A stretch of DNA of 64,000 nucleotides from Candidatus Methanoperedenaceae archaeon (GTDB taxonomy: Archaea > Halobacteriota > Methanosarcinia > Methanosarcinales > Methanoperedenaceae): positions 1 to 64,000 of the forward strand of contig CAVWCX010000003.1 in the NCBI GenBank assembly GCA_963753595.1, read 5' to 3'. Within the stretch, counting starts at the first letter, position 1. Each line of letters starts with the position of its first letter. The position numbers were made by a program, and so were the translations under genes. Below are positions 1-64,000 of the stretch, in pieces. A model generated the notes under the pieces. It was not told the origin of the DNA and did not search any database. It was given only the letters and a program-made list of their open reading frames with translations.

Positions 1-170
1 ATTGGTTCGCCAACTTTTTTGATCTCTCGTTCAGTTTCTATCTGGGCTTTCTTGAATTCACCCGTTGCTTTTCCCAGGGATCTGGCTAATTCCGGAATTT
101 TATCTGGCCCAAAAAAAAATATGGCTACTACCAATATCAAAATCATTTCTTGAAGTCCGATTAGTCCCAT
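1..170 (-). CDS. tatA: Twin-arginine translocase TatA/E subunit (3' end runs off window)
   Basis: Manual translation MGLIGLQEMILILVVAIFFFGPDKIPELARSLGKATGEFKKA..., with the TatA TM helix and FGP.K.P.LA..LG hinge/amphipathic helix; not in ORF track. Confidence 0.9.
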   Translation of the reverse strand, partial: MGLIGLQEMILILVVAIFFFGPDKIPELARSLGKATGEFKKAQIETEREIKKVGEP

Positions 171-239
171 AAATATTAAAGTTATATGTTCAAGGTCTTA
201 AATCTTTGCATTAAATAATTTTCATGGGAATTATTAGCG

Positions 240-270
240 AGATTTTGGAAAAGATAAGATTTTGGAAAAG
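240..270. repeat. 14-bp direct repeat AGATTTTGGAAAAG x2
   Basis: Copies at 240-253 and 257-270 in a divergent intergenic region. Confidence 0.8.
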
Positions 271-410
271 CCATTTTTCTATTCTATTAGTGAGTTATTG
301 GTGATTATAATAACAATTATAAGCATTATTTTAATAATTTAACAGAAATTAATATATGTATTATATGGCCATAATAAGCTCATCCGATTTAACAAAGAAG
401 AGGATTTAAT

Positions 411-551
411 ATGGAAATAATTCAAGTCAAATGCAAAAATTGCCACGCGGAAATATACATACAAAATGACCATGTCAGGGAAAAGATGTTCTGTACATTG
501 GGGTGCATGAAATCTTATAAAGCACAGTCTCAAAAAACGGACTCAACTTGA
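411..551 (+). CDS. 46-aa Cys-rich microprotein (TRASH/FCS-like metal-binding motif)
   Basis: MEIIQVKCKNCHAEIYIQNDHVREKMFCTLGCMKSYKAQSQKTDST; AGAGGA RBS upstream; CxxC...FCxxxC. Confidence 0.7.
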   Translation: MEIIQVKCKNCHAEIYIQNDHVREKMFCTLGCMKSYKAQSQKTDST

Positions 552-711
552 GGGTGTTTTTTTCCGGTTTTAAATTGTTAGGTTCTATATTAGATTTATA
601 TAGGGAATTCTATTTTTTTATATATAATTATAAAATATCTAGATTAAAAAGACGACTGAATAAAAAATTGTGGATCCCTATATTTTATAGAAAATATTAA
701 CTTTTACCTAT

Positions 712-968
712 TCACTCAATTGCTTTTGGCCGCAGGAAATTATATTTTCTTAACTTTCCGCCAGCAATTTGTCCTGCGATATCTGATAGAACCAGCAAGG
801 GAATTACAGTCCAGTTGAGCCCTGAAAAAATCCTTAATAGAAATACAAATGGCACAGGTATATGTATGGCCATTATCCATTTCCTGGAGAACCTTGCAGC
901 ATTTCCCCGGATATACCCGAATGGAAGGTTAATTAAAAATACTGCTAACATCATTTCATTTATCGACA
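712..968 (-). CDS. Small hypothetical membrane protein
   Basis: Hydrophobic ORF (INLPFGY...AIHIPVPFV); start placed at MSINEMM because the longer ORF start lies in a tandem repeat. Confidence 0.65.
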
Positions 969-981
969 TTTTTTTACACCT

Positions 982-1040
982 ATCCTTATCCGTATTAATT
1001 ATATAATCCTTATCTGTATAAATTATATTATCCTTATCCA
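982..1040. repeat. 24-bp tandem repeat (~2.4 copies), unit ATCCTTATCYGTATWAATTATATW
   Basis: Units start at 982, 1006 and 1030. Confidence 0.8.
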
Positions 1041-1148
1041 ATTATTTAAAGGCCATCCTTTGTTTATGTAGTTTGCGGTCAGGAAAAGATTTATTTCAAA
1101 ATACAAACAAAAAAATGTTGTGCCGCCACAGGAGGACGGCACCAGATC

Positions 1149-3422
1149 TTAGCGATCAATACGCGTCCACCAGGGGACCTTCATCACAGTTGATCCGCAA
1201 GTAAAGACTACATCGCCATCATAATCCCCGCTGGGGGTCTGGAATGCATTACCTGCATTTAGCACAAGACTGACCGTTGTACTTTCCTCTTGATTGAGAT
1301 TTATGTTGCTCGTTGAAGCATTAACTATGACAGGACCTGTAACATCCACAGAACACGACTGCACGTTCGTATTAACATTTTTCACTGCAAGATATATAGA
1401 AGTGTTTACATCCCTATTGCCTTTCCATCTTCCGAAGCTTGCGCTTGATGGCTCAATAGTGAGTGGAATACTATTTGCAGCAGCCAGATCAATTCTGCCG
1501 CCGCCGCGTGCTAGAACCCCGGCTGGTGTCATTCCGTCAATATGGCTGAATACCGGACGCTTTGCAGTATTTACAAGTGCTGATTTGATCTGGGCAGGAG
1601 ACCAGTCAGGATGTAATTGCCTAAGCAATGCCGCAGCCCCGGAAACATGTGGGGTAGCCATGCTTGTTCCCTGATAGAAAGCGAATTCCTGGTTGAATAT
1701 GCCAGACAGGACATTAACCCCCGGAGCTGTAATATCAGGTTTTAACATGAAATTGAATGGTGTAGGTCCCTGGCTTGAGAAACCTGCCATGATATCTGCG
1801 TTCCCGGTTATAAATTCCTCTGGTTCAGTGCCATTCACGCTCATGTTCGTTGTTCCGGATTTTGTTTTTATGAATTCACCATCGCTCTTGGAAACCATTG
1901 CTGCAGGAATAGTCGGTTTTGGTAAAGTCCCATCATGTCCCATTGCCACCGGGTCCCCGGCAACATTGTTGATCATGATGACGCCAATAGCTCCGGCATC
2001 CTGGGCATTTCTGATCTTTGTGGTGAACGTGCACGTTCCGCGGTATATGAATGCTATATTACCTGAGACACCTGTGATTTGTGAACACCCGTTGCCAGGT
2101 GTGGCGATTGCAAACACTGTATCCAGTACCGGAGGTAAGTAGGGATTGAAATCCCCTACGGCAGCTCCAAAAGATTCACCGGTGCCTAGTGTGACCGGGA
2201 AGCCCATGAAGTGAGAATTCGTGCTTGCCCCCACAGTGATAGCTTTCAGGGCTGTTCCCGGAGAGGCTATCGTCATATCGCCCGGCCCCTCATTGCCTGC
2301 TGCGATAACCACGATCACGCCTGCATCCACAACTGAGTTCACAGTCTCTGCAAGGATATCATTGGGCCCGAAAACTTTTCCTCCCAGGCTCATACTATCA
2401 ATGTCCATGCCGTCACGAACAGAGTCTTCAAGGGCACGGATTATGTCATGATTGAACGAATCGCCATCTTTACCGGTGTATCCGGCGCCAAATCCCGGAA
2501 ATACATTATAATCCCCCAGCAATGCACCTGGTGCTACACCGCTAAGATAATTCACCACAAGCTGGGTACCCTCAACTTTTCCACTAGTTCCATAGTTGCC
2601 CGCCACAGTTCCCGCCACATGAGTCCCATGAGGATTAATTATCAAAGTCGATGGGCTGGATGCTCCCGGCGTTACACCTGAAGCATAAACACGGCATACA
2701 ATCACTTTGTTGTTGGTATTTTTTCCACCAGATTTAGTGAAAGGCGCGCATTCATCTGTTTGCCCTGCAGCTGCATAATCAGTGTCGTTCAAGAAAGGAC
2801 TAGTAAGATCGATACCTGAATCGATGATCCCGACTTTTACACCATTGCCTGCATTGGATGGTCCTCCGGCCTTTGCCCACAACTCCGGGGCATTGATCAG
2901 GCCTGGAGAGACGTTCATGGCAAGGCTGTAACGCGTGCTGTATGTCACCGAACGCACTCCAGGGTATTTTGAGAGTTTTTCAATGTTCTCCCCATTCAAT
3001 TTGATAGCGAGCCCATTTGCGACAATGGAATAATCAGATATGACCTCAGCTTTGGGGGCATTTTTTGCAATGAAACTACGATAATTACGGTGTGTGTTCT
3101 CAAGATGATTGATATACGCCTTCACCTCTGGTTTTTTCAGGTCAATTTTATGTCCTTTTTCCGGTTTGGTAGGTTTTAGACCCGTGATTCCCCCGGTATA
3201 GCTTGCAACGGGATTATCCTTCAGGATCACTATGGCATAATCTGTTTGCTGTTCTGCTGGCTCTGTTAAGTCCGTATTTATGACTGCGCCTCCCAATGTA
3301 GAAGAAATGAAGAACAGAAGCAAACCTGCGATCAAAAAGTTCTTCATTTTTCCTTTCCAGTATCCACCTAATGTGAATGTTTCTAAAATTCGATACGTTG
3401 ATTTTTCATTCTTATTTCCCAC
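1149..3422 (-). CDS. Secreted S8 subtilisin-family serine protease with I9 prodomain and PA domain (Vpr-like)
   Basis: Catalytic triad motifs VGIIDSGID, HGTHVAGT, GTSMATPHVSG; PA motif RGTCTFTTK; signal peptide MKNFLIAGLLLFF (true start may be ~3347). Confidence 0.92.
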   Translation of the reverse strand: MGNKNEKSTYRILETFTLGGYWKGKMKNFLIAGLLLFFISSTLGGAVINTDLTEPAEQQTDYAIVILKDNPVASYTGGITGLKPTKPEKGHKIDLKKPEVKAYINHLENTHRNYRSFIAKNAPKAEVISDYSIVANGLAIKLNGENIEKLSKYPGVRSVTYSTRYSLAMNVSPGLINAPELWAKAGGPSNAGNGVKVGIIDSGIDLTSPFLNDTDYAAAGQTDECAPFTKSGGKNTNNKVIVCRVYASGVTPGASSPSTLIINPHGTHVAGTVAGNYGTSGKVEGTQLVVNYLSGVAPGALLGDYNVFPGFGAGYTGKDGDSFNHDIIRALEDSVRDGMDIDSMSLGGKVFGPNDILAETVNSVVDAGVIVVIAAGNEGPGDMTIASPGTALKAITVGASTNSHFMGFPVTLGTGESFGAAVGDFNPYLPPVLDTVFAIATPGNGCSQITGVSGNIAFIYRGTCTFTTKIRNAQDAGAIGVIMINNVAGDPVAMGHDGTLPKPTIPAAMVSKSDGEFIKTKSGTTNMSVNGTEPEEFITGNADIMAGFSSQGPTPFNFMLKPDITAPGVNVLSGIFNQEFAFYQGTSMATPHVSGAAALLRQLHPDWSPAQIKSALVNTAKRPVFSHIDGMTPAGVLARGGGRIDLAAANSIPLTIEPSSASFGRWKGNRDVNTSIYLAVKNVNTNVQSCSVDVTGPVIVNASTSNINLNQEESTTVSLVLNAGNAFQTPSGDYDGDVVFTCGSTVMKVPWWTRIDR

Positions 3423-3549
3423 TTATATTCCTCCTCTAAATTTATCCGCTTTTACTATATGGGATTTTATTCAAAAATTCACCCACAATTCATGTATATG
3501 AATGCTCATGTAAATAAGTTTCGAATAAAAATATCCTATTCTTTTAAAT

Positions 3550-4335
3550 TTAGCCCATGATATTTTTCAGGAATTTCAAACTTGCAGTTCCTTCTTCGAC
3601 GGTTCTTGCCTCGGTAACGAACCTTCCCTTATAATCCTTGAATTTAGGAATGACTTCTTTCCATTTTATGGTCCCTTTCCCAAGCTCAAGATGCTCATCG
3701 CTTTTTCCTTTATTATCATGTAAGTGAACATGTATCACTTTCCCAAGGTCTGCCAGGAAATCAAAAACAAGGCCGTTGGTGTTGGCATGCCCCATGTCAA
3801 GCGTCAATCCTGCATTCTCGCGATCCAGCGATTCTATCATACCCAAAATCTCACCAGGCTGCCTTCCGAAAATCTGCTGCATATTGGGCATATTTTCCAC
3901 TCCGATCTTAATTCCAAAATCATCAGCAAAATCACAAATCGCCCTTAAGCCTTCAATATTCTGCTGCCAGGCCATGTCAGGAAGCTGCATCCCCAGAGGT
4001 GAAAGATGACCGGGATGAACTACTGCAAGATCAATGAAATCCGATGCTTTTTCAAGACATTTTGTCATCTGTCTTATGCTCTCATTCCATATTGGATGGT
4101 TGAGGCTTCCAAGGTTAAGGTCTGAGAATGGAAGATGAAGCGTAAGAACAAGGTCTGTTGTTTCGATAATGTTTTGTATCTGTAAAAGCGTCCCATCATT
4201 TAATTGCTGTTTTCCCTCACTTACTACTTCCCAGCCAGTGAATCCCAGTTCTTCAAGGCCATAAGCCCAGTCGAACGGGTTATTTACAAGAGCAAGGGAT
4301 GAGAAACTGATTTGCATGGAGGAGCTTATTTGCAT
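3550..4335 (-). CDS. Sugar phosphate isomerase/epimerase (xylose isomerase-like TIM barrel)
   Basis: HLPFSDLNLGS, VVHPG, VENMP, DMGHA, HVHLHDN, DEHL motifs. Confidence 0.85.
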   Translation of the reverse strand: MQISSSMQISFSSLALVNNPFDWAYGLEELGFTGWEVVSEGKQQLNDGTLLQIQNIIETTDLVLTLHLPFSDLNLGSLNHPIWNESIRQMTKCLEKASDFIDLAVVHPGHLSPLGMQLPDMAWQQNIEGLRAICDFADDFGIKIGVENMPNMQQIFGRQPGEILGMIESLDRENAGLTLDMGHANTNGLVFDFLADLGKVIHVHLHDNKGKSDEHLELGKGTIKWKEVIPKFKDYKGRFVTEARTVEEGTASLKFLKNIMG

Positions 4336-4386
4336 TCATAATATAAGGAAGTTGGCACAATTTATGATCTTAAAATCAAGTGATTT

Positions 4387-5649
4387 TTACCCCGAAAGCA
4401 CTACTTTTTCAACATAAAGATTTGTATCTCCCAACAATGGAAGATATTTATCATTTTTCAGGCTTATATTCAAATAATGATCGCCTGCGGGCAGCGTGAC
4501 CTGGACAAATGTCCTGGTGATCGTTGACTCACTGCCAATAATTTCTTCACCAAGTTGTATCCCGTCTATCTCGATGCTTGCATTAGGCCACCATACCCCT
4601 AACAAGGGCAATGAAACTTTAGTTCCATATCCTGTAAATGCAATATTATATTTTAATTCCTGGTTCACGAAAAATTGTCCGGAGAGTTTATAACTTTCAT
4701 TAGATATCCACTGGTTGAATACAAGGATTATTGGTTTTTGCGTTATTGTCAAATGACTTGAACCCGGATTTAATCCAGGCGAAGTTGCAGTTATCAACGA
4801 TGTCCCAAATAGATCCGAACTGATGGTCGCACTGGCTGTTCCTTTCATTGTTGTCAGATTCGATGCGGAGAGATTTCCAAGTGATGCTGACAGGTTTATG
4901 TTTATTCCATCTCCAGTCGCATCCCTTCCTTTTTTATCTTTTAACTTGACCAGGATTTGCGCATTGGTAACCCCATCTGCTGGTATTGAACCCGGATTTA
5001 CGGAAATCCAGAGGTTATTAGGCAGGACTGACGGGTCATAAGGATTTATATATACATTTAAATTATCAGTCAGGTGAACTAACGTATATTTTTCTTTCGA
5101 GATCGGGTCATAAACCAGTTCGAATGTTAGTTCATAATTCCCTTTTTCGGAAAGAACAGCCCCATTTTGTAATCCCCCAATATCATTAACTGTCCATCTT
5201 CCCACCTCAAGAAGTCCTTCGCGCAGTTCAATAGAATCTTCAAGTGGTATCCTGACCTTTCCATTTGTCCCACTGTAATAAATAACATTTCCTCTCTCGG
5301 TAATCATTCCATCAGGCGTGTTTGTGAGGTTAAGATCATTATCAGGGTCAGGGTCTCCCCCAAAAGCAAGATAATCTACATCTTCGGGGATCGTAATCAT
5401 AAGAGTGCGGATATTTCCCGGTGGTGAATCTGGGTCGATCAAATTACGGGCACCCCCGGTTTGCATCGTGCTCAATGAAGCTTTTATCTCACCTGCCTGC
5501 TTTTCCATGATATTTGTGGTCATGCCAGGCCAGATATGTGAAAGCCCGATGGCGGTAACGGCTATTATCGCAGCGGTCAGGATAATATATACCACAAGTC
5601 TTATGGGGATATCTATAGAAGCGCTATCGTCATTGAAAAAAGAAACCAT
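4387..5649 (-). CDS. Pilin-like protein with class III-type N-terminus and Ig-like (Big-1/invasin-like) domain
   Basis: FFNDDSA-SIDIPIRLVVYIILTAAII N-terminus; SIPADG...ILVKLKDKKG Big-1-like segment. Confidence 0.6.
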   Translation of the reverse strand: MVSFFNDDSASIDIPIRLVVYIILTAAIIAVTAIGLSHIWPGMTTNIMEKQAGEIKASLSTMQTGGARNLIDPDSPPGNIRTLMITIPEDVDYLAFGGDPDPDNDLNLTNTPDGMITERGNVIYYSGTNGKVRIPLEDSIELREGLLEVGRWTVNDIGGLQNGAVLSEKGNYELTFELVYDPISKEKYTLVHLTDNLNVYINPYDPSVLPNNLWISVNPGSIPADGVTNAQILVKLKDKKGRDATGDGININLSASLGNLSASNLTTMKGTASATISSDLFGTSLITATSPGLNPGSSHLTITQKPIILVFNQWISNESYKLSGQFFVNQELKYNIAFTGYGTKVSLPLLGVWWPNASIEIDGIQLGEEIIGSESTITRTFVQVTLPAGDHYLNISLKNDKYLPLLGDTNLYVEKVVLSG

Positions 5650-5802
5650 ACTTTTTAGCTTTAATACATTCCGGGTTCATAAATCATTTCATTGAACATT
5701 CCTGATCCAGAATCCTGAGAACATAATAAAAAAATTAATATTATAGTTCAGATAACTTTAAATAACTTGGATTGTTTCGGAGACTCCAGGGTGACATAAA
5801 TA

Positions 5803-6345
5803 GTGAAAAAAAGCGAGGAAAAAAATAACGAGAGGATCAATTCGGATATTAATGGCCGTATTGAATACATTGACCAGAGTTTGAGAAGCGTCGATAACCG
5901 CATGCGTGCTGTTGAAAAGCGTCTTTCGATCAAAACCTTCGTACCTGATGCTGATATATCATCTCATGAAAAAGAGAGAAGTGTTGATGATAGCTGGCAA
6001 TATGAAATCATAGAAAAATTACAGGAAATAGACAGGAAATTAGCCAATCTTGAAAAAACAACACATGAAACCCATGTTACTGATATCGGTTCCATTAAAT
6101 CACAGCTTTCGCTTATTGAGAACAGGATCTTAAAACTTGAGAAACATAACGAAATAACGATCGGTAAAATAAAAGTCCCGATTGAATTTTCAGGTCTTGC
6201 AGCCACAATAGTTATGTTCGCAACAGGATTTCTTATATACACAGATCATTGGAACATCATTCGGTCATCATATTATCCAATATCGATCGGCATATTATTT
6301 GGGGTGGTCGTAGCAGGGAAGTTCATAATGACAAACAGGGAATAG
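5803..6345 (+). CDS. Hypothetical coiled-coil protein with two C-terminal TM helices
   Basis: Heptad-rich N-terminus, hydrophobic C-terminus. Confidence 0.7.
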   Translation: MKKSEEKNNERINSDINGRIEYIDQSLRSVDNRMRAVEKRLSIKTFVPDADISSHEKERSVDDSWQYEIIEKLQEIDRKLANLEKTTHETHVTDIGSIKSQLSLIENRILKLEKHNEITIGKIKVPIEFSGLAATIVMFATGFLIYTDHWNIIRSSYYPISIGILFGVVVAGKFIMTNRE

Positions 6346-6346
6346 A

Positions 6347-6763
6347 TCATTTCACTATTTTGACTGCAAATTCATTGGCATAATCCTGGAAACCATTGGC
6401 TTTGACGTCAAGCCTGAGATAACCTTCTCCAGCTTTCAGATCAAAATCTGTTTTTTTGAATCGCAGGATCGCATATCCATCATCGTTTGTCGTTTTTGCC
6501 GCAGCGCCACCCAGACCGGAAATCGCCACACTTGCTTTTTTAATAGATGTGCCTTCTGTTGAATCAATAACTTCAACTGCCATGTCAATATCTTCTGTAT
6601 CGTTAAAAGCAGATAATATTATAAGATTACTGCTTTTTAAATCTGCATGTATCGGTTTTGGTATTGCTTCCTCGCCATTATCTATAAATGCAAGCATGGC
6701 CGCCAAACCTGCCATTCCCACTATTGTAAGTACAACTATTTTTATTGGAATTCCGGTTGCCAT
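6347..6763 (-). CDS. Pilin-like small protein (paralogue of 6779-7261)
   Basis: GIPIKIVVLTIVG N-terminal helix; shares ASV.ISG.GG, T.DDG.A and KANGF.DY.NE.A with neighbour. Confidence 0.7.
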   Translation of the reverse strand: MATGIPIKIVVLTIVGMAGLAAMLAFIDNGEEAIPKPIHADLKSSNLIILSAFNDTEDIDMAVEVIDSTEGTSIKKASVAISGLGGAAAKTTNDDGYAILRFKKTDFDLKAGEGYLRLDVKANGFQDYANEFAVKIVK

Positions 6764-6778
6764 CGTATTATTTATTAT

Positions 6779-7261
6779 CTAATTTTTATTGTTGATCTGA
6801 ATTGCATTTTCATTTTCATAATCGTAGAAACCGTTGGCTTTGGCGACAAGTTTTAACTCAACACTCTTTTGATTTGGCCTGATAGTAACTTTTGTGTAAT
6901 TATTATCAGCCCCAAGTTTTACAATGGCTTCACCATCATTGTTTGTCTGGTCTGTTCCAAATCCGCCCCCTCCGCTGAGAGTAACACTTGCCTTCGTGAC
7001 AGGATTATTATCTTTGTCATAAACTTTTACATTGGCCCTGACTTCGTATTCTCCGCCGCCTCTTACAGCAACAATGCTTCCGTCCTGGGGGGTTCCATCA
7101 TCAATAGTAATATCTATTACATCAACAGTCAGATATTCCTTTGATTTAGGAATAATAGCTATAAGCGCAGCCAGCGCGACCATACCAACAACAAGCATAA
7201 CGACTATATTTATAGGCAATTCGATCGCACGTTCATCTTTTTTAAAATTTTTTATTGTCAT
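6779..7261 (-). CDS. Type IV pilin-like protein with class III signal peptide
   Basis: MTIKNFKKDERA/IELPINIVVMLVVGMVALAAL; GGTGG RBS before ATG at 7261. Confidence 0.72.
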   Translation of the reverse strand: MTIKNFKKDERAIELPINIVVMLVVGMVALAALIAIIPKSKEYLTVDVIDITIDDGTPQDGSIVAVRGGGEYEVRANVKVYDKDNNPVTKASVTLSGGGGFGTDQTNNDGEAIVKLGADNNYTKVTIRPNQKSVELKLVAKANGFYDYENENAIQINNKN

Positions 7262-7401
7262 TGCACCACCTTTTGTACGAACACTACATGACAATATTTA
7301 ATATTATCTTATCTAAATTATTTACATGAGTACAATAATTATATACATTTCTTGATTAGATCTATAGTCAAGAACATAATTTAGTTTTTAACTATAATCC
7401 A

Positions 7402-8118
7402 TCAAAACGGCATTCGGCCTATCGGAGCCAGGAACTGCGGTGCAACATACAAATAGAGTAACAAAAGAGCAGCTATTACAACCAGAAGATACACAGGTTT
7501 ATTCCATTCCCATACTTTCCTGCCGTCAAATATTGAAAAGGGTATCATATTAAAAAGCGCAAGAGCAATATTAACGATCACCCCGTATCTCCCGATCTCA
7601 TAGAGTATCCCCTGCTCAGATAACAGGAAGAAAAAAGCCATTCCAAGAAGAAGGTTTGAAAGCGGCCCTGCAAGCGATATGCGCCCATTTTCCCTGCGGC
7701 CAACGTTCCCGCCATATATCATAACAGCGCCAGGAGCCGCAAATAATATCCCGAACTGGTATACAAGGACAAGCATCAGCAAAAGCATTATCGGACTCAT
7801 CCTGAACTCGGCCCATGAACCGAACCTTTGCGCCACGATTTTATGGCTCATTTCATGGATAATGAAGGAAATCCCGACAGTGAATAAAGAAATAACAAGA
7901 GGATTGAACATACCGTTGAAAAGCTCTTCACCGGAAGGCCTGGCACCGGATTTAGACCAGAACAGAAGGATCGCGAATGCATAGGAAATTGCAAGCCATG
8001 AAATAAGGATATGAATTATTTCAGTATTGCTTGTACGGATGCTGCGCATGCTCCTGGTATGAACTGCAACCTTACGATATTTCGAAAAATCCGGTTTCCC
8101 CAATTGAACCTTATCCAT
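7402..8118 (-). CDS. Site-2 protease (M50 family Zn metalloprotease)
   Basis: HEMSH (HExxH), AGPLSN, NMIPFSIFDG; start moved to ATG 8118 to avoid overlap with pyrB. Confidence 0.88.
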   Translation of the reverse strand: MDKVQLGKPDFSKYRKVAVHTRSMRSIRTSNTEIIHILISWLAISYAFAILLFWSKSGARPSGEELFNGMFNPLVISLFTVGISFIIHEMSHKIVAQRFGSWAEFRMSPIMLLLMLVLVYQFGILFAAPGAVMIYGGNVGRRENGRISLAGPLSNLLLGMAFFFLLSEQGILYEIGRYGVIVNIALALFNMIPFSIFDGRKVWEWNKPVYLLVVIAALLLLYLYVAPQFLAPIGRMPF

Positions 8119-8188
8119 GTACGTGAATTGGATTTCCTTCCATTTAACTATTATCAATATATTTAAATTTGAATGAGGCTTATTAGGT

Positions 8189-9103
8189 GTGATGTTACGA
8201 CATATCATCTCAATGAAGGATTTTTCGCGCGATGAGATTGATATTATCCTGAAAAAGGCTATGGATTTTGAACCAATAGCAAGGGGCAAAAGATCATCTC
8301 TTCTCTCCGGCAAGATCCTTGCGACACTTTTTTATGAACCCAGCACCCGCACACGTTTGTCTTTTGAAACTGCAATGAAAAGACTTGGCGGGGAGGTAAT
8401 TGACCTGGGTCCGGTTGAAAAAAGCTCGGTCGCAAAAGGAGAAACTCTTGCAGATACTATCAGGGTAATAGGAAATTATGCCGATGCTATCGTTTTGAGG
8501 CATCCAAGGGAAGGCTCGGCCCGAATGGCTGCGCAATTTTCAAACGTCCCGATATTAAATGCCGGAGACGGGGCAGGACACCATCCGACACAGACACTTC
8601 TTGACCTTTATACGATAATGCGTGAGAGCAGTCTCACGAACCTGCGGATCGCACTTGTCGGGGACCTGAAGTACGGAAGGACAGTTCATTCACTTGCTTA
8701 TGCTTTATCCATGTATCATGCCGACATGACCCTTATCTCACCAAAGCAGCTGCAGATGCCTGATGTTATCAAGAAAGACCTGAAAAAGCAGGGCGCAAGC
8801 ATTACCGAGACCACGAAGATAGAGGATGTTTTGGGAGATATTGACGTATTATATGTTACCAGGATCCAGAAAGAGCGCTTTCCTGACCCGGCAGAATACC
8901 AGAAGGTTGCAGGCATATACAGGGTGACAGTAGAATTGCTTGAAAAGGCGCCCGATAATCTCATAATAATGCATCCCATGCCCCGCCTGGATGAGATCGA
9001 CCCGGCTGTTGACAGGACAAAATACGCGCGTTATTTTGAACAATCATTTTATGGCATTCCGGTCAGGATGGCTCTTCTTGCAATGGCGATGGAGGTTGTA
9101 TGA
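8189..9103 (+). CDS. pyrB: Aspartate carbamoyltransferase catalytic subunit
   Basis: FYEPSTRTRLSF, HPTQTLLD, HPMPR motifs. Confidence 0.97.
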   Translation: MMLRHIISMKDFSRDEIDIILKKAMDFEPIARGKRSSLLSGKILATLFYEPSTRTRLSFETAMKRLGGEVIDLGPVEKSSVAKGETLADTIRVIGNYADAIVLRHPREGSARMAAQFSNVPILNAGDGAGHHPTQTLLDLYTIMRESSLTNLRIALVGDLKYGRTVHSLAYALSMYHADMTLISPKQLQMPDVIKKDLKKQGASITETTKIEDVLGDIDVLYVTRIQKERFPDPAEYQKVAGIYRVTVELLEKAPDNLIIMHPMPRLDEIDPAVDRTKYARYFEQSFYGIPVRMALLAMAMEVV

Positions 9104-9600
9104 AACGAAATGAAGCAGAAACCAAAACTTCAGACGGTTCATTGAAAAAAGGAATGCGTGTGCGTCCGATCAAGCATGGGACAGTTATCGACCATATTAC
9201 GGCAGGCCAGGCGCTCAATGTACTGAAAATACTCGGGATATCAGGGACAACGACCGCTGTGGTGAGCGTTGCAATGAATGTTCCAAGCGGGGTTCTGGAA
9301 AAAAAGGATATTGTAAAGATCGAGGACAGGGAACTTATTGAGGAAGAAGTGGATAGGGTTTCACTTATTGCTCCGGATGCAACTATCAATATCATCCGGG
9401 ATTTTGAAGTAATTGATAAACACAGGGTTGAACTTCCTGAGAATCTTGAAGGCGTGATGAAATGCGATAATCCCAACTGCATTTCCAATACCAGTGAGCC
9501 TGTTATTTCAAAATTCACTGTAAATAAAAAGCCTGTGGAACTCAGGTGTATTTACTGCGACAATGTGATCTCCCAGGGTATAGCTGAACACCTGATCTGA
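9100..9600 (+). CDS. pyrI: Aspartate carbamoyltransferase regulatory subunit
   Basis: GTVIDHI, KKDIVKIE, CDNPNCIS...RCIYC Zn site; overlaps pyrB stop. Confidence 0.97.
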   Translation: MKRNEAETKTSDGSLKKGMRVRPIKHGTVIDHITAGQALNVLKILGISGTTTAVVSVAMNVPSGVLEKKDIVKIEDRELIEEEVDRVSLIAPDATINIIRDFEVIDKHRVELPENLEGVMKCDNPNCISNTSEPVISKFTVNKKPVELRCIYCDNVISQGIAEHLI

Positions 9601-9638
9601 TGCAAACTTTAATCTAAGGAAAAGTTCAATTTGAGTCC

Positions 9639-9878
9639 ATGGACGAAAACACGATAAACAGGACTAAAGCTGCAATTAACGCACTCATCGATGTAGAGCA
9701 GTTGTGGATCGAGAATACTCCTAATTATAACCTTTCTACACAGGAACTGCTTGTCCTGAAGAAAAGGCTTGAGCGGGCTTCAGAGAATGTTTCTAAGATA
9801 TATGAGGATAATAAGGTAAAAATGCAGGCTGCTGAAGACGAGATCAAGAAGATGCATGAGGGGAAGAAAAGAAAGTAA
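9639..9878 (+). CDS. Hypothetical helical protein
   Basis: 79-aa ORF, ATG start, no recognised motif. Confidence 0.6.
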   Translation: MDENTINRTKAAINALIDVEQLWIENTPNYNLSTQELLVLKKRLERASENVSKIYEDNKVKMQAAEDEIKKMHEGKKRK

Positions 9879-10257
9879 ATATAAATATCCAAGACTCAAC
9901 AAAAAATATTGTATATGCACACTCTAACAATATGTTTCGATTAAAACGACCAAGTGAGGCGGTTGGTGGTCCGGGGAAGGGGAAAGACTCACATTTATGA
10001 ATAGCAATTATACGAGTTATAGTTGAAAGTTGATTATTTCATCCATGGATAGTGTTTTCAGGTAAAAGCCTATTTAAAAACTGCAAATAAGCATTATTTT
10101 ACGACATTTACTTTACTTATTATTTTGCAATGAAGGCGATCTGAGGAGTAGCTCTCTACCCTTAATTCAAAGCAATACTTTACATTTTATTTTCGATATT
10201 GCATTACAAAATTTTATATGCCTTCCAGACACATACACAAAATAAGAAGGTGATTAT

Positions 10258-10476
10258 ATGGTTAGAACGCATAAAAACAAAAGCGGTTATTTGATAAACA
10301 ATGACACCGGACGGTTAGTTCATAGGGAAGTAGCAGAGAGAAAAGTGGGTGGTTCGATATACTCTGGCTATGAAGTTCACCATAAAAACGGCGATAAAAC
10401 TGATAACCGAAAAAGTAACTTAGCAGTTTTAAGAGACTCCTGCCACAAATACATAACTAAAAAAAATAGAAAGTAG
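10258..10476 (+). CDS. Small stand-alone HNH endonuclease-domain protein
   Basis: VHREVA...EVHHKNGDKTDNRKSNL; GAAGGTGA RBS. Confidence 0.85.
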   Translation: MVRTHKNKSGYLINNDTGRLVHREVAERKVGGSIYSGYEVHHKNGDKTDNRKSNLAVLRDSCHKYITKKNRK

Positions 10477-10553
10477 AGATGGTTTAGATATTATTTTTAA
10501 CTTTTTTAATCTTACTTTTTTCTGATTTCCCTGCCCGATCTCTCCGGGGCGAC

Positions 10554-10580
10554 ACTACAATTATACTGTAAAATTGTAAT
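10554..10580. repeat. Palindromic site copy 1: ACTACAATTAT-ACTGT-AAAATTGTAAT
   Basis: Imperfect inverted repeat; near-identical to 10876-10902. Confidence 0.8.
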
Positions 10581-10636
10581 ATTTATATCAGGGCTAGTAA
10601 AAATCTATATATAAAAGTAAATATAATAGATACGGC

Positions 10637-10846
10637 ATGGAACCGACAACTAAGGGTAAAGATACATTTGATTTTGTCATAGCTTTTATGGGTTCAGTTT
10701 TCCTAATATATCCTGCGATAAAAGACGTAATTGAAAAAAATGGTATGGCTTCATGGGCGCTATTTGCGTCAATATTGTTTTCAGGCGGTATAATAGGTAT
10801 ATTTTTGTATATATCTAAGCATACAAAATTATTTGATAAAAAATAA
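10637..10846 (+). CDS. Small two-TM hypothetical membrane protein
   Basis: 69 aa, two hydrophobic segments. Confidence 0.6.
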   Translation: MEPTTKGKDTFDFVIAFMGSVFLIYPAIKDVIEKNGMASWALFASILFSGGIIGIFLYISKHTKLFDKK

Positions 10847-10873
10847 GCTGCCTCTTGTCACACTATAGAATAA

Positions 10874-10904
10874 ATACTACAATTTTACTGCAAAATTGTA
10901 GTAT
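10874..10904. repeat. Palindromic site copy 2: ATACTACAATTTT-ACTGC-AAAATTGTAGTAT
   Basis: Perfect 13-bp inverted arms with 5-bp spacer, between convergent genes. Confidence 0.85.
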
Positions 10905-10981
10905 CTTACAAGAACCACCGAGCTCAGGCCTTAATTCAGGATCATTTGTTTCCTATGACTAGCATGAACCAGCATAATCTT

Positions 10982-11275
10982 TTAGGATATCAGTTTCATG
11001 CAGCCATCATGATCAATAAAGCCGTATCTGGAATAGAGCGATCGCAGCCAGTTCTCATCGACCTCATCACTGCCAACAGTCAGGGCCATGACCGTTAAAC
11101 CGATTTCGTCTGCGACTTTTTTTATTTCTGCCATCAAGAGTTTGAAGTACCCACGCCCACGATATTCAGGATATATTTTGAATTGATGGATGAAAAGGAT
11201 CTTTGGGTGCGTATCCCAAAAATCATAAACAACGTGACCTACTTGATTATCTCCTACATTTACTTCTTTTATCAT
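10982..11275 (-). CDS. GNAT family N-acetyltransferase (minimal)
   Basis: IYPEYRGRGY acetyl-CoA motif A; LYSRYGF. Confidence 0.82.
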   Translation of the reverse strand: MIKEVNVGDNQVGHVVYDFWDTHPKILFIHQFKIYPEYRGRGYFKLLMAEIKKVADEIGLTVMALTVGSDEVDENWLRSLYSRYGFIDHDGCMKLIS

Positions 11276-11437
11276 CTACGCTCATACGGCCAGGATATAG
11301 TAAGTCTATCCCATGCCAATCAATAATGAGCCTTTAAAAAGATAAAATAAGTATAATTTTACATTAAGTATTCTGAATCAACATTATCTGAAAAACTTCT
11401 GAGCGATTAGCGCAAAAGAAAACAAGAATGGGAAGAG

Positions 11438-11511
11438 TGCCCAGACCCGGACTTGAACCGGGGACATCTGCGTCTTCAGCGCAGCGCTCTCCCAGGCTGA
11501 GCTATCTGGGC
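11438..11511 (-). tRNA. tRNA-Phe(GAA), intron-less, CCA not encoded
   Basis: GCCCAGA acceptor stem, anticodon arm CTGCG-CTGAAGA-CGCAG, T-arm CCCGG-TTCAAGT-CCGGG. Confidence 0.97.
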
Positions 11512-11596
11512 ACAACAGGTGCTAATTGCCGACATCGTATATCAAACCTTTGTCAGCGACGCTCACAATATAGTTGACCATAGAAAAAGGTTTCGA

Positions 11597-11842
11597 TTAT
11601 CGCGACAGGAACATTTTCACAAGATAGACGCCAACACCGATCACTACAAGACTGAAAATCGACCTGACAAGAGCTACATAACGATAATCAAACAAAGTGG
11701 AAATTGCCTCCTGCATATCGAAAAAAAATGTGTAAAGAGCGATAAATATCAGTCCCACCAGCATGATAACCACAGCAACGTTGACAAGCTTTTTGAAACT
11801 GTTATCCTCTACCTTATCTTCACTTTTTTGTTCCCCTTCCAT
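11597..11842 (-). CDS. Small two-TM membrane protein
   Basis: 81 aa, two TM helices; last gene of a 3-gene operon. Confidence 0.75.
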   Translation of the reverse strand: MEGEQKSEDKVEDNSFKKLVNVAVVIMLVGLIFIALYTFFFDMQEAISTLFDYRYVALVRSIFSLVVIGVGVYLVKMFLSR

Positions 11843-11848
11843 TTTATT

Positions 11849-12736
11849 TCATCTCCTGCGCCGGATAATTACCTGATATACAAGCAATATCCCGATCAAT
11901 GCTGAAGCGGTCAGGAATCCTGGTTCTGTGGGCGTTTGTACAGGCTTTGGTTTCCCTTCTTCCACAAGCATATTAGTTATTGGTTCGTTATACTTTAAAG
12001 TATTCAGTTTCACTTTATCAACCAATTTAGCCTGTGCCACTGTTCTTCCATTTTCCAGTACTTTCACGGAAAAGCTATATTCCTTATTCCTGGGAATGGT
12101 GAAGGTTACCTTGCCCCTGGATCTGCCTTCGCTTTTCATTATGTTTAGCGTATCACTCTGGATATAAGTATTGTAAGGATCTATCTGTGCTGTCACTTCA
12201 AGGGTCAGGGGGTTTGAATCTCCTCCCTGATTATATAAACCGGGTGAAACATCCACTACAGCCATTGATGCATCATTAAGAAGTTTGGTTATAACGATAT
12301 TCAAATCAATAAGTTTGATATCCGATGGCTCACCTGGCGCAGGTTTTGCTTTAACTGTCACAGGAGCGACGTATTCAGTCAAGAGCTTTCCCCCCTCAAA
12401 TACCTGGACCTCAACTGCATATTCGCCGGGAGTTGGAACCTTAAGTGCTACACTGTTAGATGAGGACGATTTGCTTTTAATATAACCTATATCCGAATCC
12501 TTTTGGGAAACTATTAAATTTGTTGAAGGTTCCTTTATTTTTATTTTGACTGTAAGTGAGCCGGTATCAGTATCCTGGTCATTCCTGATATAAGGGGTCA
12601 CGGTAAGTTTTGTTCCGTCTTCGTCCTGTGAATACATAATATCAGTTGAGGTTATATAGACGTTTCCGTATTCTTTCAGGCAGCCGCTAAGGGCTACTGC
12701 AATAAGAATAAAAAATAAAAAAACCTTGAATTTCAT
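11849..12736 (-). CDS. Lipoprotein-signal surface protein with PGF-CTERM sorting signal
   Basis: ALSGC lipobox; C-terminal TPTEPGF + TM + RRRR. Confidence 0.82.
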   Translation of the reverse strand: MKFKVFLFFILIAVALSGCLKEYGNVYITSTDIMYSQDEDGTKLTVTPYIRNDQDTDTGSLTVKIKIKEPSTNLIVSQKDSDIGYIKSKSSSSNSVALKVPTPGEYAVEVQVFEGGKLLTEYVAPVTVKAKPAPGEPSDIKLIDLNIVITKLLNDASMAVVDVSPGLYNQGGDSNPLTLEVTAQIDPYNTYIQSDTLNIMKSEGRSRGKVTFTIPRNKEYSFSVKVLENGRTVAQAKLVDKVKLNTLKYNEPITNMLVEEGKPKPVQTPTEPGFLTASALIGILLVYQVIIRRRR

Positions 12737-12739
12737 GTC

Positions 12740-13561
12740 TTATAGTTTTACCTTAAGTTTTATTGTCTTTGAATCAAGGACCTTATTACCCATCATAAGG
12801 GTCACGAATACATCTGTCTCTCTATTAGGCGCATTTTTCAGGACCTGGAGTTGAAGAGGTAATGTATTGGATGTTCCGCTTTTTGCCATTGCATTCCCGA
12901 TAATGAGAGAACTATTTGTACCCATTCTCTTATTATCAACATCCGCAAATACTTTCAAGACATTCTCATCTATTGTTGACTTGCCATCATTTTTAATTGA
13001 AAAGGTTATCGTGAGGTTATCTCCAGCCTTTGCTTCCCATGTTGTTACTTCAGCTTCTGTTATGCTATTGATATCCTTAACAAAGCCAACGAACTTAAGT
13101 TTTACATCAGGAAGAACTATGGTCTTCACGGGAATTGACTTCGTTTTGGTTATGAGATTGCCTTTTGAATCCTTTCCTGAATCATAGGACACTGTAAGCG
13201 TTGTTGTATCTGCAACATCTTTGAAACCTGGCGCCTGGATCTTTGCAGATAAGAGAACACCGGAGGGCTGGTCTGTCCTTGCCGGGATATTCAAATTTCC
13301 GCCCGAGATAATTGTGAAAGGTTCAAATGAGTTTACAGAAACAGAATCTATTGGCAGTGTAGCATTATTCAACACGCTCACTGATATTTCTTTTTCCTGG
13401 AACTCTTTCATTTCGATCGGCGGCACATTAACAATAATGTCTGATGGGTCAACCGGAGCTACTGTCGATACACATCCCGATAAAAGGACTACTAAAGCTA
13501 ATAATATATACATTATTGGTTTTTTCACGATATCACCCGATTTTAGACCATATTTTCGCAA
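12740..13561 (-). CDS. Putative lipoprotein, beta-sandwich/S-layer-like domains
   Basis: VVLLSGC lipobox; start uncertain. Confidence 0.72.
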   Translation of the reverse strand: MRKYGLKSGDIVKKPIMYILLALVVLLSGCVSTVAPVDPSDIIVNVPPIEMKEFQEKEISVSVLNNATLPIDSVSVNSFEPFTIISGGNLNIPARTDQPSGVLLSAKIQAPGFKDVADTTTLTVSYDSGKDSKGNLITKTKSIPVKTIVLPDVKLKFVGFVKDINSITEAEVTTWEAKAGDNLTITFSIKNDGKSTIDENVLKVFADVDNKRMGTNSSLIIGNAMAKSGTSNTLPLQLQVLKNAPNRETDVFVTLMMGNKVLDSKTIKLKVKL

Positions 13562-13769
13562 AGTTAACTATTAATGGTCATGTTTAATCATATACACTTC
13601 GTTTTTAACTATATATAGATTTCCCCCAATGATTCCCCCCAAAATTATTCAGCCTGGCTTCGTGCCGCCATCAATATATTTAAGTAGATTAACTGCAAGT
13701 TAGGTCAAGAATTATAATATTCCTATTAAATGGAGAATTTATTATTATTAATACAGGAGAATAAAAGTA

Positions 13770-14198
13770 ATGGCAGATTTCAGAGTAACTGTTTCGGACA
13801 GCAAAAGTAAATTGGCTTACCAGGTAGCTGTAACAGGCCCGGCAGCCAACAAAATGATCGGAAAAAAAATTGGGGAAGTCGTAAGCGGCGATATTGCAGG
13901 AATGGCAGGATACACACTCAAGGTAACTGGCGGAACCGATAAGGACGGATTCGCTATGAGAGGGGATTTACCAGGGCCGGCAAGACGAAAGATATTAGTT
14001 GCAGGCGGCGTTGGTTATATTCCGAAGGCAGATGGGGTAAAGAAGCGAAAATCCATGAGGGGACATGAGATCTCATCAGACATCTCACAGATCAATACTG
14101 TAATCGTAGATTATGGCCAGAAACCTTTGAGTGAAATCTTCGTGAAGAAGGAAGGCGAAGAAAAGAAGGAAAAGGAAAGACCAAAGAGCAAAAGATAA
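13770..14198 (+). CDS. rps6e: 30S ribosomal protein S6e
   Basis: GYTLKVTGGTDKDGFAMR, KRKSMRG. Confidence 0.96.
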   Translation: MADFRVTVSDSKSKLAYQVAVTGPAANKMIGKKIGEVVSGDIAGMAGYTLKVTGGTDKDGFAMRGDLPGPARRKILVAGGVGYIPKADGVKKRKSMRGHEISSDISQINTVIVDYGQKPLSEIFVKKEGEEKKEKERPKSKR

Positions 14199-14386
14199 TC
14201 TTTAGATTTTAGCGTTCTGGATATTAATTATTCAAACGTTAATCTTAATATTTTATTATTTTTTATTGTTATTTTTTATTACTATATCTGTGGCAGATAT
14301 GCTGCAGTATTACACCTTTGGGACGATGCATTTGAAGTGCATACTATTTGAGATTTATTTAACTGCAGAATTGGGAAAAAAGTGGC

Positions 14387-15349
14387 TTAATACTTCCGCT
14401 CGATCATATAATCGGCAAGCCTTGTAAGTGTATTTTTTGCTTCTGAATCAGGAAGTACAGCAAGCGCAGCTTTACCTTCATCCACAAAACTGAGCGCCTT
14501 GTTCATGGCGTAATCGATTGAACCTGATTCCTTAAGCGTAGTGAGCGCCGCAGAGATCTCGCTTCTGGTCGCATTGCATTTCCCGAGAGCATCAATACTT
14601 ACTTTTTTAGAAAGTGCATGGATGATGATAAGAGTGCGTTTTCCTTCAATTATGTCCCCACCCTGCGCTTTTCCCAGTATTTCCTCAGGAGTGATCAGAT
14701 CGATCACATCATCATATATCTGGAATCCAACACCCGTCAGCCGGCCAAAATCCCATAAAGCCCTGACATGCTCGCGGTTTGCACCTGATAATACTGCTCC
14801 TAATTTAAGTGCTGTTGCAAAAAGTACAGCCGTTTTTTTCTCTACCATGCGCATATACTCTTCTTCAGTTACATCAGTGCGTGTCTGGAAATTCATATCC
14901 ATCCACTGGCCTTCGCATATATCTGTGCATGTCTTTGACAGCAGCTCAAGACTTTCAACAAGTCTCTGTGGCTCGCTTTTTGTACATGAAAGTATCTCAA
15001 AAGCCTTTGAATAAAGAGCGTCCCCGGCAATGATCGCTCTTGGAACACCCCATTTCTTATGAACAGTTGTAAGACCCCTCCTCAAATCCGCTTCATCCAT
15101 GATATCATCATGTATCAGGGTGAAATTATGCACAAGTTCAACAGCGACTGCCGCAGGAAGAACGTCCTCGGGCTTTCCGCCAACTGCTTCAGATGCCAGC
15201 AACAACGCAGATGGCCGAAGTCTTTTTCCTCCGGCATCAAGAAGATGGCGCATGGCTTTATACAATTCATCAGGCGGAGTAATTGGAAGAAATTTAGGAA
15301 TAGATTCATCAACCAATTTAGCTTTTTTCTGGAGGATCTCTTCGATCAT
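14387..15349 (-). CDS. idsA: Geranylgeranyl diphosphate synthase (polyprenyl synthetase)
   Basis: GGKRLRP, HDDIMD..RRG, QIYDDVID. Confidence 0.93.
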   Translation of the reverse strand: MIEEILQKKAKLVDESIPKFLPITPPDELYKAMRHLLDAGGKRLRPSALLLASEAVGGKPEDVLPAAVAVELVHNFTLIHDDIMDEADLRRGLTTVHKKWGVPRAIIAGDALYSKAFEILSCTKSEPQRLVESLELLSKTCTDICEGQWMDMNFQTRTDVTEEEYMRMVEKKTAVLFATALKLGAVLSGANREHVRALWDFGRLTGVGFQIYDDVIDLITPEEILGKAQGGDIIEGKRTLIIIHALSKKVSIDALGKCNATRSEISAALTTLKESGSIDYAMNKALSFVDEGKAALAVLPDSEAKNTLTRLADYMIERKY

Positions 15350-15391
15350 ATATTTTTCATCTCCGGTTTTTTACATATATCATATACATCT

Positions 15392-16729
15392 TCATACGAC
15401 CAGTTCCTCACCATTTCTCATGATATGGACGGTATCACCAAAGTGGTATCCAGCATCCTCAGCCAGTTCAACATAATGGGAATGCATTACCATATTCCCA
15501 TGTGATGGGATAACCTGCTCTGGATTCACCATACGCAATAGTTCCCAGTGGTCTTCCCTTGAAGCATGACCGGATACGTGGACATTTTCATAAATGCGGG
15601 CTCCTGCCATTTTTAATTTTATCTCAAGGACATGCCTGTTCGCCATTGTCATAGGGCTTGGAATGGTATTTGCAGAGAATATGACTTTATCCCCTGGTTC
15701 GATCCTGTATTGTGTTTCTCCATTTGCGATCCTTGTAAGGATAGCATCGGGCTCGCCCTGATGACCGGTGACTATAGGGAGATATTTTTTCTTCCCTTCC
15801 TGTGATATGCGTTTCAGGAATTTATCAACTGAGTTCCTGTTACCGTATATTTCAAGATTTTTAGGGAATTTTATATAACCCATCTTCTGGGCTATTGAAA
15901 GATAGCGTTCCATTGACCTTCCAAGTAAAACAGGGATCCTGTCCATCTCTTCTGCCGCCTGGATAATTGCATTGATACGCGCCACATGTGATGAAAATGT
16001 AGTAATAATTACGCCCGACTCTGTTTCTTCAGTACCGAGCAATACGTCGCGGACGAGGTCTTTTGCGATTTGTTCAGAGGGGGTTTTCCCGGATAGTCCT
16101 GAATTTGTGCTTTCGGTTATCATAGCCCTGACGCCATCCCTGCCAATTTTTTTGAGTCTTGCGAAATCCGGGGCTTCTCCGATAGTCGGGGTCCTGTCCA
16201 GTTTGAAATCACTGGCATAAAGAATAATTCCTTCGGGAGTATGGATCGCTGCAAAAGCTGAATCCACTATGCTGTGCTGGATACGTATGAATTCGATCTG
16301 GATATCCGGTGTAAGATTATATCTTCCACCGATCTTTAAGGGAATAACTTCATTATTTACCCTGAATTTCTTTTCATCTGATATTTCATGCTTAACAAGC
16401 TCTGCGGTATATGGTGTGGCTATTATAGGCGCCTTATACCTGTGGGCGAGCTTTGGAATAGCTCCAATATGGTCAAGATGACCGTGCGTGCAGACTATAG
16501 CTTTTACGCTTCCGCCTGCATCCTTCATGATGGTATCATCAGGGATCGCCCCCATTTTTATAAGGTCCATTGAATGCATCTTGTCTATTTCGACATCTTC
16601 ATGTATCTGGACCCTGTCCAGTTGCAGTCCCATATCCAGGACAATAATGTCATTACCTACTCTTACACCGGTCATGTTCCGGCCCATTTCATTATAGCCG
16701 CCGACCGCAATAATTCCTATTTCTGTCAT
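15392..16729 (-). CDS. rnj: Ribonuclease J (beta-CASP)
   Basis: GGYNEMGRNMT, THGHLDHIG, HVSGHA. Confidence 0.95.
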   Translation of the reverse strand: MTEIGIIAVGGYNEMGRNMTGVRVGNDIIVLDMGLQLDRVQIHEDVEIDKMHSMDLIKMGAIPDDTIMKDAGGSVKAIVCTHGHLDHIGAIPKLAHRYKAPIIATPYTAELVKHEISDEKKFRVNNEVIPLKIGGRYNLTPDIQIEFIRIQHSIVDSAFAAIHTPEGIILYASDFKLDRTPTIGEAPDFARLKKIGRDGVRAMITESTNSGLSGKTPSEQIAKDLVRDVLLGTEETESGVIITTFSSHVARINAIIQAAEEMDRIPVLLGRSMERYLSIAQKMGYIKFPKNLEIYGNRNSVDKFLKRISQEGKKKYLPIVTGHQGEPDAILTRIANGETQYRIEPGDKVIFSANTIPSPMTMANRHVLEIKLKMAGARIYENVHVSGHASREDHWELLRMVNPEQVIPSHGNMVMHSHYVELAEDAGYHFGDTVHIMRNGEELVV

Positions 16730-16782
16730 TTAAATCACTCTTTAATTATTAGTTTATATGTGTTATTATATATTTTATTATA

Positions 16783-17889
16783 TTATGTCTTATATCTTTT
16801 CGTTGCAAATTTACCAGTCTCAAATCCCCGTTGACCCAGGAACTCTTTCGTACTTCCACGGATCACTAAAGCCACGTTTCCCAGTTCTTCAATTGTACTG
16901 CATCCGCATAAGAACATAGCTACTCTTAATTCTTCAATAATAAGATTCAACTTGTCTACTACATCCTTATGTCCTTTTAAAGCAGGAGCAACAAGGGGCA
17001 ATGCAATACCACAAAGGGATGCGCCCAGTGCGATGGATTTTGCCACATCTATTCCTGAACGGATGCCACCTGTTGCAATTACAGGTATTGAAATCGTGGA
17101 TTCCACTATACTCACAGTTGTGGGTATTCCCCAGTTCCAGAATTCTTTGCCAAGATGTTCGGATAACAGGTCTCCGCGTTTTTGTGCACGATATGTTTCC
17201 ACACCTGCCCAGCTTGTTCCGCCAAGACCTCCTACATCGATCGCAGCTGCACCAGCTTCACAAATAGCAACAGCCTGTGAATGGGCAATACCTGCGCCTG
17301 TTTCCTTTACAATGACCGGAACTGATAGCTCCTCGCATACTTTCTTTATGGCAGCAAGGCATCCTGTGGCATCAACATTTCCTTCAGGTTGAATTGCTTC
17401 CTGCAAAAAATTCAGATGAATGGCCATGGCATCGGCTCCTATCATCTCGACTGCCCTCTCAAGTCCATCGATCCCGAATTCATTCAGTTGTGCTGCGCCC
17501 ACATTTCCGTAAATGAATGCATTGGGCGCTTTATCCCTTACAACCCTGAATGAATCCTCCATGCTGGGATCCTCGATCGCTGCTCTCTGGCTTCCCACAC
17601 CGATACCTATGCCAAGCTCTTCTGCTGCGCAAGCAAGCGTTGCATTCACAGCTTTGGTGTCCGGATGTCCGCCCGTCATTGATGCTATCAGTATGGGCGC
17701 ACGTAATTTCTTATCCAGGAATTCCGTTTCAAGATAAAGATTATTTTTATTTATTTCCGGAAGACAATTATGAACAAGGTCTACGTCATCAAAACCTGAT
17801 GCCCGAAGACCCGTATTACGCTTATGCGCTTCAACATCTTTTTCAACGCATAATAATAAATGTTCTATCTTCCTTTCCGACGTACTCAT
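16783..17889 (-). CDS. fni: Type 2 isopentenyl-diphosphate delta-isomerase
   Basis: RKIEH, MTGG, GVGSQR, HLNFLQEAIQPEG, KETG. Confidence 0.95.
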   Translation of the reverse strand: MSTSERKIEHLLLCVEKDVEAHKRNTGLRASGFDDVDLVHNCLPEINKNNLYLETEFLDKKLRAPILIASMTGGHPDTKAVNATLACAAEELGIGIGVGSQRAAIEDPSMEDSFRVVRDKAPNAFIYGNVGAAQLNEFGIDGLERAVEMIGADAMAIHLNFLQEAIQPEGNVDATGCLAAIKKVCEELSVPVIVKETGAGIAHSQAVAICEAGAAAIDVGGLGGTSWAGVETYRAQKRGDLLSEHLGKEFWNWGIPTTVSIVESTISIPVIATGGIRSGIDVAKSIALGASLCGIALPLVAPALKGHKDVVDKLNLIIEELRVAMFLCGCSTIEELGNVALVIRGSTKEFLGQRGFETGKFATKRYKT

Positions 17890-17922
17890 TTCATATCCCT
17901 TATTAAATTCACTATATATAAC

Positions 17923-18690
17923 TCATTTGTCTGAAATCAAAGTTCCAACATCTTCTCCATATAAAAATCTTGATACTACACCTTTCCGGGAAGCATTGAA
18001 TATCCTGGAGCTTATTCCTTTATTGGCAAGTTCCAGCAGCTCCGAAACTTTTCCGAGCATTCCGCCAGTAACATCCGTTGAGCCTGAACCCTTGATATTT
18101 TTTCTCATGTCACCAAAACTGTACTGCGTTATTTTTTTTATAACTGCATCATTGTTATCGAGTACCCCATCAACATCGCTTCCGGCGCCAATTTGCGAAG
18201 CGTTCAATGCAATTGCTATATGCGGGATTATCCTGTCACCCGAAAGAACCGAGGCGCCTTTTATCCTGTCCATAACCACATCTCCGTGAAGTACAGGAAT
18301 AATGCCTTTTTCAAGCATCACTTTTATCTGGCCGATCTGGAAATCAATTATCTTCCCATTCTCAAGAAGGCATGAGCTTAAAGGATGAACCGGCAGGGCA
18401 TGCGCACCTGCATTATTCAAAGATTCCAAAACTTTTGAATTCAATTCTTTCACAGAAACATGGGTAAGATATGCGCCTTTTGCATCAAATCCTTCGCTCA
18501 ACTTATATTTCATGGCCTGCGGGTGGCCAAATGAACCTGCCCCATGAACAAGGATAAGCTGTGAATCCGAATCTTTTTTAAATGAAACGATCTCATTTGA
18601 TATCCTATCAATTTCAGCGTCCCTTGCTTTTGATATTGAACTTTTTTCAGTAATTACACTTCCACCGATCTTCAATATTATAAGGCTCAA
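17923..18690 (-). CDS. ipk: Isopentenyl phosphate kinase
   Basis: LKIGGSVIT, VHGAGSFGH, SGD, DVTGGM; operon context. Confidence 0.92.
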   Translation of the reverse strand: MSLIILKIGGSVITEKSSISKARDAEIDRISNEIVSFKKDSDSQLILVHGAGSFGHPQAMKYKLSEGFDAKGAYLTHVSVKELNSKVLESLNNAGAHALPVHPLSSCLLENGKIIDFQIGQIKVMLEKGIIPVLHGDVVMDRIKGASVLSGDRIIPHIAIALNASQIGAGSDVDGVLDNNDAVIKKITQYSFGDMRKNIKGSGSTDVTGGMLGKVSELLELANKGISSRIFNASRKGVVSRFLYGEDVGTLISDK

Positions 18691-19586
18691 ACCTGTAACA
18701 CCCCATCTGGAGTGAAACTGGAAATAATTGCGCTACCTCCGGCTTTTTCAATCGCGTTAGCAACTTTGCGGGGCGAATCAGTAAGCGCTACCATACATCC
18801 TCCGCCGCCAGCGCCTGTCAGTTTTGCCCCGTATGCTCCGGCATTACGTGCAGCATATACAAGGGCGGATAATTCCATCGTGCACACGCCAAGCGCATCA
18901 AGCAATCCATGATTGATATTCATCAGTTTACCCAGCGTTGCATAATTTTTTTGAATTACCATGATCTCCCCGTGTCCTGCAAATGAACCGATGGTTTTGA
19001 TTATGGGATCAATGAGATCAGGATATTCTTCCTTAAGTTGGGCTACCTGTTTTACAAGTTTTGCGGTTTTTTTGGGCGAAGCTCCTTTATTAGTATTCCC
19101 GATCACGACACCGCATTCCAGGATGTCGATATTTTTCCGGGAGGGAATTTCAATTACCCCGCCAAAAGTCGAAACAAATGTATCCGTAGGACTTGCAGCC
19201 CCCTGCACTTCCTTTTCTATCTCATGCGCCATTTTTGCAATACTGGTTTTATCATGCATGAGGCCGCATTCGATATTGATCGCCTCAAGTGTCGCAACAG
19301 TTACCGCGGCAGATGAGCCAAGGCCTGAGCCTACCGGGATCTGTGAGGTTATTTCTATTGAAACATCCGGAGAACCCAGTTTCTGTATAGCTGACGAAAC
19401 ATAAGGATGCGTCTGGAAATCAATCCCTGTTGTCCCGATATCTGATGAGATAGAAATATCATTTGAACCTTTCACTGCAACTCGGGTCCGAAGCTCCACA
19501 GCGCAGGCGATCGCCGGTTCACCATATACCACGGCATGCTCACCAAACAGGTATATTTTGCCCGGGGCTGTGCATGTGGTGGTCAA
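18687..19586 (-). CDS. mvk: Mevalonate kinase
   Basis: APGKIYLFGEHAVVYG, PVGSGLGSSAA, KLTGAGGGG. Confidence 0.95.
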   Translation of the reverse strand: MTTTCTAPGKIYLFGEHAVVYGEPAIACAVELRTRVAVKGSNDISISSDIGTTGIDFQTHPYVSSAIQKLGSPDVSIEITSQIPVGSGLGSSAAVTVATLEAINIECGLMHDKTSIAKMAHEIEKEVQGAASPTDTFVSTFGGVIEIPSRKNIDILECGVVIGNTNKGASPKKTAKLVKQVAQLKEEYPDLIDPIIKTIGSFAGHGEIMVIQKNYATLGKLMNINHGLLDALGVCTMELSALVYAARNAGAYGAKLTGAGGGGCMVALTDSPRKVANAIEKAGGSAIISSFTPDGVLQV

Positions 19587-19657
19587 TAAAATTCTCCGAC
19601 CCCCTTGATGCGATGTATAAATATAAGGATTGCCAACCTGCCGGCTGTGGGACAGAA

Positions 19658-20644
19658 TTAACCTGGGTACAGGTTCATGAGATTATGCCAGACCCCTGTG
19701 CAATTCAATGCGGTATCAATCCTATCATCCCTTTTTTGTCCTACTCTCCATCCAAACATTCTTTTATCTGCTGAAAACCCTGATTCAGAATTGTTTCTAC
19801 GAAAATACTGTCCAAGATATGAGAACGTATTATTTACAAAATCTTCCATCGTATCCTTCCATTTCCACGAACCTCTTAATGTGGCATTTTTTCTTGGAAT
19901 GACATAGACTTTCGCTTCTCCAAATTTATCGACATAAGAGGAAAAACTATAATATTTATCAAGCCTAATGCTATCGATTTGTATATCAATCTTCTTTATC
20001 ATTTCCATAGCTCTATCGAAAGCTTCTTTTTCACTCTTTAAACTCATTCCAAATGCTACATACATCTTTGATTTGAGGTCGAGTAACTTGAAAGAATAAA
20101 CAAAAGCCTTAGTTCCAGAATATTCTTTTGCTTTATCTTTTCGTATTTGAGTCTCAGAAGCATAATGTTTTTTTATCGTCAATGAATAACCAGTTCCATC
20201 TCCGCATGCATCAATATTCTTTACTCCTTTTTCCCTTAAAATGAGAATGTGAAGATTATGAATTGCCATTTCAACGTCATGATTCGAATACAATCTTTCT
20301 ACAGTTTTATAACCGACATCAATTCCTGAAAGGAGAGAAAATAAACCAAGCATAGAAGCCATCATTCTGTTGCTTTCTCCTAATAGTTCTTTCAATAAAA
20401 GTATAATAACTCTCTGTTTAAGTTCTAACTCTGGAGGTCTTCCTTGGCCTCTATGAATTTCAATATTTATTGATTGATCTATCAATGGTTCAAGATTACG
20501 GATTGCTCCTTTGATCCGTTTCATCAATTGCTGTTCATAAGTCCGCCAATCTCGTTTCTTCTCTACCTTTCTATCCTTGTATTGTTTTAATAGAAAATCA
20601 TCTATGTCCTTTATCCTGTCTCTAATATCATCACTTTTTAGCAT
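19658..20644 (-). CDS. DDE transposase (ISNCY-like)
   Basis: DGTGYS, RLDKYYS, YFRRNNSESGFSADKR; lies within TIRs. Confidence 0.9.
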   Translation of the reverse strand: MLKSDDIRDRIKDIDDFLLKQYKDRKVEKKRDWRTYEQQLMKRIKGAIRNLEPLIDQSINIEIHRGQGRPPELELKQRVIILLLKELLGESNRMMASMLGLFSLLSGIDVGYKTVERLYSNHDVEMAIHNLHILILREKGVKNIDACGDGTGYSLTIKKHYASETQIRKDKAKEYSGTKAFVYSFKLLDLKSKMYVAFGMSLKSEKEAFDRAMEMIKKIDIQIDSIRLDKYYSFSSYVDKFGEAKVYVIPRKNATLRGSWKWKDTMEDFVNNTFSYLGQYFRRNNSESGFSADKRMFGWRVGQKRDDRIDTALNCTGVWHNLMNLYPG

Positions 20645-20697
20645 AACCCCCCAATGTACCGCAAAGTATATAAGTGTTTACATGTATATACTATAAC

Positions 20698-20859
20698 ATG
20701 AGAGAAGTTAAAGCTGTTTCAGGTGGAAAAGTGATAATTAAAGATAATGTTGAAGAGATTTATGAGAAAAAAGTTACACCTTATGGAAATGGTGCCAAGA
20801 TAGATGCACAAAAAAAGGACATTGGTAAAAGAGTCTTTGTTATTGTTCTAAAGGACTGA
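20698..20859 (+). CDS. DUF2080-family transposase-associated small protein
   Basis: YEKKVTPYGNGAKIDAQKKDIGKRVFVIV; divergent from transposase inside the IS. Confidence 0.82.
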   Translation: MREVKAVSGGKVIIKDNVEEIYEKKVTPYGNGAKIDAQKKDIGKRVFVIVLKD

Positions 20860-21070
20860 TTGTTCAAATGGGAGGGGTATCTTTCAATTTTGTCCCACAG
20901 CCCAACCTGCCCGCATTCGTGCTTTGAATATTTAAAAATTTATTAATTATTTACATGTAAAGGAGACGCTCCCCCACACATTTTTCACACATTAGTTTAT
21001 TTGCAGCACACAATGCTATATGAAGTAAAAAAAAATTATCATACTGTCTTGGAAGCGTAATGAGCCTGAT

Positions 21071-21673
21071 ATGAAGATCCTAAAAAATGAGACAGCAGAT
21101 ATTGGTGCTGGCACACTGATAATTTTCATTGCAATGGTATTAGTTGCAGCTGTGGCGGCAATCGTATTGATTTATTCAACAGGAGTGCTCCACCAGAAAG
21201 CATTGATTACAACTGAAGATGCAACTTCGACAGTTGCAACAAATTTCCAGATCGAAAGCGTTATTGGAGACAGGGTAAACTCTACTATGCCGGGCCTTCA
21301 ACCAGGTATACAGGGCCTGTTTATCCGAATAAAACCAGAGGTGGGGACTGAATCGATGGATTTGAGGCAAATAATGATAATCTTGAATGATTATCAGTTT
21401 ATGAAATATTCAAATAGAACCGATATTGAAAATACATTTGGCGCAACCGTGATACGAGATTATGATGAATCTTTCAGTATTAATTATCCAGTTCTTAACA
21501 GTGGAGATTTAGTAGATATTAAATTTTATACTCTTAATTATACAAATCCAATTCTTATTCCAAGACAAACTCTATTATTATCTATAAACCAGGAACGTGG
21601 GGCATCCGTACACCTTGAAATGACCGCACCATACTCTTTTGGAATAGACAGGTTTGTGAAACTTTATCCTTGA
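21071..21673 (+). CDS. flaB: Archaellin (FlaB/ArlB family)
   Basis: GTLIIFIAMVLVAAVAA N-terminal helix; LNSGD. Confidence 0.88.
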   Translation: MKILKNETADIGAGTLIIFIAMVLVAAVAAIVLIYSTGVLHQKALITTEDATSTVATNFQIESVIGDRVNSTMPGLQPGIQGLFIRIKPEVGTESMDLRQIMIILNDYQFMKYSNRTDIENTFGATVIRDYDESFSINYPVLNSGDLVDIKFYTLNYTNPILIPRQTLLLSINQERGASVHLEMTAPYSFGIDRFVKLYP

Positions 21674-21693
21674 TCTATTACTTTATCCTTGAT

Positions 21694-22701
21694 TTATACT
21701 ACGATCGGTATCATTTCCCCGCAATCCGGGCATTTCCCATCCTTTATATTAACAGCGCCCACCCTGAATCCCAGGCGGTCGATCAGCAAAGCATTACACT
21801 TCGGACAATATGTATTCTCTAACCTATGCTCCCCAACATTCCCAAGATACACGAACTTCATCCCGGCTTTTTTTGCAATATCATAAGCCATCTCAAGAGT
21901 ATCCAGAGGCGTGGGATAAAGGTCATCCATCTTATACATCGGATGGAACCTTGTGAAATGCATGGGTGTGTCTATGCCCAGGTTATCATGCACCCATTGC
22001 ACTATCTGTGTTATCTCTTCAGGCGAATCGTTCTTTGTGGGTATAATAAGCGTTATCGTTTCCACATGCATTCCCAGTTCCTTAGCCAGTTTTGTTGATT
22101 CAAGGACTGGAGCCAGCTTTGCGCCGCAAGTTTTCCTGTAGAAATCCTCTGAAAATGATTTGATATCCACACGGAAGGCATCAAGATATGGAGCTATTCT
22201 TCGAAGCGCCTCCGGGGTGATGTAGCCGTTTGTCACATATATTGTCTTTAGCCCCGCCTTTTTCGCAAGCACCGCGCTGTCAAAAGTATATTCATGCCAG
22301 ATGGCAGGTTCGTTGTATGTCCAGGAGATCGATTTTGATCCGGATTCCAGCGCTCGCTTGATTGCGGTTTCAGGCGTAATTTCAATCGTGTAAGACTCTT
22401 CCAGATCAGCCTGGGAAATATTCCAGTTCTGGCAGTGCTGGCACCTGAAATTACACCCTATTGTCCCCAGGGAATATGAAAGCGTACCCGGCAGGAAATG
22501 ATAAAGCGGTTTTTTTTCGATAGGGTCAACATGTTCACTTGATACCGTATTATATATCAATGTGTAGAGTTTCCCGTTCTTATTCTGTCTTGTCCTGCAT
22601 ACTCCCAGTTTGCCTTCCGCTATAGTGCACCTGTGAGAACAAACATTACATTTTACCTTTTTGTCCGCAAGCTCATCGAATAATACCCCTTCCTTGATCA
22701 T
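21694..22701 (-). CDS. amrS: AmmeMemoRadiSam-system radical SAM enzyme
   Basis: DPIEKKPLYHF, CNFRCQHC, TYNEP, C-terminal CPKC...CPDC. Confidence 0.9.
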   Translation of the reverse strand: MIKEGVLFDELADKKVKCNVCSHRCTIAEGKLGVCRTRQNKNGKLYTLIYNTVSSEHVDPIEKKPLYHFLPGTLSYSLGTIGCNFRCQHCQNWNISQADLEESYTIEITPETAIKRALESGSKSISWTYNEPAIWHEYTFDSAVLAKKAGLKTIYVTNGYITPEALRRIAPYLDAFRVDIKSFSEDFYRKTCGAKLAPVLESTKLAKELGMHVETITLIIPTKNDSPEEITQIVQWVHDNLGIDTPMHFTRFHPMYKMDDLYPTPLDTLEMAYDIAKKAGMKFVYLGNVGEHRLENTYCPKCNALLIDRLGFRVGAVNIKDGKCPDCGEMIPIVV

Positions 22702-24965
22702 ACATATATTCCCTGGCTTGTTTCTATCTGCTTTGAGCGTTTCTTTCGCAGATCATCCTTGATCTTTTCATAATAGCTCATTATATCAGGAGTGACAGAA
22801 GGTCCGGTCTCTTCAATTGCCAAAAGGAAATGCTTATGGCTAACTTTTTGCGCGTTTATGTTTTCACGCATCGCAATGCGTCCTGCTTTTTTGCACACAG
22901 CGGCAATATCCGCACCTGTAAAGTCCTGGGTTATCCTTACAAATTCCCCCAAATTAACATCATCTTCAAGGGACATCTTCTTCGTATGGACTTTAAAAAT
23001 CTCTAACCTCGTCTTAGGGTCAGGAACAGGCACAAGTATCATCTCATCAAACCTTCCAGGCCGCAAAAGCGCAGGATCGATTATATCAGGCCGGTTTGTC
23101 GCCCCGATGATCACAACCCCCCGAAGTTCCTCAAGACCATCAAGTTCTGAGAGCAATTGATTCACGATTCGCTCTGTTGCAAGGGGCTCACCCTCGGCAG
23201 TTCCTCTAATAGGCGCAAGGGCATCAAGCTCGTCAAGGAATATGATGGACGGTGCAACCTGGCGCGCTTTCTTGAATATCTCAGCTATATGCTTTTCGGA
23301 TTCGCCATACCATTTTGATAATATATCGCTACCCTTTACGGTCAAAAAATTAGCTTCACTCTCATTGGCGATGGCTTTGGCAAGAAGCGTCTTTCCAGTG
23401 CCGGGAGGCCCATATAGAAGTACGCCTTTGGGAGCTTCAACACCAATTCTCTTGAATGACTCAGCATACCGCAGCGGCCATTCCACTGCCTCAGAAAGCA
23501 GGTCTTTAACATTCTCAAGCCCTCCGATCTCATTCCATGACACATTTGGCACTTCGAACAATATCTCACGAAGAGCCGATGGCTGTACTTCCTTCATTAC
23601 GTCTTCAAAATCCGAACCTTTAATAATGAGTTTATCAAGCGTCTCTTTGGGTATGACCTTCAGTTCAAGGTCGATCTCAGGAAGCACTCTTCGAAGAGAA
23701 GTCATTGCAGCTTCGCGGCATAAAGCTGCGATATCTGCGCCCACAAAGCCATATGTGCGATCAGCCAGTTTGTCAAGACTGACATCTTCAGCCAGAGGCA
23801 TACCGCGTGTGTGTATCTGGAATATCTCATGCCGCCCTTCCCGGTCAGGAGCACGAAGCTCGATCTCGCGGTCAAACCTGCCGGGTCTTCGAAGCGCCAT
23901 ATCAAGGGCTTCCGGACGGTTTGTCGCGCCAATGACGATCACGTTCTTCCTTGATTTTAAGCCGTCCATAAGTGAAAGAAGCTGCGCCACAACGCGGCGC
24001 TCCACCTCCCCTGTTACTTCTGCCCGTTTCGGGGCTATGCTGTCGATCTCATCAATGAAAATTATGGCAGGGGCATTTTTTTCGGCCAGGTCAAAAGCTT
24101 CACGGAGCTTGTGTTCGCTTTCCCCGTAATATTTTGACATTATCTCAGGGCCGTTGATAGTGATAAAATATGCCTCGCTCTCGTTGGCCACCGCTTTTGC
24201 AAGCATGGTTTTTCCCGTTCCAGGAGGCCCGTGAAGAAGCACTCCTTTTGGCGCATCAATACCCAGCCTGTTGAAGAGTTCGGGATGCTTAAGAGGCAGT
24301 TCAATGATTTCCCTGATCTTACTCAGGGCGGGTTTAATTCCCCCAAGATCTTCATACATTACCTCAGGTAGTTCCGCAGGAAGATCAACAGCCTCAGGCA
24401 GGAGGTCCACCTCTGTGACATCGGTAATTTTGACTATCCCACCTGGCGTTGTTGAAAATACGTGGAGTTTTATCTCGCCAAGACCAAATGAGCCGCCGAA
24501 GAATTCCGGGAATACCTGCTCAAACATTACATCCGTGCCGAATGATTCCCTCGGCCGCCTGACGCTTGTTGTCGATATGATGTCTCCCTTTGAGACAGTC
24601 CTGTTATGAAAAATCGCACGCAGGCTTTCACTTGGCGCATAAATATGGATATTCTTTGTAACGGGTGCAAGTGTGACTTTTTTTGCTTCTTTCCACTCTG
24701 CTTTCAAAACTTCCACATATTCCCCGAGGCTTGTCCTGGCATTTGTGCGAATCAGCCCGTCCATTTTTATGACATCCAGCCCTTCATCCTGGGGATATGC
24801 TCTTCCGACAACCGCAGAAGTAGAATGCTGCTCTCCTTTTACCTCAACTACATCAAAAATATTGACACCTATCATGTTCCGGTACTTTTCATCGATCCGG
24901 ACTATCCCTTTCCCTACATCCCGCTGGTCTGCCTCGGCTACTTTCAATCTAATTGATTTTTCCAT
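22698..24965 (-). CDS. cdc48: CDC48/VCP family AAA ATPase
   Basis: Two AAA modules (GPPGTGKT x2, RPGRFD x2) and N-domain. Confidence 0.95.
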
Positions 24966-24991
24966 GTTACCCCATATTATAATATCAACTG

Positions 24992-26257
24992 TTATTTCAT
25001 AAAAGTTTGCTTTCTGCCCGGCCCCACAGAAATATATCCAATTCTTACGCCCATCAATTTTTCAAGTAATTCAACATAGAGCCTTGCATTTTCCGGAAGG
25101 TCAACGAAATTTTCGGTATTAGTGATGTCTTCATGCCATCCCGGGATATCCTTATAAACTGGTTTGCATCTTGCAACATCATCGGAAAGTTCAGGCATGT
25201 AATCCACAGTTTTTCCTTCCAGTTCATACTCAAGGCACAACTTTATTGATTTAAGCCCTGAAAGTACATCGAGTTTGGTGAGAGCCATCGATGTATATCC
25301 ATTGAGGTTGATGGCTTTTCGCGCAATGGGCATATCAAACCAGCCGCATCTCCTGGGGCGCCCGGTCGTAGTCCCGAATTCGCCGCCCTTTTCACGCAGG
25401 TGTTCTCCGACTTCATTTTTCTGCTCCGTAAGAAGCGGCCCTTCTCCAACGCGTGTGATATACGCCTTTATTACCCCGATCACTTCATTCACTTTTGTAG
25501 GGCCAACACCCAGACCGGCGCATGCTGATCCTGCGACTGTGCTTGAAGAGGTTACGAATTTTTGCGTACCATGGATAATATCAAGATGCGTCCCCTGGGC
25601 CCCTTCTGCGAGGACTTTTTTACCATTTTTTAAAGCCTGGTTTATCTCTTTTGAGACATCCGTGATGTATGGTTTTAATTTCTTGCCGATCTTAAGATAT
25701 GCATCAATTTCTGACCGTGCGATCTTCGGGTCACCACCCATTTCTTTTATCGCTGCTTCCTTCTGGGGCGCTATTTCTTCGAGTTTGCGCATGAAACGGT
25801 CCTTATCCGCAATATCTGCCATCTGTATCTCTTCACGCCCCACTTTATCAACATAAGCAAAACCTATACCCCTGTTCGTTGTCCCGATTTTCACGGCGCG
25901 CTTTGATTCCCGAAGACCGTCAAGCGCTACATGATACGGCATAATTATGCTTGTCTTTGCGTCAATGCCAAGCTTTGATGGCGGCACTTTCACGCCGTTA
26001 TCGGAGAGCATGGCGATCTCTTCCATCAATATTCCCGGGTTCATAACAGTACCCGGGCCAATAAGCAGGCGTGCATCGAAAAGCACACCCGACGGGATAA
26101 GATGCAGTTTGTATGTTTTACCTTCTGCCACGACTGTGTGTCCCGCATTATCCCCCCCCTGGAAACGGGCGACAATATCGAATTCTTTTGCCATCATATC
26201 CACGATCTTTCCTTTTCCTTCGTCTCCGAATTGTGCGCCAGTGATTATTGTGAACAT
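24992..26257 (-). CDS. purA: Adenylosuccinate synthetase
   Basis: GAQFGDEGKGK, GGDNAGHT, GTTTGRPRRCGW; start MFTIITG at 26257. Confidence 0.96.
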   Translation of the reverse strand: MFTIITGAQFGDEGKGKIVDMMAKEFDIVARFQGGDNAGHTVVAEGKTYKLHLIPSGVLFDARLLIGPGTVMNPGILMEEIAMLSDNGVKVPPSKLGIDAKTSIIMPYHVALDGLRESKRAVKIGTTNRGIGFAYVDKVGREEIQMADIADKDRFMRKLEEIAPQKEAAIKEMGGDPKIARSEIDAYLKIGKKLKPYITDVSKEINQALKNGKKVLAEGAQGTHLDIIHGTQKFVTSSSTVAGSACAGLGVGPTKVNEVIGVIKAYITRVGEGPLLTEQKNEVGEHLREKGGEFGTTTGRPRRCGWFDMPIARKAINLNGYTSMALTKLDVLSGLKSIKLCLEYELEGKTVDYMPELSDDVARCKPVYKDIPGWHEDITNTENFVDLPENARLYVELLEKLMGVRIGYISVGPGRKQTFMK

Positions 26258-26423
26258 ATTTTTCTCTTCTTTTATGGGCGGGAAATATGATAAGGTTTGC
26301 CTGATTTCGGTGTAAATCAATAAAAATCATCTTTTTCTGCCACGACTAATTTGCATGATGGAAACAAGTTTAAATAATATGATGTACACACTTAACATAG
26401 AATAGAAAACAGGTTAATTATAT

Positions 26424-27674
26424 ATGACACAAATAAGAGAAGCATTGATCGAATCCAATAGCTGGTGGAAAGAAGATTATAAAATTGAATACTATGAGAG
26501 AGATTTATATAAAGAAATTTCAAAATATATTCCTTTACCTCAAATAATTGCACTTACAGGTTTACGCAGGATTGGAAAGACTACATTGATGCAAAAAGTG
26601 GCTTTGGATTTTATTAATGACGGATTTGATGTCAGGAACATAATATATTTTTCTTTTGATGAGTTCAGGGATATCAAGATCAAGGAATTAATGAAAGATT
26701 ATGAAGAATTCATGGAAAAAGATTTCAAAAATGGTAAGTATTTGCTGCTGCTAGATGAAATACAGAAGGTTGCGAACTGGGAAGATCAAATAAAAAGGGT
26801 CTATGATATTTATGGAAAAAATATAAAAATAATTATCTCTGGCTCAGAATCAATGTTCATAAAAAAAAGATCTAAAGAGACATTATCCGGAAGGATATTT
26901 GAGTTCAAGGTCGAAAATCTTTCATTCAAAGAATTCCTCAGATTTAAAGGGATTGAATATTCTCCCATCGGGCTATATGAAACTGAACTTTCAAAACTAT
27001 TTGAAGAATATAGGCTGAACCAGGGTTTCCCGGAACTCGTGGGAATTAATGATAAAGGTATAATTAGAAAATATATAAAAGAAAGCATAGTTGAAAAAGT
27101 CATTTACAGAGACCTTACGCAATTGTTCAAGATTAAAGATATAGGAGTCCTGGAATCACTGCTGGGAATTATCATGGAAGAACCCGGACAGCTTATTGAG
27201 CTAACAGATCTTTCAAAAGAGTTAAAAATTTCAAGGCAGACGCTTTCTAATTATTTTTTTTATCTGGAAGAGTCCTTTCTTATCAGGAAATTGTACAACT
27301 TCAGCAGAAACAAGAGGAAATCCGAAAGAAAGTTAAAAAAATATTATCCCTCAATATTATTAGATCTCAATTTTAAGGATGATGATATTTCAAAGTCGAA
27401 AGCCTTTGAATGGCTTGTGGTAACAAGGTTGAACGCTGAATTCTTCTGGAGAGATCCTTATAAAAATGAGGTGGATGTGATACTTGCACAAAATAATCCC
27501 ATCCCCATAGAAATAAAATATGGAAAAATCGATACAACTGGCTTAATTAGATTCATGAGAAAATTCAAAGTAAATGAGGGATACATAATATCTCATGCGA
27601 GGGAGGATAGCCTGAAAGTAGACAATAATATGATAAAAATCATTCCTGCGTTTAAGTATTTCTTAATGGAATAA
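26424..27674 (+). CDS. AAA_14/DUF4143 ATP-binding protein
   Basis: GLRRIGKT, LLDEIQ, SGS, LSGR, GFPE, EVD...IEIK. Confidence 0.88.
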   Translation: MTQIREALIESNSWWKEDYKIEYYERDLYKEISKYIPLPQIIALTGLRRIGKTTLMQKVALDFINDGFDVRNIIYFSFDEFRDIKIKELMKDYEEFMEKDFKNGKYLLLLDEIQKVANWEDQIKRVYDIYGKNIKIIISGSESMFIKKRSKETLSGRIFEFKVENLSFKEFLRFKGIEYSPIGLYETELSKLFEEYRLNQGFPELVGINDKGIIRKYIKESIVEKVIYRDLTQLFKIKDIGVLESLLGIIMEEPGQLIELTDLSKELKISRQTLSNYFFYLEESFLIRKLYNFSRNKRKSERKLKKYYPSILLDLNFKDDDISKSKAFEWLVVTRLNAEFFWRDPYKNEVDVILAQNNPIPIEIKYGKIDTTGLIRFMRKFKVNEGYIISHAREDSLKVDNNMIKIIPAFKYFLME

Positions 27675-27691
27675 ATTTTTCTGCCTCATGA

Positions 27692-27773
27692 AATAGAACA
27701 CGGATTGCGCGGATGACGCGGATGCACGCAGATCCGTGAAAATCCGCGCGATCCGCGTCATCCGCGTTCTATT
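27692..27773. repeat. REP-like palindrome built from 9-bp CGCGGAT units
   Basis: AATAGAAC-(ACGGATT/GCGGATG/GCGGATG/GCAGAT)...(ATCCGT/ATCCGC x3)-GTTCTATT between convergent genes. Confidence 0.85.
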
Positions 27774-27811
27774 AAAAACAAAAGCTGAAAAACATAAAAA
27801 AATAATAATAT

Positions 27812-29095
27812 CTACAGCTTCATATATTCCCTCAAAACAGTCGTCGCATAACTTCCCTTCTGCAATGAAAATCCAAGCACAACTTTCGTCTTCCCTGTAT
27901 TTTTCTCATCCTCACCAACACTGAATTCAGGCTTAAAAGGCACTATTATCTCCCTTCTCAGCCCCTTTGATGCCAATTCAGGTATGGCCGGGACTTTGAA
28001 ACCCTCAACGTCAATATTTAATTCCGCAACGATCGCCCGCTCAATTTCCCCGGCCTGTCCTTCCGCGAACTGTGTCTCATAACCCACAAGAGGCGCCGTG
28101 ACAAAAGCCCTCCCCCTGTTTATGAGGTTATTTATCCCGTCAATATTATCCGCAGTTACCTTCTGGAGCCTAGAAGTATCGGGCAATCCCATCTCGTTCT
28201 TGAAGCACACGATATCCCCTTCATAAGCCTCGTTGATTGACATGCCGGTTTCAATGCGGCGGCTTAATACCAGGTTGAAAATATATGACTGGTAGGCATG
28301 CAGGAACATTGCCATTAATTTTGGGGACAAAGCCCGAAAAGCTCCGGCATGATCATCAGGATGCGCGATCAGGTGGCTCATCATAGCCCTTTCGAACTGC
28401 AAATGAAGAGGATATATTTTCACTCCTTCCTTGAAATCTCCTGTATCGGATACGAACTGGCGCGCTTTTCTAATACCCTCATTCTCTTCAGGATATGCTT
28501 TTGCGATATAAGTGAGGGCAGCCTCTTTGATATCCCCCTTAAGGATCGCTTCACCCACAACATGCGTTACAGGCCTGTTCTCCCCGAATCTCTGGACGCC
28601 GAAAAAATTGGGTACTCCCTTTTCAATTTCATGTGTTATGGAGGTTACCCGCTGCAGGGTATCTTCAGGTGAAGTGTCGATATTTCGTATGGTGATCCTG
28701 AAACGATTACCCCACAGGTCGCCAAGGCTCACTTTTTTATTTGAGCGCCCGATAGGTTTAAATTCTATATCTTTCAAATGAATGCGCGCAAGCTCTTCTT
28801 CTGTGAGATCCCAGATACTTATTTTCTGTTTCGTGATCGCACGCTTGTCCTTTGTGCCTGCCCAGCCAAACCGTGTCTGGCTTATTCTCAATATGCGCGC
28901 AAGGTCGCGCACAAGATGATGGATATCCCAGTTCGTCTTTGTGAGCTCTGCTATCAGGTATTGTCCGTTCGTTGTCTCAACCCTGTTTGTCAGTTCCTCG
29001 ACCTGGAAATCTTCTATTTCCTGTCTTATGACTCCCCCGATGCCCGGAGTCCTGGAATAATAAAGGCCGATGCCGATAGTAATATCTGTAGTAAT
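27812..29095 (-). CDS. truD: tRNA pseudouridine(13) synthase TruD
   Basis: AGTKDKRAIT, GNRFRI, PNFFGVQRFG, GSYAT; the frame extends upstream with conserved GIGLY..GIGG.IRQ..DFQVEE; putative ATT start at 29095. Confidence 0.92.
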   Translation of the reverse strand: MTTDITIGIGLYYSRTPGIGGVIRQEIEDFQVEELTNRVETTNGQYLIAELTKTNWDIHHLVRDLARILRISQTRFGWAGTKDKRAITKQKISIWDLTEEELARIHLKDIEFKPIGRSNKKVSLGDLWGNRFRITIRNIDTSPEDTLQRVTSITHEIEKGVPNFFGVQRFGENRPVTHVVGEAILKGDIKEAALTYIAKAYPEENEGIRKARQFVSDTGDFKEGVKIYPLHLQFERAMMSHLIAHPDDHAGAFRALSPKLMAMFLHAYQSYIFNLVLSRRIETGMSINEAYEGDIVCFKNEMGLPDTSRLQKVTADNIDGINNLINRGRAFVTAPLVGYETQFAEGQAGEIERAIVAELNIDVEGFKVPAIPELASKGLRREIIVPFKPEFSVGEDEKNTGKTKVVLGFSLQKGSYATTVLREYMKL

Positions 29096-29173
29096 GGTAA
29101 GTTCCTCTTAATTGGTTAGTATAGCGGTATTTGGGTTTAAACTATATTGAACAATATCCAATACCCTGAATTA

Positions 29174-31574
29174 CTACTTTAACTCCACAAAGAAATAAAC
29201 ATTGCCTTCGTTCTTGATCTTTGAAGGTATACCGGTTTCATAATTATGAGATGAATTTCCAAGGCCCGCTGTATCAACATTGATCCCTGTTATAAACACA
29301 AGTTCTTCACCATCGTCCCCATAATCGCCATCCCCATCATCTTTAGTTGTGTCCCATAGTATTCCTGTAATGAAGGTAGAATTCTCTACTGAAGTATAAT
29401 TGGTGGTATTTGTACTATTGACGATCGCAACCTGGTCTATTGTCCTCCCATAAACCGTGAAACTCGTGACGTTCCTGGGGGCAGTACCATTCAGGCCGAA
29501 AAGTTGTGTGATATTATTGTTAATAAAACCTGTTGCATTGCTGCTTCCAGGTGTCATGTTGAGAAGCTCATCTGCTCTTTGGAAATTGTCCTGTGCTATT
29601 TCCCCGTTCTTTTTCCTTCCCATGGCCTGAAGATTGTTAAAATCAAAGTACGGGATGTTGGAAACAAAAACATTTCCCTGATTGGTATCCCATTTCCAGT
29701 TGATGAGAGAATTCCCCGTTTTCCCTCCGAGGGTAATGTTCCCGGAAATGTTCCCATAGTATTTTTGCCATGCAGAGACATTAATATTTTTTGAAGCATT
29801 GTTGTTACTATCATCAGTCTCGACAAGGGTATTTTCAGGATCTGTTTTTATAGAAATATTGTGGGTACCTATGATAGAATTCCAATAAATAGTGGCATTA
29901 TGACTTTCCCCTGCGCTGATATTTGTGATAGTGGCATTTGCTATATTATTGCCAGGATCCGGAGGGCCGTCATAGAAACTCACATTAATATTACTTGCAT
30001 CTCCCAATCCGCTATTATAAACAGTAGCATTTATGGTTACATTCACGCTTTCTTTGACCTCGCCATTTTCATTTTCAGATGGTATATAGGAGAAAGAAAT
30101 GTTTTCCTGCGCCATAACAAGGTCTGGCTTGTAAATAACGTTAATTGTCCAGTTCCTGTGGTCATTGTCAATGCTGCTGCTTATCGTTGTGTTGATGTAA
30201 TGCAATCCGGATTCTAAAAAATTTTTCGAAAAATTATCAAAATCATGTAACTGGTCTGTACCGTCATAAGTCCAATTATAGGTGCCCGTATGGTTCGCAG
30301 TAACATTGAATAGGACACTTTCATTAATAAAAACCGTTATATCGGCACTTCTGTCATTTGTCCTGTTATTGCTCCAATCGGTAATTGTAAGTTCAGGTTC
30401 GATCCAGGCGGTCATGTTGATACTATTATTGGCATTGCCTGAATAATCGTACGCTGTTATCGTAAGGTTCATAAATTCCGTGCTCTGTCCCCTGTCCGCT
30501 ATTATTGCCGTATTGATCCAATAGTCTCCCGTAAGGGTCAGCATAGCCTCATTTATAGTGGAGTTTATCGCAGAAACATTGACAGTTGCATTATTTACTC
30601 CAGGGAAGGCATCATTTATAGTGGCGTTCAAAGTCAGAAAGCTGCCATTTGGCGATATTAAATTATTTGTATTTGAGGTGACCACAGGGGGATCATTATC
30701 AATGCCTGCTGTCATGTTAGTGCTATTATTGATGTTGTTTGCATTATCATAAACCGTTATCATAAGGTTCTTCAGATCCATTGGTATTATTCTTATCAGC
30801 TATTATGGTCGTATTAAGCCAATAAGGCCCGGTAAGAGTGAGGAACGCCTCATTTATAGTGGAGTTTACCGCAGAAACGTTGACAGTTGCATTGTTAACA
30901 TCGGCTAAAGCATCGGTTATGGTCGCGTTCAAGGTCAAAACGGTACCGGTTTTAACATATAAGTTGTTGGTATTGGATGTTACGGATGGTGGAGTTCCAT
31001 CCACGATCAGGGAAAGGAGGGGGCTTATAATGGAATAATTGTAGAAAGGGGATTCGGATTTAGTTGATCCATATCTTGCCTCTGCAACGATATAATATAT
31101 ATTATCACTATCAGGAGCAGTAATTTCCCACGAATATGTCTGATTGATCGTAAGATCAATTCCAGCCTTTTGATTATAATTATATGGATCTATATTATTT
31201 TTTTCATCATTGGTTATGATCCAGCCATCATTCTTGATATTTCCTCCCGGATTTGAATAATTAACAAGCATTATTCCCATGGTATCATTTATATTTGAAT
31301 ACCAGGCTACTTTTGTGGTAACATTTATATTGATGTTAGTTTGTCCCGGAATATAAGGGCCTGCCGGGCTTTTTGATATTGAGATCGTCCCGCCGGGATC
31401 GTTCGTATGGCATTGACCGCCGCAATCAGGCCCTGCATTATCTTGTTGATCGACTGCAATAGATTGATTCAGGTCCTGGTCAGAAACTCCGCCATCCCGG
31501 GCAGCCGCCATATCTGCAAGCAGAATTGGAAGAAATATCAGAATCAGCAGCCAAAGCAATATATGCCGTTTCAT
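29174..31574 (-). CDS. Large secreted multidomain protein (CX3CH N-domain, two Ig-like repeats, CARDB, C-terminal WQ-domain); split by one indel near 30775
   Basis: ORFs 30747-31574 and 29174-30781 join inside an internal repeat (IADKNNTNG/LKNLMITVYD vs IADRGQSTEFMNLTITAYD); signal peptide; CARDB KPDL...DPENTLVETDDSNN. Confidence 0.75.
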
Positions 31575-31846
31575 ATATACTCACCATTTTTTTTCATATA
31601 TTACCATCAATTGGGGAATGCTATTTGTTTTTTTAATTTATCCTTCATCCTGCATAAGTTACTTCTGTCTTTATTCATTATTAGGGCCTATTACATCATG
31701 ATGAGCATGATAATATATATCTTTTTCCCCGAAGCGTTATATAATACTGAAGTCATATATTTATGATACGTATAATGATGAAAATCCACCGAAGTTGGAT
31801 TAAAAAAGATTTGCAATATATGCAAAAAATACGGAGGAATCAAAAT

Positions 31847-32563
31847 ATGAAGAATGGAAACTTTAATACAGTGCTGTCAACAGCTGTATTGGTTCTGGCG
31901 TTATTATTCATGGCTGAAACTGCATCTGCTGCCATAGGTGACAGCGATCTGGATCAAGCCTTATTAATTAACGGAACAAACGAAACCCAACCCCTCAGGA
32001 CGGGTGAACAGTACAATCAATCAGTCGGAGGATATATTACCCAGATTGATTTGTATGAACAAACTAACCAGACCCAGAATTGGCAGGGCTACTTTGGTAA
32101 CGTATCAGGAAATATAACATTGAGTGGCGCTGGCGGTACCGAGATGTATAATTGGACGGTCAATGTCACGAACAGATCTATTTATGCAATAGATAATGCG
32201 ACTTTTGCGGCCTGGGACACACTCTTTCCCGCTAATATCACCAACCTTGACGCAATCTGGTTTGGCAGTGAAGTAATGCCAGATACGGTCAAGAATACCT
32301 ATAAACCAGGTGATGGAAACAGGACTTTCGTAGATACATCAATAAATGCATCCCATGTGCATACTACAAGTGGTTTTTTAGACCATGTGATCCAGTCTGT
32401 TGATACTGATAATGCCAACCTGACTAAAGGGGAAGTATTATGGGCAGCCGTCGTTGTAGACCCCAAACTAAACTACAAAAACCAGTATTCAAACTATGAA
32501 TTGCTTGTTCCTGTAAATAAAACCGCACCTAATAAATACTATTTCTACATGGAACTTCCGTAG
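31847..32563 (+). CDS. Secreted, sequon-rich uncharacterised protein (WQGYFGNVSG family)
   Basis: GGAGG RBS before ATG 31847; Sec signal ending ETASA; C-terminus YYFYMELP. Confidence 0.85.
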   Translation: MKNGNFNTVLSTAVLVLALLFMAETASAAIGDSDLDQALLINGTNETQPLRTGEQYNQSVGGYITQIDLYEQTNQTQNWQGYFGNVSGNITLSGAGGTEMYNWTVNVTNRSIYAIDNATFAAWDTLFPANITNLDAIWFGSEVMPDTVKNTYKPGDGNRTFVDTSINASHVHTTSGFLDHVIQSVDTDNANLTKGEVLWAAVVVDPKLNYKNQYSNYELLVPVNKTAPNKYYFYMELP

Positions 32564-32567
32564 GCTT

Positions 32568-32598
32568 AGTTGGATCCTTGATCCAACTTCTTTTTTTT
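32568..32598 (+). terminator. Hairpin + T-tract terminator
   Basis: AGTTGGATC-CTT-GATCCAACT then TCTTTTTTTT. Confidence 0.7.
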
Positions 32599-32638
32599 CA
32601 GGCGAAGGTTTAATATATAAGAGTATATTATCATAGTA

Positions 32639-34381
32639 ATGATGAGTTTAACGTACAGATTATTAGTATTATTTTTGCTGGGAATATCGATACTAAGCGC
32701 CTCTGCAGCACCCGATCAGGTGGTTATTGATTCCGCAGACTGGCAGGATGTTTACCTTGGGGCACATTATGGCGGTTTTAATAATATAAAATCTAATTTT
32801 CTCATAAGCAGTGAAGATGCTTCAATACTCCTTGGAACATTGGATACAACTAAAAAAAACATACTCCTTTTGGAATCTGATAAAGCGCCTCTTGCTTTCA
32901 GTTATAAGACCAGCCTTGAAGGCGCTGGTTTTACGGTCGAGGAAATAATTGCCTCAGGAACCGCGCTTAATATGGAGCTTGCTAAAAGGGCAAATACAAG
33001 TGATTTCATAGTTGTAGACGATTCGACCGGATATAATGCCATTTCTATTGCGCCTTATGCTGCCCAGGAAAAATATTTCGTTCTTTTTGCAAATAAAAAA
33101 AATATAGATGAATTATACCCCTTCCTGAAAGCCAATGGTGTAAGTAGGATGATAATTTATGGTTTTTCGGATATAGAGGTCAAAAGCAAACTGGCTGAAT
33201 TCAAACCAGTTGTCATCAATAATGGATCAAGGTTCGATAATAATATTGACCTGTTGAAAAGATATAAAAGCATCCAGCAGCTAACCCTCACAAACGGGGA
33301 ATTTATCGAAGAAGGTATCATGGCAGGAAAACAACCCGTACTTTTGATCGGAAGAGAAAGAGTTCCCGACAGCGTGGTTGAATATATAAAAGAAAGCGGC
33401 ATAAAAAATGGCCTTGTCATCGGAACCGAACTTTCAGGTGTTGCATATCAGTTAAAACATGCAACAAATATGACTGTTTTTGTAAAGTTCGGCCAGGGTT
33501 TAGCAAATGGAGGCTCCTCCGAAGTCAAAGCGCTTGACATGTTCCCTATTCCGAAGTATGAGCTTGCCATTGATATTAATTCGGTTAAATATAATCGGGC
33601 TACAAAGGATCTTGAAGTGACTTATGAAAATAAGGGAAATATGGGGGCATACTTGAGGTCATCGATCGAAATTTTATCTTCAGGAATGAGAATAACAGCC
33701 CTTGGAGACCGGGAATCTGTCTATGTGAACCGCGGCAGCACGTTAACTGTAGCTTATAATACAGAATTGAACGGCCAGAACCTGACTGCAAAATTCACAA
33801 CGATGTTCGGTGAAGTCCCGGGATCGTTTGAACGTATTATTTCTAAGGAAATGAACATTGACATTATAGAGATATCAGATAGTTCATCGCTTAATATTTC
33901 AAAGGTTTCCTATGATAAAAAAGCTCATAAGATAAAGGTGGGGATCACGAATACAGGTGCAGTCAAAGCATATCTCAAGACCCAGGTAAAGTTCCTGGTA
34001 TATGGTGAAGAAACAGTTTTGGCCCAGGATAAAGCATTGCTTCTTGAACCAGGCGCCACAAAGGATGCAGTTTTTATCACAACCTTGAGCGACACAAATA
34101 TTGAAGAGAATCCCGATATCCATGTTCGCGTAAATTATGGTGAGAGAGAATCTTCACTGGTAAAAGTCATTGAAGGGGATTATCCCCTCCAGATATCAAC
34201 TGATTATGTTACCCCGATAATTGTATTAGTCCTGATTATAGTAGTAATATTGTTCCAGATGCAAAAGAAGAAAAAACTTGGGAAGTATTTTAAAAAATCG
34301 AAGGAAGGGAACACAGATGTATCCGATGAAATTGAGAGCACGGATGTACCTGCTACCGAAGATGAAACAAAAAATACCTGA
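32639..34381 (+). CDS. Membrane-anchored surface protein with CWB2-like repeats and Ig-like domains
   Basis: Signal peptide; NAISIAPYAA..VLFA / QPVLLIG...LVIG / NGSRFDN resemble cell-wall-binding repeat 2; C-terminal TM + KKKK. Confidence 0.75.
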   Translation: MMSLTYRLLVLFLLGISILSASAAPDQVVIDSADWQDVYLGAHYGGFNNIKSNFLISSEDASILLGTLDTTKKNILLLESDKAPLAFSYKTSLEGAGFTVEEIIASGTALNMELAKRANTSDFIVVDDSTGYNAISIAPYAAQEKYFVLFANKKNIDELYPFLKANGVSRMIIYGFSDIEVKSKLAEFKPVVINNGSRFDNNIDLLKRYKSIQQLTLTNGEFIEEGIMAGKQPVLLIGRERVPDSVVEYIKESGIKNGLVIGTELSGVAYQLKHATNMTVFVKFGQGLANGGSSEVKALDMFPIPKYELAIDINSVKYNRATKDLEVTYENKGNMGAYLRSSIEILSSGMRITALGDRESVYVNRGSTLTVAYNTELNGQNLTAKFTTMFGEVPGSFERIISKEMNIDIIEISDSSSLNISKVSYDKKAHKIKVGITNTGAVKAYLKTQVKFLVYGEETVLAQDKALLLEPGATKDAVFITTLSDTNIEENPDIHVRVNYGERESSLVKVIEGDYPLQISTDYVTPIIVLVLIIVVILFQMQKKKKLGKYFKKSKEGNTDVSDEIESTDVPATEDETKNT

Positions 34382-34401
34382 CCAAAATTAAATTCTATCT
34401 G

Positions 34402-35373
34402 TCATCGGTTAAGCCCGCCAGTCATCTTTGAACCGATATCTTTTGATTTGAGGTTAATTGCTATAATTATTTTTCCGATAACGATGAAAATAACAACACC
34501 AATTGCTACCTGTAAGGGATATAATAGAAGCATTCCTCTGGGAATAATAGTCGGTAACAATGATATCGCTGCGGCAGGAGGAAAGACAAATTGCATCCGA
34601 TGGAATAAAAACAGAATCCATATAACAATGCATCCAGCTGTAATCCATAAAGGCCAATTTAATAAAAAGTGAGTTACTTCAACCCACAGTATCCCTGAAA
34701 TGGATGCAAGCAAAAGCAACAAGAGAAGATGTACCGGCTTTTGGCAGACCTGGCCGCAGGGATGTGCAAATTCAATAAATGTAACGATCAATGGTGGTGA
34801 TATAATATAAATCCATTTTGATTGAAAAGCAATTATTAAAACAAAAACGACCCCGATAAAAAGCATTAACCAGTGAATGGGTTTCAGTGTTTCCCGGGTT
34901 TTTCGCTCCTCTTTATTTAAATATAAAGCGGCTGAATGCTCACTAAAATGAAAGCGAGCCAACAAACCCCTGCTGGCATAGACGCACCCTGAGAATATGA
35001 AGACAGAAAGCGGATAATAAAGACTGTCGAAATTTAAAAAAATCGGTAGAATAGCGGCTGATATCGATGGTAAAACGTTCGAACGCAACAGGTATAACTG
35101 CAAGCCGACAAGGAGAAAAGTAAAAGCAATTAGAATTTCGGGATCATAAGGCAGAAAGTGAAGTACTCCTACACCGGTTATTGCAGCTAAAGTGGGCGAC
35201 AAACATAAGTAAAGAGGTTTATCTGCCAATGGTGAATTCTCTATCAACCAGGCCGCAATAATTAAAGTTGCGATTTCAGGAAAAATAATTTCTTCGCCAA
35301 TAGTCGCAGATGCTACAAAGAACATAACAACTACTAACAAAACTGCTGCAAGGGGCGCTATCATTCTTTTCAT
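34402..35373 (-). CDS. HPP-family-like integral membrane protein
   Basis: IIFPEIA, ISPPL, FPPAAAISLLP; multi-TM. Confidence 0.7.
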   Translation of the reverse strand: MKRMIAPLAAVLLVVVMFFVASATIGEEIIFPEIATLIIAAWLIENSPLADKPLYLCLSPTLAAITGVGVLHFLPYDPEILIAFTFLLVGLQLYLLRSNVLPSISAAILPIFLNFDSLYYPLSVFIFSGCVYASRGLLARFHFSEHSAALYLNKEERKTRETLKPIHWLMLFIGVVFVLIIAFQSKWIYIISPPLIVTFIEFAHPCGQVCQKPVHLLLLLLLASISGILWVEVTHFLLNWPLWITAGCIVIWILFLFHRMQFVFPPAAAISLLPTIIPRGMLLLYPLQVAIGVVIFIVIGKIIIAINLKSKDIGSKMTGGLNR

Positions 35374-35417
35374 TTTATAATTCTATACCAGACTGTGAAA
35401 TCATTATGGAGCCTCGG

Positions 35418-36056
35418 TTATTTTCCTGCAAGCATCTCCCTGATTTTTTGTCCTGTTTCTTTTGCTTTCTCAATGACATCCTTTTGGTCTTCTATTGCAA
35501 TATATTTATCCTTTGATGGCACAGCTCCTTTGCCGAACAACAGCGGAACTCCGCTTATTTTGCAGGCGCCTCCATATCCGCATGAAAGGCAGGCGATGTT
35601 TCCTGTTCCGCTTACTTTCCCGACAACATTGATCCCTTCCATTTGCATAAAAGCAGCGATCTGGTCAGCGGCCTGGTCTACGCTTGGTATTCCCCGCCCG
35701 ACCCCGACTGCTACTGCCGCTCCAATTTTACCTTTATTGAGCATTCTTTGATGATGCATGGAATACATGCGTTCAGTCAGCATTTTTGTTCTTGAGTCAA
35801 GAGTACCATAGGTAGGATATCCGCCAATAACAAGAGCTGCACATTCTTTGATCTTATTTTCAATGATATGCCAGTCGTCCTGCTGCCTGCAAATGTTGTC
35901 CCTGGCACAGCCAAGGCACGCCCTGCACGGATGTATATCGTATTCTGAAAGTTTAACGAATTCATAATCAAGACCCGTTGCTTCAAGAACTGTTTTGACC
36001 AGCCTGTCGGTATTACTGTTTTTAACAGGGCTTCCGCTTATTCCTAACACTTGCAT
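35418..36056 (-). CDS. Flavodoxin-fold iron-sulfur flavoprotein-like protein
   Basis: GISGSPVKNSNT; CRACLGC....C; extra CLSCGYG..C. Confidence 0.85.
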   Translation of the reverse strand: MQVLGISGSPVKNSNTDRLVKTVLEATGLDYEFVKLSEYDIHPCRACLGCARDNICRQQDDWHIIENKIKECAALVIGGYPTYGTLDSRTKMLTERMYSMHHQRMLNKGKIGAAVAVGVGRGIPSVDQAADQIAAFMQMEGINVVGKVSGTGNIACLSCGYGGACKISGVPLLFGKGAVPSKDKYIAIEDQKDVIEKAKETGQKIREMLAGK

Positions 36057-36784
36057 TTTGAATCGCCTGCTGTTTTCCTGCTGTTCTTGATCCTCTCTTT
36101 AATAAGTCTCCCGATCCTTTCAGCTTCTGCCATTACTTCGGGTTCATCCTTCACAGACCTATAACTTTTCAGGATCCTGGCAGAACCATGCTGGTATGGC
36201 TTGTTATCAGGCAGCAGTTCAAGATATCCTTTATATGCCTCTTCAACGCCAAGGTTCATCCCGGTCAATTCTTTCGAGTATGCGTTCCAGACAGTATAAT
36301 TGCACGTCTCACCGGGCCCGCACACAAAACAGCATGGCGTACCTTTTGCTGTCATACCCCCGACTATCTCCATGCCCCCGGCGCGAAGACCATTTCCCAG
36401 CCATTCACCAACCATTTTTTCAGCAGCCACTCCGACAGCGACTGTTGCGGCAAGTTTCCCCCCTGTAAGGAGTTTTACGTGCCTTTTTGAATAAAGCCGC
36501 TCTATGAACGCTTTTGTAAAAGCGCTTGCTGCGCCGTAGAATGTTGATGAACCGACAACGATAGCATCTGCTTCCATTACCTTTTTTGAAAGCCATTTGA
36601 AATCGTCATTGATTATGCATTCATTGGTCTGGACGCATTTCATACATGCGATGCAGGGACCTACTTTTATAGATGAGAGCTTGAAAAACTCGGTTTGTGC
36701 GCCTGTGGCGTCAAGTATTGCTTTTACCAGCGTATCTGTGTTGCTGTCCTTTGTCGGACTGCCGCTTATTCCTATAACTTTCAT
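36044..36784 (-). CDS. Flavodoxin-fold iron-sulfur flavoprotein-like protein
   Basis: GISGSPTKDSNT; CIACMKC....C; CCFVCGPGETC. Confidence 0.85.
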   Translation of the reverse strand: MKVIGISGSPTKDSNTDTLVKAILDATGAQTEFFKLSSIKVGPCIACMKCVQTNECIINDDFKWLSKKVMEADAIVVGSSTFYGAASAFTKAFIERLYSKRHVKLLTGGKLAATVAVGVAAEKMVGEWLGNGLRAGGMEIVGGMTAKGTPCCFVCGPGETCNYTVWNAYSKELTGMNLGVEEAYKGYLELLPDNKPYQHGSARILKSYRSVKDEPEVMAEAERIGRLIKERIKNSRKTAGDSKCKC

Positions 36785-36813
36785 AAAATATACCTCTTAA
36801 ACCAATTTCTTAT

Positions 36814-37342
36814 CTAAGTCAGCGGTACAGCAAGAGAATCCAGGAATTTATTGTAACCTGTGAACAGTTCCATGACTCCAAGCACCTCTACGATCTGGCT
36901 GTCTGTAAGACCAAGGGATTTTAGTTCATCTGTTTCAGCGTCGGTAATCTTATGCGGAGTGAGCGTCGCTTTCTTTGCATATTCCAGGATCTTTTTGTCC
37001 CCGGGCGAAATCAGGGGACTTTCAATGTTTTTTGTCAGGTCATCTATTCTTTCCTGGCTGAATCCCATCATCGAAAGCGCCATTGAGTGTGAAGCCCACA
37101 GTATTTACAGCTATTTGCCGCAGATACAACTACTGCTATCTGTTCCTTAAGCTCCCGCGGGGAGGTCCCCGCCCATCAGCAATACCTTTGTCTTTTCCCA
37201 GTTCACTTTGCAGAAGCGCCGGGAAGTGGGCATAGGTCTTGAAAAGGTTCGGGACCATTCCGAAAGCTGCTTCTATATCTTTATAGACCGCTCCGACTTC
37301 GTCACTTGATTCGTAATTTTCTATAAGTTTTATTCTTTTCAT
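36814..37342 (-). CDS. AhpD/carboxymuconolactone-decarboxylase-family peroxidase-related protein (frameshifted)
   Basis: Pieces FGMVPNLFKTYAH, LKEQIAVVVSAANSCKYC, ASH, TPHKIT..ELFTGYNK across 2-3 single-base indels. Confidence 0.75.
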
Positions 37343-37375
37343 GTTGATCACTTTTTAAGATAAAATAAACAGGGC

Positions 37376-37615
37376 CTAGAGCCCTGCTCTTTCAACGATT
37401 ACATCCGCAACCTTTTTTGCGTTCTTAAAAGGAAAATCGCTTGCTTTCAGCAGTTTTCCTGCCTGGCCTGCCGTTACTTCAAGGTCGCCTGCCTTGCATG
37501 TGGTATTGGCGCCGTCCGGGAATGCAGACAGGAGCTGTTCCGGCGTTTTTATCGGGAACTTTGCGCCTGCAAGTCCTCCTACGATCTGTGCATGAATCTC
37601 TTCTTTTACGCTCAT
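37376..37615 (-). CDS. MTH865-family protein
   Basis: FPIKTPEQLLSAFPDGANTTC...DFPF. Confidence 0.85.
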   Translation of the reverse strand: MSVKEEIHAQIVGGLAGAKFPIKTPEQLLSAFPDGANTTCKAGDLEVTAGQAGKLLKASDFPFKNAKKVADVIVERAGL

Positions 37616-37776
37616 GATTTTTCCTCCGTCATTGCTTTTATCTCACCTGCTGTTTTTGAGATAGGGCAGCCGCTGGCATGTTTTTCACATTTGAAACATG
37701 CGCTTTTTACGGCATCTAACGACTTCTGCGCTTCTTCTTTTGTTACTTTTTTGTTTGTATATTTCCATTCAGGCAT
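37612..37776 (-). CDS. 54-aa Cys/His microprotein
   Basis: MPEWKYTNKKVTKEEAQKSLDAVKSACFKCEKHASGCPISKTAGEIKAMTEEKS; GAGGTGA RBS; ATGA overlap with next gene. Confidence 0.75.
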   Translation of the reverse strand: MPEWKYTNKKVTKEEAQKSLDAVKSACFKCEKHASGCPISKTAGEIKAMTEEKS

Positions 37777-37923
37777 TTAATTCACCTCGATTACATATTG
37801 ACAGGTTATTGACATATACTTAGCCGTCATAAAACTATACCAACTACATTTTAATATACAAATATGACCTTTAAGGTTGTAATAGAAACCTTTTTAGCCT
37901 GATAAGACAAAACAACTTCTTAT

Positions 37924-38763
37924 ATGGTAAATAAAAAGGAGGACTCTTACAAAGAGATCCTCGAAATAAAAAAAAAGCTGTATGAGATACATAATGACAT
38001 GAAGCGATTTGTTGAGCAGTCAAGCCAGCAGCATCTTGAACATGTACTTTCGGGCTCCCGTACTAATTTTACGAATGCGATCATCGGGCATGTTCTTGAT
38101 GATATCGAAGGCGGTCTTGAAAGTAATATGGTCAAAAAATGCCAGATGCGGGATACCTGCAAATCCAACTTCACAGGATTCCTGCAAAAGAATGCAAGCC
38201 TGATAAACAATGAAAAGGTCGATGAAGATATTATTTTGAAAAACCAGTCGGATCTAAACGGTATGAGGAGCAGTGCCCCATCGAAGCAATGCGAGAAATG
38301 TTTTTCAAATGTCCAGACGCTTTTCGGGAAGCAGGTCGATCTGATGCGGTCACTGCAAATCTATAACACAGATAAAGAAAAGAAACAGGATATATTAGTA
38401 TTGCCTGACGAACTGGTTGTTAATGACATACTTGAGCCGATATCCAATAAACAGCGCCTTCAAATAATGAAAGCAATAGCAATAGAGACAAAAACCTTTT
38501 CAGCGCTTTCCGGACTCACAGGACTCAGGGGAGGGAATTTACTTTTCCATTTGCAAAAACTGCTTGACAGCGGAATGATCTTACAGCGCCATGAGCGGGG
38601 AGACTATATGATCACGGATAAGGGATTCAAGGTCTTAAGAAGTATAGGTGATATGTATTCAGTATTGAACCCTGAATTTAATGTATTCAGATATAAGGTG
38701 AAGTTATGGATACTTTGGATAATGAAAATAAGACGGAATTCCAGACCGTGGAAGAGCTTATGA
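37924..38763 (+). CDS. ArsR-type winged-HTH regulator with N-terminal Cys-containing domain
   Basis: PISNKQRLQI...LRGGNLLFHLQKL...RGDY; CQMRDTC, CEKC. Confidence 0.8.
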   Translation: MVNKKEDSYKEILEIKKKLYEIHNDMKRFVEQSSQQHLEHVLSGSRTNFTNAIIGHVLDDIEGGLESNMVKKCQMRDTCKSNFTGFLQKNASLINNEKVDEDIILKNQSDLNGMRSSAPSKQCEKCFSNVQTLFGKQVDLMRSLQIYNTDKEKKQDILVLPDELVVNDILEPISNKQRLQIMKAIAIETKTFSALSGLTGLRGGNLLFHLQKLLDSGMILQRHERGDYMITDKGFKVLRSIGDMYSVLNPEFNVFRYKVKLWILWIMKIRRNSRPWKSL

Positions 38764-39149
38764 TGACCCCTGCGCCTGAATTCAATGATGTTATGCGCTG
38801 CGTTTTTAAGATAAAGGATTATGAGATCGAGGTATATTTTTATCTTCTTGACCATCCCGGATCTGCTATCGCTGAAGTTTCAGAGTCTCTTAAAAAGGAT
38901 AGAAGTTCAATCCAGCGCTCACTTCAGACATTGATGGATAAAGGTATGATTGAACGAAAATTCAGGGTACTGGGCGCTGGCGGGTTTACTTATATTTACA
39001 CATCTGTCCCGATTGAGGAAACAAAAATGATAATGAACAGGGAACTTAATGTCTGGTACAGGATGATGGGACAGCTCGTAACCAATTTTGAAAAACATGA
39101 TCAGGTGTGCTTATTTTGCTCACAACCTGAAGAAGGATATTATCTATAA
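38706..39149 (+). CDS. TrmB-like HTH transcriptional regulator
   Basis: EIEVYFYLL...EVSESLKKDRSSIQRSLQTL...GGFTYIY. Confidence 0.8.
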   Translation: MDTLDNENKTEFQTVEELMMTPAPEFNDVMRCVFKIKDYEIEVYFYLLDHPGSAIAEVSESLKKDRSSIQRSLQTLMDKGMIERKFRVLGAGGFTYIYTSVPIEETKMIMNRELNVWYRMMGQLVTNFEKHDQVCLFCSQPEEGYYL

Positions 39150-39198
39150 GGTAAATATAGAATTTGTCTGAAAAAGGCATTAAACAGGAGTAAAGAAT

Positions 39199-39555
39199 AT
39201 GATAAAAGTAGCAATTGTAGTTTTAGCAGATACGGAAACGCATGGGGATATGGCCAGAGTTCACAATGCACTTCTGGCAGCAAAAGAATTCAAAGATGCA
39301 AAAGATGAATTTAAGCTCATCTTTGACGGGGCTGGAACCAAATGGATCAAAGAACTTTCCAAACAGGACCATATGTTTCATGAGTTGTTTGATTCAGTAA
39401 AAGGCAAATCAACAGGAGTTTGCAGTTTTTGTGCCGGTGGTTTTGGTGTCAAAGAGTGTGCAGTAGAATCTCACATTTCTCTCAGTGAAGAATATGAGGG
39501 ACATCCGAGCTTCAGGGAATTGATAGCAGAGGGTTACCAGATAATTACATTCTGA
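39199..39555 (+). CDS. DsrE-family protein
   Basis: LIFDGAG, VCSFCA, GYQIITF. Confidence 0.8.
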   Translation: MIKVAIVVLADTETHGDMARVHNALLAAKEFKDAKDEFKLIFDGAGTKWIKELSKQDHMFHELFDSVKGKSTGVCSFCAGGFGVKECAVESHISLSEEYEGHPSFRELIAEGYQIITF

Positions 39556-39597
39556 GTCCAGAATGCTCATTGAAAAATCGATTGAGCGGATTTATTT

Positions 39598-39984
39598 TTA
39601 AGTCCGTGTTTTTAATAATTCACTCTTTTTTTTGCTTTTTTGCTTTTTTTCTTTAACACAATCCTTGAAAACGGGTTCAAACATATTGCAGAAATATTCA
39701 AATGCCTTTTTTGATGTTATTGTGCCCTTTTCTGTTAGGGAATAAATAATATTCCTCCCGTCTTTCTGTGATGTTACAAGACCATTATTCTGCAGATGTT
39801 TTAAAGCAGGATATATCGTTCCCGGAGTGGGTTTGTTTCCTTTCATTTTTTCAAGTTCCTGCGCAATCTCCTCGCCGTACATGGGTCTTTTTGAGAGAAA
39901 CCACATAATCAAAAACGATAGCATCCCCCTCATATCACAGCATTCCGGTGCACATATTTCTTCATGGCAATTATCATCTGTCAC
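39598..39984 (-). CDS. PadR-family transcriptional regulator
   Basis: PMYGEEI...PGTIYPALKHL...YSLTEKG; N-terminal CCDMRG. Confidence 0.88.
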   Translation of the reverse strand: MTDDNCHEEICAPECCDMRGMLSFLIMWFLSKRPMYGEEIAQELEKMKGNKPTPGTIYPALKHLQNNGLVTSQKDGRNIIYSLTEKGTITSKKAFEYFCNMFEPVFKDCVKEKKQKSKKKSELLKTRT

Positions 39985-40075
39985 TGGCTGGTATTGGATG
40001 TCCGATATATTTAAATATTATTATTGGGTATGCGATACATCTGATCTTAACAGGGTCAGTTCAAAGAGGAATAAT

Positions 40076-40756
40076 ATGAAGATATTAGGAATTGTAGGCA
40101 GTCCGAGAAAAGGCAGCAGCACTGACCTTCTTGTGGACATGGTATTAAAAGGAGCAATATCCAAAGGAGCAGAAGTTGAAAAAATAAACATTAGTGATCT
40201 GAATATTGCATTTTGTACCGGGTGTATGGAATGCAGGCAAAATGGTGTTTGCAGAATAACAAAAGAGGATTCTGATGATGATCTTGCCATGATAATTGAA
40301 AAAATAACGGAGGCTGAAGGGCTTGTGCTGGCATCCCCGGTATATATGCGGTATGTCACTGGACAGTTTAAAAATTTATTTGACAGGCTGGTATCACAGA
40401 TAATCATTACACCTGGAAAAAATCCTCCTGAAATTAAATGCCGTATCCCGGGGAAGAGGAATAGTATTGTCATTGCAGCCTGCGGGAACCCGGATATTAA
40501 AATGGCAACTGAGACGCTGGAATTCCTGAAGAATGCAGCATTCGTGTACGGTAACGGCGGGACTGTTGTTTCGGAACTGGCAGCAGGAGGTTTAATGCTT
40601 CCGGGGCAGATAAATGCAGATAAAAGAACACTATCGGGTTTGGCATCAAATCTCAATATCCCTGAACCAGCAGTGGATAATATGATGAAACAATATAAAT
40701 CGATTAAGGAACAGGCATACCAGGGCGGGCAGAAGCTTGCATTATTAAAAAGGTAA
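40076..40756 (+). CDS. Flavodoxin-fold iron-sulfur flavoprotein-like protein
   Basis: MKILGIVGSPRKG, CTGCMEC....C, SPVY; GAGGA RBS before ATG 40076. Confidence 0.88.
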   Translation: MKILGIVGSPRKGSSTDLLVDMVLKGAISKGAEVEKINISDLNIAFCTGCMECRQNGVCRITKEDSDDDLAMIIEKITEAEGLVLASPVYMRYVTGQFKNLFDRLVSQIIITPGKNPPEIKCRIPGKRNSIVIAACGNPDIKMATETLEFLKNAAFVYGNGGTVVSELAAGGLMLPGQINADKRTLSGLASNLNIPEPAVDNMMKQYKSIKEQAYQGGQKLALLKR

Positions 40757-40761
40757 TTTTT

Positions 40762-41427
40762 ATGGATGTTACCGATGCCCTGTATTCACGTTATAGCGCC
40801 AGGGCTTTTAAACCCGATTCAGTTGAGAAAGAAACAATCATCAAGATTCTGGAAGCTGCAACCCACTCACCCTCATGGGCTAATACACAGCCATGGGAAA
40901 TATTCGTCGCTGGCGGGGATGCTTTGAACAGGTTGCGCCATGCCTATTTAGAAAATTTTCATAAAAGTTTATCCGGCGAATCGGATATACCAAGGCCGCA
41001 ACAATGGCCTCCTGCCCTGCAAAAGCGCATGGAAGAACTGGGAGCGGAACGCTTTAAAACTGCAGGTATAGGGCGAGATGATATAGTTGCAAGGCAGGCA
41101 ATCTTTGAGGCGAACTATAGGTTTTTCGGGGCACCAGCGGTCATATACCTGTGCATGGATCGCACCCTTACACGATGGTCAATATTTGATATCGGAATGC
41201 TGGCTCAGAGCATTATGCTGGCGGCACAGCAGTATGGCCTGGGCTCGATTCCTGCTTATGTTCTAGCGTCTTATCCTGATCTGATCCGCGCCGAACTGAA
41301 AATCACGGATGACCTGTCAATCATAATTGGAATTGCGCTTGGCTACAGCGATGCACAACATCCGCAGAATAAGTTCAGAAGTCCCAGGCGACCCATACAG
41401 GAAGCTGTCAGGTTTAAGGGCTTCTAA
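40762..41427 (+). CDS. Nitroreductase family protein
   Basis: RYSARAF, SPSWANTQPW, FFGAP, IALGY. Confidence 0.9.
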   Translation: MDVTDALYSRYSARAFKPDSVEKETIIKILEAATHSPSWANTQPWEIFVAGGDALNRLRHAYLENFHKSLSGESDIPRPQQWPPALQKRMEELGAERFKTAGIGRDDIVARQAIFEANYRFFGAPAVIYLCMDRTLTRWSIFDIGMLAQSIMLAAQQYGLGSIPAYVLASYPDLIRAELKITDDLSIIIGIALGYSDAQHPQNKFRSPRRPIQEAVRFKGF

Positions 41428-41609
41428 TCCTGCATTTTTGAAAGGTCAACGGAAACCAGAACATGGATTACATCCGTTAACAAATGAACGTGAAGGCTTG
41501 TATATAAAAGTATATAGTTAGTATATTTTTATAACGGCTAAGTATATAAACCATTTCCGGCTAATTAATAGACTGGGAAATTCGAAATAAAATTATTGGG
41601 AGGTAAAAT

Positions 41610-42065
41610 ATGGTGGAACCTAAAATATTAATAGTGTATGCATCGAGGACAGGTAACACAGAAAAACTTGCACAGGCGATTGCTGAAGGGGCAAGGAGCG
41701 CCAGCGGGGTCAGTGTAGAGTTAAAGAAAGCGAAGGATACTAAACCATCAGATGCTGGCGCTGATGCGTTCGCATTTGGTTCGCATTCGGCTTTTGAATA
41801 TATGGCGGGTGAGCTTAAAAGCCTGTTTGAAGATTTGTATCCTGTAAGAGATAAACTGGCGGGCAAACCTTTACTGCTTTTCACTACGGGACAGGGAGGG
41901 CAGGTTTCGGCTCTGGCATCAATAGATAAGGTGGCGGGCGTGTTCAATCCTTCCTGGGTTAAACCGGGTGTAGCTGTGCAGGGGGCGCCTAAAGATGAAG
42001 ATAAAGCAAAAGGAAGGGAAATGGGCAAAAAACTTGCAGAGGCTGCAAAGAAAAAACTAAAATAA
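41610..42065 (+). CDS. Flavodoxin (WrbA-like short form)
   Basis: YASRTGNTEKLA FMN-phosphate loop. Confidence 0.85.
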   Translation: MVEPKILIVYASRTGNTEKLAQAIAEGARSASGVSVELKKAKDTKPSDAGADAFAFGSHSAFEYMAGELKSLFEDLYPVRDKLAGKPLLLFTTGQGGQVSALASIDKVAGVFNPSWVKPGVAVQGAPKDEDKAKGREMGKKLAEAAKKKLK

Positions 42066-42098
42066 TCACTTCGATTGCCATTTTCAAAGTTCAATCCG

Positions 42099-42144
42099 GG
42101 TCAGGGACTGGTATTAAGTTATTTTAATAAGGCTCTCCCTGACC
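42099..42144. terminator. Stem-loop downstream of flavodoxin gene
   Basis: GGTCAGGGA...TCCCTGACC with inner TATTAA/TTAATA. Confidence 0.45.
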
Positions 42145-42365
42145 GTATAAATGTACAACTGCGTTTATCCTGATACCGCCGTATCCTGTTTTGGGTTCTT
42201 AAAGGGATAATGCTTGCTTTTAGCAGTTTTCTGGAATGCTAAATTGATTTGAACCTTAAATATATAGGTTGTGACTGATTTACTCACTACCTGGAGAAGG
42301 TTATCTTACATTAAGATATTTATTGGATTGTCTGAAAAAGACACCTAATAAGGAGGTACAAAAAT

Positions 42366-42464
42366 ATGACAGGTTGTTGCACACCAAAAAAGACAACTGC
42401 GCCGAATGACGCATGTCCATGCGGATCAGGAAAGAAATTCAAGGATTGCTGCGGAAAGAAATAA
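42366..42464 (+). CDS. 32-aa stand-alone SEC-C motif peptide
   Basis: MTGCCTPKKTTAPNDACPCGSGKKFKDCCGKK; AGGAGGT RBS. Confidence 0.85.
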   Translation: MTGCCTPKKTTAPNDACPCGSGKKFKDCCGKK

Positions 42465-42498
42465 AGAAAGAGTAAATAAAGGAACAAGGTGATAATTA

Positions 42499-42627
42499 AT
42501 GTCAAAGATGTGTACAATGGAAGGCTGTAAGACTTCCGAAGGAATGTGCAATCACGAAAAAATGATGGCTGTAATAGTAATGGTCGCCATCGTAGCGATT
42601 GCTGCAAAATTACTGAATGTGTTATAA
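42499..42627 (+). CDS. 42-aa Cys/Met-rich membrane-anchored microprotein
   Basis: MSKMCTMEGCKTSEGMCNHEKMMAVIVMVAIVAIAAKLLNVL; AAGGTGA RBS. Confidence 0.7.
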   Translation: MSKMCTMEGCKTSEGMCNHEKMMAVIVMVAIVAIAAKLLNVL

Positions 42628-42676
42628 AAGGAGATATTCTGCCTTTTTAAGATAAAAACAACCCGGAGGAAATTAA

Positions 42677-43243
42677 ATGAAAAATTGCTGCTGTGAAATA
42701 GATGATAGCACAGAATGTCAGGGTGAAAGACAATCCGAGAAAAACCAAAACATGACAGAAAACGAATTACAGCATTCTTGCTGTGATGTCATTGAGCTTG
42801 AGGCTTCTATTTGCAAAGAATGCGGCAACACCGGGAAACAAGTTTTAGAAATAACATTGAGAAGTATGGTCAAAGAACCAGTGTTTGTAGCTATCGAAAA
42901 TCCTGATGGGTTCTATTTTTGTGAGACATCCGCCTGTGAAGTTGTTTATTTCAATAACGAGCAGCAGGTTTATTTGCATAAACAGGAAGTAAAAGTAAAG
43001 GTTGGCATAAAAGAAACGGAAAATCCTGTTCCAGTATGTTATTGTTTTGGATGGACGAAGGAGAGGATTTTTGAGCAGATCAGGCAGCTGGGATATAGCA
43101 CTGCTGTCAAGGAAATAGGTGCAAAAATAAAAGCCGATGAGTGTGACTGTGATAAAAAAAATCCTTCCGGAAGATGCTGCCTGGGCGAAGTTAATAAAAC
43201 AGTTAAAAGGGGACAGGAGATATACGGAATAAAGAAAAATTAG
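42677..43243 (+). CDS. CopZ N-terminal-like Zn/[2Fe-2S] metallochaperone
   Basis: CKECG, YFCETSAC.VVYF, PVCYCF, CDCDKKNPSGRCCLG. Confidence 0.82.
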   Translation: MKNCCCEIDDSTECQGERQSEKNQNMTENELQHSCCDVIELEASICKECGNTGKQVLEITLRSMVKEPVFVAIENPDGFYFCETSACEVVYFNNEQQVYLHKQEVKVKVGIKETENPVPVCYCFGWTKERIFEQIRQLGYSTAVKEIGAKIKADECDCDKKNPSGRCCLGEVNKTVKRGQEIYGIKKN

Positions 43244-43536
43244 ATTCTGTAGCCTTAACCCTTGATGCTTCATCGATTTGCATGGCTCAAAGCTATTTTT
43301 TATGTTGATTTTATTGTTGAAAATCATTATAACAATGATACTTATATAAACGCCAATGAATAATATTATATATCATATACTCATTTTATAAATATAACTC
43401 TGCTACAGCATGCAGGTTTGGAAAGATAAGTGTGTGTGAAAAGATCAATGTAAAGTTCAAGGCAAAGCCTGTGGCAGGCCTTTCATGAAATGGCAGCTTG
43501 GGCTTTCTGAAAAGGTGTGTAAATGTATAAGTTGGA

Positions 43537-44217
43537 GTGACATTGAGAGGTTTGTCCATAAAAATAAGTAAAAAGGTAATAAAAAATATACTGTTACTTA
43601 TAATTATTTGTATATCAATTTCGGCAGGTGAAGGAGCTGTTCAGGCTAATGGTGGATATTTGACCCGGACTGATCTTGCAGTGAATTCATATTCAGAGCA
43701 CTGGCTGGGATTTTATGGGATGATCACAAATAACACGATGACGAATAAACCCTGATGAACAATACGATGACGATCGGGAATTTTAATGTAAAAAACAATA
43801 ATTCTATTAAATATATTTTTCCGGGTATATCTATAGATAAGGGTGATTACCTGATCATAACCACTTCGCCTTCACCCCCTGACCTTTCAGGATTAAAGGC
43901 AGGTAATATTGCATCCATTGATGAAATAACAGTGGGTGATGAGTCGGGTTCAAATACATTCACAAATTATTCTAACTACCTGATACCTTCTTCAGGAGCT
44001 TTACTTGCTGATGTGCCATCAATTTACATGTCAGATGGCATGGGGTATTATTCCAGGGAAGCATTATTCGCAGATATTAATGGAGATCCGGTATTTGCTG
44101 TTCAGGTAGAGCCCCGTTCCGACAAAAATAATGAAACATATTATGAAATTTTTTCAATTTATGTTGCCTGAAAATGGCAGACCGTATTATTTATTTTACC
44201 TGCCATCTGACATATAA
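43537..44217 (+). CDS. Third paralogue of the WQ-domain secreted family (two indels)
   Basis: ANGGYLTRTDL...SEHWLGFYG; ESGSNTF; restored C-terminus FQFMLPENGRPYYLFYLPSDI; breaks at CCC (~43750) and T-run (~44150). Confidence 0.65.
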
Positions 44218-44281
44218 TAAAATTTTTTATTGATCATCCAAGAGAGTAATCTATAAGCCTATAAATTCTATTGAGTACCCT

Positions 44282-45487
44282 ATGTACCACCTTGAGTGCA
44301 TTGAATGCCACAAGAAATATTCCGGAACTGAAGTCATCTATACCTGTACCTGCGGTGGTCTGCTCGACATTATTTACGATTATTCCCTGATAAATCTCAC
44401 TAAAAACGATTTGAAAGGCCCGCTTTCGGTCTGGAAATATCGCGCCTTGCTGCCGATAAGCATAGACCCGGTATCCCTTAAAGAAGGCGGAACGCCGCTA
44501 TATCGCGTTGACAGGATAGCAAAAAGTGTCGGACTTAAGGATGTTTATGTCAAACATGAAGGCATGAACCCTACAGGCTCATTCAAGGACAGGGGAATGA
44601 CTGTTGGTGTTACTAAAGCCATTGAACTTGGTATGAAAACGGTTGCCTGCGCATCCACAGGGAATACATCGGCATCTCTTGCGGTGTACGGGGCAAGGGC
44701 AGGCGTTCCCGCTGTAGTTCTCCTTCCGGCAGGTAAAGTCGCCCTGGGAAAACTTGCCCAGGCGCTCATGCACGGTGCAAAAGTGTTAAGCATCCGTGGA
44801 AATTTTGATGATGCGCTAAAACTTGTGCGGGACCTTTGCGACAGGGAAGGATTCTATCTTTTAAATTCCGTAAATCCGTATCGCCTTGAAGGACAAAAGA
44901 CAATCGCTTTTGAGATCGCTGACCAGCTTGGATGGAAAGCGCCTGACAGGCTTGTGCTTCCGGTCGGAAATGCAGGCAATATCACAGCGATATATAAAGG
45001 ATTCAAGGAGTTAAAAAATCTTGGTCTCATTGACAGTGTTCCGAAAATGACCGGAATACAGGCAGAAGGTGCAAGTCCTGTTGTTGCGGCAATAAAGAAT
45101 AATGCTCCTGCAATAACGCCGGAGGCCCATCCTGAAACAATTGCAACAGCTATACGAATAGGAAATCCGGTGAATTCAATAAAAGCCTTAAAGGCGATCC
45201 GGGAATCCGGAGGAACTGCAGAAACCGTGACTGATGAGGAAATAATCCGCGCCCAGCAGGAACTTGCATATCTTGAGGGGATAGGAGTAGAGCCTGCCAG
45301 TGCATCATCCATCGCCGGCCTTCGGAAACTTGTGAACCTTGGGGTTATTGATACAGATGAGGTAGTTGCATGTGTTACTACAGGTCATTTGCTCAAGGAC
45401 TCAGAGCATGTGCTTACTGTGTGCCCCAGACCCATGGAAATCGATGCGACGATTGAAGCGGTAAGGAAAGCGGTTTTCTCGAAATAA
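44282..45487 (+). CDS. thrC: Threonine synthase
   Basis: NPTGSFKDRG, CASTGNTS, PVGNAGN, TTGHLLKD. Confidence 0.95.
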   Translation: MYHLECIECHKKYSGTEVIYTCTCGGLLDIIYDYSLINLTKNDLKGPLSVWKYRALLPISIDPVSLKEGGTPLYRVDRIAKSVGLKDVYVKHEGMNPTGSFKDRGMTVGVTKAIELGMKTVACASTGNTSASLAVYGARAGVPAVVLLPAGKVALGKLAQALMHGAKVLSIRGNFDDALKLVRDLCDREGFYLLNSVNPYRLEGQKTIAFEIADQLGWKAPDRLVLPVGNAGNITAIYKGFKELKNLGLIDSVPKMTGIQAEGASPVVAAIKNNAPAITPEAHPETIATAIRIGNPVNSIKALKAIRESGGTAETVTDEEIIRAQQELAYLEGIGVEPASASSIAGLRKLVNLGVIDTDEVVACVTTGHLLKDSEHVLTVCPRPMEIDATIEAVRKAVFSK

Positions 45488-45564
45488 CTTTTAGGGAACA
45501 AATAATTTAATATTTTGAAGCGTCATTGTTGTAATTAGCACTTGCTTCATTGGGGAATGAAAAT

Positions 45565-46726
45565 ATGAATAGAAAACTTATTTTTGATTTTAATTTTATT
45601 GATCGCGATTTTAATAGCTGCAATTTCTTATTATGGCATCAAACCATCAGTTAAATCCGAAACTCTTCCCGAAATCGAACTTCCCCAGGGGTTCAGGATC
45701 GATATTTTTGCGCAAAATATGGGTGGAAGTCCAGTATCGTATCCCGGCCCGAATCCGGGTCCAAGGATGATGCTGTTGAAAGATGGAGTATTATTTGTCA
45801 CAGTCCCGAACATGGGAAGAGTTGTCGCCCTTCCTGACAGGAACAATGATAAAAAAGCCGATGAGACAATTTTATTCATCGAGAATCTCAACAATCCCCA
45901 TGGCATTGATTTCTATGAAGGCTGGTTTTATATTGCTGAGGAGAACAGGGTTATCAGGGTAAAAGATAACGACAATAATTTTATCGCAGACCCGGATACA
46001 ATTGAAATCCTGATTAACAATTTGCCTGCAGGCGGTCATTTCACAAGAACCCTGAAAATACATAACAACAGTTTATTCGTGAGCATCGGTTCTTCATGTA
46101 ACGTCTGCACGGAAGAGGATGAAAGAAGAGCAGCGATCATGAAGTGTACTCTTGACGGGAAAGACTGCAAGGTTTTCGCAAAAGGCTTAAGAAATGCCGT
46201 GGGTATGGTTTTTCATCCGATAACAGGACAGATGTATGCTACTGAAAATGGCCGTGACCAGCTTGGAGATGACCTGCCGCCTGATGAGATAAATCTTATT
46301 GAGGAAGGTAAGAATTATGGCTGGCCAATATGCTATGGCAAGAATATCCATGATACTGATTTTGATAAGAATGTGTATATCCGGAATCCCTGTATGGAAC
46401 CATTTGAAACTCAAAGCCTTATTAACCTCCAGGCTCATTCTGCGCCCCTGGGACTTGCTTTCTACTATGGCGATAATTTCCCGCAGGAATACAGGGGTAA
46501 TCTCTTCGTAGCTTTTCACGGCTCATGGAACCGCAAAGTTCCGACAGGCTATAAAATCATCAGCATAGACATGAATGATTATTCAGTGAAAGATTTCGCT
46601 ACTGGCTGGCTAAATAACAGCAATGTGCTGGGAAGACCTGTGGATATTATCGTTGCAGATGACGGTTCGCTTTTTGTAAGCGATGATAATGCAGGAAAGA
46701 TTTACAGGATATCTTATGGTGGGTGA
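45565..46726 (+). CDS. PQQ-dependent sugar/sorbosone dehydrogenase-like beta-propeller protein
   Basis: GLRNAVG, ENGRD, YGWP, AHSAPLG, HGSWNR, GRPVD; ATG at 45565 needs a 1-nt T-run correction (ORF track start 45584). Confidence 0.85.
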
Positions 46727-46865
46727 GCTTTTGGATTCAAATCAAGAAAATAAGAAGATAATACTCGAAACGGAACCAGACGTGAAGCCTTCGGAATTAT
46801 TTGTAAGTGCCTCACCCCATGCTGTTGATAAAGCCATGAAAACATCACGCAAAATTGATGAAGCC

Positions 46866-47003
46866 AAAATTTCCGCAATCGTCTAATGAAATCTCGTCTC
46901 TTACAGGGCGCCCACTGGCTCATAAGCTGGCTCCTTATTCAGATTGATACTGGCTATCACTGGCAAAGGATGATTTAATTTCAGACCGGTCAATATCCAA
47001 TGT
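46866..47003 (-). pseudogene. hicB C-terminus/hicA N-terminus toxin-antitoxin remnant
   Basis: WILTGLKLNHPLPVIASINLNKEPAY* overlapping MSQWAPCKRRDFIRRLRK, both truncated. Confidence 0.6.
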
Positions 47004-47408
47004 TGGTTTCAATCTGAGCTTTCAGATAACTTCTGATACTATATTAAATTATTTATTGTATATATAATATGCAGTGGCGTTTTTATACATTCTAACGTAT
47101 TTTGCTTTAAAGTCACTATATAGAATAAGCGTTAAAAAAAAAGCAATCTTTATAGCAAATCTATTTAGACAGTATTCCATTGTATAAAATTGGCTTTCGA
47201 TCATCTCTACTATTAGCTCTAAAATTCTCGCCAAACCAAATCTTATTCCAGCTATATGCCCAAAATCTAAGGGATATTTCATGCGTGATGATCCATTTTG
47301 ACTTTTTGTTCGGAAGTTCCGTATTAGTACTACCATAATAATTATATGTTTACATGTATATGTGGATGATGACACAAGTTAAAAGGTGTAAATTGGTGGT
47401 ATAAAAAT

Positions 47409-48218
47409 ATGGAAGCATCCCTAGAATTGAATCTTTGCAAATCAGGTATTCATCCAATTTCAAATGGTGAAAAAGCCTTAACCTTAAATAATGTTGGGAA
47501 GTATTATCAGGATTGTTCAAATTATGAACGAGTAGTAGCTATTAGGGATGTAAAACTCGATATTTATAAAAATGAATTTATATGTATTTTAGGACCTAGT
47601 GGTTGTGGAAAGACAACCTTGCTGAACATAATCGCAGGCTTTGAAAATATTACTTCAGGTGAAGTTTTATTGGAGGGTAAACAGATAGAAGGACCAGGTC
47701 CAGATAGAGGCGTTGTATTTCAAGATCATGCTCTTTTTCCATGGTTAACCGTTAGAAAGAATATTGAGTTTGGTCTAGTTGCAATGAGTATTTCAAAATC
47801 TAAAATTGAGGAAATATGTCATCATTATATCCAACTAATAAATCTCAATGGATTTGAGGATAAATATCCACATGAATTGTCAGGTGGAATGAGAGCAAGA
47901 GTCGCATTAGTTCGTGTCTTAGTTAATAAACCTAAAATTCTGCTATTAGATGAACCTTTCGCATCATTAGATGCTCAAACCAGATCTTTAATGCGCAAAG
48001 AACTCCTACAGGTATGGGAAATGACTAAACAAACTGCAATTTTTGTCACTCATGATATAGAAGAGGCTTTGTATCTTGGGGATCGAGTTGTGCTTTTTTC
48101 CCCAAGACCAGCGACAATTTCAAAAATATTCGATATTAGACTCTCAAGACCGAGAGATGTTAATGGTATTGAGTTTAATATACTCAAAAGAGAAATTAGT
48201 ATAAAATTAGGTGAATGA
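47409..48218 (+). CDS. NitT/TauT-family ABC transporter ATPase
   Basis: GPSGCGKT, VFQDHALFPW, LSGGM, DEPFASLD. Confidence 0.92.
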   Translation: MEASLELNLCKSGIHPISNGEKALTLNNVGKYYQDCSNYERVVAIRDVKLDIYKNEFICILGPSGCGKTTLLNIIAGFENITSGEVLLEGKQIEGPGPDRGVVFQDHALFPWLTVRKNIEFGLVAMSISKSKIEEICHHYIQLINLNGFEDKYPHELSGGMRARVALVRVLVNKPKILLLDEPFASLDAQTRSLMRKELLQVWEMTKQTAIFVTHDIEEALYLGDRVVLFSPRPATISKIFDIRLSRPRDVNGIEFNILKREISIKLGE

Positions 48219-49267
48219 ATATGATAATTACGAAAAAAAGACGAATGAAACTATTAATTGGAATTTTTCTCGCTTTAGTAGCAAGTGCTTCCATTGTTGG
48301 TTGCATCTCTAAAACAGAAAACGCAAAATCTACTGAAATTAATGTTGAACAACCAGTAGTGAAAGTGGGGTATTATAAAGCACCGCACAATATACCCGCA
48401 ATGGTACTACCGAGATTTGGCGACAAATATGGAGTTAAATATAAATCTAGTCCAGTTCACAAGGTATGCTGATGTTCAATTAGCCTTGGTGAATGGGGAT
48501 ATAGATTTCGGCACGACCGGCTATCATCTTGTGATAGCAGCGATAGATAAGAATACACAAAAATTCAAAGTTATCTCAGGAATGTCGATGGGTGGTCAAT
48601 GCCTTATTACTCGATCGGATATCAAAATTGAAAAATGGAAGGATATAGAGGGTAAAAAGATAGGAATGGCATCAAATGGTGCACCTGAAATGAATTTACG
48701 ATGGGCGGCATCAAAAAATGGAGTTGATTTTAATAAAATTGAACGTGTGAGTTTTACAACTACGGACCCGCCAATGATATCTGCTTTAAAAAATAAGGAA
48801 ATAGATTTATTAGCTGCTTGGGAGCCGTGGTGCGCGACAGCCGCTGTAGAGGGGTATGGGAATTATTCATTAGATATTCTTGATAACCCGACTAAAGGAA
48901 TTTATGGTGTTCTTGCGGTAAATAATGAGTTCGCTCAAAAAAATGACGAAACTGTCGTTTCTGTGGTCAAAGCATTTATTGACGCTTCTAATTATATGAA
49001 TACTCATAGAGACGAGGAAGAAAAGATTAGAAGCGAGGAGAGTTGGATATCATTGCCAGTAGCTATTGAAGCGGTGAACGATAGAAATTTAGACAGAAAC
49101 ATCAATTACGAAGATATCGAAGAAATGGCTGTAGGATATCAGAATAGCAACTGAGGAAGATAGACACAAGTAATAATATTTCGACTATGCTTGAATATCG
49201 ATTCCTGCAAGAAGCGACGGGGAAGGAGATTATGGAATTGGGAGGAAGGAATAGTGTCACCACTTAA
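48215..49267 (+). CDS. NitT/TauT (SsuA/THI5-like) substrate-binding lipoprotein (two indels)
   Basis: SIVGC lipobox; GKKIG, AWEPW; restored C-terminus YRFLQEATGKEIMELGG. Confidence 0.75.
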
Positions 49268-49345
49268 CAATACTAATTTCGACTATGCTTGAATATCGAC
49301 ACCTGCAAGAACCGACTAGAAAGGAGATCATAGAATAAGGGAGAG
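49178..49345. repeat. ~70-bp degenerate direct duplication of the SBP gene 3' end (period 98 bp)
   Basis: ATTTCGACTATGCTTGAATATCGA...CCTGCAAGAA at ~49178 and ~49276. Confidence 0.85.
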
Positions 49346-49350
49346 AATGA

Positions 49351-50208
49351 ATGGCGTTACATAATGATACCATTACCCTCATAAGAAGAGTATTTTTTGG
49401 GTTATTTGCCTTAAATTTATCAAATAATAAAGTTGACTTACGTCGATATTTGGTACCCCTCATAGTCTTGTTTCTTTGGCAATATTCTTCATATAATAAA
49501 TTAGTAGATCCACTTTTTATACCATCTCCGATGCATATAATCAATTCTATGTTTGATTGGATTTTTGGAACAAATACCCACGATTTATATAGCGGAACCT
49601 GGATAAATCATGCTATGGGTAGCATTCGACGTGTTATAGCAGGATTTTTCATTGGAGCAATAATCGGAATATTATTGGGAATTATGACAGGATGGAACCA
49701 AACTATGGAGACTCTATTTGATCCAATGATCCAATTACTACGTCCTATACCGATCACAGCATGGGTACCTTTTATGGTTGTTCTATTCGGCATTAAAGAC
49801 ATATCAGCAATCCTTCTCATCTCTTTAGGTGTTTTTTTTCCAGTTGTGGTAAATACAGTTCATGGAGTAAAGCAAATAGATAAAATCCATATAAGGGCAG
49901 CTCAGATGTTGGGAATAAGGGGGCTTCAAATCATTTCGAAGGTGGTTTTTCCCGCAGCTTTTCCCTTTATTATGACAGGATTAAGACTGGGTATGGGAAT
50001 GGCTTGGGTACTGGTGATTGTTGCTGAGATGGTTTCTGTTAAGTCTGGACTCGGTTATGTAATGTGGGATGCATATTATTTTATGCGTATGGATATAATT
50101 ATAGTAGCCATGTTGAGTGTTGGAGTATTAGGCTACTTATTTGATAAATTAATCGTGATAATAAACGACAGAATGCTTAGGTGGACAAAAGGTCTAAAAC
50201 ATCGATAA
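49351..50208 (+). CDS. NitT/TauT-family ABC permease
   Basis: RPIPITAWVP, EAA-like RAAQMLG, IVAEM..SGLGY. Confidence 0.92.
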   Translation: MALHNDTITLIRRVFFGLFALNLSNNKVDLRRYLVPLIVLFLWQYSSYNKLVDPLFIPSPMHIINSMFDWIFGTNTHDLYSGTWINHAMGSIRRVIAGFFIGAIIGILLGIMTGWNQTMETLFDPMIQLLRPIPITAWVPFMVVLFGIKDISAILLISLGVFFPVVVNTVHGVKQIDKIHIRAAQMLGIRGLQIISKVVFPAAFPFIMTGLRLGMGMAWVLVIVAEMVSVKSGLGYVMWDAYYFMRMDIIIVAMLSVGVLGYLFDKLIVIINDRMLRWTKGLKHR

Positions 50209-50231
50209 ATAAAAATTGATTAATTAACAGA

Positions 50232-51098
50232 GTGAAGAGAATGCTTAGAAAACTGAATATTATCCTTGAAGTAGCTAGATTACGTGGCACCATCAACTTT
50301 ATGTTGATTGTAGGAATGGGTTTACTAATGGCAGGGCAATTTTCTATCACCAAATACCCTGATATCATCTATATTGTTTTAGCTGAGTTTGTTATAATTT
50401 TAATATGGATCGTTAGTGTTTTAGTTAATGACGTATATGATTTAGAGATTGATAAAATTACAGAATGTAGTAAGAACCGACCCCTTGTTGCTGGATATGT
50501 AAAAAATTCTCAATATTTAAAACTTTCTGTGTTCTTCAGTGCTATTATTCTGTTCATTAGTTACCTGATTGGCCGCATTGTTCCAATTTTTATCATTGCT
50601 ATTCTAACAGTAATTATAATTTATTCTAAACCCCCATTCAGGCTTAGGAACAACATTATTATGGCACCAATTCTGATTGGATTTGCGACTTTTATGGTAT
50701 ATCTAGTGGGTTACTTTACGGGGGATTTTACTAAAGATATTAGCATAAAACCTTTTGCATTTCAAGTAGGTGCGCTAATTTTATCGTACACTTCCTTAAT
50801 TATCACGGCTAAAGATTATAAGGACTATGAAGGTGATCGTATAAACAATGTCCAAACGATTTTCACTATGTATGGAATAAGCAGAGGGAAAAAAATAGTA
50901 TCAGTCTTAGTGTTCTTTGCATTCTTAACAGGTCTCATCGTTTTGCAGCACCCGTTAGATTTAGTGATATTTTTAATTTTTGGAGTTACTGCAGCACGTG
51001 ATTTTAGAATCAACGCCGGAGCTGATAGAATATTCATTTTATCTTTATTATGGTTAGTTTACATTAATTGGAGGATTATTAATGGAGATTTTCTATGA
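50232..51098 (+). CDS. UbiA-family prenyltransferase
   Basis: NDVYDLEID, RPL, YSKPPFRL, KDYKDYEGD; multi-TM. Confidence 0.88.
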   Translation: MKRMLRKLNIILEVARLRGTINFMLIVGMGLLMAGQFSITKYPDIIYIVLAEFVIILIWIVSVLVNDVYDLEIDKITECSKNRPLVAGYVKNSQYLKLSVFFSAIILFISYLIGRIVPIFIIAILTVIIIYSKPPFRLRNNIIMAPILIGFATFMVYLVGYFTGDFTKDISIKPFAFQVGALILSYTSLIITAKDYKDYEGDRINNVQTIFTMYGISRGKKIVSVLVFFAFLTGLIVLQHPLDLVIFLIFGVTAARDFRINAGADRIFILSLLWLVYINWRIINGDFL

Positions 51099-51112
51099 AC
51101 TAGGGAGATTTT

Positions 51113-52105
51113 ATGAAAAATTTAAAAAATTATTGAAATTAAGTGAACCCGTGTTGTGGACATTGCCAATTACAATGTTTATATTTGGCTATATTTCTAC
51201 CAATCAAGTACATTGCATTTACTATAATTGGGATTTTTCCAATGCCATAGCGATGCCGACCAAGTCTCTTAAATAAATACACAGATCAAGAGGAGGACAG
51301 GATTAATAGCCCCGAACGAATTATATTGGGTGAATCAGTAGGGTATCATAACATAATTAAATTATGTATTGTTATTTTTATGCTTTACTTTTGTTTTATT
51401 ATCTTGTCTTCCTTCTTTATAAATATAATATTTGCTTTAGTTTTATTAATTCAGATAATGATTGGAATCTTATATTCATGGGGTACTAGATTTAAGACTA
51501 ATATCATTACTTCACTCATATCTTTTTCACTTTTTCTTGCAATTCTTCCATTCATAGCCGGTTGGGTTATTTCTAAACCTCTTGTTTCAATATCACCAAT
51601 TGTATTCATAATTCTAACTTATTTCTTAGTATATGGAAGTTTAAGAAATCTACCGGATGAGAGAGGAGACAAGCAAGTAGGAATAAAAACGAATTTCTAT
51701 GCTAGGGAAGAAATGCCTTTAAGAATTCCCTTTATACTATCCACCCCCTATTTATTAATATTAGTTTTAACGCTGGTTGGAATTCTAGAAATTAAATTTT
51801 TGGCTATTTTTGTAGTTCTTCCTTTATCTGTTATTTTGATTTTGGCATTGCAGAAGGCACATTCGATCGAAGAAAAGAATTTTATTCGAACCATTGAACA
51901 ATTCCATAGATGGATATTTTTGATAATATTATTACTCATATATTATCCCACATTTGAGGCGTTGCTCGCTGCAATTATTCTAAGCACCATAAGATTTTTA
52001 ATTATAAATATAATTGATATCCGCTTTGTTAGAATAAACTCAACTTATTTAAAAAAATTATTAATTAGGAAGAAATATGAAAATACTGTCACAGAAAAGG
52101 GATAA
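51113..52105 (+). CDS. Second, divergent UbiA-family prenyltransferase (indels in 5' part)
   Basis: LNKYTDQEEDRIN, LYSW..RFK, RNLPDERGD..GIKT; GGGAGA RBS before ATG 51113. Confidence 0.7.
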
Positions 52106-52108
52106 TAT

Positions 52109-52546
52109 ATGCTAAGAAGTCTGCTGCCTAGCGGGATAAAAACGGCTTTAAAATTAAGTTTTGGGCTTTGGATTTTAGGCGTCATATGTGTTATACCGTT
52201 TATGTTTCTCGGGTTCAATTTGACTATGGGGATCAAAGTACTATTACTTATAGATCCTTTTGTAATACTATTTGTATCTACATTATATTTGAAGAGAGTA
52301 AATATAAATAATAGCATCAAAGAAGGAGGACTTTTTGGTTTATTTTTAGTACTGACTCATTTACCAAGTGATTTGCTATTTATGTTACTTTTCTTCAAAG
52401 AAGGTTTGATAATTTTTAAACCATATTGGGGTATTTTATTTTATGGAGAAATGGCAATTTTTTCTATGATTGCTGGATTATTTATTTATTTAAGTAAAAG
52501 ACATAAAAATAAGAATCTTTATATAATGATGCATTCAAAGGATTGA
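52109..52546 (+). CDS. Four-TM hypothetical membrane protein
   Basis: Hydrophobic 145-aa ORF in operon. Confidence 0.7.
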   Translation: MLRSLLPSGIKTALKLSFGLWILGVICVIPFMFLGFNLTMGIKVLLLIDPFVILFVSTLYLKRVNINNSIKEGGLFGLFLVLTHLPSDLLFMLLFFKEGLIIFKPYWGILFYGEMAIFSMIAGLFIYLSKRHKNKNLYIMMHSKD

Positions 52547-53439
52547 CCATGAGTCGAAAAATATTATCTGAGTATTTGTTGATTTCAGCCATTGTACTCG
52601 CATTGGTGACTTTTTTCGCAGGGATTGTTTCAGGATCCATGTTACAGGTATCCGAAAATAAATCGATTGAAATTAACTCAGTAAATTATTTCTCAAAAAT
52701 CTATGTAGATGGCTTTAGTGCAAATTCTAACGGTTTTAAGCTTTTATTGAGAACATATGAACGACATATAGAAACTCGCTATCAGCCATTACTTGCAGAT
52801 ATTGATTTTATTTTGGTAGATGACGAAGAAATTATATATCAAGATACACAAGAGCAAATCTCATTATTATCAGAGGGACAAGGAACAACTGAGATATACA
52901 ATCAGCCTCACATAGCATTAAAAGAAGGCATAAATTACACAGCATTGATAAAAGTCTATTTGCATGAGGGGGGTAGTCCCAAATATTATTTAACTGCAAC
53001 TTCCTCTTTCATTGCTAAAAATGATGCCACCATAACTGAGGTCTATGGGGATGGAATTGGATCAAGCGTAACTATTAAAAGCAAGTCATTGGTTCCTCTT
53101 AATGCTAAAATCACTTTTATATTGATCCAGAATGGCAGTGTGATAGAATTAAAAGAAATTATGGCTCCACCAATTATGTCACATGATAAAGAAAAAACGG
53201 TTAATATCCTTTGGGATAGAAACCTTGATGAGGGCGTATATACGGTATCGACTGTGCTTAAAGGAAGTGATTTAGATGTTAAGTATGATAAAGTATTTAC
53301 GGTTGAAAAGAATAACGTGGCTAGCACTCCAGCGTCTACAGAACAAACTGGCAAAAGTACACCGGGATTTACATCGTTTATAACAACTCTTGCTATTATT
53401 TTGCTATATATACAAAGGGGTTTAAAGCGTGCTATCTGA
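52543..53439 (+). CDS. PGF-CTERM surface protein
   Basis: N-terminal signal; C-terminal STPGF + TM + basic tail. Confidence 0.78.
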   Translation: MTMSRKILSEYLLISAIVLALVTFFAGIVSGSMLQVSENKSIEINSVNYFSKIYVDGFSANSNGFKLLLRTYERHIETRYQPLLADIDFILVDDEEIIYQDTQEQISLLSEGQGTTEIYNQPHIALKEGINYTALIKVYLHEGGSPKYYLTATSSFIAKNDATITEVYGDGIGSSVTIKSKSLVPLNAKITFILIQNGSVIELKEIMAPPIMSHDKEKTVNILWDRNLDEGVYTVSTVLKGSDLDVKYDKVFTVEKNNVASTPASTEQTGKSTPGFTSFITTLAIILLYIQRGLKRAI

Positions 53440-54604
53440 TATCAAGCCCGCATTATTCTATTCGAGAAAAGACATTACTAAAAATAAGAATATATTTATA
53501 TTTATAGTACTGGCTATTGCTTTTTCTACAGCGAACATTATTGTTGTAAATGGATTAATGGAGGGGATGATAAACGACTTTGTGGATAATACCGTTGAGA
53601 CGTCTAGTGGACATCTCAATTTATATCCGAAAGACGAAGATAGGTACATAAATGGTCTGGGAATTAAAGAGCAGAAGCTTGCAGCCTCAAAAGAAGTAGT
53701 TGCTTATTCGTCCAGGATTTCTTCAAGTGGTGTTTTGTCTTATAAAGAACTATCAATATCCACTTCAATATTGGCAGTGAATCCAGAAAAAGAGAGAGTT
53801 GTAACTAAAATACTTGAAAAACTCGACAGAGGAAAAACCATTAACTCAAGCGATAAAAGCGCAATTCTTGTCTCTTATCGCCTTGCAGAGAATTTAAAAT
53901 TGAATGTTGGGGATGATACGACATTAGCTTTTGAAAACGGAAAGGTTAAAGTATATACAGTTAAAGGGATAGTTCGCACCGGAAATTTGGATTTTGATGC
54001 CTCTACAGTCATCATGAATGCGGATGAACTGGCGAGACAACTAGATCTGGAGAATAAGGCATCTGTTATTTTGATCAAGCTCAGTGATAAGATGCTTGTT
54101 GAACAGTATAAACTTAGAATAGTGCAAGAATTAGGGATTTCTAATCTAAGAACTTGGAGAGAAGAAATCGAGTATGTATTAAGCTTCAGCGCTGCATGGA
54201 AGGATTTTACTAATTTAATATCAGTAGTGGGATTGATCGCGGCGGCAGTCTCGGTTGGTTTAATTATTTATATTAACGTGGTTCACAAAAAAAGACAAAT
54301 AGGCATAATGAAAGCCATGGGAGCAAAAGACTCATTTATTTTTAAGGTTTTTATAATGGAAGCTATTATTTTTGGTCTCATAGGAGTTGGTTTAGGAGAT
54401 GTTCTTGGCTATTTTGGGACAAAGTACCTTGAAACTCATCCATTCTATGATGCTATTATGCAAACCTGGATCGGTGCCAGGTTCTACAACCATATATTAT
54501 ACACAGCATCGGCAGTTTCTTTTTCAATAGTAGTTCTTGCTGGGATCTATCCGGCTGTCAAAGCGACTCAAATAGACATAATTAAAGCGATATGGGGTGG
54601 TTAA
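53429..54604 (+). CDS. LolE/MacB/FtsX-family ABC permease
   Basis: Large extracellular loop; RQIGIMKAMGA; IYPA..A. Confidence 0.88.
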   Translation: MLSDIKPALFYSRKDITKNKNIFIFIVLAIAFSTANIIVVNGLMEGMINDFVDNTVETSSGHLNLYPKDEDRYINGLGIKEQKLAASKEVVAYSSRISSSGVLSYKELSISTSILAVNPEKERVVTKILEKLDRGKTINSSDKSAILVSYRLAENLKLNVGDDTTLAFENGKVKVYTVKGIVRTGNLDFDASTVIMNADELARQLDLENKASVILIKLSDKMLVEQYKLRIVQELGISNLRTWREEIEYVLSFSAAWKDFTNLISVVGLIAAAVSVGLIIYINVVHKKRQIGIMKAMGAKDSFIFKVFIMEAIIFGLIGVGLGDVLGYFGTKYLETHPFYDAIMQTWIGARFYNHILYTASAVSFSIVVLAGIYPAVKATQIDIIKAIWGG

Positions 54605-55764
54605 TACTGCCAGCAGTGCTCTTCTACGCAAGGAAGGATATAGAAAAAAATAAAAAAAAGTTTTTCTTTATTATAGTGACAATATCCTTAGTGGGTGCCA
54701 ATATGATTATTCTGAATGGGTTCATGGATGGATATGTCAATGATTTTCTGGAAAGAACTCAGGAAACTTCAACGGGTCATTTGAACATATACCCCAAATG
54801 GGGGGATCAATATATAGAAGGACTGGGTATTAAAGAGCAAAAAATTGAAAATGTAGATGGAGTATTTGCTTATTCACCCAGACTTTCAGTGGGGGGCTCT
54901 TTATCATACAAAGAAAAATCAAAACCTATTAAGATATTAGCTCTAGATCCGATTAAAGAAAATAAAGTTACAAAACTCCTTAGCAAACTGGATTCGGGTG
55001 AAACTTTGGACTCTAATGATATGTATAGTGTGCTGGTCACGTACCGATTGGCTGATGAATTAAAAATTAAAGCGGGAAACTATGTGACTTTGGTTTTTGA
55101 AAAAGGAAACTCCAAAATATACTTAGTTAAAGGCATACTACGAACCGGTCTTGAAATGGACAAAAACACTGTTATAATGAATTTTGAGGAGGTAACAGAG
55201 CAACTTGACTTTAACAATAAAGCTTCACTGATTTTGGTAAAATTGAATGATAAGGCTATGGTAGAGGAATATAAAAATATTTTATCTCAGGAGTTATCAA
55301 TAAATAAAATAAAAATATGGAGTGAGGAGATCGAATCAGTAGTGAGTTCTATGAAATCATACAGGGAGATAATCGATACAGTAAATGCTATTGGACTGTT
55401 TGTGGCCGCTGTGACTTTGGGCATTATCTTATATATTAATGTCCTGTACACAAGAAGAGAAATAGGTATTTTGAAAGCTATAGGAATGAAAGATTCCCAA
55501 GTACTCTCAGTATACCTAATCGAGTCACTTCTTATTGGCATAATAGGAATTTTTATAGGCAGTATTTTAGGGTATTTAGGTATCAAATATCTGGAAAAAC
55601 ATCCTTTCTACGACCCAATATTAGGTTTTGTGAGTCCTCACTTTTACGGTTATCTTATCTATGATGCTGCGATCGTGATTTTTTTTACTTTGATGCTTGC
55701 TGCATTGTATCCTGTTTTGATAGCCAGCAAAACAAATATTATAAAAGCAATATGGGGTGATTGA
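54592..55764 (+). CDS. LolE/MacB/FtsX-family ABC permease (paralogue)
   Basis: REIGILKAIG; similar to upstream permease. Confidence 0.88.
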   Translation: MGWLILPAVLFYARKDIEKNKKKFFFIIVTISLVGANMIILNGFMDGYVNDFLERTQETSTGHLNIYPKWGDQYIEGLGIKEQKIENVDGVFAYSPRLSVGGSLSYKEKSKPIKILALDPIKENKVTKLLSKLDSGETLDSNDMYSVLVTYRLADELKIKAGNYVTLVFEKGNSKIYLVKGILRTGLEMDKNTVIMNFEEVTEQLDFNNKASLILVKLNDKAMVEEYKNILSQELSINKIKIWSEEIESVVSSMKSYREIIDTVNAIGLFVAAVTLGIILYINVLYTRREIGILKAIGMKDSQVLSVYLIESLLIGIIGIFIGSILGYLGIKYLEKHPFYDPILGFVSPHFYGYLIYDAAIVIFFTLMLAALYPVLIASKTNIIKAIWGD

Positions 55765-56439
55765 GTGGATTTTATAGATATCAGAAATCTAAAGAAAGCA
55801 TATACTCTTGGTAAAATTAATGTCAATGCCCTTAATGGTATAGATGTTTCTATACAGAAAGGTGAGTTTGTAGCCATCATGGGACCTTCAGGAAGCGGCA
55901 AATCGACTTTATTAAATCTCGTGGGTATGTTGGATACACCTACATCTGGTGAAATATATCTTGACAGAACAAATGTAACAAAAATGAACAGCGACAAGAG
56001 AGCTGAATATAGGCTCATGCATTTAGGCTTTGTATTTCAGTTCTTCAACCTTTTTAATGAACTTAATGCTCTTGAAAATGTAATGTTTCCAATGATGTTG
56101 AATCGGCTTCCACATTACAAAGAACGTGCTAAGGAACTGCTCAAACTCGTGGGCTTAGAAGATCGTTTCAATCATCTCCCATCTGAACTTTCAGGCGGTG
56201 AGCAGCAACGGGTTACGATTGCTCGATCCCTTGCAAACAATCCTTATATCTTATTAGCAGATGAGCCTACAGGCAACTTGGATACTAAATCCTCAATGGA
56301 AATCATTAAGCTTTTCAGGAGATTAAATCTCGAAAACGAACAAACTATTTTAATGGTGACACATAGTCAGGAGATTGGAGAGACCGCAGATAGAATCCTA
56401 TATTTCCGCGATGGTTTGATAGAAAAACAACATATTTAA
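55765..56439 (+). CDS. LolD/MacB-type ABC ATPase
   Basis: GPSGSGKST, LSGGEQQRV, ADEPTGNLD. Confidence 0.92.
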   Translation: MDFIDIRNLKKAYTLGKINVNALNGIDVSIQKGEFVAIMGPSGSGKSTLLNLVGMLDTPTSGEIYLDRTNVTKMNSDKRAEYRLMHLGFVFQFFNLFNELNALENVMFPMMLNRLPHYKERAKELLKLVGLEDRFNHLPSELSGGEQQRVTIARSLANNPYILLADEPTGNLDTKSSMEIIKLFRRLNLENEQTILMVTHSQEIGETADRILYFRDGLIEKQHI

Positions 56440-56799
56440 AATGTTATCTGGACAATCTGTTGCATCAAGAGATTTTCGGACGTCTTTAATATTATTTTTC
56501 TCCATATCGTTTTTATTAACTTCAGTAAATAAATATTATGTACCTTATTTATATATAATAACTACTTAAATTACATTTAAATTATGTAATTTAAAATTGC
56601 GATCGATCATGTTTTGAAATATTTGTTATATAAAATATAGTATATTTAATAATTCAATATATTTATTCAGTAAACATTTTATAATATTTTTAAAATCAAA
56701 AGGTTGCGAGGCTTCGACTGAATACTTACTCGATAAACCTGCTTCTCATCAATTTCATCAATTTCATCCTCAAAATCAATGCCAAGAAGCGAATGAATA

Positions 56800-58024
56800 G
56801 ATATTGAACCTTTATTTACGGTATATCCTGCTTCACAAAGAATTTATATCATTTCATTCATATAAAGGTCTTGAACTGAAACAAACTTTGGAAGTCTCAC
56901 TTTCTTTTCCCTTAGTTCCTTCTCGGAATATTTTTCGATATTCGTAAGCAAGTGGTGGATAATAGAAGCAAGCTTTCTTGCAAGTGCAACTATTGCTTTT
57001 TTTGACCTTTCTTCACCTTAATTCTCTGGTAAAAAACCTGAGTTTGTTGGACTTTCCAATAGCAATTGAATTAGCTGCCTGAACAAGAATCGTTCGCAGA
57101 TACTTATTACCACGTTTTGTGATATGACCATTAGAGGACTTACCAGCAGATTCATTAACAGCTGGAGCCAGACCGCTCCAGCTTACCAGATTTTTAGGTT
57201 TGGGAAATATTTTAATATCACCAATTTCTGCAATGGCGGCAGCAGCTATTGTAAAACCAATACCTGGAATGCTCATTAGGATATACTGTTCTCGCATTCC
57301 TGATAAAGATTGGAATATCCTTGAATCAAATTCTTTAATTTTGACATCAAGGAATTTTACCGTCTCTAAACAATCTTTTATCACAAAAAGGTCATTCTGG
57401 CTTAACTCTCCCTTTATGCTATCTTTTATTTCAGTTAGCGTAGCTTTTATCCGTTTGTCTTTAAGCTGTCCAATTATTTGTTCTATGGATTTACCATCCA
57501 ATATACCATTCAGAATAGTAGTACCGGATTTGCCGAAAATATCTGAAAGAACTCCAGAAATCCTAATGCCAGCTCTTTGCAGTATTTTGTGAACTTTATT
57601 CTTTAAAGCAGTTCTTGCTTCAGTAAATTTCACATGTGTTCTTGTGAACTCACGTATATCACGAATTTCCCTGCATGGGATATAGGATGGTTTTATCTGA
57701 CCATTCAAACAGACTTCAGCTATCCATTCCGAGTCGATGTCATCATTCTTTCTGCCTGGAATATATTATCTGTAAAGGGTTCGCCACTATAGTTTCAACT
57801 TTACCCTCTAATATTGTGTAGGCTGGAATATTATATATTCCGGTTGATTCTATGGCTACTCTCTGATAACGATTTTCTAATATCCATGTCTTCAGGTCCA
57901 GTAAACCCTTCAAACAGATACTGAACTTTCTGGTATCTTTTGCACCAGCTGATGTTAGTATTGTTGCAGCTAAAAAGGCTTGATGAACATCTATTCCACA
58001 AGCCTTTTCTACTCTATTATTCAT
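56800..58024 (-). mobile_element. IS110-family recombinase gene, frameshifted (3' limit approximate)
   Basis: CGIDVH, ESTG, NPLQI (DEDD domain); SIPGIG..AEIGD..F..SWSGLAP..ESAG..ITKRGN; AIVALARKL in a further frame. Confidence 0.88.
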
Positions 58025-58052
58025 GTTCTAATCACCTCTTTGAGGAATCTGA

Positions 58053-58187
58053 TATGAACAGAGACTTGAAATTAATAGAGACAATCTGGTATACGTACTC
58101 AAAGTACAGTCATCTATTCGCTTGAAGAAGACCAAACTATAGGACAGGTTTAAAACCCAAGGCAACATTTGGTCTTCTCTGTTCATA
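58053..58187 (-). ncRNA. Putative IS110 bridge/seek RNA in the upstream non-coding end
   Basis: 12-bp outer stem (58053-64/58176-87), 11-bp stem (58126-36/58168-78) with internal loop, second stem (58074-82/58109-18). Confidence 0.55.
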
Positions 58188-58417
58188 CCATTATAATAAA
58201 AAGGCAATTTAACGAGTATTAGTTTTTCGTTGTCATCTATGAACTAAAATGTTCATAGCTTGGTAATAATCGAGATTTAAAAATTGGGATTTACGAAAGG
58301 CCAAACTTCGAAAATAATATACTGACGGGTGGGGGGTTGGGCGTGTGCCGGGAGCGGATTTAGGAGAGAGAGATGTCGAAAAGCTTATCGTAAGCTGTGT
58401 GAAAGTAATATCACAAT

Positions 58418-59524
58418 ATGAAAGAGCTTCTCTCCTGGGACCAGACACTTTTCAAAGACAGTGAGTTATTTGAACTTGACCATATCCCTGAGCATTTCCT
58501 TCACAGGGAATCGCAACTTTCATCCCTCATGCATTGCATCCGGCCTGCACTGGGCAAAGGCCGGCCGCTTAACAGTCTTTGCATAGGCGCGCCGGGAACA
58601 GGAAAAACAACAGCGGTGCAAAAGGTATTCGAAGAGATAGAAAAACATTCTGATAAAGTGGTGCCGGTGCTTGTCAATTGCCAGGTCAATTCAACACGGT
58701 ATGCTGTATTTTCACAGATATTCAAAAAACTTATAGGTTACGCACCGCCAGCCTCGGGCGCCTCGTTTAAGAAAATATTCGGCGAGGTTGCAAAGTATAT
58801 AGTCGAGCATGAAAAAGTCCTCCTTGTGGCGCTTGATGATATGAATTACCTGTTCTACGAGATGGAGGTCAATGATGTCCTGTACTCACTCCTGAGGGCT
58901 CATGAAACATATCCCGGTGCGCGGATGGGCGTTATTGCAATACTTAGCGACACAGGTGTTCCCCATATACTTGATCCCAAAGTTGAATCTGTGTTCCTTC
59001 CTGAAGAAGTGAAATTCCCGACATATTCGATCGATGAGATACGCGATATCCTGTCAAACCGCGCAAAGTTAGGGTTTTACCCTGATGTGCTTGACACAAA
59101 CGTTCTTGAAAACATAACACAGCATACTTTCGCGCTTGGGGATCTGCGCGTGGGGATAGATCTATTAAAGCGCTCAGGACTTAATGCAGAAAAGCGTGCC
59201 AGTAAAACAATTGCCCTGGAAGATGTTGAGTCAGCGTATGAGAAATCCAGGCTTGTGCACCTTTCCTACATGATGCGTACTTTGAAAAAGGATGAAAAAA
59301 TTCTCCTTGGATTAATAGCGGATTCCCCCCGGTCCAATTCAGGCGATCTTTATGAAAAATTCCACGAAAAGACCTCTCTCGGGTACACGCGTTTCTATGA
59401 ATTGCTTAACAAGCTTGGCTCTTTTAAGCTTATAGATGCCGATTTTACAGGTAAGGGGGCACGCGGGAGAAGCCGCCTTGTCAAGCTTCGATTCAAACCT
59501 GATGAAGTAAGAATGAGATTGTAG
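58418..59524 (+). CDS. cdc6: ORC1/Cdc6-type replication initiator
   Basis: PEHFLHRE, GAPGTGKT, VNC, LDD, GDLRVGIDLL, C-terminal wHTH RGRSR. Confidence 0.93.
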   Translation: MKELLSWDQTLFKDSELFELDHIPEHFLHRESQLSSLMHCIRPALGKGRPLNSLCIGAPGTGKTTAVQKVFEEIEKHSDKVVPVLVNCQVNSTRYAVFSQIFKKLIGYAPPASGASFKKIFGEVAKYIVEHEKVLLVALDDMNYLFYEMEVNDVLYSLLRAHETYPGARMGVIAILSDTGVPHILDPKVESVFLPEEVKFPTYSIDEIRDILSNRAKLGFYPDVLDTNVLENITQHTFALGDLRVGIDLLKRSGLNAEKRASKTIALEDVESAYEKSRLVHLSYMMRTLKKDEKILLGLIADSPRSNSGDLYEKFHEKTSLGYTRFYELLNKLGSFKLIDADFTGKGARGRSRLVKLRFKPDEVRMRL

Positions 59525-59600
59525 GTAACAGATTGTAAATTATATTTGTATATAACCTAGTGTAAATAATATATTATAGATAACAGATTTTATATAACCA

Positions 59601-59630
59601 TATCTGCGTTCATCTGCGTTTATCTGCGGT
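59601..59630. repeat. 3x 10-bp tandem YATCTGCGTT (half REP-like element)
   Basis: TATCTGCGTT CATCTGCGTT TATCTGCGGT; related to the units at 27692-27773. Confidence 0.8.
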
Positions 59631-59740
59631 TTATTATTTCATTGATTATTTTGTATTCTCCGTATCGATTTAAAAAACTATATATATCTTTATTACCAAT
59701 AATAGCTAACCAAAATTTTAATTTTAAAAGGAGAAAATAA

Positions 59741-59983
59741 ATGTCAAATCAATTACAACCAATACTTCCACTTGCACCTGTCGAGCGCATTATCAGAAAA
59801 GCAGGAGCGGACAGGGTAGCAGAAGACGCAGGCGTTGAACTTGCAAAAGTCCTTGAGGAATATGGCATAGAAATTTCGCGCGAAGCCATAACCCTTGCAA
59901 AACATGCAAAGAGGACAACAGTAAAAGAAGAAGATATCAGGCTTGCTGTTGCAAGATTGAAAAAACCAAGCTTTACCCAATAA
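59741..59983 (+). CDS. Archaeal histone (HMf family)
   Basis: LPLAPVERIIRKAGADRV...AKHAKRTTVKEEDI; AGGAG RBS; T-tract after stop. Confidence 0.93.
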   Translation: MSNQLQPILPLAPVERIIRKAGADRVAEDAGVELAKVLEEYGIEISREAITLAKHAKRTTVKEEDIRLAVARLKKPSFTQ

Positions 59984-60017
59984 TCTAATTACTTTTTTTT
60001 TCGTTTTTTATTATCAG

Positions 60018-60451
60018 ATGACTATCGAAGAGAAACTTGGTTATACATTCAAAAAAATTATTTCATAAACCGCGCCCTGACACGCAAAGCCTATGCGCTT
60101 GAACAAAAACAGCAAAATATCGAGTGTGAGGACCAGGAAATTTACCGGACACTGGGTGACGCTGTCCTGAAAACAGTTTTGATCGATCTTTTGATCAAAA
60201 ATGGCATTAATTCAAGGGGAGATATAACAAGCAGGAAAAAAAGCCTTGAAAGGGAAGAAGGGCTTGCAGATATCAGTAAAAGGCTCGGGATCGGCGCATA
60301 TCTTAAATTGGGAAAAGGCGAGAGTAAGCAAAAAGCAGATGAGGAGCCTTATGTGCTGGCAGAGACTTTTGAAGCTGTGATCGGGGCGATATATCTTGAT
60401 GGCGGATTTGAAGCCTGCAAAGGAATAATAGAGAAGTTATTTAAAATTTAG
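60018..60451 (+). CDS. RNase III-domain protein without dsRBD (indel in A7 run near 60055)
   Basis: IEEKLGYTFK...RALT...TLGDAVLK...LAETFEAVIGAIYLDGG. Confidence 0.75.
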
Positions 60452-60647
60452 ACACTGCAAAGTTGGCAATGAACCCCCCGATTCATAGTTCCATATTATT
60501 GGCATAATTCACACTATTTTTATTTGCCTAAACCATATTATCTATTTATGTAATATGTGTTTTAGCAGGTTGGAGATTGAGAAGGTCTATCCCTTTGCTC
60601 CAATCTTCAATCCTGTTCCTTTTTCGCTACGATTGCAAAGCTTTATC

Positions 60648-60803
60648 TCAATCGTATTGTGCACCTTCTGGCTGTTCTGCCTTGCGTGCTCTCAGTTTTG
60701 CATAGAAATCTTTCTGTCTCTTTTTCTCGGCTGGGTCTTCTTTTGCAACTTTTACTTTCTGTGCATTCTCTGCGTTGTCCATCGAGTTTTCAAGTCCTGC
60801 CAT
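60648..60803 (-). CDS. 51-aa charged microprotein
   Basis: MAGLENSMDNAENAQKVKVAKEDPAEKKRQKDFYAKLRARKAEQPEGAQYD; AGGAGGTGA RBS. Confidence 0.7.
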   Translation of the reverse strand: MAGLENSMDNAENAQKVKVAKEDPAEKKRQKDFYAKLRARKAEQPEGAQYD

Positions 60804-61092
60804 TGTTTTTCACCTCCTGTTTTTTTGATTATAATAATTAATCATTAAGTAACCTGTATTTAAGTCTAACGCCCTACTTAATATATATTTTAAAAGAACT
60901 TTTTCTTGAAAAGATGATGTTCAGCAATCCTAATTTTAGTTTTTAATTTGGGTCTAATATTGGAAAAGCCATTTAACTATAACGCAAATACACAATATAA
61001 TTATCGGGAGCGCCAGAATTAAACCCAATTCTTAGCTACTGCTATCCGATCAGTATTTTTGTCAGAGAATATTTTAATTTTACAAATAGAGC

Positions 61093-62073
61093 TCATTCCG
61101 GTACAACAATAACCTTCAAAGATTCCCTTGCCCCTCCCGCTATTTTAAATCCCTTCTGGATATCTTCCAGCTTTACCCTGTCAGTTATCATATCCCTGAC
61201 ATTGATCTTCTTATCCTTGATCAATAGAAGCGCCTCTTCCAGGTCAATGGGCGCTGCGCCATAACTGGATACAATGCTCAATTCATTCCTCCAGAAATCT
61301 TCAACAGGGATCGGGATATTCTTATTCGGGATGGCAAAGAGCATAATTATCCCTTTCTTATCAATGAACCGAAACGCTGCTTCAAAAGCAGGCATTGCTC
61401 CCGTACACATTATTATCCGGTCAGCTTTCAAGTCCAATTCTTCACTGGCATTAAAAACCTCATCTGCCCCGAAAACACCTGCCTTTTCCAGCCTATAATC
61501 ATTGATATCCGTTGCAATGACCCTTGCATTTTTTAATTTTGCCACAACAATGTTCAACAGGCCTGAGATCCCGGAACCCATGACAAGAACAGTCTGGCCA
61601 GCTTTGACACCGATCAATCTCTGCGCCCTTACAACACATGCAAGAGGCTCGATCATCGTTCCTTCTTCATAAGAGATACTGGCAGGAAGAAGGTAAGTTC
61701 CGCTATTCACATTGATCTGGGGTACCCTGACAAATTCACTGAATCCACCGGGGTCGTAATTACCTTTATGCAGCGTTTCACAGGCCGTATGATTTCCGGA
61801 AAGACAGTATTTGCATTCGTTGCATGGGACATGATGGCTTACGAAAACCCTTTGACCCACTTTGAATTTATCAGACTTTGATTCAACTATTTCGCCTGTC
61901 ATCTCATGGCCAAGTACCCGCGGGGCTTTCTTGATCCTGTACCATTCCATCAGGTCAGTCCCGCAAATGCCTGATGCTTTGACCTTTACAAGGATTTCCC
62001 CATTATTTATTTCAGGTTTTGGTCTTTCCTCTATCCTGATATCGTTATTGTTGTAATATATTGCGGTTTTCAT
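61093..62073 (-). CDS. Zn-dependent medium-chain alcohol/polyol dehydrogenase
   Basis: GICGTD, GHE, CNECKYC....C, GSGISG. Confidence 0.9.
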   Translation of the reverse strand: MKTAIYYNNNDIRIEERPKPEINNGEILVKVKASGICGTDLMEWYRIKKAPRVLGHEMTGEIVESKSDKFKVGQRVFVSHHVPCNECKYCLSGNHTACETLHKGNYDPGGFSEFVRVPQINVNSGTYLLPASISYEEGTMIEPLACVVRAQRLIGVKAGQTVLVMGSGISGLLNIVVAKLKNARVIATDINDYRLEKAGVFGADEVFNASEELDLKADRIIMCTGAMPAFEAAFRFIDKKGIIMLFAIPNKNIPIPVEDFWRNELSIVSSYGAAPIDLEEALLLIKDKKINVRDMITDRVKLEDIQKGFKIAGGARESLKVIVVPE

Positions 62074-62076
62074 TAT

Positions 62077-62859
62077 TTATTTTTTCGATTGTTCATAAAT
62101 CTCATAAGCCATATCCACCGGCTTACTATCATGGACGATCGCCCTTACGGCCTTTATCATACCCACAGGGCTGTCACTCTGGAAAATATTCCGTCCCATA
62201 TCAACACCAATTGCGCCATCTGATATTGCGCTATGAGCCATTTTCAGGGCATCCATTTCAGGCAGCTTCTTTCCGCCTGCTATTACAACAGGTACATTTC
62301 CGCATGCTTCCACTATTTTCCCGAAATCCTCAGTATAATAGGTTTTTATTATATGCGCCCCGATCTCAACGCAAATCCTTGAAGCAAGGCCAAGGTAGCG
62401 CGCATCCCGGACCATTTCTTTCCCGACAGCGGTAACTGCAAGAACAGGGATACCATATTTTTCACCGTCATCAACAAGCTTTGAAAGATTTTCTATCGTC
62501 TCTTTTTCAAATTCCCCGCCTACATATACGGAACATGTGATCGCAGATGCGTTTATCCTTATCGCATCTTCTATGCATGTTGTTATGGTTTCATTGGATA
62601 ATTCCTTCAGGATGCTTTGCCCGCCAGAAACGCGTAAAATTATGGGAATATCAATCGTTGGCTCTATCCAGTTCCTTATCGCGCCCCTTGTTATCATCAA
62701 AGCATCAGCGTAAGGCAATAAGGGTTCAACTGTCTTTCCCAGAGTGGAAAGACCCGTCGTTGGCCCCTGGAAATAACCATGATCAACAGCAAGCATTACG
62801 CACCGCCCTGTTTTGGGCTTGATTATCCGTGAAATCCTGTTCTTCATTCCCCAGTTCAT
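62077..62859 (-). CDS. lsrF: LsrF-like class I aldolase/thiolase
   Basis: WGMKNRI, LAVDHGYFQGPT, IKTYY, IAGGKK, GVDMGRNIFQ. Confidence 0.88.
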   Translation of the reverse strand: MNWGMKNRISRIIKPKTGRCVMLAVDHGYFQGPTTGLSTLGKTVEPLLPYADALMITRGAIRNWIEPTIDIPIILRVSGGQSILKELSNETITTCIEDAIRINASAITCSVYVGGEFEKETIENLSKLVDDGEKYGIPVLAVTAVGKEMVRDARYLGLASRICVEIGAHIIKTYYTEDFGKIVEACGNVPVVIAGGKKLPEMDALKMAHSAISDGAIGVDMGRNIFQSDSPVGMIKAVRAIVHDSKPVDMAYEIYEQSKK

Positions 62860-62876
62860 TTTAAATTACCTCCTAT

Positions 62877-63092
62877 TTATTCAGGTCTGACGAGCAAATA
62901 ACCTTTTTCGATCAGCCAGTGATGGAATTCATAGGTCGTATGCAGGCAGTTTTCCTTGCATATTTCCCTCAGGTCATTATAATCTTCAGTGTCCTGCTCT
63001 TTCTTATTCATCATTATCTGTATATGACATCCAATGTCATTACAATATTCTCTTCGTTTATAGTCTATAAATCCCTTGATTGGCACAATCAC
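62877..63092 (-). CDS. Small Cys/His-rich hypothetical protein
   Basis: YCNDIGC...ICKENC..TTYEFHHWL. Confidence 0.7.
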   Translation of the reverse strand: MIVPIKGFIDYKRREYCNDIGCHIQIMMNKKEQDTEDYNDLREICKENCLHTTYEFHHWLIEKGYLLVRPE

Positions 63093-63140
63093 AAAGCGGA
63101 TTCCGAATACTTAAAATTTTCGGAAAAGAACTCCTCTTTT

Positions 63141-64000
63141 TCAAATAATAAATCCGGTCTCACTCTTGGGCAGTGCCTTTATCAGGATAAAGTCCCTCAT
63201 CTTCGAGGGCAAAACCCGGGCCACTTCTTTCATGGTCACACCTTCCACGAATTTGATATTCTCTATTTGCTCATGATATTCCCCATAAGGCAGTTTGACC
63301 CTTACCCCGTTCATCTGCAAGGTTATAGGTAATGGATGCAGGTTGTCAACTATTTCCGCGACCTGCTCTTCGATCTCTTTCTTGATACGGGGCGGCGCAA
63401 CAGACGGCGGATCTTTGGCGATCTCAACCCTGACGTCATCAAGGACCTTTCCGATAACTGCGGAGAGCTTATCAAGAGTCTTGAGTTCCTCAGCATGCCG
63501 CAGGTGGTGAAGTATCCTTCCAAAGCTTCCTACATATGCTGTGGCATTGGGCACATCTTCAGTCCTTAGTTCCGGCGCACCTGTTACAACTATGGGGATT
63601 TCAATCCCTTCATATAGTTTCTTTGATTTTTCGATTATACAATGCTCATAATTCCCAAGGATGAAAACCGCAACATCGTGTTCATTGATAAGGTCGCGCT
63701 CAAAAGCCGTAAGCTGGCAGATCCTTTTTCCCACGCCGCGGGCAAGACCTACCATATTTGTCTTTGCGCCCTGTTTTCTGAGGAACTCGGCTATATCACA
63801 GTCAAGATGGGGAAGATGATGATAAGCTAGCGTCGGGGCGACTGTTGCTATTTCGCTGCCGGTGAGAGGCGCTCTTGTAAGCTTTCCCAGGAGTTCTTTT
63901 GACTTGATCTCTACAATTGAAATGTCATTTATGGGGACAAGCATCAAAAGTACAACTTCGGATTGCATGATGTTCTTTTGCAGGATATATCCGCCAAGGT
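63141..64000 (-). CDS. mmp7: Methanogenesis marker protein 7 (5' end beyond window)
   Basis: LGGYILQKNIMQ, PTLAYHHLPHLDCDIAEFLR, MVGLARGVG; frame open to window end. Confidence 0.88.
   Translation of the reverse strand, partial: LGGYILQKNIMQSEVVLLMLVPINDISIVEIKSKELLGKLTRAPLTGSEIATVAPTLAYHHLPHLDCDIAEFLRKQGAKTNMVGLARGVGKRICQLTAFERDLINEHDVAVFILGNYEHCIIEKSKKLYEGIEIPIVVTGAPELRTEDVPNATAYVGSFGRILHHLRHAEELKTLDKLSAVIGKVLDDVRVEIAKDPPSVAPPRIKKEIEEQVAEIVDNLHPLPITLQMNGVRVKLPYGEYHEQIENIKFVEGVTMKEVARVLPSKMRDFILIKALPKSETGFII

Follow-up and report, generated by a model that had tools for sequence, protein, structure and literature searches.

A candidate donor-strand surface fibre with an exchangeable tip in Methanoperedens and DPANN archaea

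Background

In chaperone-usher pili (FimA/FimH, PapA/PapG), the shaft subunit is extended N-terminally, with a conserved glycine in the donor strand, while the acceptor domain of the tip adhesin has no extension and carries other domains in its place. Archaea, unlike the bacteria that make these pili, have no outer membrane. The donor-strand filaments described in archaea include the Sulfolobus threads (PMC9715654), the Pyrobaculum bundling pili formed by AbpA (PMC9245690) and the Pyrodictium cannulae formed by CanA (PMC12518558). For the ultra-small episymbionts of the CPR bacteria, a bioRxiv preprint which also names PapD, PapE and PapK (PMC13278184) presents the Pam pili, whose donor-strand pilins come with an anchoring terminator and no trans-envelope machine. 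The Pam pilins are encoded with membrane-anchored two-domain beta proteins, which are proposed to be chaperones.

Here, we describe three neighbouring genes, A, B and C, in a 64-kb window (the whole stretch of DNA analysed) of Candidatus Methanoperedenaceae archaeon, a methane-oxidising organism. Our reading, based throughout on computation (sequence comparison and predicted structure), is that the cluster specifies components of a surface fibre that is exported by Sec, N-glycosylated and not of type IV, and whose building block is a β-rich domain of ~160 residues not described before; we put its probability at about 0.5.

The small secreted protein A

The following features were assigned to gene A:
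31847..32563, plus strand: gene A, small secreted protein of 238 aa, rich in sequons, proposed as shaft subunit (ORF and translation)
31833..31837, plus strand: GGAGG ribosome-binding site (read from the sequence)
31847..31930, plus strand: Sec-type signal peptide, residues 1-28, ending in A-S-A (by eye, from the sequence and alignment A1)
32027..32053, plus strand: proposed donor strand, G-G-Y-I-T-Q-I-D-L (conservation, three-copy model, motif counts)
32081..32110, plus strand: W-Q-G-Y-F-G-N-V-S-G strand, first core strand and proposed acceptor edge (conservation and model)
32537..32560, plus strand: C-terminal strand, Y-Y-F-Y-M-E-L-P, the last residues of the protein (conservation and model)
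32568..32598, plus strand: hairpin of nine pairs and T run 3' of A (sequence and terminator scan)

The features of A given in a preliminary description of this DNA were recovered: a Sec-type secreted product of 238 aa (its start methionine is shared by relatives in alignment A1), the N-terminal G-G-Y-I-T-Q-I-D-L motif and terminal Y-Y-F-Y-M-E-L-P, about 15 N-X-S/T sequons (15 counted, against 4.1 ± 1.8 in 500 shuffles), a GGAGG site 9 nt upstream of the ATG and a terminator of its own, with a hairpin at 32568-32588 followed by a T run. Across the whole region, terminator-like sites are not in excess (5, against 4.1 in shuffles). The strong ribosome-binding site and the separate terminator are what one would expect of a subunit required in excess.

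Among the 147 aligned sequences, just three positions never vary: the second glycine of the N-terminal motif, W51 and G56 (mature numbering). Y203, F205 and E208 of the C-terminal strand are almost constant. The proposed donor strand (precursor residues 61-69, mature residues 33-41) lies in a conserved extension of ~45 residues which precedes the domain in A-type proteins and bears a G-G-x-[IV]-T-x-[IL]-x-[LF] strand. Of 142 A-type ORFs, 125 have this motif ahead of the W strand, against none of 39 B-type ORFs; in a further set, 106 of 121 representatives have it there, against 1 of 42 B-type proteins. The domain has no relative in Pfam, NCBIfam or the PDB, profiles A1 and A2 gave no PDB match, and a fold comparison with 48,161 chains returned no neighbour (best Z 2.9).

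Predicted strand exchange between copies of A

The AF2 monomer model of A, from the 147-row alignment, has a confident core (pLDDT 88.4, pTM 0.81), with scores that depend on the alignment, a shallow one giving pLDDT 50.4. Its N-terminal 50 residues have no regular structure; the predicted strands include residues 51-56 (the W-Q-G strand) and 204-207 (the C-terminal strand) in mature numbering. Three-copy models gave ipSAE values of 0.58, 0.56 and 0.48 (best of three controls, 0.00); solved homo-pairs attained the mark applied in 20 of 30 cases and single chains in 1 of 23, a calibration from which a run with three copies and a custom alignment differs, and a pass supports binding without showing it. 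At least 95% of contacts agreed between runs, with a partner pLDDT of at least 76.

The three-copy model brings residues 25-48 of the scored subunit into contact with residues 47-75 and 200-209 of the next. Donor residues 33-40 pair with the W-Q-G strand of the neighbouring copy (contact pairs 33-50, 36-53, 38-54 and 40-56), and residues 18-23 reach the third copy. The exchange of strands suspected in the preliminary description is thus predicted, with the N-terminal G-G-x-I-T strand lying beside the W-Q-G and C-terminal strands of the next copy (ipSAE 0.56). We infer a head-to-tail order of the copies from the modelled contacts of the scored copy.

Gene B, its frameshift and its variable heads

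Gene B lies on the opposite strand:
30747..31574, minus strand: 5' piece of B, 275 aa, carrying the signal peptide, a single C-G-G-Q-C-H and the first repeat of ~100 aa (ORF)
29174..30781, minus strand: 3' piece of B, 535 aa, proposed tip/adhesin, with second repeat, Ig-like region, CARDB and C-terminal domain (ORF)
~30774..30776, minus strand: frameshift, one extra base (tblastn against the intact relative P0035)
29792..30082, minus strand: CARDB domain, residues 234-330 of the 535-aa piece (Pfam PF07705, E 1.8e-12)
29177..29770, minus strand: C-terminal domain, homologous to the core of A, without donor strand (hhalign and motif counts)

B had been taken for a single gene of ~800 aa; it consists instead of two overlapping ORFs of 275 and 535 aa. 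Its 5' piece aligns in frame +1 to residues 1-165 of P0035 (698 aa), which is uninterrupted, and tblastn places the frame switch between nucleotides 798 and 800 of the reverse strand. A contig of ~96% identity from run X1 has one base fewer at 30774. The CX3CH element ascribed to B is the single C-G-G-Q-C-H.

The homology of the B C-terminal domain to the core of A is borne out by hhalign (98.4% probability, E 5.8e-15, 160 columns), the match running from the W-Q strand to the final residue; BLASTP aligned only 25 residues, 15 of them identical. B has no G-G-x-I-T segment, as had been observed, and its CARDB match (47.8 bits, cut-off 22.7) stops a few residues short of the W strand. The likeness also noted between the mature N-termini of A and B covers ~7 residues and is weak, as it is absent from B orthologues that have different heads.

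B-type proteins invariably run from a variable head through CARDB to the C-terminal domain, and all end in the same kind of strand as A. The heads vary across 53 relatives of this domain and differ between close relatives (beta-helix/NosD, CarboxypepD_reg, LamG and others). In a tree, the 41 B-type C-domains all fall together in a single starred set (100*), which makes the split between strand-bearing and strand-less domains an old one.

Gene C and a fourth gene of the cluster

Downstream of A are the following:
32639..34381, plus strand: gene C, 580 aa, proposed base/assembly factor (ORF, alignment A3, profile match, genome-level co-occurrence with A)
32711..33538, plus strand: CWB2-like region of C, ~residues 25-300 (family-profile match to 5j72_A)
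34208..34261, plus strand: predicted C-terminal transmembrane helix of C, ~residues 524-541 (hydrophobic stretch, then Lys-rich tail)
43537..44214, plus strand: broken short A-like paralogue (tblastn and three-frame translation, frames +1, +3, +1)

C combines a signal peptide with three CWB2-like repeats, a pair of Ig-like domains, a predicted transmembrane helix and a charged tail; CWB2-like repeats, Ig-like domains and a C-terminal membrane anchor had been noted in the preliminary description. Positions 121-278 of the C-family profile match residues 156-327 of 5j72_A, the CWB2 region of Clostridioides difficile Cwp6 (E 8.9e-8). With C itself as query, Pfam CWB2 stays below its cut-off (16.3 against 24.9 bits), and PF04122 is found at E ≤ 0.01 in 4 of 27 family members. 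The position of the hydrophobic stretch and Lys-rich tail is conserved across the 27 sequences. The three-repeat region thus resembles Cwp6 CWB2; unlike Cwp proteins, C is archaeal, has two Ig-like domains and is predicted to be held in the membrane by a helix at its C-terminus.

In relatives L001 and L004, an intact short A-like paralogue of 189-206 aa lies directly 3' of C. In this window, an insertion of ~9 kb separates the two, and the paralogue has two frame changes with stops. Its signal peptide, G-G-Y-L-T strand, W-L-G-F-Y-G and C-terminal Y-Y-L-F-Y-L-P are recognisable.

Distribution and gene neighbourhood

Among 1.84 billion sequences, the A domain has 944 representative relatives at E ≤ 1e-3 and 537 at E ≤ 1e-10, mostly in DPANN archaea, Methanoperedens and ANME-2. 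Relatives of near-A length number 33. GTDB species genomes yielded 226 relatives, which bear out the occurrence in DPANN archaea proposed in the preliminary description, and 79 loci were kept for neighbourhood counts (51 labelled DPANN, 16 Methanoperedens or Methanosarcinales, 1 Nitrosotalea). A-like genes are present in 78 of these loci, B-like in 40, C-like in 20, A together with B in 39 and the full trio in 12. B-like genes were found no more than 6 kb from A-like genes at 39 of 79 loci, a lower bound because the 6-kb flank truncates many B ORFs, and C-like genes at 19. Nine of ten A-holding genomes whose A locus is without C encode C elsewhere, and in 150 other genomes sampled from the phylum C had no match and A one weak match of 31 residues. 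By sequence comparison, A, B and C belong to a widespread archaeal gene set, previously undescribed.

A-like genes are single in 24 loci, paired in 43 and in three to five copies in 11. Most DPANN loci have at least two different A-like paralogues and no single obvious major subunit, an arrangement equally compatible with a short hetero-oligomer and with a fibre.

Discussion

The A/B pair appears to follow the logic of chaperone-usher pili: an extension on the shaft subunit, none on the tip protein and a conserved glycine in the donor strand. Unlike in those pili, no Ig-like pilin fold was detected in A, neither an usher nor a PapD-like chaperone is apparent, and in the three-copy model the donor strand appears to lie parallel to the first strand of the core. 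As far as the published descriptions of threads, AbpA and CanA go, A would resemble them in being a Sec-exported, glycosylated, non-type-IV subunit with a proposed N-terminal donor-strand linkage and no known chaperone-usher machine. It is unrelated to them by sequence (profiles A1 and A2 against the PDB) or fold, its lineages are DPANN, ANME-2d and ANME-2, and it is accompanied by a tip-type protein of its own, whose heads are exchangeable, and by a conserved membrane protein with CWB2 and Ig parts. The Pam pili, as described in the preprint, likewise combine an ultra-small episymbiont lineage and donor-strand genes with a membrane protein; their pilins are Ig-like and bacterial, and C has three CWB2-like repeats in addition.

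It may be envisaged that, after cleavage of the signal peptide, the N-terminal strand of A slots between the first (W-Q-G-Y-F-G) and last (Y-Y-F-Y-M-E-L) strands of the preceding subunit, and that repetition would yield a head-to-tail polymer. Since B could accept but not donate a strand, it would sit at the distal end and show a binding head particular to the strain. The short paralogue, which in relatives follows C, could be a minor, adaptor or terminating subunit. C, proposed as the anchor or base, would present its CWB2-like/Ig-like ectodomain on the C-terminal membrane helix and hold the fibre at the membrane or help assemble it.

The same genes could form a short docking complex, in which one or a few A-type adaptors would strand-link a giant B adhesin to C as a stalked B-A-(A')-C without a long polymer. 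DPANN loci, typically with two to five different A-like paralogues beside one giant B, are compatible with this, as are the near-constant presence of C in the same genome and the Methanoperedens relatives, which carry only A and one short paralogue. However, the homomeric A-A interface is confidently predicted, the expression signals of A fit a subunit made in excess, and C has no donor-like motif and is not matched by the A profile; we regard this arrangement as rather unlikely, if a serious contender. Less probable still is a surface-retention or sorting module that keeps varied heads on the cell, for instance via C or envelope glycans, with no strand exchange between subunits and with A as a head-less member that has another role. 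Such a module would leave unexplained the A-specific N-terminal extension with its invariant glycine, the predicted insertion in trans and the excess of small head-less members over B-type proteins, although it agrees with the free swapping of heads, with a domain always at the extreme C-terminus, ending in a conserved aromatic strand and E-L-[KR], and with a co-occurring C that has a CWB2-like glycan/wall-binding module.

Strand exchange can also build sheets, and the preliminary description had allowed for a lattice. That A belongs to an S-layer or sheath-like layer rather than a linear appendage seems very improbable: canonical Methanosarcinales S-layer proteins are present in the genome (17 PF07752 matches), so that A is not needed as one, its only trace in the 150 phylum genomes is the weak match noted above, and it matches no solved S-layer protein by fold or sequence. 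A DPANN-specific secreted family beside S-layer-like proteins (Makarova et al. 2019, PMC6393860) might be the A family or a different one, and the available part of a paper on sheaths (PMC11576556) makes no mention of Methanoperedens, ANME-2 or DPANN.

A novel family of donor-strand surface fibres with a swappable tip is the best reading of the models and sequences. Of the preliminary description, the features of A and C and the A/B homology hold, and the intact ~800-aa B does not. Its filament, tip and anchor scheme is supported in part, by a predicted strand exchange in place of a complete monomer fold, by the co-occurrence of the three families across DPANN, Methanoperedens and ANME-2 genomes, and by the lack of any characterised enzyme or S-layer match by sequence, profile or fold; the fibre itself and an anchoring by C are predictions. 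With B and the short paralogue broken, the full system may be non-functional in this genome. If the assembly is right, then given these two frameshifted genes the product in this strain would be no more than a fibre without a tip, made of A with C.

Genes of the cluster

The window covers the first 64 kb of contig C3, part of a genome of 2.89 Mb in 37 contigs, and its genes have their closest relatives in records labelled Candidatus Methanoperedens. It carries a small gene cluster which is real, conserved and undescribed. The genes are called here A (a 238-aa small secreted protein), B (a divergent large secreted protein) and C (a 580-aa CWB2-like/Ig-like membrane protein):

31847-32563, + strand, gene A, one ORF, its start methionine chosen by the start of relatives
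32639-34381, + strand, gene C, one ORF
30747-31574, - strand, gene B, 5' piece, a 275-aa ORF
29174-30781, - strand, gene B, 3' piece, a 535-aa ORF overlapping the 5' piece
43537-44214, + strand, short A-like paralogue, broken by stops between segments in frames +1, +3 and +1

The longest ORF over A begins at 31763, and relatives start at the methionine of 31847; a GGAGG lies 9 nt upstream of this ATG, and past the stop codon come a hairpin of 9 pairs and a T run. Inspection of A shows a signal peptide of Sec type, its last residues A-S-A, and then a polar mature N-terminus, to be set against the class III signal peptide and retained hydrophobic N-terminal helix of type IV pilins and archaellins. 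N-X-S/T sequons number 15 in A versus 4.1 +/- 1.8 in shuffled sequences, and 41 in the 3' piece of B versus 15.8 +/- 3.2, with 0 to 3 in each cytoplasmic neighbour. Elsewhere in the window, at ~56 kb, the cumulative GC skew changes direction not far from a Cdc6/Orc1 gene (58418-59524; Cdc6_lid, E 4.8e-17), and a replication origin may be nearby.

Interrupted genes and an insertion

The preliminary description treated B as one gene of about 800 aa; it is instead split into two overlapping ORFs. The relative P0035 (698 aa, 87-91% identical) reads through the junction, and on the reverse strand the frame of the window gene changes from +1 to +2 between nt 798 and 800 (window ~30774-30776); B is therefore frameshifted in this assembly, and its 3' piece would be without a signal peptide. 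Among contigs from public sequencing runs, that of X1 (~96% identical) lacks exactly one base, at 30774. Those of X2 and X3 span this position without the deletion, weakly, the X3 contig stopping 18 nt beyond. The X4 contig skips 301 nt (30539 to 30841), corresponding to one ~100-aa tandem repeat of B plus the extra base of the frameshift, so that the repeat number of B differs between strains. The window has two such repeats, which share ~72% identity over 71 aa. Among the public runs listed as carrying this sequence, none is of RNA. A programmed frameshift was considered and rejected: no slippery motif was seen, and relatives read straight across. The 5' piece also includes a single C-G-G-Q-C-H (CX3CH) motif near the mature N-terminus (31400-31420), and the first 111 residues of B have a weak NCBIfam match to 'choice-of-anchor V' (E 0.008).

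A fourth gene emerged from relatives. In two Methanoperedens loci (L001 and L004), a secreted protein of 189-206 aa is encoded directly 3' of C. It is an A-family protein of reduced length, in which a G-G-Y-I-T/A-R-I-D strand, a W-L-G-F-Y-G motif and a C-terminal aromatic strand are present. The broken copy in the window surfaced only via these relatives; a tblastn search of A against its own genome found no further paralogue. By blastn, similarity to L001 stops at 34254, by the end of C, and resumes at 43268, leaving ~9 kb (34255-43267) extra in the window. The ORFs of this insert include a 323-aa membrane protein, iron-sulfur flavoprotein-like proteins, several HTH regulators, a nitroreductase-like protein and a flavodoxin-like protein.

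Relationships and distribution of the A family

BLASTP relates A and B over 25 residues only. When a profile of 33 A relatives is aligned with one of 53 B C-termini, 160 columns match with a probability of 98.4% (E 5.8e-15), beginning at the W-Q strand and extending to the C-terminal residue. In a FastTree phylogeny of 193 domains, all 41 B C-domains fall in one starred set (100*).

An exhaustive HMMER search returned 944 representatives at E <= 1e-3, each a sequence cluster at 50% identity, and 537 at E <= 1e-10. Scanning species-representative genomes yielded 226 relatives, from which 79 loci were kept. The preliminary description placed similar proteins in DPANN archaea, and most of the kept loci indeed carry such labels:

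Labels of the 79 loci kept
DPANN (Woese-, Pace-, Nano- or Diapherotrites-type labels): 51 loci
Methanoperedens or Methanosarcinales: 16 loci
Methanomicrobia: 1 locus
Methanobacteriota: 1 locus
Nitrosotalea: 1 locus
Unlabelled: 9 loci

A search of the ESM Atlas gave only Woesearchaeota clusters, all without a name. Across 150 other genomes sampled evenly from the window's phylum, there was one weak match to A, of 31 residues, and none to C. The sole bacterial label seen, Tenericutes, is on the metagenome bin that contains P0059, a B-type protein whose head is LamG-like; a binning error may explain it.

No Pfam family matches A at E <= 0.1, and NCBIfam gave nothing. A has no sequence match to the profile or to solved members of the TasA/AbpA/CanA superfamily (Peptidase_M73, PF12389), and profile searches of PDB sequences with two alignments of the family (A1 and A2) gave chance-level matches only (E 0.98 and 0.2). 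No relation to the Sulfolobus thread subunit appeared in these searches or in the fold search.

Predicted structure and strand exchange

With 21 close sequences, the AlphaFold2 model of A reached a pLDDT of 50.4 and was discarded; with 147 diverse rows, pLDDT was 88.4 and pTM 0.81. In this model, mature residues 51-207 form eleven strands and two short helices, and mature residues 1-50 adopt no regular structure (pLDDT 55-79). Foldseek found no neighbour in the PDB (best E 0.12, TM 0.14). VIA gave no chain at Z 3 among 48,161 (best Z 2.9, rmsd 4.7, 120 aligned), the typical best Z for models without a clear match being 7-8, and a second look gave a best Z of 2.4; the best BFVD hit had E 0.051. 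No Ig-like pilin, the Fim/Pap subunit type with an incomplete fold, was among the Foldseek matches or those of either VIA search. The jelly-roll of TasA/AbpA/CanA subunits was likewise not matched at these Foldseek and VIA values, though A may still have such a fold.

The unstructured N-terminal segment contains a G-G-x-I-T strand, the proposed donor strand, upstream of the first core strand (W-Q-G-Y-F-G, the W strand). Invariance in the A alignment is confined to three columns: the second glycine of G-G-x-I-T, plus W and G in the first core strand. Upstream of the W strand, this motif is present in 125 of 142 A-type ORFs and 106 of 121 representatives, compared with 0/39 and 1/42 B-type proteins in the corresponding sets. 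In the family consensus (A2), the strand mostly reads G-G-N-[IV]-T, placing an N-glycosylation sequon at its start; A of the window has Y for N.

Insertion of a strand between subunits, as envisaged in the preliminary description, is what modelling of three copies of mature A predicts. The ipSAE values were 0.58, 0.56 and 0.48, versus 0.00 in three controls; the ipSAE mark is passed by 20 of 30 solved homo-pairs and one of 23 single chains, a calibration from which the A run differs in its three copies and custom alignment. At least 95% of contacts agree between runs, and partner pLDDT is at least 76. In the next copy, residues 47-75 and 200-209 are covered by residues 25-48 of the scored copy, whose residues 18-23 reach a third copy. 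The residue pairs formed with the next copy (33-50, 36-53, 38-54 and 40-56) place the donor strand parallel to the W-Q-G-Y-F-G strand. With a spacer of just eight residues between the motif and the W strand, such parallel pairing in cis seems unlikely. The N-terminal donor strand of A is thus predicted, from these models, to complete the sheet of a neighbouring subunit, as in the TasA/AbpA/CanA superfamily.

Gene neighbourhood

ORFs were called in the 79 loci with 6-kb flanks and scored with HMMs of A and of the B C-domain, and with C. The co-occurrence across archaea expected by the preliminary description was recovered, A with B in 39 loci and all three in 12:

Cluster genes in the 79 loci (many B ORFs reach the flank end, making the B count a lower bound)
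A-like: 78/79 loci (one locus fell outside the A filter)
B-like: at least 40/79 loci
C-like: 20/79 loci
A + B: 39/79 loci
A + C: 19/79 loci
A + B + C: 12/79 loci

A-like genes are present in one copy in 24 loci, two in 43 and three to five in 11. Ten A-holding genomes with C absent from the locus were searched, and nine have it elsewhere (E 1e-176 to 1e-211). B-type proteins always show the same order: a variable head, a CARDB-like domain and the C-domain. In B itself, CARDB (PF07705) scores 47.8 bits versus a gathering score of 22.7, at residues 234-330 of the 535-aa piece. In 37 of 39 B-type proteins, the last CARDB-like strand stops one to three residues short of the W strand. The heads include beta-helix/NosD, CarboxypepD_reg, LamG, MG2 and Big domains, and size varies even among close Methanoperedens relatives (583, 1288 and 1414 aa). 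The lengths of B ORFs cut by the flank end, up to 1866 aa, are lower bounds.

C comprises three CWB2-like repeats, two Ig-like domains, a hydrophobic helix and a Lys-rich tail. It is far more conserved than A, with 27-38% identity between Methanoperedens and DPANN and 24 invariant columns. With the family profile, the CWB2 module of C. difficile Cwp6 is hit at E 8.9e-8; against PF04122 (CWB2), C of the window scores 16.3 bits, below the cut-off of 24.9, and four of 27 family members match at E <= 0.01. Judged by sequence, the CWB2-like part is a remote CWB2 relative lying under Pfam's own threshold. FlaF is the name on some source records of C homologues; against ArlF/FlaF (NF052590), C scores 22 bits versus a cut-off of 110. 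Neither a donor-like motif nor an A-profile match was found in C. Architecture and co-occurrence suggest that it could be a base, an anchor or a chaperone-like factor. In five of 27 homologues, a zinc ribbon (Zn_Ribbon_1 / DZR) occupies the cytoplasmic tail after the membrane helix; the tail of C in the window is acidic.

Other genes recur in these neighbourhoods. A secreted Cys-containing protein of ~330 aa with no Pfam family lies 3' of A-like genes in 50 of 79 loci, including most DPANN loci (for example, L008:6692-7660 and L011:6626-7627), and was not found beside Methanoperedens clusters. An ArsR-type HTH protein of ~205 aa (PF01022, E 3.6e-6), a candidate dedicated regulator, occurs among DPANN A-like genes in 30 of 79 loci (for example, L064:5388-6008). 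In a DPANN subset, three more kinds of protein are encoded next to the A-like genes. One, with 15 ORFs in 14 loci, is a HerA/FtsK-like ATPase with a membrane anchor (DUF87, E 2e-11); the others are a coiled-coil protein of ~285 aa (14 loci) and a polytopic membrane protein carrying H-E-x-x-H (11 loci). These loci may represent a second, machine-linked cluster type:

Loci of this DPANN subset: L014, L024, L049, L057, L060, L064, L067, L073, L075, L079 and others

A possible donor-strand fibre

We propose, with a probability of about one half, that the cluster builds a Sec-dependent, glycosylated donor-strand fibre. A would form the shaft, and B a distal tip without donor strand and with an exchangeable head; the short A-like paralogue would be a minor or terminating subunit, and C would reside at the membrane. 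Every computational test applied agrees with this donor-strand model, which stands as a prediction. The same strand insertion could build a short docking complex, an alternative to which we give about half the weight of the fibre. A C-terminal surface-retention module, which would dispense with the exchange predicted between A copies, is improbable. We give still less credence to a lattice, which is weakened by 17 canonical matches to PF07752 (DUF1608, Methanosarcinales S-layer) elsewhere in the genome; A, B and C themselves have no match to this family.

The logic of A, B and C is that of Fim/Pap pili and, as far as the available excerpts describe them, of archaeal threads, bundling pili and cannulae. 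A showed no relation in sequence or fold to solved members of these filament systems, and Pfam detects neither a PapD-like chaperone nor an usher among the cluster genes. The Pam pili of CPR bacteria also resemble the cluster; in the excerpt available, Pam has membrane-anchored two-domain chaperones (PMC13278184). The literature surveyed holds no description of the A family, which is absent too from excerpts of four papers (PMC13748539, PMC11576556, PMC6393860 and PMC5898192). In these excerpts, the Methanoperedens nanowire paper presents only OmcZ-type nanowires and type IV pilins (PMC13748539), and Makarova et al. list cls.004306 (NEQ255), a secreted family of DPANN, as adjacent to S-layer-like genes (PMC6393860).

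The gene set has no name in curated databases, and its core domain no recognisable fold relative. We consider it slightly less probable than the fibre itself that the cluster represents, at the level of fold, a new class of archaeal donor-strand fibre (shaft, strand-less tip with strain-swapped heads, conserved CWB2/Ig membrane protein), common to ultra-small DPANN and methane-oxidising ANME-2d/ANME-2 archaea and serving cell-cell or cell-mineral attachment in consortia. Contact with other cells or with minerals is the way of life of DPANN archaea and ANME methanotrophs, and to our knowledge almost nothing is known of the structures involved. The gene set is widespread, with its 944 clusters and 226 places in species-representative genomes. 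If it does encode a donor-strand fibre, the few archaeal non-type-IV filaments known so far would gain a new structural family, and a tip with exchangeable heads would provide a handle on host or substrate specificity.
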